A stretch of 32,000 bases of DNA from Candidatus Saccharimonadota bacterium (GTDB lineage Bacteria; Patescibacteriota; Microgenomatia; UBA1406; GWC2-37-13), in NCBI GenBank assembly GCA_016699265.1, contig CP064967.1, forward strand, positions 390,001 through 422,000, written 5' to 3'. The notes beneath the pieces are model-generated. The model was given only the letters and a program-made list of their open reading frames with translations, had not been told where the DNA came from and made no database searches. Below are positions 1-32,000 of this stretch, one piece after another. Within the stretch, counting starts at the first letter, position 1; every line of letters starts with the position of its first letter. A program made the position numbers and the translations under genes.

Positions 1-2110
1 ATTGGGTTAAAATTTTGGCTTTTTCTTCTTCTGTTACCTTACCCATAAAATGTACATTATTCTGAATTTGGAGTCTTGCAACGAGACTTTCGAGTTTCAT
101 TCTATTTTCTCCATCTCCAGCGATGTTTAACTGAAGTGTCGGGTATTTCTTTTTCAATCCATGTACAGCTTTAATACCAACGTCTATGTTCTTGTAGTCG
201 CGAAGTCTTCCTATATATACCAAGCTTGGATTGGTAGTTTTTTTTACTTTAGCTTTCTTAATACTTACACCGGGTTCAACAATAAAAATTGGTTTTTTCT
301 TACCATAACCCATCTTCTCCATCGACTCCTTTGTCGATTTGGAAATAGTCATCATCTGCTGATCTTTGTAGATATATGGCATTGCTTTTTCCTCCAAAAA
401 CATAGCAATTTTAGAAAGAGGAAAAGGTAATCCTACCCTAAACATTTCTTGGTGAATATGATTTATGAGACCAACAATAGGCTTCTTAATATATAGAGGA
501 GTGAAGAATGGAACTCCTTTTGCGGTATCTATAACAAGATCGTACTGGTTTCTTAATTTTAGAACGTAGTACAAGAACGCCCATATCGGAACTGTAAATA
601 GACCACCTCTTCGGATGATGCGAACTCCGTCGATTATTTCATATCTCTTACTATGTCCATCGTTTCCACAAAATAATGTTACTTTATTGCCGTTTCTAAC
701 GAACTCTTTGGCAAGATTATGTAAGTAATACTCCGCACCACCTGACCAAACATGGCGGATGTCATACCAGTTTACGATTAAGATTCTTTTGCCAAATGGT
801 GTATAGTTCAATTTTGGCAGTGGTCTAAACAGTTCAGCGAAATCAAGTAAATTAGCAAGAACAAACCCACCATTACGCTGGAGTAAGTGCAACAGAACAT
901 TTGCTACAAAGGTGGTGAAGCTGGTAAAAAAAACAACATTAACAATGTCTCCAATTGAAGCGTGGTTGTATGAAATACCTGTAATCATTCCAATAGTGGT
1001 TACCAGTGCTACGAAGGAGAAAAGGTAGTGATGACAAATTAAATGGTATACCGTGATTGTGTTGGCAACGGTGAATAAGGCTATGCTCATTGCATACAAG
1101 GTACGATAATCAGCTACAGAAGCCATCTTATCGGCAAAGACGAAGGGTAAAAGAACTGAGCCGAGCGGTCCTATCCCCACAAATGCAACTGTAGTTAGCG
1201 CTACTGTGAGTGAAAAAATCATATAGAAGTTCGTATTGGGATTTCGGTGCGCTCCTTCATCTCGGCTGACAATCGGAACCAGAAAGATATGAAAGAGGGA
1301 ACCGAAAAAGAAAATAATCTTTCCTATTAGTGATAGAAATGCGTATATCCCTGCCTGAGTTGCGGACAGATAATGTTTGACCAAGAGAATATCAAAGGTT
1401 AAAAAGGCATTGGTTGATAGACCTGTAAACATTGATGCGAAGAAGAATGTCTTCATAAACGAGTATTTATGCTCTGATTTGGGTTGTTTGCGAGTTACGA
1501 CCGATGCAACTATTAAGCTAAGTGCTGACGCCAACAAGACAGAGAATGGAATTGAAAGATAGGCAAGTTCTGCATTGCCTAATGACACTGAAGTGAAAGC
1601 AAATCCTAATTTTGAGATTGCTTCAACAAGAAAAAATACCGCGGTCCATACAAAGAGAAAACGTCCATGAACAAATCCCCTTGCTACAGAAGCGAATATC
1701 CCAAACATTATCACCGGAATGAGGGAAATGAGCGGTAGATAAGAATTGACATGAAAGTACCCAAGAAGAAATGGCATCGACACAGACCAGATCAGTGAAA
1801 TCATAATTGCATATTTAATGCACTTTCGCATGATCTGCTTATAAAAAGCTGTTCCAGCTGCAATGCCTGATCTTGCCGTGATAAAGGCGGTACGGTGATT
1901 AATTGTTGCTCCTAATGCACCAAATCCAATACTAAAGATATAGAGAAAAGTGTTTACTAAGGCTATAAGTCCAAAGTTTTCAAAACTTAAGGTTCGACCT
2001 AGATAGGCATTAAAAACAAGGTTAATGAGGTTGGAGAAGACCATGCTTCCGATGAGAAAGCTATTTTGACCTAATATGTATTTCGCAACGAGTGATTTAA
2101 GTTTAACCAT
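1..2110 (-). CDS. MOP/Wzx-like polysaccharide flippase domain fused to a GT4 (GT-B) glycosyltransferase; 3' end runs off the window
   Basis: Manual minus-strand translation from ATG 2110-2108 gives an unbroken frame of over 700 codons to position 1. It is missing from the ORF track because no stop lies in the window. The N-terminal ~420 aa are polytopic (MVKLKSLVAKYILGQNSFLIGS..GRTLSFENFG..VKHYLSATQAGIYAF). The C-terminal part is GT4-like (ILIVNWYDIRHVWSGGAEYYLHNLAKEFVRNGNKVTLFCG..LVYIGRLRDYKNID). Confidence 0.75.
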   Translation of the reverse strand, partial: MVKLKSLVAKYILGQNSFLIGSMVFSNLINLVFNAYLGRTLSFENFGLIALVNTFLYIFSIGFGALGATINHRTAFITARSGIAAGTAFYKQIMRKCIKYAIMISLIWSVSMPFLLGYFHVNSYLPLISLIPVIMFGIFASVARGFVHGRFLFVWTAVFFLVEAISKLGFAFTSVSLGNAELAYLSIPFSVLLASALSLIVASVVTRKQPKSEHKYSFMKTFFFASMFTGLSTNAFLTFDILLVKHYLSATQAGIYAFLSLIGKIIFFFGSLFHIFLVPIVSRDEGAHRNPNTNFYMIFSLTVALTTVAFVGIGPLGSVLLPFVFADKMASVADYRTLYAMSIALFTVANTITVYHLICHHYLFSFVALVTTIGMITGISYNHASIGDIVNVVFFTSFTTFVANVLLHLLQRNGGFVLANLLDFAELFRPLPKLNYTPFGKRILIVNWYDIRHVWSGGAEYYLHNLAKEFVRNGNKVTLFCGNDGHSKRYEIIDGVRIIRRGGLFTVPIWAFLYYVLKLRNQYDLVIDTAKGVPFFTPLYIKKPIVGLINHIHQEMFRVGLPFPLSKIAMFLEEKAMPYIYKDQQMMTISKSTKESMEKMGYGKKKPIFIVEPGVSIKKAKVKKTTNPSLVYIGRLRDYKNIDVGIKAVHGLKKKYPTLQLNIAGDGENRMKLESLVARLQIQNNVHFMGKVTEEEKAKILTQ

Positions 2111-2164
2111 GGGTATTCTGTCAGGATCAAATTATATCAATAAAGACCTATAGAAGCAACTGAT

Positions 2165-3556
2165 TTAGGCAGAAACACCCTTGTCTGCGATCTTTTGGTT
2201 CACGAGTTCGTGACCAATTGTTTGCTCGGACTGTGCGAGAGCAGCTTCATTATCATAGTGGAAGCCATGCGTAGTCTTTTCCCAGTAATGTGGGTCTCGA
2301 ATAAGACCGACGACGGCCAACCACCCTGCATAACTCATGGTAAGCCAGTAAAAGGGAACTAAGTATGCAAACTTTACCAGCTCATAGTGTCCCCGCTTCA
2401 CCGATCCTATCATGTAATAGTACATATATAAGAAGTTCCCGAAGATAAAACAGACAATACCCATATATAAGACAGGCGCAGGGAAGAATCGTTCGATAAC
2501 TGGCGCTGCACCACTTCTCCATGTAAAGTAAAGAATGGTCGTACCCCACATAATTGGGTTAATAAGTGTAGATAAAATCTTAGCGCCCATCACCAACTGG
2601 AAAGTGTATTTATGATGTCTTTTTCTACTTCTTTTAAAGAGAGACAGATCGCGTGTATGTACGAGATATGTCTGCATGTATCCTTTGATCCAACGTGATC
2701 GCTGTTTAATCCAGCCAATGAAGTGACTGTTAGCTTCCTCAAGCGTTACTGATTCAAGGATTGCAGTTCTGTACCCCTTTTTAATAAGTCGCATACCAAG
2801 GTCAGCATCCTCGGTGACATTAAATGCGTCCCAGACATCGAGCCTTCGCAGCTCATTAACTCGGAAATGATTCGAGGTGCCTCCAAGGGGAATTGGCACA
2901 TCGGTTGACTGCATACCGGTCAGAACTAGGTCAAACCATAATGAGTATTCTGCCGTAAAGATTCTGGTGAGAAGATTCTGATGAGGATTATAAAAATTCA
3001 GTTTGGCCTGCAGACAGACAATGTTTTTGTCCGACTGTTCGAATGCAAGAACTGCTTTCTTGAGCTGCTTGGGATCGGGCACATCCTCAGCATCATATAT
3101 GACAACGTACTCCCCTGTCGCGAACTTCAGACCATAGTTACAGGCCTTTGGCTTTGTTTTTGGGAGCGAGTGAGGGACAACAATAATCTTTACAAAGCTT
3201 GGAAGTTTCTTTTCGTACTTTGAGATATGTTCAAGGGTCTCCTTATCATCTTCCTCAAGAAGAAGAAGTACCTGCAACTTGTTCTTTGGGTAATCAAGTC
3301 GGCTCATTGCCGAAACGAACTGTGGAATCACCTGCCACTCTTTATACAAAGGACAAAGAATTGTATATTTGGGCCATGTACGCTTTCGGGCCTTATCCAT
3401 CTGATCCGGAGAAATTTTGATTTCAGGCTGTTGAAAGTAGCCTTTTTGCAACATATAGAAATCGAAAAATAGCATAAGGAAATAAAGAGAGGTCAATAGC
3501 GCTATCAGGACAATAAGGGTAATGTTCCACGAAGCTATAAAAGCAATCGTTAGCAA
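2165..3556 (-). CDS. Family 2 glycosyltransferase, processive synthase type (cellulose/chitin/PNAG-synthase-like)
   Basis: The 463-aa ORF has N- and C-terminal TM helices, a DAEDVPDP (D,D,D-type) motif and QRSRWIKG (QxxRW). The track start is TTG. The frame stays open upstream to ~3781 without an ATG/GTG/TTG, so the true start is uncertain. Confidence 0.85.
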   Translation of the reverse strand: MLTIAFIASWNITLIVLIALLTSLYFLMLFFDFYMLQKGYFQQPEIKISPDQMDKARKRTWPKYTILCPLYKEWQVIPQFVSAMSRLDYPKNKLQVLLLLEEDDKETLEHISKYEKKLPSFVKIIVVPHSLPKTKPKACNYGLKFATGEYVVIYDAEDVPDPKQLKKAVLAFEQSDKNIVCLQAKLNFYNPHQNLLTRIFTAEYSLWFDLVLTGMQSTDVPIPLGGTSNHFRVNELRRLDVWDAFNVTEDADLGMRLIKKGYRTAILESVTLEEANSHFIGWIKQRSRWIKGYMQTYLVHTRDLSLFKRSRKRHHKYTFQLVMGAKILSTLINPIMWGTTILYFTWRSGAAPVIERFFPAPVLYMGIVCFIFGNFLYMYYYMIGSVKRGHYELVKFAYLVPFYWLTMSYAGWLAVVGLIRDPHYWEKTTHGFHYDNEAALAQSEQTIGHELVNQKIADKGVSA

Positions 3557-3750
3557 AGTAATGAGGGCGAAAACAAAAATGATTTGATCAGCGCTAAGTC
3601 TATTAAAGGCAGTTTCATGATGTGATAATGTGCTGTGATGAATGTATTCTTTACCTTTGTAATGAAAACCATGACCTTTACGCTTGATGTCTCCATCTGA
3701 AAAAGGGACGGGGTATTGTTTGCGGTATTTTAGTCTAATAGATGAGGATC

Positions 3751-4395
3751 CTATCTCAAGAATGGCCTTAAAAGATTGATTTTAGGAGTTCCCAATTCAC
3801 TTTTTTGAAACATAATATTGTGTGATTTTATTTTATATCCAGCGTCGCGGCTACGCAAAAGAAACTCTAGGTCAAAAGACCACTGTGAAGGTGACAGTAC
3901 CAGTTTATCAAGAATTTCCCGCTTAAACACCTTCATTCCGGACTGCGCATCATGATTGAGGTTGTGGAGTGTTTTGGTAAAGATGAGATGAAAGCCTTGC
4001 TTAAAAATCGGCGCAAAAATGAGGCTTTGTACTGCTTGCGGTTTGCGACCACAATATCTGTCTGGTCATCGAGTAGTCCAACCATATGGGGAAGTTCTTC
4101 CGGCGGATACTGGAGATCTGCGTCAATCATCGCGATGATGTCGTTATTGGCGTAGCTGAATCCTGAATAAGAGAACGAGCCTTTCCTCGTTTTCCCACCT
4201 TCTCATGAATTTCTATCGGATACAACTTAGCTAAAGCTTCAAGTAGAGACACCGTTTTATCGGTAGAGTTATCGTCCACGAAGATGAGTTCGTATTCAAG
4301 CTTACTTTTGTAAAGCTCGAGTGGACCCGATTAACGAGATCCGTAACGGATCCTTCCTCGTTCCATACAGGAACTATGATAGATATTTTTTGCAT
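3751..4395 (-). pseudogene. GT2 glycosyltransferase (polyprenol-phosphate sugar transferase-like), multiply frameshifted
   Basis: It starts MQKISIIVPVWNEEGSVTDLVNR at ATG 4395. GT2 signatures are spread over three frames (YELIFVDDNSTDKT.., IDADLQYPPEELPHMV, FKREILDKL..FDLEFLLR). The track shows only 61- and 65-aa pieces. Confidence 0.65.
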
Positions 4396-4437
4396 GTTTT
4401 AATACTCCAAACAATGATTATACTATAAGACTGAGTT

Positions 4438-4472
4438 AGTATCTAGTATGTAGTATTTAGTATCTAGTATTT
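4438..4472. repeat. Heptad array, five direct AGTATnT units
   Basis: The units read AGTATCT AGTATGT AGTATTT AGTATCT AGTATTT. The array abuts the frame-corrected sortase stop (4471-4473). On the minus strand it lies just upstream of TATAGTATAAT..GGAG..ATG of the degraded GT2. Confidence 0.9.
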
Positions 4473-4511
4473 AGCGCATTGCGACAATCTCATTTTCAAG
4501 AGTTGCAACGA

Positions 4512-5030
4512 CTACAAATCGTTGGGTGTCCAGAAACCAGAGCAGGTGTAGAGAGTAAGACGCTTGTCGTGGGATTGTTTTAATACATTAGTTTGATCGG
4601 GAGAGACATTTGCGGTAACCTGAACAATAAAGGTCCGTTTCATTCCGTTGGTATACTCGATCTCAATTTTTGATCCAGGCTTAATTTTTTCAAGACCTCC
4701 AAGGAGAGATTCCCAGTTGTGTCCGTACATTATGCCATTTCCCTCCTCACCAGGAATTTTACTTGAGGTTAGATATGAGATTCCTTTGTCAGTGAGCGTC
4801 CATTTTCCATCATTAATTGTTGCGGGAATGATTGGAAGAGTTTTATGTAAACTTGGGATTCGAATTATACGAGGGAGGTAGGTGACGTTGCGGCACGCGT
4901 TAATAGAGAGAGGCTCGTAATTATTGAAGGTGATTCGTGAGGGATTAAAGCGCTGAACGATCAGGATAGTGCTGAAGCCAAGAAATGCGGCGCCGAGGAT
5001 TGTGAAAAATTTACCTAGTAATCGTTTCAT
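4512..5030 (-). CDS. Sortase (class E-like), probably truncated by a 3' frameshift
   Basis: It has an N-terminal TM anchor, a YGHN histidine and an LTLYTC cysteine motif. The ORF stops 9 codons after TLYTC. An adjacent frame continues as ..QRFVVVATLENEIVAMR* to TAA at 4471-4473 and supplies the conserved Arg strand. Confidence 0.8.
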   Translation of the reverse strand: MKRLLGKFFTILGAAFLGFSTILIVQRFNPSRITFNNYEPLSINACRNVTYLPRIIRIPSLHKTLPIIPATINDGKWTLTDKGISYLTSSKIPGEEGNGIMYGHNWESLLGGLEKIKPGSKIEIEYTNGMKRTFIVQVTANVSPDQTNVLKQSHDKRLTLYTCSGFWTPNDL

Positions 5031-5036
5031 ATATTT

Positions 5037-5078
5037 CGTATATCGTATTTCGTATACCGTATTCAGTATTACGTATTC
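5037..5078. repeat. Heptad array, six direct CGTATnn units
   Basis: The units read CGTATAT CGTATTT CGTATAC CGTATTC AGTATTA CGTATTC. The array fills the gap between the surface-protein stop (5082) and the sortase ATG (5030). Confidence 0.9.
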
Positions 5079-5081
5079 GAA

Positions 5082-5630
5082 TTAAGACTGTTTTTTGAGA
5101 GAGCGACCGGCTACAAGAAGTGTAATTCCAATAAAGGCAAGAGCTACGATCTCCTGAAGGTTTCCGGTTGTTGCTAGTCCAAGAACCTGACCATCCTCTG
5201 ACGAACCTCCTCCCTTTCCACCAATGCATGAAAAAGATGAGTTTTTAGCCACGTATGGAGCAGAATGGAGTCCCCACTTGTCTCCAAACGGAACATAGTG
5301 CCATCCCTGACGTACTAAGTCGTCGATCTGAAACTGAGTAAGACTCGATACCTTCCACCATATAGTCTGGATACCGTCGCCGGTGTCTGGGCAGAAACAC
5401 TGAATCACACGATCATCATCAATTGAGTACACACCATCTGATCCTTTAAACTCTCGTGGATCTCCTACGATACCATGAGTCCCATAAGAGTAATATGCTC
5501 TTGGATTACCTTCGTGATTAAGACATGATGGGAAGTTTGGAGCAGTAATTGCGAATGTAGAAAATGGCATCGCATAAAATACGAACATTGCCAAAACGAC
5601 GCTGGTCAAACCCCTTACAATCTGACGCAT
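5082..5630 (-). CDS. Secreted Cys-containing surface protein with LAxTG-type sorting signal
   Basis: It has a signal peptide (..MPFSTFA/ITAP). The C-terminus is LATTG, then a hydrophobic stretch (NLQEIVALAFIGITLLVAG), then a basic tail (RSLKKQS). It lies directly upstream of the sortase. Confidence 0.75.
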   Translation of the reverse strand: MRQIVRGLTSVVLAMFVFYAMPFSTFAITAPNFPSCLNHEGNPRAYYSYGTHGIVGDPREFKGSDGVYSIDDDRVIQCFCPDTGDGIQTIWWKVSSLTQFQIDDLVRQGWHYVPFGDKWGLHSAPYVAKNSSFSCIGGKGGGSSEDGQVLGLATTGNLQEIVALAFIGITLLVAGRSLKKQS

Positions 5631-5641
5631 AATTCTTTAAG

Positions 5642-5665
5642 CCGATAGTATATCAATACTATCGG
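5642..5665 (-). terminator. Perfect 10-bp stem hairpin downstream of the 544-aa gene
   Basis: The hairpin is CCGATAGTAT-ATCA-ATACTATCGG. It is not followed by a U-tract, so terminator function is uncertain. It also contains a TGATATACT -10-like box facing the surface-protein gene. Confidence 0.3.
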
Positions 5666-5688
5666 TCTAAATCAAGTCTTTGGAGCGA

Positions 5689-7323
5689 CTAGACAATCTC
5701 GTCACGTTTTTGGCGAACAAAGGAGATCCATTCTTCGATGACCTCTATGATCATCTTGAACGGTGCTTCGATTATGAAATCGAAGATGAAGGTAATGAAG
5801 TTAAGGTGGGATAAGCTTCTGCTCAGGAACTTCCCGACCGATAGTATTGGCATAAAGAAAAAGTCAGTAAACGGTCTGAAGACAGCCTCTCCTTCCGGTA
5901 GTTGGTACTGTTTTGCAGTTTGGCGAATTCTATATGCAAAGAAGGTCACAACCGATACGAAGAACATAAACAAAAGTTTGCTAATAGCATTAAATCCAAA
6001 TATGCTGAGCAGGGCATTAATTAGCCCGAAGGTTATAAAAAACGTGATGGAATAGAAGATGGTAAAGACAAAGATTCTGGATGGATTTTGCACTTTGTTC
6101 TCCTTAGTGACCAGTGAAAGCGTTGTCTCAAACTCATTGTCGCTGTCTAGAATCTCGACAATCCGCTGGTATATTCTCTTTGTATTTTTTGCATCTGGAA
6201 TCTTAGTAAAGGTAGCAATTAGAAACATAAGAAGTGGTGGGATAACCGTATTTACTATTAGCGAAAAATAGTTAACCTCACCATAGATCAAAAGCGATAT
6301 AGGATACTCAAGAATAATAGCCAAAAGCATCTTAGTTATAAAGATGTAAACGATTGCTTTCAGTGCTAGGGTCTGAAGACGTGATTGTGAGGCTGAGTAC
6401 TTCTCTCGACAGATCTGATCCACATCGTTCAGTAGAAGTTCTGGGTTTGCCAAAATGTCTTTAGCTTCTATTCCACGTCGCTGTACAAGGTCGGCAAGAA
6501 TGAGGAAAGGTGGTTTGTGAAAGTTAACAAACCTTCTGAGACGATCGGTGTTTGGGTTGTTTATAATACTGTCAATTTTGTGAAAAAGATTTGGAAGTTT
6601 TGGAATGAGCACATCTATCTGTTGTTCGGTTTGTTGCGACAAAGGTTTCTCAGAAAGAGTAAATAGATGGTAACGAAGATAGGCAATGTCACTTTGATTG
6701 TATCCTTTTTCTATCGCGACAAAAAATGAGGCATTCTTTTCTTCCTCAGTTACCTTTTCGATCTTAATTTTTTTCTTAAGAACCTGAAACATAAAAAAAG
6801 TAAACAGGGAGTGTTGTTTGGCCTCAACTGGCTGCAAGGTTTCCTCTATCTCACTGGACATCATGTGGACGAGAAACTGGCGTATAAAGATGCGATTTGC
6901 GGTTTTCTGACCGATGAGTAGTTGGTCTAAAATTCTTTTATAGATATCGATGATATGCTGGATCTGAATGGCGTGGGGTGCGCCAAGTGATTCATTGGGA
7001 AAGTATCGAGCCCAAAGGAGCTCTCGAATAATATTCTCACCTTCGTTAGTTCCCATTGGATTCATCGACATTCTGCGGCGTAGTATTCGTTCTATGGCAG
7101 CTCGTCGAATTAGGTGTGCGTCACGGTACTCAACCGCATTTCGAAGACGTTCGTAAGCAAGCGCAAAAAAGGTAACAGTTTGAGAAACTGAAATCTTAGA
7201 AAGATCATCGGGAGCTGTGGGAGACTTTATTTTCTTGAACTGCTCAAGAAGCGCCGTTGTATACTTAGAAAGTACAATTTGATCTGCCATAACAGTCCAT
7301 AGTATACTATAAGCCCTCCTCAT
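5689..7323 (-). CDS. Hypothetical membrane protein with a soluble N-terminal half and a multi-TM C-terminal half
   Basis: This is a 544-aa uninterrupted ORF. The C-terminal ~220 aa hold several long hydrophobic segments. I recognised no family motif. Confidence 0.6.
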   Translation of the reverse strand: MRRAYSILWTVMADQIVLSKYTTALLEQFKKIKSPTAPDDLSKISVSQTVTFFALAYERLRNAVEYRDAHLIRRAAIERILRRRMSMNPMGTNEGENIIRELLWARYFPNESLGAPHAIQIQHIIDIYKRILDQLLIGQKTANRIFIRQFLVHMMSSEIEETLQPVEAKQHSLFTFFMFQVLKKKIKIEKVTEEEKNASFFVAIEKGYNQSDIAYLRYHLFTLSEKPLSQQTEQQIDVLIPKLPNLFHKIDSIINNPNTDRLRRFVNFHKPPFLILADLVQRRGIEAKDILANPELLLNDVDQICREKYSASQSRLQTLALKAIVYIFITKMLLAIILEYPISLLIYGEVNYFSLIVNTVIPPLLMFLIATFTKIPDAKNTKRIYQRIVEILDSDNEFETTLSLVTKENKVQNPSRIFVFTIFYSITFFITFGLINALLSIFGFNAISKLLFMFFVSVVTFFAYRIRQTAKQYQLPEGEAVFRPFTDFFFMPILSVGKFLSRSLSHLNFITFIFDFIIEAPFKMIIEVIEEWISFVRQKRDEIV

Positions 7324-7364
7324 ATTTAGGAAGAAGGTGTCTATGTTTGATTGAGCAGGGTTAG

Positions 7365-7378
7365 AATCAATATTGATT
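7365..7378. promoter_or_regulatory. Perfect 14-bp palindrome AATCAATATTGATT
   Basis: It lies in the divergent intergenic region and ends 2 nt before the ATG at 7381. The shape is operator-like. Confidence 0.35.
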
Positions 7379-7380
7379 TT

Positions 7381-8747
7381 ATGAAAGAACGATTACGCGG
7401 TGCAGCAACTGGTAGATCAGACAACGCTCTTTGCGAAAGAATTTGTATCGACTGTCAGCCAAGCTCAAAGCTATTCCAGTTGGCATAGGTCTTCTTGGTC
7501 TTGCAAGTGTGGGAGTCATAACGTGGAGACATCACAGAGAGCTTCTTTACAAAAGTCTCGAACTTGATCCTTATTTTAAAAAATGGTCGATTTGGAGGAG
7601 AGTGTCTGATCGATAGAGAATGGACCCACGATATTTCGGCATTTCTACACAGAATTCATCACGTAAATGGCAGATGCGTCTCTGTTCCCTTCTACCAGAT
7701 ATCTAGAGCGGCCCGATGGTTGGAAGATAATCCTGAGATGAAGACAAAGTTAGGTTCCTAATGAATTTAAACATCTAGATCCTTTTGTAGACATATTTAC
7801 GAGAGATCAGGTGCTTCAATTGGGATGCTAGCCGATGAGGAGATAAAACAAGACTTGAGTCGGAGTATAAGGAGCCCGACTGGTACTCGGAAAAAGAGCT
7901 AAGTGATTTATTTAATCCTACTGAGCCTCTATATTGGGTCGATGCCGGAAGACGGCAGGCAGGAAAATACTCAACTGAAGAGATGGCTAGAATTCTTCTG
8001 ACCGATCCTCACTCCCCGCTTTACAACGTCCTAAAATGGCAGACTAAATGGTGTAAGAGCAGAAATTCTCAACAATGTAAGGGACTATAAAGTTGCAGGA
8101 AATTTATTTAAAGCAGAGCCGGCATCGAAGCCAGATGACCTTAAGGGAAACCGATGATCAAGAGCTCATCATGTAGTAGCAGATATCTTAGCTGGATTCG
8201 TCTTTCGCCGAAAGTTGCTGCTCTTGTGATAAAAGGCAAATATCAGCCGAAGGATATTGGTCTTGCCATTGTTGCCGGTAGCGCAGCGAATGGTGTAAAG
8301 ATGTTAGCTGGCTTATCTGGTGGAAATATTACGAATGGACTGGGACACGACGGACCTCTTACTGCAAGAGATTTATTACGTGCATTATCCAAAAAAGATT
8401 ATCAGATCAAAATAAACTCTGATGGATCGATCTCAACCAACACGGTTTATACAGGATTTATTGGTAGGATTTTAAGCTGGATTACATACGACGAGGTAGG
8501 AGGACAGGACGAGCACCATAAATTTCCAGACAAGATAGCATATACGAGTAGAACCGGTCGAGACGCTATTATTGATGCGCCATGGGGTAGTTTCACATCG
8601 TACTTGGCTCACAACAAGAACTTCGGATTTATAAAGCCCGGAAATGGATTCGATCTGAAGGAAGGAGAGAAACGACCCGACATGCCACATGAAGGCGTTG
8701 AGATTATTCAATCTATCCGAGCCGCTCAGTTTGCGGCATCTTCTTAA
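7381..8747 (+). pseudogene. Membrane fatty-acid-desaturase-like gene remnant (His-box family), fragmented
   Basis: His-box-like strings lie in different frames: WRHHRELL, HRIHH and GGQDEHHKFP (resembling the HxxHH..FP third box). Only the last 197 aa form a long ORF. The family assignment is weak. Confidence 0.35.
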
Positions 8748-8762
8748 AGACGAAACCTCACT

Positions 8763-9986
8763 CTAAGCTCGAAGAGGATATAAATCATTAATTCTGGTCA
8801 GTTCTGCGATCAGCTCTTTTCGATCCATCCCGAGTTGCGCTGCGAACTCACGTGTAGTTGGAGGACACTTTCCTGAGTCAAGCATCGAGAGTATGGTCCA
8901 TTGTTTTCTGGTGAGGCCAAGGTTGCCAATTTCAGCATCTGAAGAAGGGGTTACCAAAGGGGCGTTTCTTCCATGCTCATCTGCAGTAAAATTATCTCGA
9001 AGTAATGCAAGCCCGTCAGTGTAGATACTTTTTGCAAAATCTATGGATCTGCCTGTTGCCTCCGCTATTTCGGACCAAGTTTGTTCCCTACCGTCAAATA
9101 TTCCGGTCCTACGTCGAATGACCTCACCTACAACTCGAGGTAACTCAGCAAGCAAACGCATTGCCTCATCTGAAGCGTGATTTTGGAGCGCAACCTCATA
9201 CGCAGGCGTAGTGCCTCTATCCTCGAGAAACTCCTCCAGAGTATAGTCCTTCTGAGGACCTTTAACCGTTGCAACGGGTTCCTGGATTGATCTGAAATGT
9301 TGCGCTATCTTTGCTTTCAGTACCTCGTCAACTTCTACGATAGGAATTTGCATACGATCTGCGATTTGCTCAGGAGAAATTTGTTCTGTGCCAAATTTCT
9401 GAACAAGATCAGCTACAGTTGTATCAACTGCTTTCGACAGACGATTGAGGTCTTCGGGAAGCCTGACTGGATTCCCCATTTGCCCCACCAGCTTTGATAT
9501 CCTACTGCGAATCTCCCTCGATGAAAAGGTAGTGAATCTAAATCCTCGCTCAACCTCAAATCGCTCAACTGCACGCATCAGGCCTATATTTCCTTCCTGA
9601 ACCAAGTCCTCCAGAGCGACACCTTTCCCTTGGTATCGATTGGCGAGGCAAACCACGTATCTGAGATTGTGAAGTGTAAGGTCGTCGGTAAGATATTGAA
9701 TAGCTGGACCGTTTCCATGCTGCCGAGCCTCGTCAAGCAGACGAAATCTTTGTGCATGTTCGTTATGAGTGTATACCGGAACGCTGCCAATGGCCCGCTT
9801 ATACTCCGCAAAGGATGACACTGCCATTACTTCCTGCAAAGATCTCGGTCGAGTTTCAGTCGTTAATCTCGTTTCCCTTTCGTGTATTGCCATAAAAATA
9901 TCTGAAGAACAGAAAGGTATATTATAGCTTTTTGAGGCTCTATAATCAATTAATAACTCGAAGTATTCATCTTGCACGTTGGCCAC
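8763..9986 (-). CDS. Sigma-70 family factor (group-3-like) with an extra C-terminal HTH segment
   Basis: Region 2 reads LEDLVQEGNIGLMRAVERFEVERGFRFTTFSSREIRSRI. Regions 3 and 4.2 are present (TWSEIAEATGRSIDFAKSIYTDGLALLR). An additional ~70 aa includes LTRKQWTILSMLDSGKCPPTTREFAAQLGMDRKELIAELTRI. The start codon is GTG. Confidence 0.85.
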   Translation of the reverse strand: MANVQDEYFELLIDYRASKSYNIPFCSSDIFMAIHERETRLTTETRPRSLQEVMAVSSFAEYKRAIGSVPVYTHNEHAQRFRLLDEARQHGNGPAIQYLTDDLTLHNLRYVVCLANRYQGKGVALEDLVQEGNIGLMRAVERFEVERGFRFTTFSSREIRSRISKLVGQMGNPVRLPEDLNRLSKAVDTTVADLVQKFGTEQISPEQIADRMQIPIVEVDEVLKAKIAQHFRSIQEPVATVKGPQKDYTLEEFLEDRGTTPAYEVALQNHASDEAMRLLAELPRVVGEVIRRRTGIFDGREQTWSEIAEATGRSIDFAKSIYTDGLALLRDNFTADEHGRNAPLVTPSSDAEIGNLGLTRKQWTILSMLDSGKCPPTTREFAAQLGMDRKELIAELTRINDLYPLRA

Positions 9987-10006
9987 GTAGACCTGCGAGG
10001 TCTACG
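9986..10006 (-). other. 9-bp perfect hairpin spanning the PMM-sigma intergenic gap
   Basis: The hairpin is CGTAGACCT-GCG-AGGTCTACG. It starts right after the PMM stop (10007-10009). It includes the first base of the sigma GTG start (9986). Confidence 0.5.
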
Positions 10007-11410
10007 TTAGTGGTCTGAGGATTTTTCTTTGGCGCCTGATTTAAGGATTCGATCGGTGAGCTGCTGAAATCTTTGTTTCATCAGCTCCTCGGTCTTCGCC
10101 TCCACATTCAATCTAAGAAGAGGTTCGGTATTTGAGCTTCGAATACTGAGACGCCAGTCAGGAAAGTCAATTGAGATTCCATCAAGTCGAGATAGTTCAC
10201 CCTCACTATTCTCCTTTACAATTTCTTCCATGAGGGATTTTGAATCCCCTCCTTCAGGGAGAATAAAGTTACGTTCTCCTGACTCAAATGAACTTACTAG
10301 TCCAGAAAGAAGTTCCGATAGTGGTTTTCCTGTTTCGCTAAGCGCTTTAAGAATATAGATTATCACTCGTACTGCGCTCTCTGCCCCTCCTGTTTCACCA
10401 AAGTAAAAATGACCTGAGGACTCCCCTGCAAAGTAAGCTCCTTCTCGATTCACGTCCTCGGTGATAAAGGCATGGCCAACCTTACTTACAAAAATCTTTC
10501 CTCCATTTTTCTTCACAACCTCGGTAACATTTCTGGTGTAGCGTATATCGACGACTATGGTTTCGTTAGGATGTTCTTTAAGTATTTCTTGAGCGATGAG
10601 AGATGAGATAAAGGTTGCCGGAACGACCTGACCTTTTTCATCGATAAAGAAAACACGATCTCCATCGCCATCCGGCTCAATGCCAAAATCTGCCTTAACT
10701 TCCTTAACCTTGTCCTGAAGAGGAATTAAATTATTAAAGTCTAGGGGATCTGCTTGGTGCGCAGGGAAGGTGCCGTCTAAATCAAAGTTCATTTTTATAA
10801 GTTCTCCTCCAACCTTTTCAAAAAGTTTCGCTACGTAGAGAGAGCCCATACCATTCGCCGGATCACAGGCTACTTTAAATTTTTTAAGAAGTGAGATATC
10901 AACAGTCTCTAATGCATCGGCTATCTCTTCGTCTAGAACATCGGTTCGTTCAGTTACGGTTCCGTCGTTTGTGTATTCAGGAAACTCTCCCTTTAGGGCC
11001 ATTTCTTTGATCTCGTTCATTCCGGTCGACTTACCTATCTTTATGATTTTGTTTCCATCGCGTTTTACAAATTTGATACCAGCCCACTCTTTCGGATTGT
11101 GTGATGCGGTAATATCGATTCCGGCGTCATAGCTGTACTTTAGTACCGAATAGTAGAAAGTCGGCGTTGAGACCAGTCCGATATCAATAACCTCAGCTCC
11201 ACAGGCAATAAGTGTCTTTTTGGCTACCTCAAAGAGCGCAGGTCCGGAGGTTCGCATATCTCTTCCAATAACTACAGATATACTGTCCTTCTTCAGATTT
11301 TGTTTGAAGAAACTATAGATGCTTCTAATTATTGACTCCATCGCTTTCTCATTAAGATCCGTTGGATAAACACCTCGAATGTCGTAGGCTTTGAAAAGTG
11401 ATTGATTCAT
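10007..11410 (-). CDS. Phosphomannomutase/phosphoglucomutase family
   Basis: The motifs TASHNP, EPDGDGDR and GESSGH are present. The conserved N-terminus MNQSLFKAYDIRG begins at the internal ATG 11410, so the track start at 11458 is rejected. Confidence 0.9.
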   Translation of the reverse strand: MNQSLFKAYDIRGVYPTDLNEKAMESIIRSIYSFFKQNLKKDSISVVIGRDMRTSGPALFEVAKKTLIACGAEVIDIGLVSTPTFYYSVLKYSYDAGIDITASHNPKEWAGIKFVKRDGNKIIKIGKSTGMNEIKEMALKGEFPEYTNDGTVTERTDVLDEEIADALETVDISLLKKFKVACDPANGMGSLYVAKLFEKVGGELIKMNFDLDGTFPAHQADPLDFNNLIPLQDKVKEVKADFGIEPDGDGDRVFFIDEKGQVVPATFISSLIAQEILKEHPNETIVVDIRYTRNVTEVVKKNGGKIFVSKVGHAFITEDVNREGAYFAGESSGHFYFGETGGAESAVRVIIYILKALSETGKPLSELLSGLVSSFESGERNFILPEGGDSKSLMEEIVKENSEGELSRLDGISIDFPDWRLSIRSSNTEPLLRLNVEAKTEELMKQRFQQLTDRILKSGAKEKSSDH

Positions 11411-11417
11411 AGATCGT

Positions 11418-12105
11418 TTACAGATAATAACAAGATAACAGAGACAGTGATTCTCCAACGGTATAAACCGATTTCCCCGTCTTTAAACGTACTTCAATAC
11501 TAAGCAATTTTTCATAAAAATCAAGAAGATTTTTGGTATCCCATTTGAAAGCCTGAGCTTTTAGTTTACCTACCTGCCACGACTGCATTCGCGTAGGAAC
11601 CTCACCAAGTCGAATAGCTAGTAGTGATCGAATGTGACGGGTGAGCATGATCTGCATAAAAAGTTCGGTTGTTGGAGTTACAAGACTGTAAAACTCGGCG
11701 AGGAATTTTTGAGGTTTGAAGGGTAACATTGATCGAGAAGCGTAAATACCGATGAACTCAGTTTGAAGTCCTTAACAACTCCCAAATCGGCAGTTTTGAT
11801 CTCCCTTTTCCCATATTTGCTTCCCAGATAAAAACAGAAATCTCAGATGATTTTGAGATCGTTAATAACGACTTATATAAATCGCCGCTTCCTTTCCTTG
11901 TTATTTTTTTTGAGGCATTTTCGAGGAGGTATATTGGTATCTCGAAAAGTGACATAGGTTGAGTATCTTGCAGACTAAGATCTATACATTCTGCAGCTGT
12001 TATCGTTTTTACAGTTGAGCCATGTTTTTCGACATGTAGCTTAAGCACTTCATTCAGGTAGTTTCTTGAGGCGACTGAGTCCTCACCGCAAATAATCGTG
12101 ATCAT
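11418..12105 (-). pseudogene. holA: DNA polymerase III delta subunit, split by one frameshift near 11730-11770
   Basis: The N-terminal fragment reads MITIICGEDSVASRNYL... The C-terminal fragment (..LAIRLGEVPTRMQSWQVGKLKAQAFKW..) lies in another frame. The true ATG is at 12105, because upstream track codons translate the heptad repeat. Confidence 0.6.
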
Positions 12106-12195
12106 CGTATTTCGTATAACGTATAGCGTATAACGTATCAAGTATAAATCATAATGTTTGAATACGGAATACGAGATACCAAATACGGTATACTG
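12106..12195. repeat. Dyad heptad array: 6 x CGTATnn, a 13-nt centre, then 5 x nATACnn
   Basis: The left arm (12106-12147) reads CGTATTT CGTATAA CGTATAG CGTATAA CGTATCA AGTATAA. The right arm (12161-12195) reads AATACGG AATACGA GATACCA AATACGG TATACTG. The array occupies almost the whole spacer between the divergent starts at 12105 and 12201. Confidence 0.92.
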
Positions 12196-12200
12196 AAAAT

Positions 12201-13109
12201 ATGTTTGATCTTGTTTCCATAGGTACTATCTCTGCAGATCTCTACTTTAGCGCCGATGAGCTCACTAAAAAAGACAAGAGGCTCTTTCTTGCTATCGGCG
12301 GGAAGTATCGAAGTGAGGACTTTAGTATGAGTGTTGGTGGCGGTGCCGCAAATGTTGCGATCGGAGGTAGAAAAAATGGTTTGAAAACAGCTGTTGTGGG
12401 TATGATTGGTAATAATGTCTTCCGAAAAGGAATAATGCAGAGATTGCAGATCGCGAAGGTAAACACATCGCATGTTTTATTTAATCAGACCGCAATAAGC
12501 GTTTCTGTAATTTTACTTGATGAAAGCGGTGAGCGAACCGTGATTACCCACCAGTCGTCACACGAGCATATACTTGAAGAAACGCATATTTCGCGCAGGA
12601 ATCTAAATACAAGAGCGGTGTATTTTGGGAATCTTTCACATGTTTCAGTTAAGGAACGAAAGGCTCTAATGAAATCCTTGAAGAATAATGACGTTCAAAT
12701 TTTTGTAAATGTGGGACCTTTGGAATGCTGTAAGCCCAAGCAGTTCATCTCCGATCTACTAGAGTATGCAGATGTTTTAATTGTAAATACGCATGAGTTT
12801 GCCGACATTGTGAAGAAGGATGTAGAGAAGATCGATTTTAAAGAGTCTATTTTATCTTATCTTCCGAATATGAAGGATGCGATAGTCATTGTTACTGATG
12901 GAGAGAGTGGAAGCTATGGGTATGAAGGTGAAAAAGTTTTTTACTGTGCTGTAAAAAAACAAGATCTTGTTGTTGACACTACCGGTGTTGGAGACGGGTA
13001 TACGGCGGGTTTTATAACTTCCTTTCTTCGGTACTCTGATGTTGAGCGAGCGATGAAAGCCGGCACACGATACGCCTCTAAAATAGTCAAGAAAATCGGA
13101 GCAAATTAA
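12201..13109 (+). CDS. PfkB/ribokinase-family carbohydrate kinase
   Basis: This 302-aa ORF carries GGGAANVA and the C-terminal DTTGVGDGYTAGF signature. Confidence 0.85.
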   Translation: MFDLVSIGTISADLYFSADELTKKDKRLFLAIGGKYRSEDFSMSVGGGAANVAIGGRKNGLKTAVVGMIGNNVFRKGIMQRLQIAKVNTSHVLFNQTAISVSVILLDESGERTVITHQSSHEHILEETHISRRNLNTRAVYFGNLSHVSVKERKALMKSLKNNDVQIFVNVGPLECCKPKQFISDLLEYADVLIVNTHEFADIVKKDVEKIDFKESILSYLPNMKDAIVIVTDGESGSYGYEGEKVFYCAVKKQDLVVDTTGVGDGYTAGFITSFLRYSDVERAMKAGTRYASKIVKKIGAN

Positions 13110-13112
13110 TGT

Positions 13113-13987
13113 TTATTTTCTCCCATAGATCCACACTCCAAGAAAAGTGACACTTGCGCCTAACAAGATAAATGGTGTAAGTCTCTCATGTAAGAAAATG
13201 GATCCGAAAATTGAGGCAGCTATTGGATTAAGATAAAAGGAAAGACTCGCATACATCGGACCTCCTTTTTGAAATAAGTTTTTGATATAAAAATAAAAAA
13301 AACCAACTGTTCCAAAAGTTGCCAGAAAATGTAAGTCCAGCAATTGCTGGCAAAGAAGGTCCGGAAATAAGTAAGGATTGTACCGAGTAAAGTCTATAAT
13401 TAGGAAATAAATTGGAGTCAAAGCAAGAAAAAAAAAATTACGGTAAATTAAGCTCCTTTTTTGAAAAATTTTTTGAAAAGGATTTAACAATTGCAGTATA
13501 AATAGCAAATGACACCATAAGCGGCAAGAAGAAATATGTTACCTAAAAATGTCCCGCTTTAATGTTTGATTTTTCAAGAATAGGAATAAGAACAATCGAG
13601 AGGTTCCAATTAATCCAACAACAGCGCCCATAATCTCATTTTTCCTAAAACAGTTGATGTAAAAATAAATGAGAAATTACACCAATGAGAACTGGGATTG
13701 TTGTCGAAATAACACTAGAAATAATAACTGTACTGAGATGAATTCCAAAAGCAAAATAAAATCACATTAGAAACTGCAAAATTGATACAAGATAAACCTT
13801 CTTTGTATTTAATTAAAGTCTGAATATTGTTTTTTCTTGACAAAAGGCGATAAGATTAGAAATGAAATTAGGAATCTGAGAAAGTAAAAATAATAGGTGA
13901 GAAAAAGTAAGCCCAATCTTTATTCCAATACTATTTAGTGAGCCAAGAAAAACGATTGTTCAGCAATAAAAGAAGAAAATTTATCAT
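13113..13987 (-). pseudogene. EamA/DMT-family transporter, N-terminal half shredded
   Basis: The C-terminal 131-aa hydrophobic ORF is intact. From ATG 13987, the upstream 480 bp gives hydrophobic fragments in all three frames with many stops and long A/T homopolymers. Confidence 0.55.
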
Positions 13988-13988
13988 A

Positions 13989-15629
13989 CTAACTTGCAAG
14001 TTCTTCGAGAAGATTCCGACCTGTCATCTCTCCTGGTTTGAGAATGTCTAGAAGGGCAAGAATAGTTGGAGCAATGTCTGCTAAAATGCCGGAGGGTAAC
14101 TTTACCAAACGGCCTTGTAGTGAACTATGAATGGCAATAAACGGAACAGGATTATCAGTGTGCTCGGTTGAGATCTGACCAGTTGATGGGTTTATCTTCT
14201 CCTCTGCATTACCATGATCTGCGGTGATAAGAACGTAATGACCGAATGAAAGTGCTGTCTGTACAACCTTACCAAGACACTCGTCAAGTACCTTAATAGC
14301 CTTGATTGTAGCCTCGATGCTACCGGTATGGCCAACCATATCAGCGTTCGCAAAGTTGACTAGAATGAAAGGATACTTCTGTTCTTTCATCTTTTGAGTC
14401 AACACATCGGTTAGTTCATAAGCAGACATTTCTGGTTTTTGATCATAGGTAGGAACTTTAGGAGAAGGAATTATAACGCGGTCTTCGTTGGGAAAAGCCG
14501 CTTCACGATGTCCATTGAAATAAAAACCAACAAACCTTTCCTTTTCGGTCTCAGACATACGTAGCTGAGGTATTCCCTTTTCAGATATGAGTCTTCCTAT
14601 TGGTACGCTAACGACATTCGGTGGAAACGCGATCTCAACAGGAAGTTCTTTTTCATATTCCGTCATAGTAACAAAAAGGAGATTCTTTATCTTATCGCCA
14701 CGTTGAAAAGGGGGGTTAAAAGCTTCTGGAGATTTTTTTTCAAGATGGGTCTTTTCGTACTTAATTGCATATGGATCAAAGGATAGTGTTTTATTCGCCT
14801 CTTTTTGAAAATCTTCAAGAACGAAGGCTTTTGTAAGTTCTCTTGGTCGATCAATACGATAGTTAAAATATATTACGGCATCACCTTCTTTAATAATTAC
14901 TGGAGGTTGACCGAGAGTTGTTATGTTTGTGGGCTCAATAAACTCATCTGTAAGATTTTTCACATACGCATTCTGAATAGCTTGCTCTGCAGTCTCTGCA
15001 GTTGCACCGATTCCTTTAGTGAGACAAACATACGCTTTTTCAATTCGTTCCCACCTTCTATCTCGATCCATCGCGAAGTATCGTCCTAGTATCGTTGCAA
15101 TTTTACCTACACCAAGTTGCTTAAGTTTGTCCTCCAGTGGCTTGATAATTTCCATAGCTGATTTTGGGGGAGAGTCTCTTCCATCCGTGATTGCATGTAC
15201 GAATACATTTGAAAGATTATTTTCTTTGGCAAAAAATAAGAGTGCGTGGAGATGGTCAACGCTTGCGTGTACACTACCCTGACCGACGAGACCTATAAAA
15301 TGAAGATTGCCTTTTGTTTTTTTTACATGCTCAACGGCTTTTAAAAATGCTTCTGTTTTGTAATAAGATCCGTCTGCTATCGACATATTAATACGAGGAA
15401 GATCCTGATAGACGATTTTCCCAGCACCAAGATTAATATGCCCGACCTCGGTATTTCCGACCTCAACCGCAGGAAGACCAACTGCCTCACCTGACGCCTT
15501 AAGTTGTGTGTTTGGATAGGTATAAAGGTAGCTATTAATGTTGGTGGGGTTGGCTAGGTAGATAGGATTTCCAGGACCTGGAGGGGCAATTCCAAAACCA
15601 TCAAGGACTATAAGAACGACTGAATTCAT
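13989..15629 (-). CDS. gpmI: 2,3-bisphosphoglycerate-independent phosphoglycerate mutase
   Basis: The conserved N-terminus is MNSVVLIVLDGFGIAPPG. DGRD, ADHGNAE and NFANADMVGHTG motifs are present. The start is the internal ATG 15629. Confidence 0.92.
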   Translation of the reverse strand: MNSVVLIVLDGFGIAPPGPGNPIYLANPTNINSYLYTYPNTQLKASGEAVGLPAVEVGNTEVGHINLGAGKIVYQDLPRINMSIADGSYYKTEAFLKAVEHVKKTKGNLHFIGLVGQGSVHASVDHLHALLFFAKENNLSNVFVHAITDGRDSPPKSAMEIIKPLEDKLKQLGVGKIATILGRYFAMDRDRRWERIEKAYVCLTKGIGATAETAEQAIQNAYVKNLTDEFIEPTNITTLGQPPVIIKEGDAVIYFNYRIDRPRELTKAFVLEDFQKEANKTLSFDPYAIKYEKTHLEKKSPEAFNPPFQRGDKIKNLLFVTMTEYEKELPVEIAFPPNVVSVPIGRLISEKGIPQLRMSETEKERFVGFYFNGHREAAFPNEDRVIIPSPKVPTYDQKPEMSAYELTDVLTQKMKEQKYPFILVNFANADMVGHTGSIEATIKAIKVLDECLGKVVQTALSFGHYVLITADHGNAEEKINPSTGQISTEHTDNPVPFIAIHSSLQGRLVKLPSGILADIAPTILALLDILKPGEMTGRNLLEELAS

Positions 15630-15635
15630 TAATTC

Positions 15636-15641
15636 ATTATA
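15636..15641 (-). promoter_or_regulatory. TATAAT box 6 nt upstream of the gpmI ATG
   Basis: The minus strand reads CTACTATAAT-GAATTA-ATG. No purine-rich SD is present. Confidence 0.4.
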
Positions 15642-16119
15642 GTAGCTTCTTATTGAGATAACAATAAGCCAGACCACACGCAATTGCGTCAATTTCATCG
15701 TCAATTTTGCCGGTTAAGTCAAGTTTTGGAAGAGTTAATCCGATCATTTTTTTTACTGATTCTTTGTCTGAGTGACCATAGCCAGTGACAATTTGCTTGA
15801 TCTGAAGTGGTGTGAGTAGTGACAGAGAAATGTTGTGTTGAGCCGCGAGTAGTTGAGCTATCCCCTGAGCTTGAGCCACAGGGATAACCGTTTTTTGATT
15901 CTTAAAAAAGAAAAGCTGTTCTATTGCCATTTCGGTTGGTTTCTCTTTTGTAATAATCAACTCTAGTTCGTTGTAGATTTCTTCAAGGCGCTTGGCCATC
16001 GTTTTCTTGGCTGAGGTTTTTATTAATCCAGATGTCTTATAACTGACAACCGATTTTTGATAGCTAATTATCGCCCACCCAGTGCGTTCAAAACCAGAGT
16101 CGATAGCTAAAATTACCAT
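15637..16119 (-). CDS. ruvC: Holliday junction resolvase RuvC
   Basis: The 160-aa ORF begins ILAIDSGFERTGWAI and has the C-terminal DEIDAIA acidic motif. Confidence 0.9.
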   Translation of the reverse strand: MVILAIDSGFERTGWAIISYQKSVVSYKTSGLIKTSAKKTMAKRLEEIYNELELIITKEKPTEMAIEQLFFFKNQKTVIPVAQAQGIAQLLAAQHNISLSLLTPLQIKQIVTGYGHSDKESVKKMIGLTLPKLDLTGKIDDEIDAIACGLAYCYLNKKLL

Positions 16120-16126
16120 AGAGCCA

Positions 16127-16132
16127 ATTATA
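16127..16132 (-). promoter_or_regulatory. TATAAT box 7 nt upstream of the ruvC ATG
   Basis: The minus strand reads AGATACT AGATACC AGATAAT TTATAAT-TGGCTCT-ATG. Confidence 0.4.
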
Positions 16133-16140
16133 AATTATCT

Positions 16141-16154
16141 GGTATCTAGTATCT
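16141..16154. repeat. Two heptad units, GGTATCT AGTATCT
   Basis: These are the same unit type as 4438-4472. They overlap the stop of the 16153-16593 gene. Confidence 0.7.
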
Positions 16155-16593
16155 AGGTCGTGAAGTAATGTTTAGCAGATTTTTTAAATGCAAGAACAAG
16201 TATCGTAATAAACATGACTATACCCAGAGGTGCCGAATTTCCTAATGACATTAATAAGCTAAATATGGCACCGAAGAGAAACAGCTTTCTCATTTTCTTA
16301 TTCAAAGCGAACAAAGTTATGCTTGGAAAAATGGCAAAGTAAGTAAAATAGCCAATAATACGTCCTGGATTATCTAGAAATATGGGATAAGTTGAGTTAT
16401 AAGATTGGCCCTGCAATCTAGCTAGGAAGCCATAGTAAAAGTCCCCAATAAAACCATTTCCAGGTGTATAGCCTACTGCTGGCTGAAATGCTGCAAGTAA
16501 GGAAATGCTTAGCACCAAAAAAATTACAGTGTAGATCTGAATTTTAAGAATTATTTTAATCCACTTTACTGATTTTGAAGGTATTCTAGCCAT
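16153..16593 (-). CDS. Hypothetical membrane protein
   Basis: The 146-aa ORF has about four hydrophobic segments. A near-consensus promoter lies directly upstream. Confidence 0.5.
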   Translation of the reverse strand: MARIPSKSVKWIKIILKIQIYTVIFLVLSISLLAAFQPAVGYTPGNGFIGDFYYGFLARLQGQSYNSTYPIFLDNPGRIIGYFTYFAIFPSITLFALNKKMRKLFLFGAIFSLLMSLGNSAPLGIVMFITILVLAFKKSAKHYFTT

Positions 16594-16599
16594 ATTTCA

Positions 16600-16628
16600 A
16601 TAATATGCTAACGAATAAGTCTTGTCAA
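16600..16628 (-). promoter_or_regulatory. Sigma-70-type promoter TTGACA-N17-TATTAT, with the -10 box 6 nt from the ATG
   Basis: The minus strand reads TTGACA(16628-16623) AGACTTATTCGTTAGCA TATTAT(16605-16600) TGAAAT ATG(16593). This geometry predicts a leaderless mRNA. Confidence 0.55.
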
Positions 16629-16716
16629 TTTGAGCAAGATATTTATTTCACAGTATCAATTTGGGTCTTTTATTTGCGCTATAGTCAATTCCATATACTC
16701 TTTGAAAACGAATCAA

Positions 16717-19938
<3,222 letters not shown>

Positions 19939-20227
19939 CTCATTCGTTTTCCGCTAAAGACACTGACATGTCTTTATACGGTCTAATAATTATTTTTTGA
20001 AATTGAATCCCCCGTTTCTTCGGGGGATACCTAACACGCTTTGTTATCCCGACTAGTCATCGGGATACATGTTAAAAAGACCCAAATTGTTAATGTGCAA
20101 CACTTTCGTGAATATCTTTATTTCTGAAAACAAAACGTCAGACGTTTTGCACTTAAAATAAATATATTCTTTGGTGTCGAGTCAAACTCGACTACCTGCG
20201 TCAACCTCGGCAAAGCCAAGTTTGACT

Positions 20228-20303
20228 TGGTGGACCTGGGCGGAGTCGAACCGCCTACCTCTTCATTGCAAATGAAGCGTTCAGCCAGGTAAACTTCAGG
20301 CCC
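20228..20303 (-). tRNA. tRNA-Ala(UGC), CCA encoded
   Basis: The sequence is GGGCCTGAAGTTTACCTGGCTGAACGCTTCATTTGCAATGAAGAGGTAGGCGGTTCGACTCCGCCCAGGTCCACCA. It forms a cloverleaf with the G3:U70 pair, and the anticodon loop is TTTGCAA. Confidence 0.92.
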
Positions 20304-20317
20304 AATCCCCAATAGAC

Positions 20318-20377
20318 CGTAAAACGCGTAACGTAGAGCATAAAAAAAGCTCTATGTTTCAAGTTCTATATTCTATG
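20318..20377. repeat. Dyad heptad array with 3 + 4 units around an A-rich centre
   Basis: It reads CGTAAAA CGCGTAA CGTAGAG | CATAAAAAAAG | CTCTATG TTTCAAG TTCTATA TTCTATG. In transcript sense it lies 14 nt upstream of tRNA-Ala. Confidence 0.75.
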
Positions 20378-20511
20378 TTGTGGTTAGTTAAAGAAGGCGG
20401 ATAGGATAGCAGAAATTGTAGTTGCTAACCAATGCCTCAGTTAAGGTCAAAAACCATGTGTAAAGGTATTTTACACAAAGCTAGGGCGATAAGTCAAACG
20501 ATATATCGCAC

Positions 20512-21225
20512 TTATCCTCTGAGAAGGTCGATCGCGACCTGTAGCAAAATCGGCCGCTCTACTTCTCTCAATCGATGTCTTTGGTTCCATAGATGCGTAT
20601 TTGAGGGAATTCTTCCGATCTTTGCTATTGTAGCTATAGTGCTTACCAATTCAGAGATGTGGGGGTGCGAATCGGCAATTCGTTCTGCTAAGGTGTCTGC
20701 TGCAGACTCACCAGCAGTTGCTAATTTACCTGGCCAGACAGCACTCACGTCTTGAATACCGCGTTCATTTCTCAGTTTGTGTGCAATTTTTGTCATGGCA
20801 AAATCAGCTCCCACTCTTGCTGCGAGATCCTGTGCGGGTAATTTTCCCGCAACAAACAAACTCCCTCTGCGAAGTGCTGCCGCTTGTTTGTCTTTACCTC
20901 TGTCCGCATCCGCGCCCTTTTGGGTTGGGCCACGTTTACTTCGTCTGGCGAGTTGACCATCGATAAAATCAGATGCCTCAGCAACAATCTGTACCGTGTT
21001 CGCAGATTTTTTATATCCGAGATGTCTTAGAAGCAAAGCGGTAAAGGTTAAGGGAACCCTCATATCGGTTACAATGTCGGCAATTTCACCACCATGCACG
21101 TAGAGAGTTCTGCTTCCCCATGTTTTTTGACTACTATCATCAAAGGGTATGCCATATCCATATACCTTATTCGGAAGTTCGAGGAGCTTCTTTCCAAGTT
21201 CGGTTTCTTCCACTGGGGATTCCAC
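20512..21225 (-). CDS. CDP-alcohol phosphatidyltransferase-like protein, atypically hydrophilic
   Basis: The motif is SDFIDGQLAR-x9-G-ADA-D-RGK-D, close to D-x2-DG-x2-AR-x8-G-x3-D-x3-D. The upstream string is ..IVTDMRVPLTFTALLL. The start is GTG. The gene looks G+C-richer than its surroundings by eye. Confidence 0.5.
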   Translation of the reverse strand: MESPVEETELGKKLLELPNKVYGYGIPFDDSSQKTWGSRTLYVHGGEIADIVTDMRVPLTFTALLLRHLGYKKSANTVQIVAEASDFIDGQLARRSKRGPTQKGADADRGKDKQAAALRRGSLFVAGKLPAQDLAARVGADFAMTKIAHKLRNERGIQDVSAVWPGKLATAGESAADTLAERIADSHPHISELVSTIATIAKIGRIPSNTHLWNQRHRLREVERPILLQVAIDLLRG

Positions 21226-21376
21226 CAGTCGATATCATGAGACACTTTCGGTAGGGAGCTGAATCAGAGATGGTATATCCATATAGGAGCTAAGGAAGGA
21301 GCATCAACATGCTTCACTCGATCTGCCATTTGCTTGTACATTTCTCGCTCCAGTGGTCTACGGAATATTTGATCAC

Positions 21377-21933
21377 CTAGAAGATCGACCTCCCTACCAT
21401 CTCTTCGACGTAATACGTTTTCGCACCGGCTCTGTTTCCCGCCGCAATATCACCGGTAAGTTTATCCCCGACCATACAGCACCTTGCTCTACGGGCATTC
21501 CGTTGCTGCGCCGTCAACTCAACCATGAATGGTTTCGGCTTTCTCCATTCAGGGAAAAGCGGAGAAAGGAGCAGATCAGCGTTGAGATCTCGTATCCAGT
21601 ACTGCGCCGCAGTGAAGGTAGCGAGGTTTCCCATTTTCGATTCGTTACAATCGCTGTTTTGAAATCGTAACCTTCCGCATCAAGCCGTTCCTTTAATGAA
21701 CGCATGTGCTCTGCAAGCTGTGGATGTGGGAGCGTTCCCCATGTTTTTATAAAGGTACCTTCGGCATCAAGAAAAACTGCATGAATATTATTTTGCATTA
21801 TGAAGTCCGCGGTAATTCCCATAATATTTGTTCCCGCAAAGTCAGGCGTGCAGATTTTCAAAAAGGCTTCTTTTGGGTTAAGTCGATCTCTCATCTCAGG
21901 AAAAGAGCTTCGAGGTAATTCGAGTGGTACCAT
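21377..21933 (-). pseudogene. HAD-IIIA (YqeG / PGP-phosphatase GEP4-like) phosphatase with one frameshift at an A-run (~21630)
   Basis: The N-terminal part is ..HAVFLDAEGTFIKTW..FKTAIVTNRK. A second frame continues MGNLATF..WRKPKPFMVE..CCMVGDKLTGDIAAGNRAGAKTYYV, which holds the KP lysine and GDxxxD motifs. The frames join at CGAAAATGGG. Confidence 0.55.
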
Positions 21934-21943
21934 AGATATATTG

Positions 21944-22495
21944 TTAGGAAGTTTCTTTCCGAGTTCGGCGATAGAGATTAACGTAGCTGCTCACTCGTAA
22001 TAGTGTTCCCGCGACAATAATCGACTCACCAGATTTCTTTTTCTTCTCATTGCTTTGCTTCATTCCTTCAGTAAAAAGGCCGGCACCTGCAGCCTGAACA
22101 ACTGCTCCTATTTTCGCTCCTTTTGGTATCCGCGGTTTTTCTAGACCCTTCTGAATCTTGGCATTAATACCAAAGTTAATGAACTCTCCAGCAACTACTG
22201 ACACCGTGGCAATCTTACTCATATGAGGAGCGAATGCTACAACGCTCTCGGCACGAAGCATAGCGTCTGCGACAGGATCGGCTACTGCACCAGCAACGGA
22301 CACAGCTCGTAAAAATCTTGCTGGATTGCCCTCAAGGTCGCTTGCGAGCGCAGGAACAATATGCTTTTGAACTTGTGCCCAATTTCCTGACTGCGCCGCT
22401 TTCATGGCCTTCCAACCTAGTACCGGTCTCGCTACAGTCATACTCCACGGTACCAGGTATCGCGCAGGATGGCTCCGAACTCTTTCAAGATTCAT
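21944..22495 (-). CDS. CDP-alcohol phosphatidyltransferase-like protein (second, divergent paralogue)
   Basis: The motif is SDLEGNPAR-FLRAVSVA-G-AVA-D-PVA-D, which fits AR-x8-G-x3-D-x3-D, although the first DG is replaced by EG. The protein is 183 aa, Ala-rich and only moderately hydrophobic. Confidence 0.5.
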   Translation of the reverse strand: MNLERVRSHPARYLVPWSMTVARPVLGWKAMKAAQSGNWAQVQKHIVPALASDLEGNPARFLRAVSVAGAVADPVADAMLRAESVVAFAPHMSKIATVSVVAGEFINFGINAKIQKGLEKPRIPKGAKIGAVVQAAGAGLFTEGMKQSNEKKKKSGESIIVAGTLLRVSSYVNLYRRTRKETS

Positions 22496-22552
22496 AAGTG
22501 AGTATTCTAACAGATCTAAGAAAGATATTTGCTTTCTACAGTCGTTTATATG

Positions 22553-22558
22553 TATATT
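22553..22558 (+). promoter_or_regulatory. TATATT box 6 nt upstream of the ppsA ATG
   Basis: The sequence is TGTATATT-AAATGT-ATG(22565). Confidence 0.35.
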
Positions 22559-22564
22559 AAATGT

Positions 22565-24935
22565 ATGGTGAAAAAGAACATCGTTTGGTTTGAGGAGGTT
22601 GGAAAAGAGGATGTTGGGCTTGTTGGGGGAAAGGGTGCCAATCTAGGTGAGATGACGAATGCGCGTCTTCCCATACCATACGGATTTGTGCTTACCTCTC
22701 ATGCCTACTTCGAGTTTATTGAACACAATGCTCTTGCGCCTAAGATAAAGAAATTTCTTGACTCAGTAAATACAGACAATCCTCACGAGCTTCAGCAGGT
22801 ATCGAAGGAGATTCAAAAAATGATTCTTGACGCAGATGTTCCTAGCTCAATATCGAAACAGGTTGTCGAATACTACAAAAATCTTACTTTAAAGGAAGAG
22901 GAGTACTATACTAACTCGTCTTCAGTTGCCTCAAAATTTACCAAGGCTTTAAAACATGCCTATCGGCCAGTCGCTGTCGCTGTGAGATCATCGGCCACAG
23001 CAGAAGACCTTCCAGGGGCGTCTTTTGCAGGACAGCAAGAGACATATCTAAACGTTTTCGGTGAAACAGAGCTACTTAAGAAGGTTCAGGAGTGTTGGGC
23101 ATCTCTTTTTACTGAGAGAGCTATCTATTATCGACATCACCAAGGATTTGATCATTTTAAGGTTGGACTTGCTGCGGTAGTTCAGCGTATGGTCCAGTCT
23201 GATAAATCCGGTATCGCTTTTAGTATCGATCCGGTTACCAATGATAAATCGAAGATTGTAGTCGAGGCAATAGTAGGACTCGGTGAGTACATTGTGCAAG
23301 GCAAGGTGACTCCTGATCATTACGAAATAGATAAGAGATCCTTTGTCATAACCAAAAAAGAGGTAAAGTATCAAAATCTCAAATACGTTAGGGCGGGGCA
23401 TGGTAATAGAGAGGTCAAGCTTAGCAAATCACAGGGCTCTAAACTTAAACTTTCTGATCAGGAAATCGTAACTGTAGCGCTATTGGTCAAACAAATTGAG
23501 GACCATTACTTTTTCCCTCAAGATATTGAGTGGGCAATTGAAGGAGATAAGACTTCTATAGTTCAGTCACGACCGATTACTACAATTAAGAATGAAGAAT
23601 CTAGTATCAAGAATAAAGGAAACGAAGATAAAAACAAAAACTCAGATATTGTTTCAACGCAAGCTAAATTGGTGATGCCAATTGTTGTTGGAGCACCAGC
23701 TTCACCAGGAATGGTAACGGGGCCGGTCAGGATTATTCACTCACCCAGTGAAATAGATAAAATATCCAAGGGAGATATTCTGGTTGCGCCACAGACAAAT
23801 CCAGACTACGTTCCTGCAATGAAGAAAGCCGCTGCAATTGTAACGGAAAAGGGAGGAAGAACGTCGCATGCGGCAATAGTTTCACGAGAGCTTGGAATAC
23901 CTGCGGTTGTTGGAGCAGAGTCTGCCACAACGAAACTAAAAAACGGGGAGATAGTTACTGTTAATGGAAGTACCGGTGAGGTTTTCAAAGGTGCGATCAG
24001 TGGTTCCACCTCCGCTAAAGCTTCAGCGAAAGAGCAGGCAAAACTTATCGCCGAAGACCGAAATCTGAAAACTTTAACTAAGGTATATATTAACTTGGCT
24101 GAACCAGAGCAAGCGGAAAAACTCGCCAAACGTCATATCGATGGAATCGCCTTTGCGTGCTGAGTTTATGATAGCGGGTATTGGAACACATCCAAAGTAT
24201 CTAATCACTGGGAGACAACATGAGTTTGTTCGAAATTAACAAACGATCTCATTAAGTTCGTAAAACCATTTAATCCCCGACCAGTTATCTATCGAGCAAC
24301 TGATTTTAAGACAAACGAATATAAAAACCTCAAATGGTGCGGAGTTCGAAAACAGGAAGAAAACCCAATGCTTGGTTTCCGAGTGCTTCACGTTACATTG
24401 CAGATCCGGAAGAGTTTATGTTGGAGCTCGAGGCAATCGCAAATATCTGGAAAATGGGGTACAGTAATCTTCATTTGATGATACCGTTCATCAGAAGACC
24501 ATGGGAACTTATTCAGATCAAAGCAATGATCACAAAGCTGGCCTTTTCAATCTTCCTGGATTTAGATTGCTCATTATGGTTGAGGTTCCAGCGGCTGCAC
24601 TCGAACTTGAGAACTTTCTGAAGATTGGGGTCGATGGTGTCTCGATTGGAACGAATGATTTAACAATGATGCTTCTTGGGTTGACCGGACAATGAACATG
24701 TAGCTTCGGTTTATGACGAAAGATCGGACGCCGTTGTCGAGTACTTGAACATATCGTAAAGACCTGCGTAAAATATAAAGTAAGTTGTTCAATCTGTGGT
24801 CAGGCAGCGTCCGACTACTCAGAGCTAGTAGAGAAATTGGTCATAGGGATTACGAGCGTATCGGTAAATCCAGATGCGATTGAGCGAACAAGAAGATTGA
24901 TCTATGACATTGAGCGAGCACATTTTAAAAACTAG
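22565..24935 (+). pseudogene. ppsA: Phosphoenolpyruvate synthase; N-terminal two thirds open, C-terminal PEP-binding domain multiply frameshifted
   Basis: The N-terminus reads VKKNIVWFEEVGKEDVGLVGGKGANLGEMT. The phosphohistidine loop GGRTSHAAIVSRELGIPAVVG is present. After ~24150 the TIM-barrel strings are spread over all three frames: LRAEFMIAGIGTHP, PVIYRATDFKTNEY, ENPMLGFR, MIPFIRRPWEL, IMVEVPAAAL, GVSIGTNDLT, SICGQAASDY and ITSVSVNPDAIERTRRLI. Confidence 0.75.
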
Positions 24936-24993
24936 CGAAAATAGCTACAAAGCTAAATGGTTGACATGCTTAAAGCTATGCAGCCATCCAGCC

Positions 24994-26265
24994 ATGTTAA
25001 CTATTAAACAAATTACCGCCTACGAAATAATTGACTCAAGAGGTTATCCTACTGTTGAAGCAGCTGCATTAATGAGTAACGGGCGTACTATTAGGACAAG
25101 CGTACCATCTGGAACTTCTGTCGGGAAGTATGAAGCTCTAGAACTACGTGATAAAGATGACAAGAGATTTGATGGAATGGGAGTTACAAAGTCCGTAAGT
25201 ATCATCAATGATGTACTTGCACCTAAATTAGTTGGAGTTTCTCCCAGTAAATTCAGAGAAATTGACGAATGGATGATTAAGGCAGATGGAACTAAGAATA
25301 AGAGCAAGCTAGGTGGCAATACCACTCTTGCTATGTCTCAGCTTTTTATTAAGTCCGCCGCTCAGGAAGAAGGAATGTCTACATACAGTTTTGTTAATAG
25401 AGAGTATAAAAATAGGTTTAAGTCAGAGATGCCGTTACAGAAAATACCTACACCAATCTTTAATATTATTAACGGTGGAAAACATGCGAATAATAATCTC
25501 GAGTTCCAAGAGTTCCAGGTAATTCCTTCATCATCACTCCCCTACACCAAGGCTTATCAGATCGGAGTCGAGATTTTTCACGAACTTAAAAGAGTCTTGC
25601 TTTATAGAAATGCAAATGTCTCGGTTGGAGAAGAGGGAGGATTTGCACCAAACTTCACAACGAACATAGACGCAATTGAGGTAATTAATGAAACAGTACT
25701 TCAAAAAAATCTTAAGATGGGACTCGATATATTTCTTGGACTCGATGTGGCTTCTTCACATTTTTTCAAGGATGATAGATATTATGTAAAGGATAAGCCC
25801 CATCCTTTAACAAAAGATGAGTACCTTGAGTTTATTGTCAGCCTCACAAAAAACTATTCTTTATTATGTCTTGAGGATCCTCTAAATCAAGATGACTTTG
25901 AAGGTTGGTCAAAACTATTAAAAACTATGGCCCGTGACATTTATCTTATTGGGGACGATCTTCTTGCAACTAATAAAGAAAGACTTCTCAGAGCTATTAA
26001 GGATAAAGCATGTAGCATGGTGCTCGTGAAACCAAATCAAATTGGAACTATCTCAGAAATCATGGAGGTTGTTCAGATAGCTAAGGCAAATGATCTTGCC
26101 GTGCTGGTATCCCATAGATCGGGAGAAACAAATGATGACTTTATTGCAGACTTTGCTGTTGGAGTTCAGGCAGACTTCGTTAAGTTTGGAGCACCTTCAC
26201 GAGGTGAGCGCGTCGCAAAGTACAATCGTCTCTGGCAGATTGAACGAGAAAAACTCTCTAAGTAA
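24994..26265 (+). CDS. eno: Enolase
   Basis: MLTIKQITAYEIIDSRGYPTVEAA.. begins at the internal ATG 24994. The motifs SHRSGETND and KPNQIGT are present. Confidence 0.95.
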   Translation: MLTIKQITAYEIIDSRGYPTVEAAALMSNGRTIRTSVPSGTSVGKYEALELRDKDDKRFDGMGVTKSVSIINDVLAPKLVGVSPSKFREIDEWMIKADGTKNKSKLGGNTTLAMSQLFIKSAAQEEGMSTYSFVNREYKNRFKSEMPLQKIPTPIFNIINGGKHANNNLEFQEFQVIPSSSLPYTKAYQIGVEIFHELKRVLLYRNANVSVGEEGGFAPNFTTNIDAIEVINETVLQKNLKMGLDIFLGLDVASSHFFKDDRYYVKDKPHPLTKDEYLEFIVSLTKNYSLLCLEDPLNQDDFEGWSKLLKTMARDIYLIGDDLLATNKERLLRAIKDKACSMVLVKPNQIGTISEIMEVVQIAKANDLAVLVSHRSGETNDDFIADFAVGVQADFVKFGAPSRGERVAKYNRLWQIEREKLSK

Positions 26266-26268
26266 CTT

Positions 26269-26355
26269 CGTATTCCGTATATCGTATCGCGTATTTCGTA
26301 TTCTGTGCTATATTTTGCTCTATACTAGATACGTTATACCAAATACGATATACGA
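26269..26355. repeat. Dyad heptad array: 5-6 x CGTATnn, a centre, then 5 x nATACnn
   Basis: The left arm reads CGTATTC CGTATAT CGTATCG CGTATTT CGTATTC (TGTGCTA). The right arm reads TATACTA GATACGT TATACCA AATACGA TATACGA and ends 3 nt before the ruvA ATG. CGTATATCGTAT (26276-26287) is the exact reverse complement of 26343-26354. Confidence 0.92.
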
Positions 26356-26358
26356 ATC

Positions 26359-26936
26359 ATGATAGGTAGAATAAAAGGCAAACTAGTTGAGATCAATGGG
26401 AACATTGGTCTTGTTGAAACTTCATCAGGGCTTTCGTACGAAGTTTTTCTTCCACCAGCTTTATGCTCATCCGTCTAAACACCGCAGTAAGATTGAGACA
26501 CATCTTAGGTCCGTGACGACGCTCACATTCTGTTTGGCTTAGGATAAAAAGATAAAGAGTTATTTAAGCTTCTACTTTCAGTTTCGAGTTGGACCAAAAA
26601 CTGCATTTCAGGTCACTTATACTGGTAGCGATGAACTGATCTCGGCAGTTCAGACGAATGACGTTGCTATTTTCAAAAATTCCAGGACTCGGAAAGACTC
26701 AAAGAAAATTATTCTTGAACTTTCCAGAAACTGAAGTCGAGTTCGATATGCAAAAATGAATCTAAGCGATGAAGACAAAACGGTAGTTATGCACTTATGG
26801 CTCTTGGTTACAAATCTCAAGAAGCAAAAAACAAGCTCTCAGTAAAATTTCAAAAGGATTATCGATTGAAGAAAAAATAAAAGAAGCCCTCAAAAACACT
26901 GCTACAAAAATAACTTTTAACTGCTCACGCTCATAA
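26359..26936 (+). pseudogene. ruvA: Holliday junction DNA helicase RuvA, heavily frameshifted
   Basis: MIGRIKGKLVEINGNIGLVETSSGLSYEVFLPP is followed by RuvA-like strings in shifting frames: VRDDAHILFG, KDKELFKLLLSVS, VGPKTAFQV, SDELISAVQTNDVAIF, KKIILEL and LSIEEKIKEALKN. Confidence 0.7.
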
Positions 26937-27008
26937 ATTCTTTTCCAGATTACCACGTATCCAAATATGAAAGAAATTCGAAGAATGGGGATTTATTTGG
27001 CTTTGGAG

Positions 27009-27014
27009 TATAAT
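27009..27014 (+). promoter_or_regulatory. TATAAT box 7 nt upstream of the ruvB ATG
   Basis: The sequence is GGAGTATAAT-TGGAAGC-ATG(27022). The GGAG 13 nt upstream could instead be a distant SD. Confidence 0.35.
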
Positions 27015-27021
27015 TGGAAGC

Positions 27022-28002
27022 ATGTCAGGAAATGAGATTACAACGCTTAGACCTTTAAAGATTACTGAGTATATCGGGCAGAGTGCGGCGGTACGAACTC
27101 TAAAAGTATTTATAGAAGCGGTTAAGAAAAAGGGTTTGCCAACAGAGCACATTCTGCTCTATGGACCTCCAGGAATTGGAAAAACTACGTTAGCAAACAT
27201 CATAGCTCATGAACTCGATGGAGAGATGAAGGTCACATCGGGTGCCGCAATGCAAAAGTCTGGAGATCTTGCAGCGATACTTACCAATCTTAAGGACAAT
27301 GACATCTTATTTATTGATGAAATTCATCGACTACCTAAAACGGTTGAAGAGATGCTCTACCCCGTTATGGAGGACTACTTTCTAGACATAATTATCGGCA
27401 AAGGTCCTTCTGCCCGTACCGTTCGACTACCGATTCCACGGATTACGATAGTAGGTGCCACGACTCGACTCGCTTTATTATCTGCGCCACTTCGTGACAG
27501 GTTTGGACTTCTGATGAGACTAGACTACTACACAGATTCAGAAATGGAGAAGATTGTAGATAGATCGGCCAACCTCCTTAATATGAAGATTGCAAAAAAT
27601 GTGGCAAAGGAAATAGCAAAAAGGTCTCGCCGTACTCCCCGACTCGCAAACAGAATTATTAAGCGCGCTCATGACATGTTAGTTGTGAATAAGCATGCTG
27701 AGATTTCAGAGACAGTATTGACCGAATTGTTTTCTTTGTTGGAGCTTGATAACTTTGGACTTACCGATGTTGATAGAAAATACCTAAAGACTATAGGAGT
27801 TAAGTTTCAGAATGTGCCAATTGGTGTAAATACGATCGCTTCTGCCATGTCGGAAGATATTCAGACGATTGAGGACTTCATTGAACCATATCTCTTACAG
27901 ATTGGCTTTTTGAAAAGAACCTCAAGAGGACGACAGCTTACTCCAAAAGCCTTGCTACACCTCGGTGTAAAGGGTGATCCCGATCAACCACAGCTGGTAT
28001 AA
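27022..28002 (+). CDS. ruvB: Holliday junction DNA helicase RuvB
   Basis: The 326-aa ORF has Walker A GPPGIGKTT and Walker B ILFIDEIHRL, followed by TTRLALLSAPLRDRFG. Confidence 0.95.
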   Translation: MSGNEITTLRPLKITEYIGQSAAVRTLKVFIEAVKKKGLPTEHILLYGPPGIGKTTLANIIAHELDGEMKVTSGAAMQKSGDLAAILTNLKDNDILFIDEIHRLPKTVEEMLYPVMEDYFLDIIIGKGPSARTVRLPIPRITIVGATTRLALLSAPLRDRFGLLMRLDYYTDSEMEKIVDRSANLLNMKIAKNVAKEIAKRSRRTPRLANRIIKRAHDMLVVNKHAEISETVLTELFSLLELDNFGLTDVDRKYLKTIGVKFQNVPIGVNTIASAMSEDIQTIEDFIEPYLLQIGFLKRTSRGRQLTPKALLHLGVKGDPDQPQLV

Positions 28003-28006
28003 TAAT

Positions 28007-28091
28007 CGTAGAGCGTGTAGCGCGCATCGTTTATCGCAAGAATTATCATGCCTTGAGATACACGTTACACGATTTGCGATTCGTGATTTTG
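28007..28091. repeat. Dyad heptad array anchored on CG every 7 nt
   Basis: The left arm reads CGTAGAG CGTGTAG CGCGCAT CGTTTAT CGCAAGA, followed by a 15-nt centre. The right arm reads GATACAC GTTACAC GATTTGC GATTCGT GATTTTG, which re-phased is nnnnnCG. It ends 2 nt before tRNA-Leu(UAA). Confidence 0.8.
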
Positions 28092-28093
28092 TA

Positions 28094-28176
28094 GCCGCGG
28101 TGGTGGAATGGCAGACACGCAGGACTTAAAATCCTGTGACCGCAAGGTCGTGAGCGTTCGACTCGCTCTCGCGGCA
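28094..28176 (+). tRNA. tRNA-Leu(UAA), class II, no encoded CCA
   Basis: The acceptor pairs GCCGCGG with TCGCGGC. The anticodon arm is CAGGA-CTTAAAA-TCCTG. There is a long variable arm, and the T arm is GAGCG-TTCGACT-CGCTC. Confidence 0.9.
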
Positions 28177-28180
28177 CATC

Positions 28181-28252
28181 CAGTAATCAGATTTCGGTTT
28201 TCAGTTTTCAGTCATTATGATCTGACAACTAATCACTGACCACTGATAACTG
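28181..28252. repeat. Dyad heptad array: 5 x CAGnnnn, a 6-nt centre, then 5 x CTGnnnn
   Basis: It reads CAGTAAT CAGATTT CGGTTTT CAGTTTT CAGTCAT | TATGAT | CTGACAA CTAATCA CTGACCA CTGATAA CTG... It lies between tRNA-Leu(UAA) and tRNA-Thr and runs up to the tRNA-Thr 5' end. Confidence 0.88.
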
Positions 28253-28257
28253 TCCCA

Positions 28258-28331
28258 GCCCTTCTAGCTCAATGGCAGAGCAGCTGTTTTGTAAACAGTC
28301 GACTGCAGTTCGATTCTGCAGAAGGGCTCCA
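28258..28331 (+). tRNA. tRNA-Thr(UGU), CCA encoded
   Basis: The structure is GCCCTTC TA GCTC AATGGCA GAGC A GCTGT TTTGTAA ACAGT CGAC TGCAG TTCGATT CTGCA GAAGGGC T CCA. Confidence 0.9.
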
Positions 28332-28473
28332 GCTTATATCTAAAGATAAAGCTGTTTTGTAAACAGTCCCGACCTCAGTCGGGGTTCTGCAGAAGGGCTC
28401 CAGCTTATATCTAAAGATAAAGCTGTTTTGTAAACAGTCCCGACCTCAGTCGGGGTTCTGCAGAAGGGCTCCA
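28332..28473 (+). repeat. Two identical tandem 71-bp units derived from the 3' two thirds of tRNA-Thr
   Basis: The unit is GCTTATATCTAAAGATAAA + GCTGTTTTGTAAACAGT + CCCGACCTCAGTCGGGG + TTCTGCAGAAGGGCTCCA. The second block is identical to the tRNA anticodon arm. The third is a new hairpin replacing the T-arm 5' half. The fourth is identical to the tRNA 3' end including CCA. The copies lie at 28332-28402 and 28403-28473. Confidence 0.95.
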
Positions 28474-28476
28474 GAC

Positions 28477-28917
28477 TTAGAAAGTGTTCGTCCTATTAGC
28501 GATAACAAGACCTTCGACTCGAATAATACTATCTTCGTAAGGACTTAAACTGCAAACGCCTCCTCCCTCCATCCTTAATACACCCTCAGGGTGCCTTATA
28601 TCCTTATTGAGAGTTATAGTACCGCCGATTCGTACGGAAATCAAAGAATCGATATCGGGCTGTTTCCTCATATACTCAATGAGTATAGGAGTAGCACAGA
28701 AATTTGGATCAATAGCTTTTAGAGATGCTGAGGCGCCATAAGGAATTGATAAAACGCCACCAGAAAAAACTGGTAATCTGTGAGAACCTTCTATGGCATG
28801 AGTTAGGACAAATATAGTAAATGGATTGGTAGTAAATTGAAGAAGTGATCTTCCCAATTTTTTACCAGATTCTGGTTGATTTGTTAATCTACTGCGGCTC
28901 TCAATGTTTCCCGACAT
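28477..28917 (-). CDS. Hypothetical protein
   Basis: This is a 146-aa ORF with no recognised motif. TATAAT (28928-28923) sits 5 nt upstream of its ATG. Confidence 0.5.
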   Translation of the reverse strand: MSGNIESRSRLTNQPESGKKLGRSLLQFTTNPFTIFVLTHAIEGSHRLPVFSGGVLSIPYGASASLKAIDPNFCATPILIEYMRKQPDIDSLISVRIGGTITLNKDIRHPEGVLRMEGGGVCSLSPYEDSIIRVEGLVIANRTNTF

Positions 28918-28922
28918 AACTA

Positions 28923-28928
28923 ATTATA
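28923..28928 (-). promoter_or_regulatory. TATAAT box 5 nt upstream of the ATG at 28917
   Basis: The minus strand reads AGTATAAT-TAGTT-ATG. Confidence 0.4.
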
Positions 28929-28959
28929 CTACAGGATATATAATATAAATATTTAAATT

Positions 28960-28968
28960 TGGTATAAT
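28960..28968 (+). promoter_or_regulatory. Extended -10 promoter TGGTATAAT facing the tRNA-Arg/tRNA-Leu pair
   Basis: TGnTATAAT lies at 28960-28968, ~60 nt upstream of tRNA-Arg. There is no good -35. Confidence 0.4.
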
Positions 28969-29027
28969 TCTTTATATCTTGTATTCCTACCTGTTGTCAG
29001 GAAGGACAAAGGTTTTTTTTGAATATA

Positions 29028-29099
29028 GACCCTGTAGTTCAACGGATAGAATAAGTCCCTTCTAAGGATTAGATCCGCGTTCGATTCGCGGTGGGGTCA
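29028..29099 (+). tRNA. tRNA-Arg(UCU)
   Basis: The structure is GACCCTG TA GTTC AACGGATA GAAT A AGTCC CTTCTAA GGATT AGAT CCGCG TTCGATT CGCGG TGGGGTC A. Confidence 0.88.
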
Positions 29100-29128
29100 C
29101 TCTTCTTGAATGTTATAATTGATAAATT

Positions 29129-29210
29129 GGGCAAGTGGTGAAACTGGTATACACGCAGTCTTGAGGAGGCTGTGCCGAAAGGCGTGGAGGTTCAAGTCCT
29201 CTCTTGCCCA
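29129..29210 (+). tRNA. tRNA-Leu(GAG), class II
   Basis: The acceptor pairs GGGCAAG with CTTGCCC. The anticodon arm is CAGTC-TTGAGGA-GGCTG. The variable arm contains GCCGAAAGGC, and the T arm is GGAGG-TTCAAGT-CCTCT. Confidence 0.88.
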
Positions 29211-29219
29211 CCCGATGCG

Positions 29220-29277
29220 TCCCGATTGTCATCGGGGTGCCCGAAAGGGCGTGGAGGTTCAAGTCCTCTTCCCGACA
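29220..29277 (+). other. tRNA-Leu 3'-half-like element (hairpin, variable arm, identical T arm, new acceptor 3' strand)
   Basis: The sequence is TCCCGATTGTCATCGGGG TGCCCGAAAGGGCG TGGAGGTTCAAGTCCTCT TCCCGAC A. The T arm is identical to the adjacent tRNA-Leu(GAG), and the variable stem is 1 bp longer. No 5' acceptor strand or D arm is present. Confidence 0.8.
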
Positions 29278-29282
29278 CTACT

Positions 29283-30650
29283 CTACTTTCTTGTTACTGT
29301 GTAGCTGTAAGGATAGTATAAAAATGCTGCTGGTAGCTCATCGACTAGTATTTTTTGAAAGTCGAGATATTCCTTCTTACGGTTTGCAGGCTCAATATAT
29401 TTTCTTCCATCCTCAAGTAATTTATCAATTCGAACATTTTTAATATTTACTATGTTGCCTCTGCCAGCTTGGGTTGAGTGCCAAAAAAAATACTGATCGG
29501 GGTCTGTTGGGATTTTCCAAAATGCCAAAAACATATCGAAATCATTCTGATTATCCGGTGTTCCATAGACTATGCTCGCGTTCAAACCTGCATCTTTCAG
29601 TGCATTCTCGATAATATTAGCTTGATCTTCATAGTCAAAGTATGATCGGATCGTAAGTTCAGCCGATACCGATGCAGTTGCAGGCTTGAGTTGCTTTCTT
29701 GCTTCTACCGGATCGTACAAACTTTTCTTTAACTGCGTGTTGTATGCCCAAGACGTGGGTGATATTGGTCCTTCTGCAAGTTCGCCGAATGCAGAAAGTG
29801 TTGGTCTGGGAATCGCTAATGAGATGCTTTTTCGAAAGTCTTTATCGGCAAGTGACTGTCTTGATTCATTAAAGAATAAGGTCAGTACGGTAGAGTAGTC
29901 AATCTCGCGTTCCACTTTCGTATTTTTCCAGCTCTTAAAGCCGTCGGCAACGCTTTTTCGATAGATCTTCATCTCAGTAATATTTCCGAGTTTGTAGGCA
30001 TTGATCATCTTTGTTTCGCTGTCGTAGAATCTATAGGTTAGAGGTTTTAGATCTTTTTTATTTGGTGTTAAAACTAATTCAATTACATTATTTTCCTGTC
30101 CTAGCTTCATTTTTTTAACTTTATAGTTTCCTACTACGCCATGCAGAGGATAGCGGATTAAAGGCTTTGTTAAATATGTGGGGAAAATAGTCAATGGCCT
30201 CTTAAGATTAAATTCAATTTGAAAATCGTCAATTTTTTTAACCTCAACATCCTGAAAATTAAACTCAAGATCTTCTGCAGTTAAAGATTTATTATCATCC
30301 CAAATTAGATTTTTTTTAAGATATATATTGAATTTTTTGCCATCTGCACTTCCTTCCCATCGCTGTGCGACTGCAGGCTTCACAACTCCCTGGTTATCTA
30401 TATAAACAAGACCATAAGAAATATTGTTCAGAATCTCAGAAGGTAATGAGAGTGGTTCGTAAGATCCAACCATTCCAACGACCCTTGTATCGGTGAGAAA
30501 TAATGCGTCAAGCTGGGATGAAAAAGAGAGCAAGCTCAAAATGAACAATAAGCTTAAAAAAAAACTCAAGAAAATCATCTTGTTATGTTTTTTTCCAAAC
30601 TCACGTATTAACCAGTAATAGTATCGGAAGGTGTTTCCTTGCTGGGTCAT
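29283..30650 (-). CDS. ABC transporter substrate-binding protein, family 5 (peptide/nickel type)
   Basis: The 455-aa ORF has an N-terminal TM/signal anchor. SBP_bac_5-like strings are present (VKPAVAQRWEGSADGKKFNIYLKKNLIWDD..LTAEDLEFNF). Confidence 0.8.
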   Translation of the reverse strand: MTQQGNTFRYYYWLIREFGKKHNKMIFLSFFLSLLFILSLLSFSSQLDALFLTDTRVVGMVGSYEPLSLPSEILNNISYGLVYIDNQGVVKPAVAQRWEGSADGKKFNIYLKKNLIWDDNKSLTAEDLEFNFQDVEVKKIDDFQIEFNLKRPLTIFPTYLTKPLIRYPLHGVVGNYKVKKMKLGQENNVIELVLTPNKKDLKPLTYRFYDSETKMINAYKLGNITEMKIYRKSVADGFKSWKNTKVEREIDYSTVLTLFFNESRQSLADKDFRKSISLAIPRPTLSAFGELAEGPISPTSWAYNTQLKKSLYDPVEARKQLKPATASVSAELTIRSYFDYEDQANIIENALKDAGLNASIVYGTPDNQNDFDMFLAFWKIPTDPDQYFFWHSTQAGRGNIVNIKNVRIDKLLEDGRKYIEPANRKKEYLDFQKILVDELPAAFLYYPYSYTVTRK

Positions 30651-30659
30651 TCTAGATTG

Positions 30660-30881
30660 TTAAGTTCGTAAGAATAGATTGATTGCTGAGACTAAAAATA
30701 ACACAACGATTAGTATTATCGTAAGACGAAGAGTTATTTTGTCTATTCCTCTTCGAGTATGAAATGTCTCACCACCACCACCCCAAGCACCTCCAAGTCC
30801 TCCGCCACGACCTTGGACAAGAATAAGTACTGTAATAGTTATTGATAGAACTATGTTAATAAGAAGGAGTACGTTTCTCAT
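30660..30881 (-). CDS. secG: Preprotein translocase subunit SecG
   Basis: The 73-aa ORF has two TM helices flanking the Gly-rich loop LVQGRGGGLGGAWGGGGETF. Confidence 0.85.
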   Translation of the reverse strand: MRNVLLLINIVLSITITVLILVQGRGGGLGGAWGGGGETFHTRRGIDKITLRLTIILIVVLFLVSAINLFLRT

Positions 30882-30887
30882 ATTGTT

Positions 30888-30896
30888 ATTATATCA
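30888..30896 (-). promoter_or_regulatory. Extended -10 TGATATAAT, 6 nt upstream of the secG ATG
   Basis: The minus strand reads TTTGATATAAT-AACAAT-ATG(30881). Confidence 0.45.
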
Positions 30897-30942
30897 AATT
30901 AACCATATATTACGGGTTTAGCGTGTGTAACGCGTAATCGTT

Positions 30943-32000
30943 TTAATTAACTTGATCGTCCGGTCTATTTGAAGACTCGGGAGTAATAAAAGCTTTATTC
31001 CTTAAGACCGTGTGGTATTTTTTTGCAAATCTATGAGCCTCGTCTCGCATCTGTTGAAGTAAATTTAGCGCTAGATTATTAAGTTTGAGACGCACCGTTG
31101 GAAGATCCTTTATTCCGATTATGAGACGATCTGGATTCTTTGCAATACCGATGATTGGGATCTCTTTAAGCGTTGAGCTTAGAGCCTGTAACCTGAGCAT
31201 TGTTCTGATCTGTGGTTTGCCGCCGTCGATAACCATAAGATTGGGTAGTGGCCACTTATTTTTGAGACGACGTTCAACCGCCTCCTTTAGCATTTCAAAA
31301 TCTCCCTTAGGATTTGATTTTCCAATCTTAAATTTTCTATACTCAGATTTGTTCATCTGTCCGTCGGTAAATACCACCATAGATGCTGTTGAGTTTTGTT
31401 GACTTAAATTACTGACATCATAGCATTCTATTCGCTCCAAGCTGATTAGTTTAGGAAAGTACTGAGAAAGAATATCTTTCAATCCTGATATCATTATTTC
31501 AGAACGATTAAAGGAGTGATTTTCATGGGTTTCAAATAGTCTGTGGGAATAGATATGCTTGAGATGATTAAGAACGTTTCGGTGCTTCATGGCCAGCTCA
31601 TAGTTTTGAGTCTTAGTTTCTTCTTTTATTAATTTAGAGATTTGATTCTCAAGAACGTCCGAGTTACCTGAGAGTACTTTAACTACATTTCGTATGTTCT
31701 TACGGTACCTTCGTTTTTCTTCAGTCGATTTGATTATGTTTGGGCATGGATTACAAAGTCCAATTTTCGAATGGAAGCATGCATGTTTCGAGATTTTCTT
31801 CTGAGTACAGAAAGGGAAGACCTTTCTCAGAGAGCTCAAGATTGTATCGACCACATCTTGAGAAGCGAAGGGTCCAAAATATAATGCTTTTCTATCGCGT
31901 TCTTGCCTGACTGCAAATATCTTTGGATACTCCTCTTTTATCGTTATCTTAATATAAAGATAACTCTTATCATCCATCCACCGTACGTTATATTTTGGCC
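30943..32000 (-). CDS. uvrC: Excinuclease ABC subunit C; 5' end outside the window
   Basis: The frame is open to the window edge (..PKYNVRWMDDKSYLYIKITIKEEYPKIF..). The UvrC central and endonuclease regions are present (IECYDVSNLSQ.., MRDEAHRFA). Confidence 0.9.
   Translation of the reverse strand, partial: PKYNVRWMDDKSYLYIKITIKEEYPKIFAVRQERDRKALYFGPFASQDVVDTILSSLRKVFPFCTQKKISKHACFHSKIGLCNPCPNIIKSTEEKRRYRKNIRNVVKVLSGNSDVLENQISKLIKEETKTQNYELAMKHRNVLNHLKHIYSHRLFETHENHSFNRSEIMISGLKDILSQYFPKLISLERIECYDVSNLSQQNSTASMVVFTDGQMNKSEYRKFKIGKSNPKGDFEMLKEAVERRLKNKWPLPNLMVIDGGKPQIRTMLRLQALSSTLKEIPIIGIAKNPDRLIIGIKDLPTVRLKLNNLALNLLQQMRDEAHRFAKKYHTVLRNKAFITPESSNRPDDQVN

Follow-up and report, generated by a model that had tools for sequence, protein, structure and literature searches.

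In a 32,000-nt stretch of DNA (the window) from a CPR bacterium near Roizmanbacteria, the spacer between the divergent genes holA and PfkB and further non-coding spacers carry arrays of tandem 7-nt units. These arrays exist, are specific for period 7, point at gene starts, and gain or lose whole units. As the most probable origin (about 45%), we propose that slippage expanded the −10 core into these lineage-specific heptad arrays, which lie in the promoter/leader zone just 5′ of gene starts. They belong to a described class, the short heptanucleotide tandem repeats beside bacterial start codons (STRR/heptamer-SSR). Hence, heptamer repeats at start codons are known already, and new here is an ATAC(G/T) core that coincides with the −10 box in a CPR lineage without ribosome-binding sites. 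A preliminary description had put forward, as one hypothesis, phased stacks of −10-like boxes driving leaderless transcription; its observation is confirmed and its interpretation partly supported.

The letters of 12106–12195 are exactly as described before, with six direct heptads, a 13-nt centre, and five reverse-type heptads. The spacer and its flanking genes comprise:

11418–12105, minus strand: holA (DNA polymerase III delta), probable; TIGR01128, E = 3e-9, under the curated cut-off
12106–12147, minus strand: left arm, six heptads, on the plus strand CGTATTT CGTATAA CGTATAG CGTATAA CGTATCA AGTATAA
12148–12160, no strand: centre ATCATAATGTTTG, 13 nt, sequence read directly
12161–12195, plus strand: right arm, five heptads, AATACGG AATACGA GATACCA AATACGG TATACTG
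12189–12194, plus strand: TATACT, predicted −10 box of PfkB, 6 nt 5′ of the ATG (leaderless geometry)
12201–13109, plus strand: gene of a PfkB-family carbohydrate kinase (PF00294)

On the holA coding strand, the left arm reads TTATACT TGATACG TTATACG CTATACG TTATACG AAATACG. The arms were said to end 0–5 nt from the ATG, and the gaps are indeed 0 nt for holA (ATG at 12105) and 5 nt for PfkB (ATG at 12201). The unit 12141–12147, which adjoins the centre, is TATACT when read leftward, and a rightward −10-like CATAAT is located at 12150–12155 within the centre. We infer that the centre may have a promoter role; a consensus promoter scan of the holA–PfkB spacer found no canonical −35/−10 pair. TATACT at 12189–12194 is the probable −10 box of PfkB, and its location 6 nt before the ATG fits leaderless transcription.

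The spacer is unchanged in 12 other assemblies, and plasmid and phage collections contain no sequence resembling it. An assembly or vector artefact was therefore rejected. More than 30 independent assemblies have the same arrays without change, a PfkB-based metagenome scan yielded identical copies only, and the holA–PfkB spacer, identical between strains, lies in a locally near-identical block. In the window, holA is broken by two homopolymer deletions; other strains have an intact gene of 229 aa. As an explanation for the broken ORFs, an alternative genetic code was discarded because stop-codon reassignment tests explained nothing and the breaks are 1–3-nt deletions relative to other assemblies.

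Tandem Repeats Finder, run on the window, gave period-7 arrays of 3–6 copies at seven sites (4437–4474, 5032–5078, 12106–12147, 12160–12197, 16136–16156, 26267–26303, and 26321–26355). Thus, the recurrences reported at 5037–5078 and 26269–26355 and the variants near 4438–4472 and 16141–16154 are all real. Outside the holA–PfkB spacer, the arrays are:

4439–4473, minus strand: five heptads, AGTATnT on the plus strand and nnATACT on the coding strand
5037–5078, minus strand: six heptads filling the hyp182–sortase junction; ATG at 5030
16136–16156, minus strand: three heptads, TATCTnG on the plus strand, immediately 5′ of a TATAAT (16127–16132)
26269–26303, plus strand: left arm of a second dyad, five CGTATnn heptads, beginning 3 nt past the enolase stop codon (26263–26265)
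26321–26355, plus strand: five heptads, CTATACT AGATACG TTATACC AAATACG ATATACG, with a gap of 3 nt to the ruvA ATG (26359)
28054–28093, plus strand: weak period-7 run, GATnnnn, immediately 5′ of tRNA-Leu (28094)
28178–28254, plus strand: dyad of a second heptad family, TCAGTTT-type then CTGAnnA-type, in the tRNA-Leu/tRNA-Thr spacer

The coding strand of 5037–5078 is GAATACG TAATACT GAATACG GTATACG AAATACG ATATACG AAATAT-ATG. The 4439–4473 array is 5′ of a TATAAT (4417–4422) and the glycosyltransferase ATG (4395), and the TATAAT at 16127–16132 is 7 nt before the ruvC ATG (16119). The 28178–28254 dyad fills its spacer and adjoins the tRNA-Thr 5′ end (28258), and the arm 26269–26303 points at no gene start. 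In all four CGTAT-type arms, the unit closest to the −10 position is TATAC-type.

The periodicity was quantified with a position-agnostic lag scan, which required at least 19 of 28 self-matches per segment. At lag 7, the window gave 9 segments versus 0.10 in shuffles, and no segment at lags 4–6 and 8–13, which bears out the claimed 7-nt periodicity. Altogether, there are 9–10 period-7 arrays in the window versus about 0.1–0.5 in shuffles, and four consecutive CGTATNN units with at most 2 mismatches matched 13 times versus 0 in 100 shuffles. The lag scan added arrays that the preliminary description did not contain, at 28054–28093 and 28178–28254 (beside tRNA genes) and at 23580–23623. The latter is the one segment inside an ORF, and 8–9 of the 9–10 in the 32-kb window are intergenic. 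Within the units, GTAT is unvaried in 27/27, and positions 6–7 are almost random (Fisher p = 3e-9), which points to a constraint on a 4–5-nt core.

In about 200 kb of the clade, 9 of 11 ATAC-N3 ×3 arrays are in sense orientation toward a start codon (about 0 expected by chance), with eight of these nine at 1–7 nt from it and one at 43 nt. The link to gene starts in a fixed orientation is supported. A Shine-Dalgarno-like run is missing before the array genes, as had been noted, yet this is a trait of the whole lineage: upstream of 76 clade genes, Shine-Dalgarno enrichment is absent. In the same upstream regions, 38 of 43 occurrences of TATA[AC]T end 5–16 nt from the start codon, with a peak at 5–6 nt, and about half of the lineage's genes carry it at this distance. 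The 6 nt of the PfkB TATACT is the modal −10-to-start distance in the clade, and tRNA genes have TATAAT about 9 nt upstream of the mature 5′ end. The 16S rRNA gene, sought for its anti-Shine-Dalgarno tail, is in none of the fetched loci. Judged from these upstream sequences, the Roizmanbacteria-like lineage has a gene-start architecture that lacks Shine-Dalgarno sites and is probably largely leaderless. As far as we found, this is its first record in such a lineage.

The array unit nnATAC[G/T] carries the core of the lineage's −10 box, (G)TATA(A/C)T, and the arrays may have grown by replication slippage of a −10-core heptamer. As there are no Shine-Dalgarno sites and the −10 box is 5–16 nt from the start, a repeat grown from the −10 region must abut the ATG in sense. 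T-ending units (TATACT) would be working −10 boxes, and G-ending units would be surplus copies, either upstream of the promoter or inside a short untranslated leader. Copy number may tune how long the leader is, which start site is chosen, or how far apart divergent promoters lie. The 12106–12195 dyad can be understood as two sense-oriented arrays, one for each divergent gene, and at co-directional junctions, the addition of a second inverted arm would create a hairpin-capable spacer. Since the repeat core coincides with the −10 box of the lineage itself, a concrete origin (a slipped −10 heptamer) and a testable function, the choice between leaderless and leadered starts, can be proposed.

holA–PfkB spacer in relatives: GGTATACTGAAAAT-ATG precedes PfkB in the window and in the relatives L134 and L138, and PfkB is 66–75% identical in the relatives that keep it. 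In L133, the PfkB-proximal unit is GGTATACTGAAGGT-ATG with 12 of 14 bases kept. The unit is thus conserved in 3 of 4 relatives and lost in L136 only. The rest of the orthologous spacer is not alignable, and short period-7 GTAT/ATAC runs are retained on both sides. In the comparison of orthologous spacers that the preliminary description proposed, it is hence the periodicity, in short runs, rather than the sequence that is kept.

ruvA: The array 26321–26355 matches that of L631 unit by unit (TAATACT AGATACT TTATACT ACATGCT AAATACT in L631). L632 and L634 have three ATAC units before ruvA, giving 3 versus 5 units between species. The arm 26269–26303 is missing from all three. In four species, only 2–5 nt separate the last unit from the ATG, a distance too short for this unit to drive a leaderless start. 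The ruvA array is alignable across species with PfkB only 50% identical and so exceeds a free-running microsatellite in both age and conservation.

Junctions that differ between relatives: L125 lacks exactly two units (14 nt) of the 5037–5078 array. In relatives, the hyp182–sortase spacer is just 2 or 27 nt and the tRNA-Leu/tRNA-Thr spacer 12 nt, and this species has newly acquired arrays at junctions only 2–12 nt long in relatives. Change in the tRNA-spacer dyad is about 10-fold above the genome-wide rate (6/80 positions versus 0.6%). The holA–PfkB and eno–ruvA arrays are constant in length among 10–12 strains; these diverged by only 0.5–1%, so strain-level diversity is uninformative on constraint.

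Cores: ATAC-type arrays recur before the same genes (ruvA, ruvC, and holA–PfkB) in several species with differing copy numbers, and the base following ATAC varies by species (G, T, or C/A). At equivalent positions in the same small genomes, there are unrelated cores (ACTGA, AATTTGA, AATTTTC, and a period-8 GTTAAC). Such varied cores and the period-8 arrays argue for a general process and against a single dedicated reader.

Several observations do not sit easily with our preferred reading of slippage from the −10 core. A fixed GTAT with random positions 6–7 is not predicted by slippage plus neutral decay. A −10 box requires A at −11 and T at −7, and this T is replaced by G, C, or A in 17 of 22 CGTAT-type units. 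As this base is mostly G where T is needed, most non-terminal units should be poor −10 boxes. Of the proposed −10 stack with leaderless starts, the part that stands is the PfkB-proximal TATACT, at 6 nt and conserved in relatives; the non-terminal units are no more than putative −10 boxes. Neither the arm 26269–26303 nor the tRNA-spacer dyad serves a start codon. A stack of −10 boxes at gene starts thus does not cover all arrays, as some adjoin tRNA genes and fill junctions that are 2–12 nt long in relatives.

An unlikely alternative, and the first to be weighed, is that the arrays are functionless by-products of slippage, tolerated in the few non-coding spacers of a compact genome, with their orientation filtered by the base composition near starts and stops. 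Heptamers are the favoured long repeat unit in prokaryotes, whole-unit indels occur between strains, presence and copy number vary among relatives, and the fast evolution of the tRNA-spacer dyad is as expected for a neutral repeat. A scan of genome contigs gave more than 120 CGTAT loci across many phyla. In other phyla, CGTAT arrays have the polarity seen here, with counts of 34 versus 16 for nnATACG before starts and 29 versus 17 for CGTATnn after stops, which agrees with our preferred reading. In viral contigs as a control, CGTAT has 28 loci, GCTAT 119, and CTGAT at least 120, and CGTAT at period 8 has 45. With other cores of the same composition and other periods as common or commoner there, a special conserved cross-phylum CGTAT family was rejected, which also favours neutrality. 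However, neutral slippage does not readily account for a core that stays fixed when the spacer positions vary freely. The unit-by-unit conservation at ruvA across distant species, the strict period 7 with 5–6 units in most arms, and the strong polarity to gene starts argue against it as well. If the arrays are neutral, they are a mere curiosity of genome composition.

Slightly more doubtful is that a protein polymerises along the DNA and reads one 4–5-bp core per 7 bp, with the heptads as its operator or landing array; the model is the ribbon-helix-helix (RHH) protein omega/ParB with its 7–10 contiguous promoter heptads. The consensus of omega heptads is WATCACW, which the nnATAC(G/T) units do not match. 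In pSM19035, omega, an RHH ParB/repressor, binds 4–10 contiguous direct and inverted heptads in promoter regions, with one unit as the site of one protein dimer and at least four contiguous units of any orientation needed for function (PMC9499535, PMC2441792). Likewise, our arrays have 5–6 contiguous 7-bp units per arm in both orientations and in promoter zones. The fixed GTAT with free spacer positions is what contact bases would show, and the recurrence before ruvA, ruvC, and holA–PfkB with differing copy numbers fits as well. In contrast to the plasmid-borne omega arrays with their known cognate protein, several unrelated cores coexist here. The ACTGA, AATTTGA, AATTTTC, and period-8 GTTAAC arrays would require several readers, and the species-dependent base after ATAC, the de novo arrays inside a tRNA operon, and the copy number polymorphism within the species also speak against an operator. 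The window yielded no candidate binder, as no DNA-binding or RHH domain turned up among its unassigned ORFs in Pfam and NCBIfam scans. The sigma factor at 8763–9986 was rejected as a binder because it is an ordinary r2/r3/(r4) protein, and two 146-aa ORFs were rejected because they are mutually unrelated and neither has a DNA-binding domain. An operator array would define a small regulon of ruvA, ruvC, holA/PfkB, and sortase.

We also doubt, a little more strongly, that the arrays act in RNA. Transcription would then begin from a promoter at the T-ending distal unit or in the centre of the dyad, and nnAUACG would form an unstructured, A-rich leader of 25–40 nt. TRAP and HutP sites are spaced (G/U)AG triplets in the transcribed leader. 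The arrays have a core of AUAC and show no NAG or (G/U)AG triplet periodicity, so the sequence speaks against sites of the TRAP/HutP type, an earlier suggestion. Three arms have just one −10-competent unit that ends in T, at the distal or second-most distal place and with 4–5 G-ending units after it, and −10-like hexamers are present in dyad centres. The sense-specific orientation and the weak folding of single arms (−5.7 and −9.7 kcal/mol) agree with a leader, and the sortase and tRNA arrays are within units co-transcribed in relatives and hence probably transcribed. However, the conserved −10 box of PfkB is the proximal unit, so the array is untranscribed from that promoter. The arrays at 4439–4473 and 16136–16156 are upstream of good TATAAT boxes and thus outside the transcript, and some arrays lie before tRNA genes, where no translation follows. 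For heptamers without Shine-Dalgarno sites, a leader of this kind has been proposed (MacGregor 2015, PMC4679880). As proposed there for TAACTGA, it would stand in for the Shine-Dalgarno sequence or bind a periodic RNA-binding oligomer like TRAP/HutP.

The combined idea, that a novel oligomeric reader (an omega/RHH-style DNA-binding or a ring-shaped RNA-binding protein) reads the ATAC heptads one unit per subunit and, in Roizmanbacteria-like CPR bacteria, controls a set of leaderless genes without Shine-Dalgarno sites (ruvA, ruvC, holA/PfkB, and others), appears just as doubtful to us as the RNA leader. The footprint of such a reader would be the fixed 4–5-nt core, free spacer bases, 5–6 units per arm, and the unit-by-unit conservation at ruvA.

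Quite improbable is a role of the dyads as hairpins or cruciforms, that is, as terminators, RNase III processing sites, or insulators between neighbours. Compared with shuffles, all three dyads form much more stable hairpins, which are long and interrupted (−26.9 kcal/mol, z −4.6; −28.5, z −5.0; −21.9, z −3.6). Two of them are between co-directional genes, directly past a stop codon or tRNA 3′ end, and CGTATnn arms tend to come after stop codons in other phyla. However, the arms pair through the 5-nt core only, with 2x2 internal loops, and the GC-rich hairpin plus T-run of an intrinsic terminator is not seen at the arrays. No terminator-like site was found at 11900–12400, and no T-run follows 26355 or 28254. 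As 12106–12195 is between divergent genes, a single transcript is unlikely to contain both of its arms. Moreover, single-arm arrays (5037–5078 and 4439–4473) and single-arm orthologues (L631) exist. An Rfam 15 search gave nothing at the arrays at or above the gathering score; matches below it were chance hits to eukaryotic hairpin families only.

A REP-like or miniature mobile element spread through the genome, another earlier suggestion, is largely refuted and very improbable: several dispersed copies of similar architecture in one species, new insertions at junctions short in relatives, and a Y1 transposase gene beside PfkB in the relative L630 would fit, but L630 is free of arrays, unique sequence common to the arrays does not extend past 12–16 nt (about two units), copy number shifts by single units in place, terminal repeats and target duplications are absent, the window has no RAYT or Y1 transposase gene, and the arms are heptad arrays without a unique core, not 20–40-nt imperfect palindromes with a GTAG/CTAC head as in REP/BIME.

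The assignment to the STRR/heptamer-SSR class rests on exact 7-nt head-to-tail units, on non-coding location at many loci of the 32-kb window, and on whole-unit copy change. The main core CGTAT/ATACG has no sequence identity with STRR1–3, TAACTGA, or GGGAATC, and we found no paper containing CGTATTG-type arrays. A check for known repeat families hence gave no named family for the main core, although the class itself is described. Heptamer SSRs are over-represented in prokaryotes and are often located at start codons (PMC4692102, PMC4679880, bioRxiv 10.1101/2022.06.06.494920). With inverted heptamer pairs (PMC4692102) and operator arrays of direct and inverted heptads (PMC9499535) also published, the earlier statement that no bacterial element of this organisation is described does not hold.

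Cyanobacterial STRR and Nostoc heptamers: In the accounts cited here, these are contiguous, overlap start codons or −10 regions or lie 30–100 nt or less from them, and occur at many genes, including the DNA repair genes recF and recO; their deletion modestly changes regulation (Mazel 1990 via PMC4692102; bioRxiv 10.1101/2022.06.06.494920). Our arrays are likewise contiguous heptamers at gene starts, DNA repair genes among them. The cyanobacterial units are different (CCCCAGT, GAC(C/T)AAT, and TTTTGAA), their arrays can be much longer, and a leaderless link is described for none of them in these accounts.

Xanthomonas GGGAATC: According to PMC4692102 (citing Mrazek 2007), these are intergenic heptamer arrays, some in inverted pairs capable of stem-loops, and at a given intergenic site, close relatives differ in the length and sequence of the array. 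Intergenic location, inverted pairs, and variation between relatives are shared with our arrays. However, the Xanthomonas units are G-rich and G-quadruplex-prone, whereas ours are AT-rich and −10-like.

Vibrio cholerae ctxAB: The strain-variable copy number of the TTTTGAT heptads in this promoter correlates with promoter activity (bioRxiv 10.1101/2021.05.14.444153). Our arrays share the promoter zone and the strain-variable copy number. In contrast, ctxAB is a single locus with the heptads 5′ of −35 and bound by ToxR/ToxT/H-NS.

TAACTGA: These direct heptamer repeats of marine Beggiatoaceae and some Cyanobacteria and Bacteroidetes are present in sets of 2–6 copies with many sets per genome, mostly 'forward' and a few nt from the start codon at the position of the ribosome-binding site, before genes without Shine-Dalgarno sites (MacGregor 2015, PMC4679880). 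The 7-nt tandem units near start codons of genes without Shine-Dalgarno sites are thus a common feature. Our main core is ATAC(G/T), coincides with the lineage's −10 box, and comes from CPR. It leaves two free positions per unit, whereas TAACTGA copies are near-perfect, and dyad-paired arms are common here, whereas one indirect repeat is reported for BOGUAY (PMC4679880). The tRNA-spacer dyad bears a CTGAnnA/TAACTG-type core at 28218–28254 and is the only array in the window that resembles TAACTGA.

The stretch 12106-12195, which separates the divergent genes holA (ATG at 12105) and PfkB kinase (ATG at 12201), opens with six CGTATnn units and closes with five nATACnn units, the two sets being separated by a 13-nt centre, ATCATAATGTTTG. 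The left array, or arm, ends 0 nt from the holA ATG and the right arm 5 nt from the PfkB ATG, exactly as in the preliminary description. All array sites named there were also recovered as period 7.

Period-7 arrays detected by Tandem Repeats Finder
4437-4474
5032-5078 (sortase array)
12106-12147 (holA arm)
12160-12197 (PfkB arm)
16136-16156
26267-26303 (arm after enolase)
26321-26355 (ruvA array)

The pattern CGTATNN x4 with up to 2 mismatches gave 13 matches in the window and 0 in 100 dinucleotide-preserving shuffles. A motif-blind lag scan (threshold at least 19/28 self-matches) confirmed that the proposed 7-nt periodicity exceeds shuffled controls within the window: lag 7 yielded 9 segments vs 0.10 in shuffles, lag 14 mirrored this signal, and lags 4-6 and 8-13 gave zero segments. 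The scan also revealed two previously unmentioned sites, an array at 28054-28093 immediately 5' of tRNA-Leu, and a second dyad (28178-28254; core TCAGTTT / CTGAnnA), which occupies the whole tRNA-Leu/tRNA-Thr spacer. GTAT is invariant in 27/27 CGTAT-type units, position 1 is C in 21/27, and positions 6-7 are close to random. Deviations from the array majority in these 27 units affect 6/135 core vs 22/54 spacer positions (Fisher p=3e-9). The statistical support is solid and the finding is real. A separate period-7 run, AAGAATn, lies within the pyruvate phosphate dikinase coding region (23580-23623) and is kept in other strains (8564-8607 in the strain locus L139).

The standard genetic code applies to the window, which has ~41% G+C; judging from its PfkB and RuvA homologues, the source belongs to Patescibacteria/CPR, near Candidatus Roizmanbacteria (RuvA 68% identical to a Roizmanbacteria protein). 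More than 30 independent assemblies contain the same species, among them the NCBI MAGs GCA_049645585.1 and GCA_044224595.1. As 12/12 other copies fetched of the holA-PfkB spacer (95 nt) match that of the window exactly and nothing resembling the arrays was found in plasmid and phage collections, a vector or assembly artefact is excluded as their origin. Compared with these assemblies, the window carries many 1-3-nt deletions that split holA, ruvA and other genes and are probably assembly errors rather than true pseudogenes.

Affected genes and rRNA locus in the window
3556-4395: glycosyltransferase, dispersed across four frames
11706 and 11806: two homopolymer-T deletions splitting holA
26459-26830: ruvA region, 29 indels vs other assemblies
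16717-19936, minus strand: 23S rRNA gene with group I intron at 17048-17290
20228-20303: tRNA-Ala, preceding the 23S rRNA gene

No 16S gene is adjacent to the 23S rRNA gene in the window; an intron-bearing 23S gene unlinked to 16S is typical of CPR. At the site equivalent to 16671, other strains have an extra 73 nt. The segment 7262-8693 (1.4 kb, including the ORF 8154-8747) is strain-specific, and other strains have a different 439-464-aa gene there.

To describe gene starts, we sampled the sequence ahead of 76 genes, drawn from the window and from five related genomes. The 60 nt preceding the start codons contain 43 copies of TATA[AC]T, of which 38 end at a distance of 5-16 nt from the codon, most often 5-6 nt. 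The box takes the preferred form (G)TATA(A/C)T, mostly without a recognisable -35, and tRNA genes carry TATAAT ~9 nt upstream of the mature 5' end. GGAG/GAGG/AGGA is not enriched at Shine-Dalgarno distance (3/76 genes). Leaderless genes are commonly recognised by a -10 box ~6-7 nt before the start codon. Because the box lies so near the codon, many mRNAs of the lineage would begin at or just before the AUG, implying widespread leaderless or near-leaderless transcripts in this Roizmanbacteria-like CPR clade (the window and the loci L121-L148, L133-L138 and L630-L636). In the literature searched, we found no description of gene-start architecture in CPR. The lack of a Shine-Dalgarno run at the arrays, as first noted, is therefore a trait of the lineage and not of the arrays.

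A census of ATAC repeated at least 3 times at exact 7-nt spacing in ~200 kb of the clade gave 11 arrays, where ~0 are expected by chance. Nine of them precede a start codon in sense orientation, at a distance of 1-7 nt in eight cases and of 43 nt in the ninth (PfkB x2, holA x2, ruvA x2, ruvC, sortase and a glycosyltransferase), which bears out the suspected link to gene starts. The remaining two are the orphan arm behind enolase and an array in an unannotated gap of the related locus L134. The divergent dyad is therefore most simply viewed as two sense arrays, one per gene. In all four CGTAT-type arms, the unit nearest the -10 position is of TATAC type, and T at minus 7 is found in the following units only.

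T-at-minus-7 units of the CGTAT-type arms
PfkB arm: proximal unit
holA arm: most distal unit
ruvA arm: most distal unit
sortase arm: second unit

Their placement allows two readings. The proximal unit may be the -10 box of a leaderless mRNA, which conservation supports for PfkB. Alternatively, the dyad centre or the distal unit ending in T could be the promoter, and the G-ending units would form a 25-40-nt leader.

Four species (PfkB 66-75% identical to that of the window; spacers 45-86 nt) served for a comparison of the orthologous holA-PfkB spacers. GGTATACTGAAAAT-ATG, which positions TATACT 6 nt upstream of the PfkB start codon, is conserved in L134 and L138 and almost so in L133; the remainder is unalignable. 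Short period-7 GTAT runs stand beside holA in 4/4 species, and ATAC runs beside PfkB in L134 and L138; the proposed retention of periodicity and dyad layout in relatives is thus borne out in part. The L138 spacer reads CAT CCTGTAT TCGGTAT ACAGTAT ... CAATACT CAATACT TGATACA GTATACT GAAAAT ATG.

The ruvA array is older. In the relative L631 (PfkB 50% identical), the eno-ruvA spacer, TAATACT AGATACT TTATACT ACATGCT AAATACT AACTC-ATG, aligns with 26321-26358 unit for unit. Three ATAC units before ruvA are retained in L632 and L634; in L636, a Roizmanbacteria genome, the genes overlap without a spacer. The left arm of this dyad, 26269-26303, is missing from all four. The sortase array and the tRNA dyad are new in this species: the former (51 nt) stands where relatives have a 2- or 27-nt spacer, and the latter (80 nt, 28178-28257) where L632 and L634 have 12 nt. 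Strain L125 has a sortase array shorter by exactly two units (14 nt). Strains (L140, L141 and L143) differ at 6/80 positions of the tRNA dyad, at an overall divergence of ~0.6%. Array load is very uneven: L134 has several, and L133, L136, L630, L632, L634 and L636 have zero above threshold. Those of L134 include period-8 arrays with GTTCAC/GTTAAC cores, GAGTTCAC / CGTTAACN, around the starts of iPGM and RuvC, where the iPGM start codon falls within one unit, and AATTTGA heptads before an S24 (LexA-like) peptidase gene (sites 14123-14221, 14827-14879 and 4264-4310). In L630, a 1.24-Mb relative whose examined 21 kb lack heptad arrays, a Y1 transposase gene (IS200/RAYT-like, PF01797; 10947-11591) adjoins PfkB.

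Scanning one genome per species for CGTATNN x4 gave at least 120 loci. Groups represented among the matches listed include Planctomycetota, Chloroflexota, Bacteroidota, Acidobacteriota, Omnitrophota and CPR; dyads are frequent, as are arrays that adjoin start codons. We rejected CGTAT as a conserved cross-phylum family, as other cores and periods are as common or commoner in viral controls.

Four-unit arrays in viral contigs
CGTAT, period 7: 28 loci
GCTAT, period 7: 119 loci
CTGAT, period 7: at least 120 loci
CGTAT, period 8: 45 loci
CGTAT, period 6: at least 119 loci
GCTAT, period 8: 53 loci

The cross-phylum matches thus reflect a general abundance of short-period arrays. Among the 102 arrays in the matches listed, a start codon follows within 40 nt for 34 in nnATACG vs 16 in CGTATnn orientation, and a stop codon precedes 29 CGTATnn vs 17 nnATACG arrays. 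This polarity is the same as in the window and fits a sense-strand orientation filter, with A-rich sequence ahead of starts and U-rich sequence behind stops.

The arrays had been thought to resemble no described bacterial element, yet there are precedents. In many prokaryotes, heptamers are reported as the long simple-sequence repeat that is over-represented; the GGGAATC repeats of Xanthomonas differ from one close relative to the next and occur at times as inverted pairs, and Calothrix STRR heptamers are cited in the same work (PMC4692102). MacGregor described 169 TAACTGA repeat sets of 2-6 copies, mostly a few nucleotides from start codons without ribosome-binding sites, and proposed translational regulation (PMC4679880). 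In Nostoc, heptamers overlap the recO start codon and similar arrays precede at least 12 genes; their deletion had modest regulatory effects, and the binding partner is unidentified (10.1101/2022.06.06.494920). The V. cholerae ctxAB promoter contains strain-variable TTTTGAT heptads (10.1101/2021.05.14.444153), and the pSM19035 omega/ParB protein binds 7-heptad arrays of mixed orientation, requiring at least 4 contiguous units (PMC9499535). The window arrays belong to this class of intergenic heptanucleotide tandem repeats; they differ in lying in a CPR genome and in being built on the lineage's own -10 core. No description of CGTATTG-type arrays was found in the literature searched.

Our preferred but tentative reading (probability about 0.45) is that a heptamer containing the -10 core expands by slippage in the promoter/leader zone of Shine-Dalgarno-less, often leaderless genes. 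The T-ending units would then act as the -10 boxes, and the choice of start site or the spacing would be tuned by the number of copies. That the arrays are purely neutral seems unlikely. A protein reading the heptads periodically is slightly less probable still, whether on DNA or on RNA. It stays a rival because of the main fact left unexplained, a GTAT core that never varies next to freely varying spacer bases, together with the old ruvA array conserved unit by unit. The suggested REP-like element fails. Should a reader protein or phased start sites be demonstrated, the significance of the arrays, moderate as it stands, would be much greater.

Three dyads fold as long interrupted hairpins (-26.9, -28.5 and -21.9 kcal/mol; z-scores -4.6, -5.0 and -3.6, respectively), and single arms fold weakly. 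Neither a T-run nor a terminator-like site was found at the dyads, and no Rfam family matches the arrays. At 28282-28479, the 3' part of tRNA-Thr(TGT) (gene 28258-28331) is repeated in tandem as 2.8 copies of 71 nt; the extra copies have the hairpin CCCGACCTCAGTCGGGG in place of the T arm, then a 22-nt tail, and resemble the product of recurrent att-site duplication at a tRNA gene. The tRNA-Leu(GAG) gene (29128-29213) is immediately followed by a slightly divergent second 3' half (29214-29270), possibly another integration scar.

Follow-up and report, generated by a model that had tools for sequence, protein, structure and literature searches.

Reports of heptamer repeats in intergenic DNA go back to 1990, and in many bacteria no other long simple repeats are as over-represented, without a shown function. 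According to two later papers, heptamers outnumber all other long simple repeats in most bacterial genomes, with polymerase slippage as their proposed origin (PMC4679880, PMC4692102). Both also summarize the STRR heptanucleotide repeats of heterocystous cyanobacteria and the general surplus of heptamer simple repeats in bacteria (Mazel 1990; Mrazek 2007); in these summaries the arrays are tandem 7-nt units, intergenic, mostly near-perfect and direct, and grouped in genome-specific unit families, with slippage again proposed as the origin. In Xanthomonas, GGGANTN arrays number about 185 and usually have four units; 70 to 75 cases per genome are convergent inverted pairs (PMC4692102). Most of these arrays separate co-directional genes, and they are transcribed (Rehm et al. 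2015, PMC4692102); their length and sequence vary among close species while the single or paired type is kept (PMC4692102). In Beggiatoaceae, Cyanobacteria, and Bacteroidetes, direct TAACTGA repeats of two to six units stand just upstream of start codons (MacGregor 2015, PMC4679880), with one inverted case and usually no Shine-Dalgarno sequence (PMC4679880). The Xanthomonas, cyanobacterial, and Beggiatoaceae arrays were described without an assigned function (PMC4692102, PMC4679880).

The data analyzed here comprise one window, a contiguous stretch of about 32 kb (32,000 nucleotides) of a Candidatus Saccharimonadota genome, plus fragments of relatives, which we designate by L numbers; ORF starts are mechanical calls. 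Its RuvB homologues and a 23S rRNA that carries a group I intron place the organism in the CPR/Patescibacteria, among bacteria of the Microgenomates/Roizmanbacteria kind. Within the window, self-similarity at a lag of 7 nt (at least 16 of 28) was found at 299 positions, against 4 to 45 in shuffles, and none of the other lags from 3 to 12 was enriched. The window holds at least eight heptad arrays, all eight of them intergenic (Table 1). TRF reported period 7 for nine arms, with a unit match of 67 to 87%, while the array between ruvB and tRNA-Leu (array 1) fell below its detection. All but one of the arrays scoring at least 18 were intergenic, and the strong ones fill their spacers, as illustrated by the enolase/ruvA dyad, whose spacer is bounded by the stop codon of enolase (26263-26265) and the ATG of ruvA at 26359. 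The sequence-only reading had proposed a general architecture with different anchor motifs, and this was supported: the dyads of the window share a common plan of two mirror arms, each of four to six heptads, around an A+T-rich center, and they differ in their cores, CGTAT units being present at three loci. Arrays 1 and 2 (the latter between tRNA-Leu and tRNA-Thr) were identical in at least six other assemblies of the same species (NCBI, JGI, ENA, and Logan; identical RuvB), which rules out an assembly artifact. Copy number of the units did not vary among the seven same-species sequences; between lineages, unit number differs.

Table 1. Heptad arrays of the window and the elements next to arrays 1 and 2
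Feature	Position	Strand	Sequence and remarks
Array upstream of sortase	5037..5078	+	Direct-only CGTATnn x6; ATACG in sortase sense, ATG 7 nt away
Array downstream of sortase	4437..4474	+	Direct-only TAGTATn x5
pfkB dyad, between divergent orf11758-12141(-) and pfkB(+)	12106..12196	+	CGTATnn x6, 14-nt center, ATACGnn x5
Array just upstream of ruvC(-)	16128..16160	+	Direct-only nTATCTn x4; TAGATAC in ruvC sense
Weaker dyad directly upstream of tRNA-Ala(UGC)	20304..20390	-	Core inverted repeat TAGAGC...GCTCTA
Enolase/ruvA dyad	26269..26356	+	CGTATnn x5, 18-nt center, ATACGnn x5
TATAAT hexamer	27998..28003	+	Overlaps ruvB stop codon TAA 28000-28002; same in 8/8 aligned lineages, 65-100% RuvB identity
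Array 1 left arm	28007..28041	+	CGTAGAG CGTGTAG CGCGCAT CGTTTAT CGCAAGA; CG opens 5/5 units
Array 1 center (hairpin loop region)	28042..28056	+	15 nt; near-neutral rate, 7/15 positions differ from L135
Array 1 right arm	28057..28091	+	ATACACG TTACACG ATTTGCG ATTCGTG ATTTTGT; also written GATACAC GTTACAC GATTTGC GATTCGT GATTTTG
tRNA-Leu(UAA)	28094..28177	+	Begins 2 nt after array 1
Array 2 left arm	28181..28215	+	CAGTAAT CAGATTT CGGTTTT CAGTTTT CAGTCAT; (T)CAGnnn heptads, 1/5 CGG
Array 2 center	between 28215 and 28222		6 nt, TATGAT
Array 2 right arm	28222..28252	+	CTGACAA CTAATCA CTGACCA CTGATAA CTG; CTGAnnn heptads, one CTA
tRNA-Thr(UGU)	28258..28331	+	Begins after a 5-nt gap from the end of array 2

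Among the described systems, the Xanthomonas arrays resemble those of the window in having 7-nt units, about four per array, opposite-strand pairs able to form a stem-loop, and some unit positions conserved while others are free; here, likewise, two arrays of four to five units lie close together on opposite strands and have conserved core positions. The Xanthomonas units are, however, G-rich and form G-quadruplexes, whereas the units found here are A+T-rich (CGTATnn, TCAGnnn, CGnGTAn) and lack G-tracts. The arrays found here, moreover, border directly on start codons and on genes for tRNA and rRNA, and one of them shows covariation and purifying selection. With the STRR repeats, to the extent that they are summarized in PMC4692102 and PMC4679880, the window shares exact 7-nt tandem units, intergenic position, and several arrays per unit family, but the summarized repeats are mostly near-perfect and direct, while the units here are diverged and arranged as dyads; near-perfect repetition with copy number variation between strains was not found at a unit match of 67 to 87% and in seven same-species sequences. 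The TAACTGA repeats recall array 2, whose right arm can be read CAACTAA TCACTGA CCACTGA TAACTG, that is, with the consensus nnACTGA and one TAACTG unit; L135 has TTACTGA GAACTGA. They too are intergenic, forward, and end a few nucleotides before the downstream gene. They are, however, direct, whereas in array 2 a reverse arm mirrors the forward one, and the gene that follows, 5 nt on, is tRNA-Thr. REP and REPIN sequences (Bertels and Rainey 2011, PMC3116915) are intergenic imperfect palindromes that form long hairpins and occupy similar positions with a sequence that is specific to the species, and array 1 and its relatives contain a GTAG motif. REPs are nevertheless not known to consist of 7-nt subrepeats and occur in many near-identical copies, while the arrays of the window differ from one another in center and spacer bases. 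Intergenic heptamer repeats, including inverted pairs with conserved cores, are thus already known; what is new here is the CPR setting, the positions in tRNA and rRNA spacers, and the evidence for selection.

Arrays 1 and 2 had first been noted as dyads preceding tRNA genes, and such dyads are indeed found at the flanks of three of the five tRNA genes in the window, tRNA-Arg and tRNA-Leu(GAG) having none. A specific link to tRNA genes did not survive, since five of the eight arrays lie at protein-gene junctions. Integrase arm-type sites or att remnants were dropped as an idea because the protein-gene arrays are far from any tRNA, and iterons or replication origins because there are eight arrays in 32 kb. 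Beyond the window, a scan for four consecutive CGTATNN units, with one genome per species, gave at least 120 loci in very diverse phyla, against about one match expected by chance (our own estimate from 20 fixed bases and roughly 1.2e12 positions). Among the matches listed, 1 of 120 arrays from other phyla had a tRNA neighbor, 22 loci had an inverted ATACG arm within 110 nt (compared with 11 of 600 control windows), orientation toward gene starts was 49 versus 32, which is no decisive excess, and many arrays were perfect, microsatellite-like runs. Arrays 1 and 2 are therefore local cases of a genome-wide class of intergenic heptamer repeats that is not specific to tRNA genes, and such arrays should not be annotated as tRNA-specific leaders or HutP-like sites.

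At the first of the two loci, ruvB ends at position 28002. The TATAAT hexamer at this point may belong, as the -10 element, to a promoter that serves the tRNA cluster; a scan of 26100-29400 for consensus promoters and terminators gave nothing over shuffle level at the arrays. Array 1 had been described as five CGnnnnn units, a 15-nt center, and five nnnnnCG units, ending 2 nt short of tRNA-Leu(UAA). The left arm, the center, and the distance to the tRNA hold, as the coordinates confirm, but the count for the right arm was slightly generous: CG is in phase in three of the five units (28063, 28070, and 28077), the fourth has TG instead, and the fifth has lost it. The mirror layout of CAG and CTG in array 2 is as originally described, except that the true core is 4 nt long, TCAG/CTGA. 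In 100 dinucleotide shuffles, no match was expected for either the fivefold CG or the fivefold CAG pattern at period 7.

Both arrays are predicted to fold. The predicted hairpin of array 1 extends over 28004-28081 (-28.7 kcal/mol, z -2.7) and is better and less periodic than that of array 2, for which the predicted fold (-21.9 kcal/mol, z -3.6) pairs the TCAG/CTGA blocks and leaves the 2 to 3 nt between them unpaired; the reading from the sequence alone had given paired triplets with mostly mismatched 4-nt gaps. That reading had also likened the array to the sites of HutP, in which NAG triplets recur at intervals of 4 nt. Such triplets, with gaps of this length, do occur in the left arm of array 2, but the same RNA carries CAG in the left arm and CUG in the right, so that the arms are reverse complements and not one single-strand motif, and the analogy fails on this ground. 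Other arrays, in addition, have different cores (CGTAT, CTTGTAG, TTAGC), no terminator or antiterminator context was found, a search of Rfam over 27900-28500 returned only tRNAs even at E <= 1, and no HutP match was found among the 20 window ORFs scanned against Pfam. We therefore regard it as highly improbable that a ring-shaped protein of the HutP or TRAP type binds the arrays as periodic sites in single-stranded RNA. The mirror symmetry fits a hairpin or a reader of double-stranded DNA. Over the whole window, Rfam at its gathering threshold matched only tRNAs, 23S rRNA, and a group I intron.

The ruvB/tRNA-Leu spacer also holds a heptad dyad in L135, L197, L136, and L013 (93 to 96% RuvB identity) as well as in L138 and L144 (65 to 67%), and the position is occupied in L137 too. 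These dyads align unit by unit (seven sequences, about five lineages). L144, L138, L013, and L136 have CTTGTAG/TTACAAG as the unit, and the window and L135 have CGTGTAG/TTACACG; the left-arm units of array 1 are homologous to the CTTGTAG units. L001 to L006 (87 to 88% RuvB identity) are syntenic but lack the arrays, their ruvB/tRNA-Leu and tRNA-Leu/tRNA-Thr spacers measuring 25 and 12 nt, and their lag-7 density is 0 to 0.6 per kb, compared with 9.3 per kb in the window. A heptad dyad at the orthologous ruvB/tRNA-Leu site was thus seen in relatives at 65 to 67% and 93 to 96% identity and not in those at 87 to 88%, and since the dyads align across lineages, array 1 is old and was lost on the branch leading to L001-L006. 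Of the weaker tRNA-Ala dyad, a shorter relative was found in L001. Heptad dyads with other cores occupy the tRNA-Thr/tRNA-Arg spacer in L139 and L144 and the region downstream of tRNA-Ala, presumably toward 23S rRNA, in L137, L139, and L144.

When the window is compared with L135, 6 of 35 and 8 of 34 positions differ in the arms of array 1 (17 and 23%), 7 of 15 in its center (47%), and 80 of 139 among the 4-fold sites of ruvB (58%). Judged by this alignment, the arms are under purifying selection and evolve about three times more slowly than 4-fold sites. Together with the unit-by-unit homology within the clade, this contradicts, for array 1, the original statement that it is the period and the mirror layout rather than the sequence that is conserved. 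Array 2 behaved differently: it is confined to the clade with at least 93% identity, and two strains whose ruvB genes differ at 6 of 981 positions show 6 substitutions in its 72 nt, none of them compensatory. Array 2 is a young, fast-evolving, and weakly constrained member of the heptad-spacer class.

The turnover of array 2 and the array-free spacers of the relatives at 87 to 88% identity, which manage without arrays and in this speak against the hairpin account set out below, would both be expected if the arrays had no function in the cell and were by-products of slippage and palindrome formation, or small selfish palindromes like REP/REPIN elements, with a fast turnover and tolerated nowhere but in spacers. 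The microsatellite-like runs in other phyla and the decayed look of the L135 arrays point the same way, as does an RAYT-like Y1 transposase gene flanked by palindromes in one relative (L206). Its flanking palindrome is plain and not a heptad array, however, and neither near-identical dispersed copies nor target-site duplications were seen. The slow rate of the array 1 arms, the unchanged location and register of this array in lineages whose synonymous divergence is saturated, and the strongly non-uniform conservation of core and spacer bases also argue against a lack of function, which we consider unlikely.

Several observations bear on whether the arms pair in RNA. The predicted hairpins of the dyads, all of them long and imperfect, have z scores from -2.7 to -4.6 in the window and as low as -6.4 in relatives (L144). 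In the seven-sequence alignment of array 1, 83% of cells in the unit-to-unit pairing were paired, compared with 30 to 44% when the partner was slid by one to three columns; eight pairs had changes on both sides, and one U·G pair was kept in six of the seven sequences. The covariation score of 0.248 (0.163 in shuffles) was reached by 1 of 500 shuffles. Covariation of the anchor pairs in related genomes had been named as a check; the arm pairing of array 1 covaries, and the strain-level substitutions in array 2 include no compensatory one. In 15 of 19 arrays the sense strand gave a better fold than its complement (P = 0.016); with composition controlled for, it did so in 14 of 19 (P = 0.026). 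G·U oppositions outnumbered A·C oppositions by 66 to 36 (P = 0.004 against 0.5), a share of 0.65 compared with a composition-based expectation of 0.55 (P = 0.058). Because of this last value, and because the 19 to 22 arrays in the strand tests include homologous sets and are not independent, the strand bias for RNA-level folding is suggestive. In combination, the strand evidence, the covariation, and the conserved U·G pair favor an RNA hairpin as the form in which array 1 would act. The predicted hairpin is weak in the relatives at 93 to 95% identity, with z scores of -0.8 for both L135 arrays and -1.3 for the L197 array; these weak folds count against a hairpin account, as does the lack of compensatory changes in array 2.

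Our preferred explanation, to which we lean tentatively, is that the heptad period is a mutational signature of spacer growth, that the mirror layout is kept through a hairpin in the transcribed spacer, and that this hairpin acts as punctuation of the transcript, whether polycistronic or pre-tRNA. Going by the literature and the unit patterns, spacer DNA would grow by slippage-type duplication of heptamers, after which units and arms would be partly homogenized. The resulting arrays span the spacer, with a stop codon or tRNA 3' end on the upstream side and a start codon or tRNA 5' end on the other, and in spacers between co-transcribed genes transcription would probably cross both arms. In the transcript, the arms are predicted to pair into a hairpin of 25 to 35 bp with small periodic internal loops; for array 1, such a fold is supported by covariation, by the U·G pair that is kept, and by the purifying selection seen in its arms. 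The hairpin might fold the spacer on itself and so spare the neighboring tRNA from interference, it might be a double-stranded target for processing, for instance by RNase III, or it might serve as a protective 3' hairpin on the ruvAB mRNA after an RNase P cut at tRNA-Leu.

Other features of the arrays go beyond pairing. In the 27 units of the CGTAT family at three loci, GTAT was present in 27 of 27, while positions 6 and 7 departed from the consensus in 15 and 17 units (permutation P < 1e-5). Pairing alone does not explain an invariant GTAT next to near-random positions 6 and 7. The same pattern, together with the three arrays of the window that are direct-only and thus have neither a mirror arm nor a hairpin, would be accounted for if the arrays were sites in the DNA, where a trans-acting factor reads a core of 4 to 5 bp every 7 bp in either orientation, or promoter-related elements; the hairpin potential would then be a mere by-product of sites in both orientations. 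The direct-only arrays also weigh against the hairpin account. A precedent for such a layout is the omega repressor of plasmid pSM19035, a ribbon-helix-helix protein that binds WATCACW heptads with one subunit per heptad. Its operators, located at promoters, consist of 7 to 10 contiguous 7-bp units, some direct and some inverted, in each of which degenerate bases flank a 5-bp core, and the arrays here have likewise contiguous 7-bp sites, a 5-bp core, and both orientations. The omega system differs in being a plasmid system with a known protein, whereas here there are several core families and evidence for pairing at the RNA level.

Orientation also fits sites in the DNA. The arm on the side of the start codon was always of the ATAC type in the sense of the gene (sortase, orf12141, pfkB, ruvC, and ruvA), a rule that also applies to the pfkB and ruvC spacers of genomes with 72 to 75% PfkB identity, in which the GTAT/ATAC heptads upstream of these genes are retained. 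Many genes look leaderless, and the ATG-adjacent arm therefore overlies the promoter region, its last units forming TATACT or TATACG at about -12 to -7. This start-codon orientation is a further point against the hairpin account, and at the pfkB dyad, which lies between divergent genes, one RNA need not hold both arms. Insulators with stop codons in all frames were dropped as an idea, there being no stop codon in the CGTAT core.

A third feature is that units change together. The enolase/ruvA units are CGTAT/ATACG in the window, CTTGTAG/CTACAAG in L136, and of the CGTG/TTACACG type in L135, and in the latter two genomes they belong to the same family as the genome's own ruvB/tRNA-Leu array (CTTGTAG in L136, TTACACG in L135). 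As the unit families are shared between loci and differ between sister genomes, all units in both arms change together, and a single family occupying several loci per genome, as CGTAT does in the window, would again be expected of sites read by one factor. In the ruvB/tRNA-Leu array of the window/L135 clade, three unit pairs switched together from T-A to G-C, all at one and the same position of the unit, which, as far as the alignment can tell, looks like concerted change rather than pair-by-pair compensation. Concerted change of this kind needs slippage turnover in which one arm is copied to the other, gene conversion from locus to locus, or a reader that evolves along with the units.

Several findings nevertheless speak against sites in the DNA. 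None of the 20 window ORFs scanned against Pfam matched a ribbon-helix-helix protein, at least three unrelated core families (YGTAK, TCAG, and TTAGC) would require a genome of about 1 Mb to encode several readers, and positions between two tRNA genes or between tRNA-Ala and 23S rRNA are unlikely ones for promoters. For array 1, RNA is indicated by the U·G pair that is kept, by covariation specific to single units, and by the bias toward the sense strand. On balance, we take DNA-level sites to be a rather unlikely explanation, if one with a real chance. A bolder version, which we think quite doubtful, would make the arrays the cis half of a genome-wide heptad code, in which a trans factor, protein or RNA, reads one core of 4 to 5 nt every 7 nt, whichever way it faces, marks most gene, tRNA, and rRNA boundaries of these reduced genomes, and co-evolves with hundreds of sites. 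If true, such a code would explain the joint change of units at several loci between sister genomes and, were it general, also why heptamer repeats are in such unexplained excess among bacteria.

The clade offers a tractable case of these repeats, with short arrays at defined sites (from stop to start codon, from tRNA to tRNA, and from tRNA to 23S rRNA), one array old enough for selection and covariation to be read, and sister genomes with and without arrays. Two questions become testable in this setting: whether the arrays are RNA hairpins or DNA sites, and what sets the 7-nt period. TCAG/CTGA dyads like array 2 also flank an unrelated tRNA-Thr gene in L007.

The tRNA cluster of the window holds partial gene copies in addition to complete genes. 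A tandem 71-nt unit, present in 2.8 copies at 28282-28479, is a copy of the 3' two-thirds of tRNA-Thr(UGU) and comprises the anticodon arm, the T arm in altered form, the 3' strand of the acceptor and a spacer. In L135 and L136, two relatives at 93-96% RuvB identity, tRNA-Thr is single and such partial copies are absent. Immediately after the intact tRNA-Leu(GAG) gene, positions 29214-29275 correspond to what remains of another tRNA-Leu(GAG), its 3' half, which is similar to the version found in the relatives. Since the relatives at 87-88% RuvB identity carry tRNA-Leu(GAG) on the opposite strand, we conclude that the tRNA cluster has been rearranged or replaced.

L135, L197, L007 and L004 carry a tRNA-Leu(UAA) 5' fragment that is broken by the palindrome GCCTGCCTGCC...GGCAGGCAGG (see table). 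In L007 and in the syntenic 87-88% relatives L004 and L006, this fragment is followed by an 88-aa GIY-YIG open reading frame and then by a complete tRNA-Leu. The interrupted fragment looks like a homing-type insertion in which the 5' part of the tRNA was duplicated. A group I intron was also found within the 23S rRNA gene of the window. In an unrelated metagenome-assembled genome (L072, 1549-1788), the spacer between tRNA-Lys and tRNA-Leu is filled by a CGTAT heptad array, the only tRNA-adjacent one among the matches listed, at least 120 CGTAT loci from other phyla.

Coordinates of features in the window and in loci from other genomes
Feature	Sequence	Position	Strand
Interrupted tRNA-Leu(UAA) 5' fragment	L135	6073-6145	
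Same	L197 (93-96% relative)		
Same	L007	3533-3810	
Same	L004	around 9033-9299	
Group I intron in 23S rRNA gene	window	17048-17290	-
Starts with TATAAT-like hexamer (examples)	window	27022 (ruvB), 16119 (ruvC), 28917, 16593, 12201 (pfkB)	
Y1 transposase gene	L206	7018-7662	-
Palindrome GCCTGTACGACCTACGAGGTCGTACAGGC	L206	6982-7010 and 7749-7779	

Gene starts in the window show a TATAAT-like hexamer 5-8 nt upstream of the start codon and no Shine-Dalgarno sequence, which points to many leaderless genes. At several of these starts, the final heptad of an array supplies the TATAAT-like hexamer (TATACT or TATACG).

The relative L206 encodes a Y1 transposase whose top match, the REP-associated tyrosine transposase family, scored 63 bits, under the cut-off of 80. 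As the palindrome GCCTGTACGACCTACGAGGTCGTACAGGC lies on both sides of this gene, a REP/RAYT pair is present in the clade, separate from the heptad arrays.

PPDK (window 22529-24970) and ruvA (26359-26980) carry many small deletions and frameshifts compared to the same-species contigs L009, L010 and L134, in which both genes are intact; ruvA of the window also shows dense third-position differences. Possible explanations are another allele, a copy in decay or poor assembly quality over this stretch. Within the PPDK coding region, a period-7 stretch (GAATGAA GAATCTA GTATCAA GAATAAA, 23576-23626) is the sole strong non-intergenic self-similarity at a 7-nt offset in the window, and it is conserved in the same-species contigs.

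Follow-up and report, generated by a model that had tools for sequence, protein, structure and literature searches.

The design in which a tRNA gene is followed by tandem units, each containing its last 19 nt with CCA, is already known from tyrT of Escherichia coli. Behind this gene, repeats of 178 bp, each with the 3′ end of tRNA-Tyr, were reportedly described by Egan and Landy in 1978 and by Rossi et al. in 1981. We checked the tyrT locus of E. coli K-12. TRF gave a period of 178 with 3.1 copies, overlapping the last 19 nt of tyrV, and the CCA-ending 19-mer AATCCTTCCCCCACCACCA occurred six times. The sRNA rttR and the small protein tpr are annotated in the repeat region. The 3′ETS sponges and the rtT/RttR RNA are precedents for sRNAs derived from operon trailers. 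According to a passage in PMC3318445, which cites Bosl and Kersten 1991, a tyrT repeat unit encodes the RttR sRNA. In addition, partial tRNA genes are known to arise when genetic elements integrate (PMC9897764).

A comparable arrangement is present in the stretch of DNA analyzed here (32,000 nt; hereafter, the window). Directly 3′ of the encoded CCA of a tRNA-Thr(UGU) gene, the repeat search detected two units of 71 nt each with 100% identity. The features of the locus are as follows; the parts of unit 2 are those of unit 1 with an offset of +71.

28094 to 28177, plus strand: tRNA-Leu(UAA), which heads the Leu-Thr tRNA pair 3′ of ruvB (ARAGORN; Rfam, 53 bits).
28178 to 28257, plus strand: Leu-Thr spacer of 80 nt, heptamer repeats, forward and then inverted (TRF; fold; comparison with the sister species L010).
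28258 to 28331, plus strand: tRNA-Thr(UGU), functional-looking, CCA encoded (ARAGORN; Rfam).
28332 to 28402, plus strand: unit 1, 71 nt (TRF; repeat search).
28332 to 28350, plus strand: unit 1, part 1, AT-rich 19-mer GCTTATATCTAAAGATAAA, 21% GC.
28351 to 28367, plus strand: unit 1, part 2, anticodon stem-loop GCTGTTTTGTAAACAGT, 17 nt.
28368 to 28384, plus strand: unit 1, part 3, GC hairpin CCCGAC-CTCA-GTCGGG(G), CCCGACCTCAGTCGGGG.
28385 to 28402, plus strand: unit 1, part 4, tail of tRNA-Thr with CCA, TTCTGCAGAAGGGCTCCA, its last 18 nt.
28403 to 28473, plus strand: unit 2, the same as unit 1 at every base; the junction of its terminal CCAG with the flank is polymorphic among strains.
28477 to 28917, minus strand: convergent conserved hypothetical gene, 146 aa; in relatives, its stop lies 2 nt from the 3′ end of tRNA-Thr.

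The tRNA-Thr(tgt) was called at 28258-28331 by ARAGORN and scored 63.8 bits with Rfam. TRF reported a period of 71 with 2.8 copies (score 331) over 28282-28479. In the repeat search, a 19-nt segment of the anticodon arm and the 19-nt tail segment TTCTGCAGAAGGGCTCCAG each occurred three times, the tail copies at a spacing of 71 nt; the identity of the anticodon arm between the unit and tRNA-Thr comes to 19 nt when the flanking bases are counted. The GC hairpin has 6 bp, and 9 bp in the fold with flanking bases. The predicted folds also contained a hairpin at the junction between units, CAGCTT-A-TATC/TAAA/GATA-AAGCTG. The last base of the array is 28473; 3 nt separate it from the stop codon (28477-28479) of the convergent ORF of 146 aa. 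Since only about 0.03-0.12 matches each are expected for the 19-mer and the GC hairpin in shuffled sequences, the array is not a product of chance. An earlier sequence-only reading of the window had described two exact 71-bp units behind tRNA-Thr(UGU), which keep the 17-nt anticodon stem-loop and the last 18 nt with CCA, contain the AT-rich 19-mer and the GC hairpin, form the junction hairpin and stop 3 nt before the convergent stop at 28477. ARAGORN, TRF, the repeat search and the folds bore out this description at every point; the feature is real and was correctly described.

The same reading held that the units are not extra tRNA genes, and our results agree. ARAGORN made no call in the units, and Rfam gave no tRNA match in 28332-28473 even at E<=10. 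Inside a unit, no partner for GAAGGGC was found in the window sequence. Other Rfam families did not match the units, either at gathering thresholds or at E<=10. No ORF of more than 23 aa overlaps the array; the ORFs there are of 20-23 aa, one of them largely within the tRNA.

As in E. coli tyrT-tyrV, a tRNA is followed directly by head-to-tail units, each of which contains the last 19 nt including CCA. The E. coli units lie in the 3′ trailer of the operon. Here, the array is probably part of the Leu-Thr operon transcript, forming a structured 3′ trailer that would be cut off as the 3′ end matures. Among the differences, the units are of 71 nt instead of 178, the anticodon stem-loop is kept, and a GC hairpin is present. 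There is no ORF like tpr, which is small and basic, among the 20-23-aa ORFs of the array, and no sequence similarity to tyrT; moreover, the array abuts a convergent gene. Transcription of the units with the operon, processing to a stable RNA (rtT/RttR) and termination in the repeats are features of the tyrT type.

The gene for RuvB (27022-28002) lies just 5′ of the tRNA pair. Among the RuvB relatives in the genome collection are contigs with the titles Candidatus Roizmanbacteria and Candidatus Microgenomates (CPR), and the three closest ones (94%, 88% and 87% identity) bear the uninformative title "uncultured Gammaproteobacteria". In the sister species (L010), whose RuvB is 94% identical, there is no unit: tRNA-Thr is followed by 2 nt and then by the stop of a homologous convergent ORF (152 aa; BLASTP E=9e-22). 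The sole difference between the tRNA-Thr of the window and that of L010 is one compensated T-stem pair. The same abutting arrangement of tRNA-Thr and the convergent gene, again without units, was observed in L047. Units were also absent from L046 and L048 and from every relative carrying this tRNA-Thr. When metagenomes were scanned with a pattern of the anticodon arm and the tail, only four contigs were obtained, one with units (the same species) and three from relatives without them. Because tRNA-Thr adjoins the convergent stop in both L010 and L047, the ancestral state is, judging from these loci, a tRNA-Thr whose 3′ end touches the convergent gene. The last unit keeps this junction, with GGGCTCCAG-ac-TTA in the window versus GGGCTCCAG-g-TTA in L010. 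The 80-nt Leu-Thr spacer appears to be new as well, since L010 has 1 nt there.

The convergent 146-aa protein gave no family hit and has no relative in Pfam, NCBIfam or PDB. Its identity to the orthologues of L010 and L047, where the neighboring tRNAs are nearly identical, is no more than 34-37%. The gene is fast-evolving; the RuvB of L010, by contrast, is 94% identical. In the T-stem of tRNA-Thr, the change from C-G in L010 (8133-8157) to T-A in the window (28300-28324) creates a 10-nt palindrome, TTCTGCAGAA. Another palindrome, AGTCGACT, adjoins it, and the duplicated region of tRNA-Thr is unusually rich in palindromes.

By exact-protein look-ups, the same species was recognized in at least 10 independent assemblies. 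The window contains two units, and L002 (JGI 3300043411) contains three. In two NCBI MAG contigs (L001 and L050), a 100-N scaffold gap lies within the array with units on either side, giving at least three units. L049 (OBID01003167), which is 96.8% identical to the window over 5.3 kb, has at least two units, and the contig ends within the second. At least seven short-read contigs stop in or at the array; those from Logan, ENA and JGI stop within the first unit or exactly at the border. The copy number is not fixed or not resolved, and short-read assemblies may mis-state the counts. Identical head-to-tail units whose number differs between strains are what defines a minisatellite (VNTR). The array resembles bacterial minisatellites also in that the units are intergenic and tens of nt long, with a number that varies between strains or assemblies. 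It differs in that the unit is visibly derived from the adjacent tRNA, and the allelic counts rest on assemblies.

The last unit terminates in CCAG in the window and L054, in CAAT in L001, L002, L050 and L055, and in CAAG in L053. Thus, the terminal CCA of the last unit is not conserved among strains. The interior sequence of the units was the same in all strains, which differ by 0.3-3% overall, and the adjacent Leu-Thr spacer differs at about 7 of its 80 nt among strains with invariant units. This invariance is a weak hint of constraint and is not significant, because only about 34 nt per unit are beyond gene conversion from the live tRNA; for the 36-38 tRNA-derived nt per unit, the live tRNA-Thr can serve as a donor that corrects changes. 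The sequence-only reading had taken the identity of the two copies to imply recent duplication or homogenization, or selection. The absence of units from relatives supports a recent duplication, and nothing points to selection. It had also named absence or variation of the units among close strains as an outcome that would speak against it, and this is largely what was observed: the sister species has no units, and the copy number varies or is not resolved.

Compared with other assemblies of the species, ruvA of the window (26482-26991) has some 16 small indels, and no intact ORF is left. It adjoins a deletion of about 700 bp, where a 172-aa ORF that is present in L002 and L003 has been lost. 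This state of ruvA is either a strain pseudogene or a low-quality consensus, and it bears on the trust to be placed in the repeat copy number of the window.

We consider that the array is probably a young, species-restricted minisatellite of unstable copy number, which arose from a non-functional mosaic copy of tRNA-Thr. It gives the impression of an unstable leftover of tRNA-gene rearrangement, not of a functional RNA of a new kind. Among the roles proposed in the sequence-only reading, a minisatellite seeded by the tRNA fits best. In a first step, the 3′ two-thirds of tRNA-Thr, from the base before the anticodon stem through CCA and the following G, would have been duplicated in tandem; the junction would have formed at a CAG/CTG microhomology and been filled by the 19-nt near-palindromic AT-rich insert. 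In a second step, the variable loop and the 5′ T-stem segment of the copy would have been replaced by, or reshaped into, the perfect GC hairpin, so that a cloverleaf became impossible. In a third step, the 71-nt unit would have been amplified, and its expansion and contraction would be ongoing. Replication slippage or unequal recombination between the repeats of the 19-nt tail and the anticodon arm is the likely process, by which the units would stay identical. As a result, 142-213+ nt lie between tRNA-Thr and the convergent gene, which abut in relatives; a putative benefit as a buffer between the convergent transcription units would be secondary.

The origin of the segments that do not match the tRNA was also considered. 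A derivation of the AT-rich 19-mer from the 5′ part of tRNA-Thr was rejected, as the alignment was not significant (p=0.16). For the GC hairpin, an origin in situ out of the variable loop and the 5′ T stem gave a weak p=0.04, and when the hairpin was compared with the acceptor strands of the native tRNA-Leu(GAG) (TCCCGAC...GTCGGG[A/G]T), none of 5000 shuffles scored as high. These values carry the reservation that the two arms of a perfect hairpin depend on each other and that the comparison was made post hoc.

If the array is such a minisatellite, its practical weight in Roizmanbacteria-like genomes is that of a breakpoint in assemblies and of a possible strain marker (VNTR); it is also a trap for tRNA annotation. 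It would further give a clean snapshot of tRNA genes seeding repeats, because the sister species preserves the ancestral state with the tRNA abutting the convergent gene.

Three other explanations rank below the minisatellite, in the order of a functional trailer, a scar of an att site or mini-element, and an assembly artefact. The first is possible but rather unlikely: the units may form a functional structured trailer, either as a stack of terminators or insulators against the 146-aa gene or as the source of a stable tRNA-derived sRNA cut from the 3′ trailer of the operon. The array lies exactly between convergent units that abut in relatives. All three non-tRNA segments form hairpins, of which there are three per unit. 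Compared with shuffled sequences, the unit folds better (z -3.1), as does the whole region (z -5.5), and this holds for both strands (z -3.1 to -5.5). However, such an excess is expected, because the array is built of a tRNA arm and palindromes. The invariance of the units among strains, a similar GC hairpin in a second tRNA relic at another convergent junction (described below), and the RttR sRNA encoded by one tyrT repeat unit in the cited passage of PMC3318445 are also in line with a function.

As for termination, the GC hairpin is followed by GUUCUGCA, and on the minus strand, CUUUAUCUUU comes after the hairpin of the anticodon arm. The consensus scan found no terminator in 28332-28473 on either strand, and thus no GC hairpin with a U tract of the intrinsic type; terminator-like sites are not enriched in this genome, so the scan is weak and uninformative here. 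A promoter scan of the array gave nothing. In the minimum-energy fold as predicted, the last copy of the tail was the partner of the true 5′ acceptor strand of tRNA-Thr, and the array could therefore compete with correct tRNA folding rather than aid it. Furthermore, relatives manage without units, the copy number varies, the terminal CCA is mutated in some strains, and no Rfam family matches. As far as can be read from the DNA, nothing was found that speaks for selection or for a role as a decoy, a processing substrate or a terminator. A more specific version is quite improbable, namely that the units would be expressed and processed to a stable tRNA-derived sRNA with the Thr anticodon stem-loop and CCA, which would be unchargeable and would act as a decoy or sponge, or that the units would act as a modular insulator separating the convergent genes. 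The target of such a decoy could be, for example, an anticodon-directed enzyme or nuclease. If this version were true, the GC hairpin in the second relic would mark a recurrent, selected module in the CPR lineage. The importance of the array would be greater only if the units were a discrete expressed RNA, as in the analogous E. coli tyrT repeats.

The second explanation, improbable in our view, is that the units are insertion scars at the 3′ end of the tRNA. The 19-nt tails would be att cores, and the 52-nt interior would be the remnant of a small integrative or miniature element that was later duplicated. The insert is indeed flanked precisely by the repeat of the tRNA tail, and three other loci show related structures. 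In L048 (about 704-872), the last 18 nt of tRNA-Arg(UCU), GATTCGCGGTGGGGTCAC, recur after a hairpin-forming insert of 79 nt. In L011 (about 9000-9260), an insertion at tRNA-Leu(UAA) contains a small, putative GIY-YIG-like ORF. The first 20 nt of this tRNA are repeated on either side of the insertion, and the upstream copy is split by the 20-nt palindrome CCTGCCTGCCGGCAGGCAGG. In L056 (Logan DRR783857), the 146-aa protein and tRNA-Arg are identical, and the sequence is completely different right after the 3′ end of tRNA-Arg, so that within the species a tRNA end is the breakpoint of a rearrangement or an insertion.

However, no integrase or transposase family was detected among the called genes from about 7 kb upstream (L002) to about 9 kb downstream (L001) of the array, where the genes are housekeeping ones or lack a Pfam hit. 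Neither the hairpin nor the tRNA tail matched any of 2.9 million viral contigs, and BLAST of the unit against phages and plasmids gave only partial matches at the chance level (E ~0.5). A MITE or REP-like repeat would be dispersed through the genome in multiple copies; the 19-mer and the exact hairpin were confined to the array in the window and all loci retrieved, which cover about 45 kb of the genome of the species. In addition, the interior has the exact anticodon arm of the host, which is unexpected for a foreign element. The repeats are 71 nt apart with no integrase family near, which is not the pattern of an integrase att duplication; the sequence-only reading, which had set aside a classical att duplication, holds in this respect. 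With the partial or pseudo-tRNA genes left by integration or rearrangement, the array shares a direct repeat of a 3′ tRNA segment beside an intact tRNA, the repeat being non-canonical and not predicted as a tRNA. It differs from them in that the repeats are tandem, identical and 71 nt apart, without cargo or integrase, and in that the fragment is not a contiguous 3′ piece but a mosaic of the anticodon arm and the tail with a foreign-looking middle.

An assembly artefact is hardly credible: although all short-read assemblies break, gap or differ within the array and the window's own assembly has many small indels in the nearby ruvA, identical units were present in no fewer than five assemblies that are independent and come from different samples (GCA_017991865.1, GCA_017984055.1, JGI 3300043411, OBID01003167 and several Logan runs), and the doubt is confined to the copy number and does not touch the existence of the array.

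A second tRNA relic was observed about 850 nt 3′ of the array, in the stretch 29214-29282 behind the live tRNA-Leu(GAG).

29128 to 29213, plus strand: tRNA-Leu(GAG), acceptor GGGCAAG, of a type other than the native one of the sister species (ARAGORN; Rfam; comparison with L010).
29221 to 29279, plus strand: relic of the native tRNA-Leu(GAG) (comparison with L010; repeat search).

The relic begins with a hairpin, CCCGAT-TGTC-ATCGGG(G), at 29221-29237, the 3′ arm of which is the old 5′ acceptor strand. The variable arm, the T arm and the 3′ acceptor strand follow (TCCCGACA); the D and anticodon arms are deleted. Over 43 nt, positions 29237-29279 of the window are identical to positions 44-86 of the native tRNA-Leu(GAG) of L010. 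The sequence ATCGGGGT of the relic is the counterpart of the native 5′ end GTCGGGAT, and is ATCGGGAT in most strains of the species. The 3′ acceptor strand and the discriminator extend to 29277, which leaves 5 nt to the stop of a convergent SBP_bac_5 gene at 29283. The live tRNA-Leu(GAG) of the window has the acceptor GGGCAAG, as in L014 and L019. Since the live copy is of another type, the native tRNA-Leu(GAG) has been displaced and gutted, and its 3′ end persists beside the stop of the SBP_bac_5 gene. This relic is a clear case of a partial tRNA gene.

Both the Thr array and the Leu relic lie at the exact meeting point of a tRNA operon and a convergent gene. The hairpin of the Thr unit (CCCGAC/GTCGGG) resembles that of the Leu relic (CCCGAT/ATCGGG; permutation p=0.0014, with the reservation given above for such values), from which it differs by a compensated change in the stem. 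Their likeness could reflect either selection for a hairpin or a shared module. A search for the 19-mer, the hairpin and tail duplications, as proposed in the sequence-only reading, had a mixed outcome: in about 45 kb, the 19-mer and the exact hairpin belong to the array only, a related hairpin lies at 29221-29237, and other duplications of tRNA fragments were found in relatives.

When exact fragments of 13 nt or more were counted up to 400 nt from each tRNA, they were detected for 3 of 63 tRNAs in Roizmanbacteria-like loci, two of these in this window, versus 0 of 17 tRNAs in other loci. The insertion seen in L011 is absent from L012, and a similar remnant without an ORF and with the palindrome variant CCTGCCTGCCTGTAGGCAGG is present in both L046 and L048. 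Together with the array and the Leu relic, the fragment duplications in relatives show that tRNA loci are active rearrangement sites in these reduced genomes. Among relatives, the Leu, Thr, Arg and Leu tRNA genes also vary in order and orientation.

The 79-nt insert of L048 has terminal inverted repeats of 15 nt, and the sequence past the repeat of its tRNA-Arg tail resembles the region 3′ of tRNA-Ala in the window. In L013, L014, L019 and L020, the tRNA-Leu(UAA)/Thr/Arg block is inverted relative to ruvB, and tRNA-Leu(GAG) lies next to ruvB instead. This suggests inversions with endpoints at both tRNA-Leu genes in these more distant relatives. In L020, the palindrome TCCCGACTATAGTCGGGA was observed 5′ of tRNA-Leu(GAG), the acceptor strand of which is GTCGGGG.

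The genome is rich in short tandem repeats, as detected by TRF. The Leu-Thr spacer folds at -21.9 kcal/mol (z -3.6). It belongs to a set of intergenic "heptad hairpins", in which runs of a 7-nt repeat are followed by an inverted run, giving long periodic hairpins (z -3.6 to -4.3). They were observed at 28178-28257, 26262-26362 and 12100-12200 of the window and in tRNA spacers of L015 and L017. The sequence of the heptamer varies by locus and species, and the hairpins often flank tRNA genes. To our knowledge, no family of this kind has been described.

Elsewhere in the window, which is without a 16S gene, tRNA-Ala lies upstream of the 23S rRNA gene (16717-19936, minus strand), and a group I intron at 17048-17290 (Rfam, 71.7 bits) was detected within this gene.
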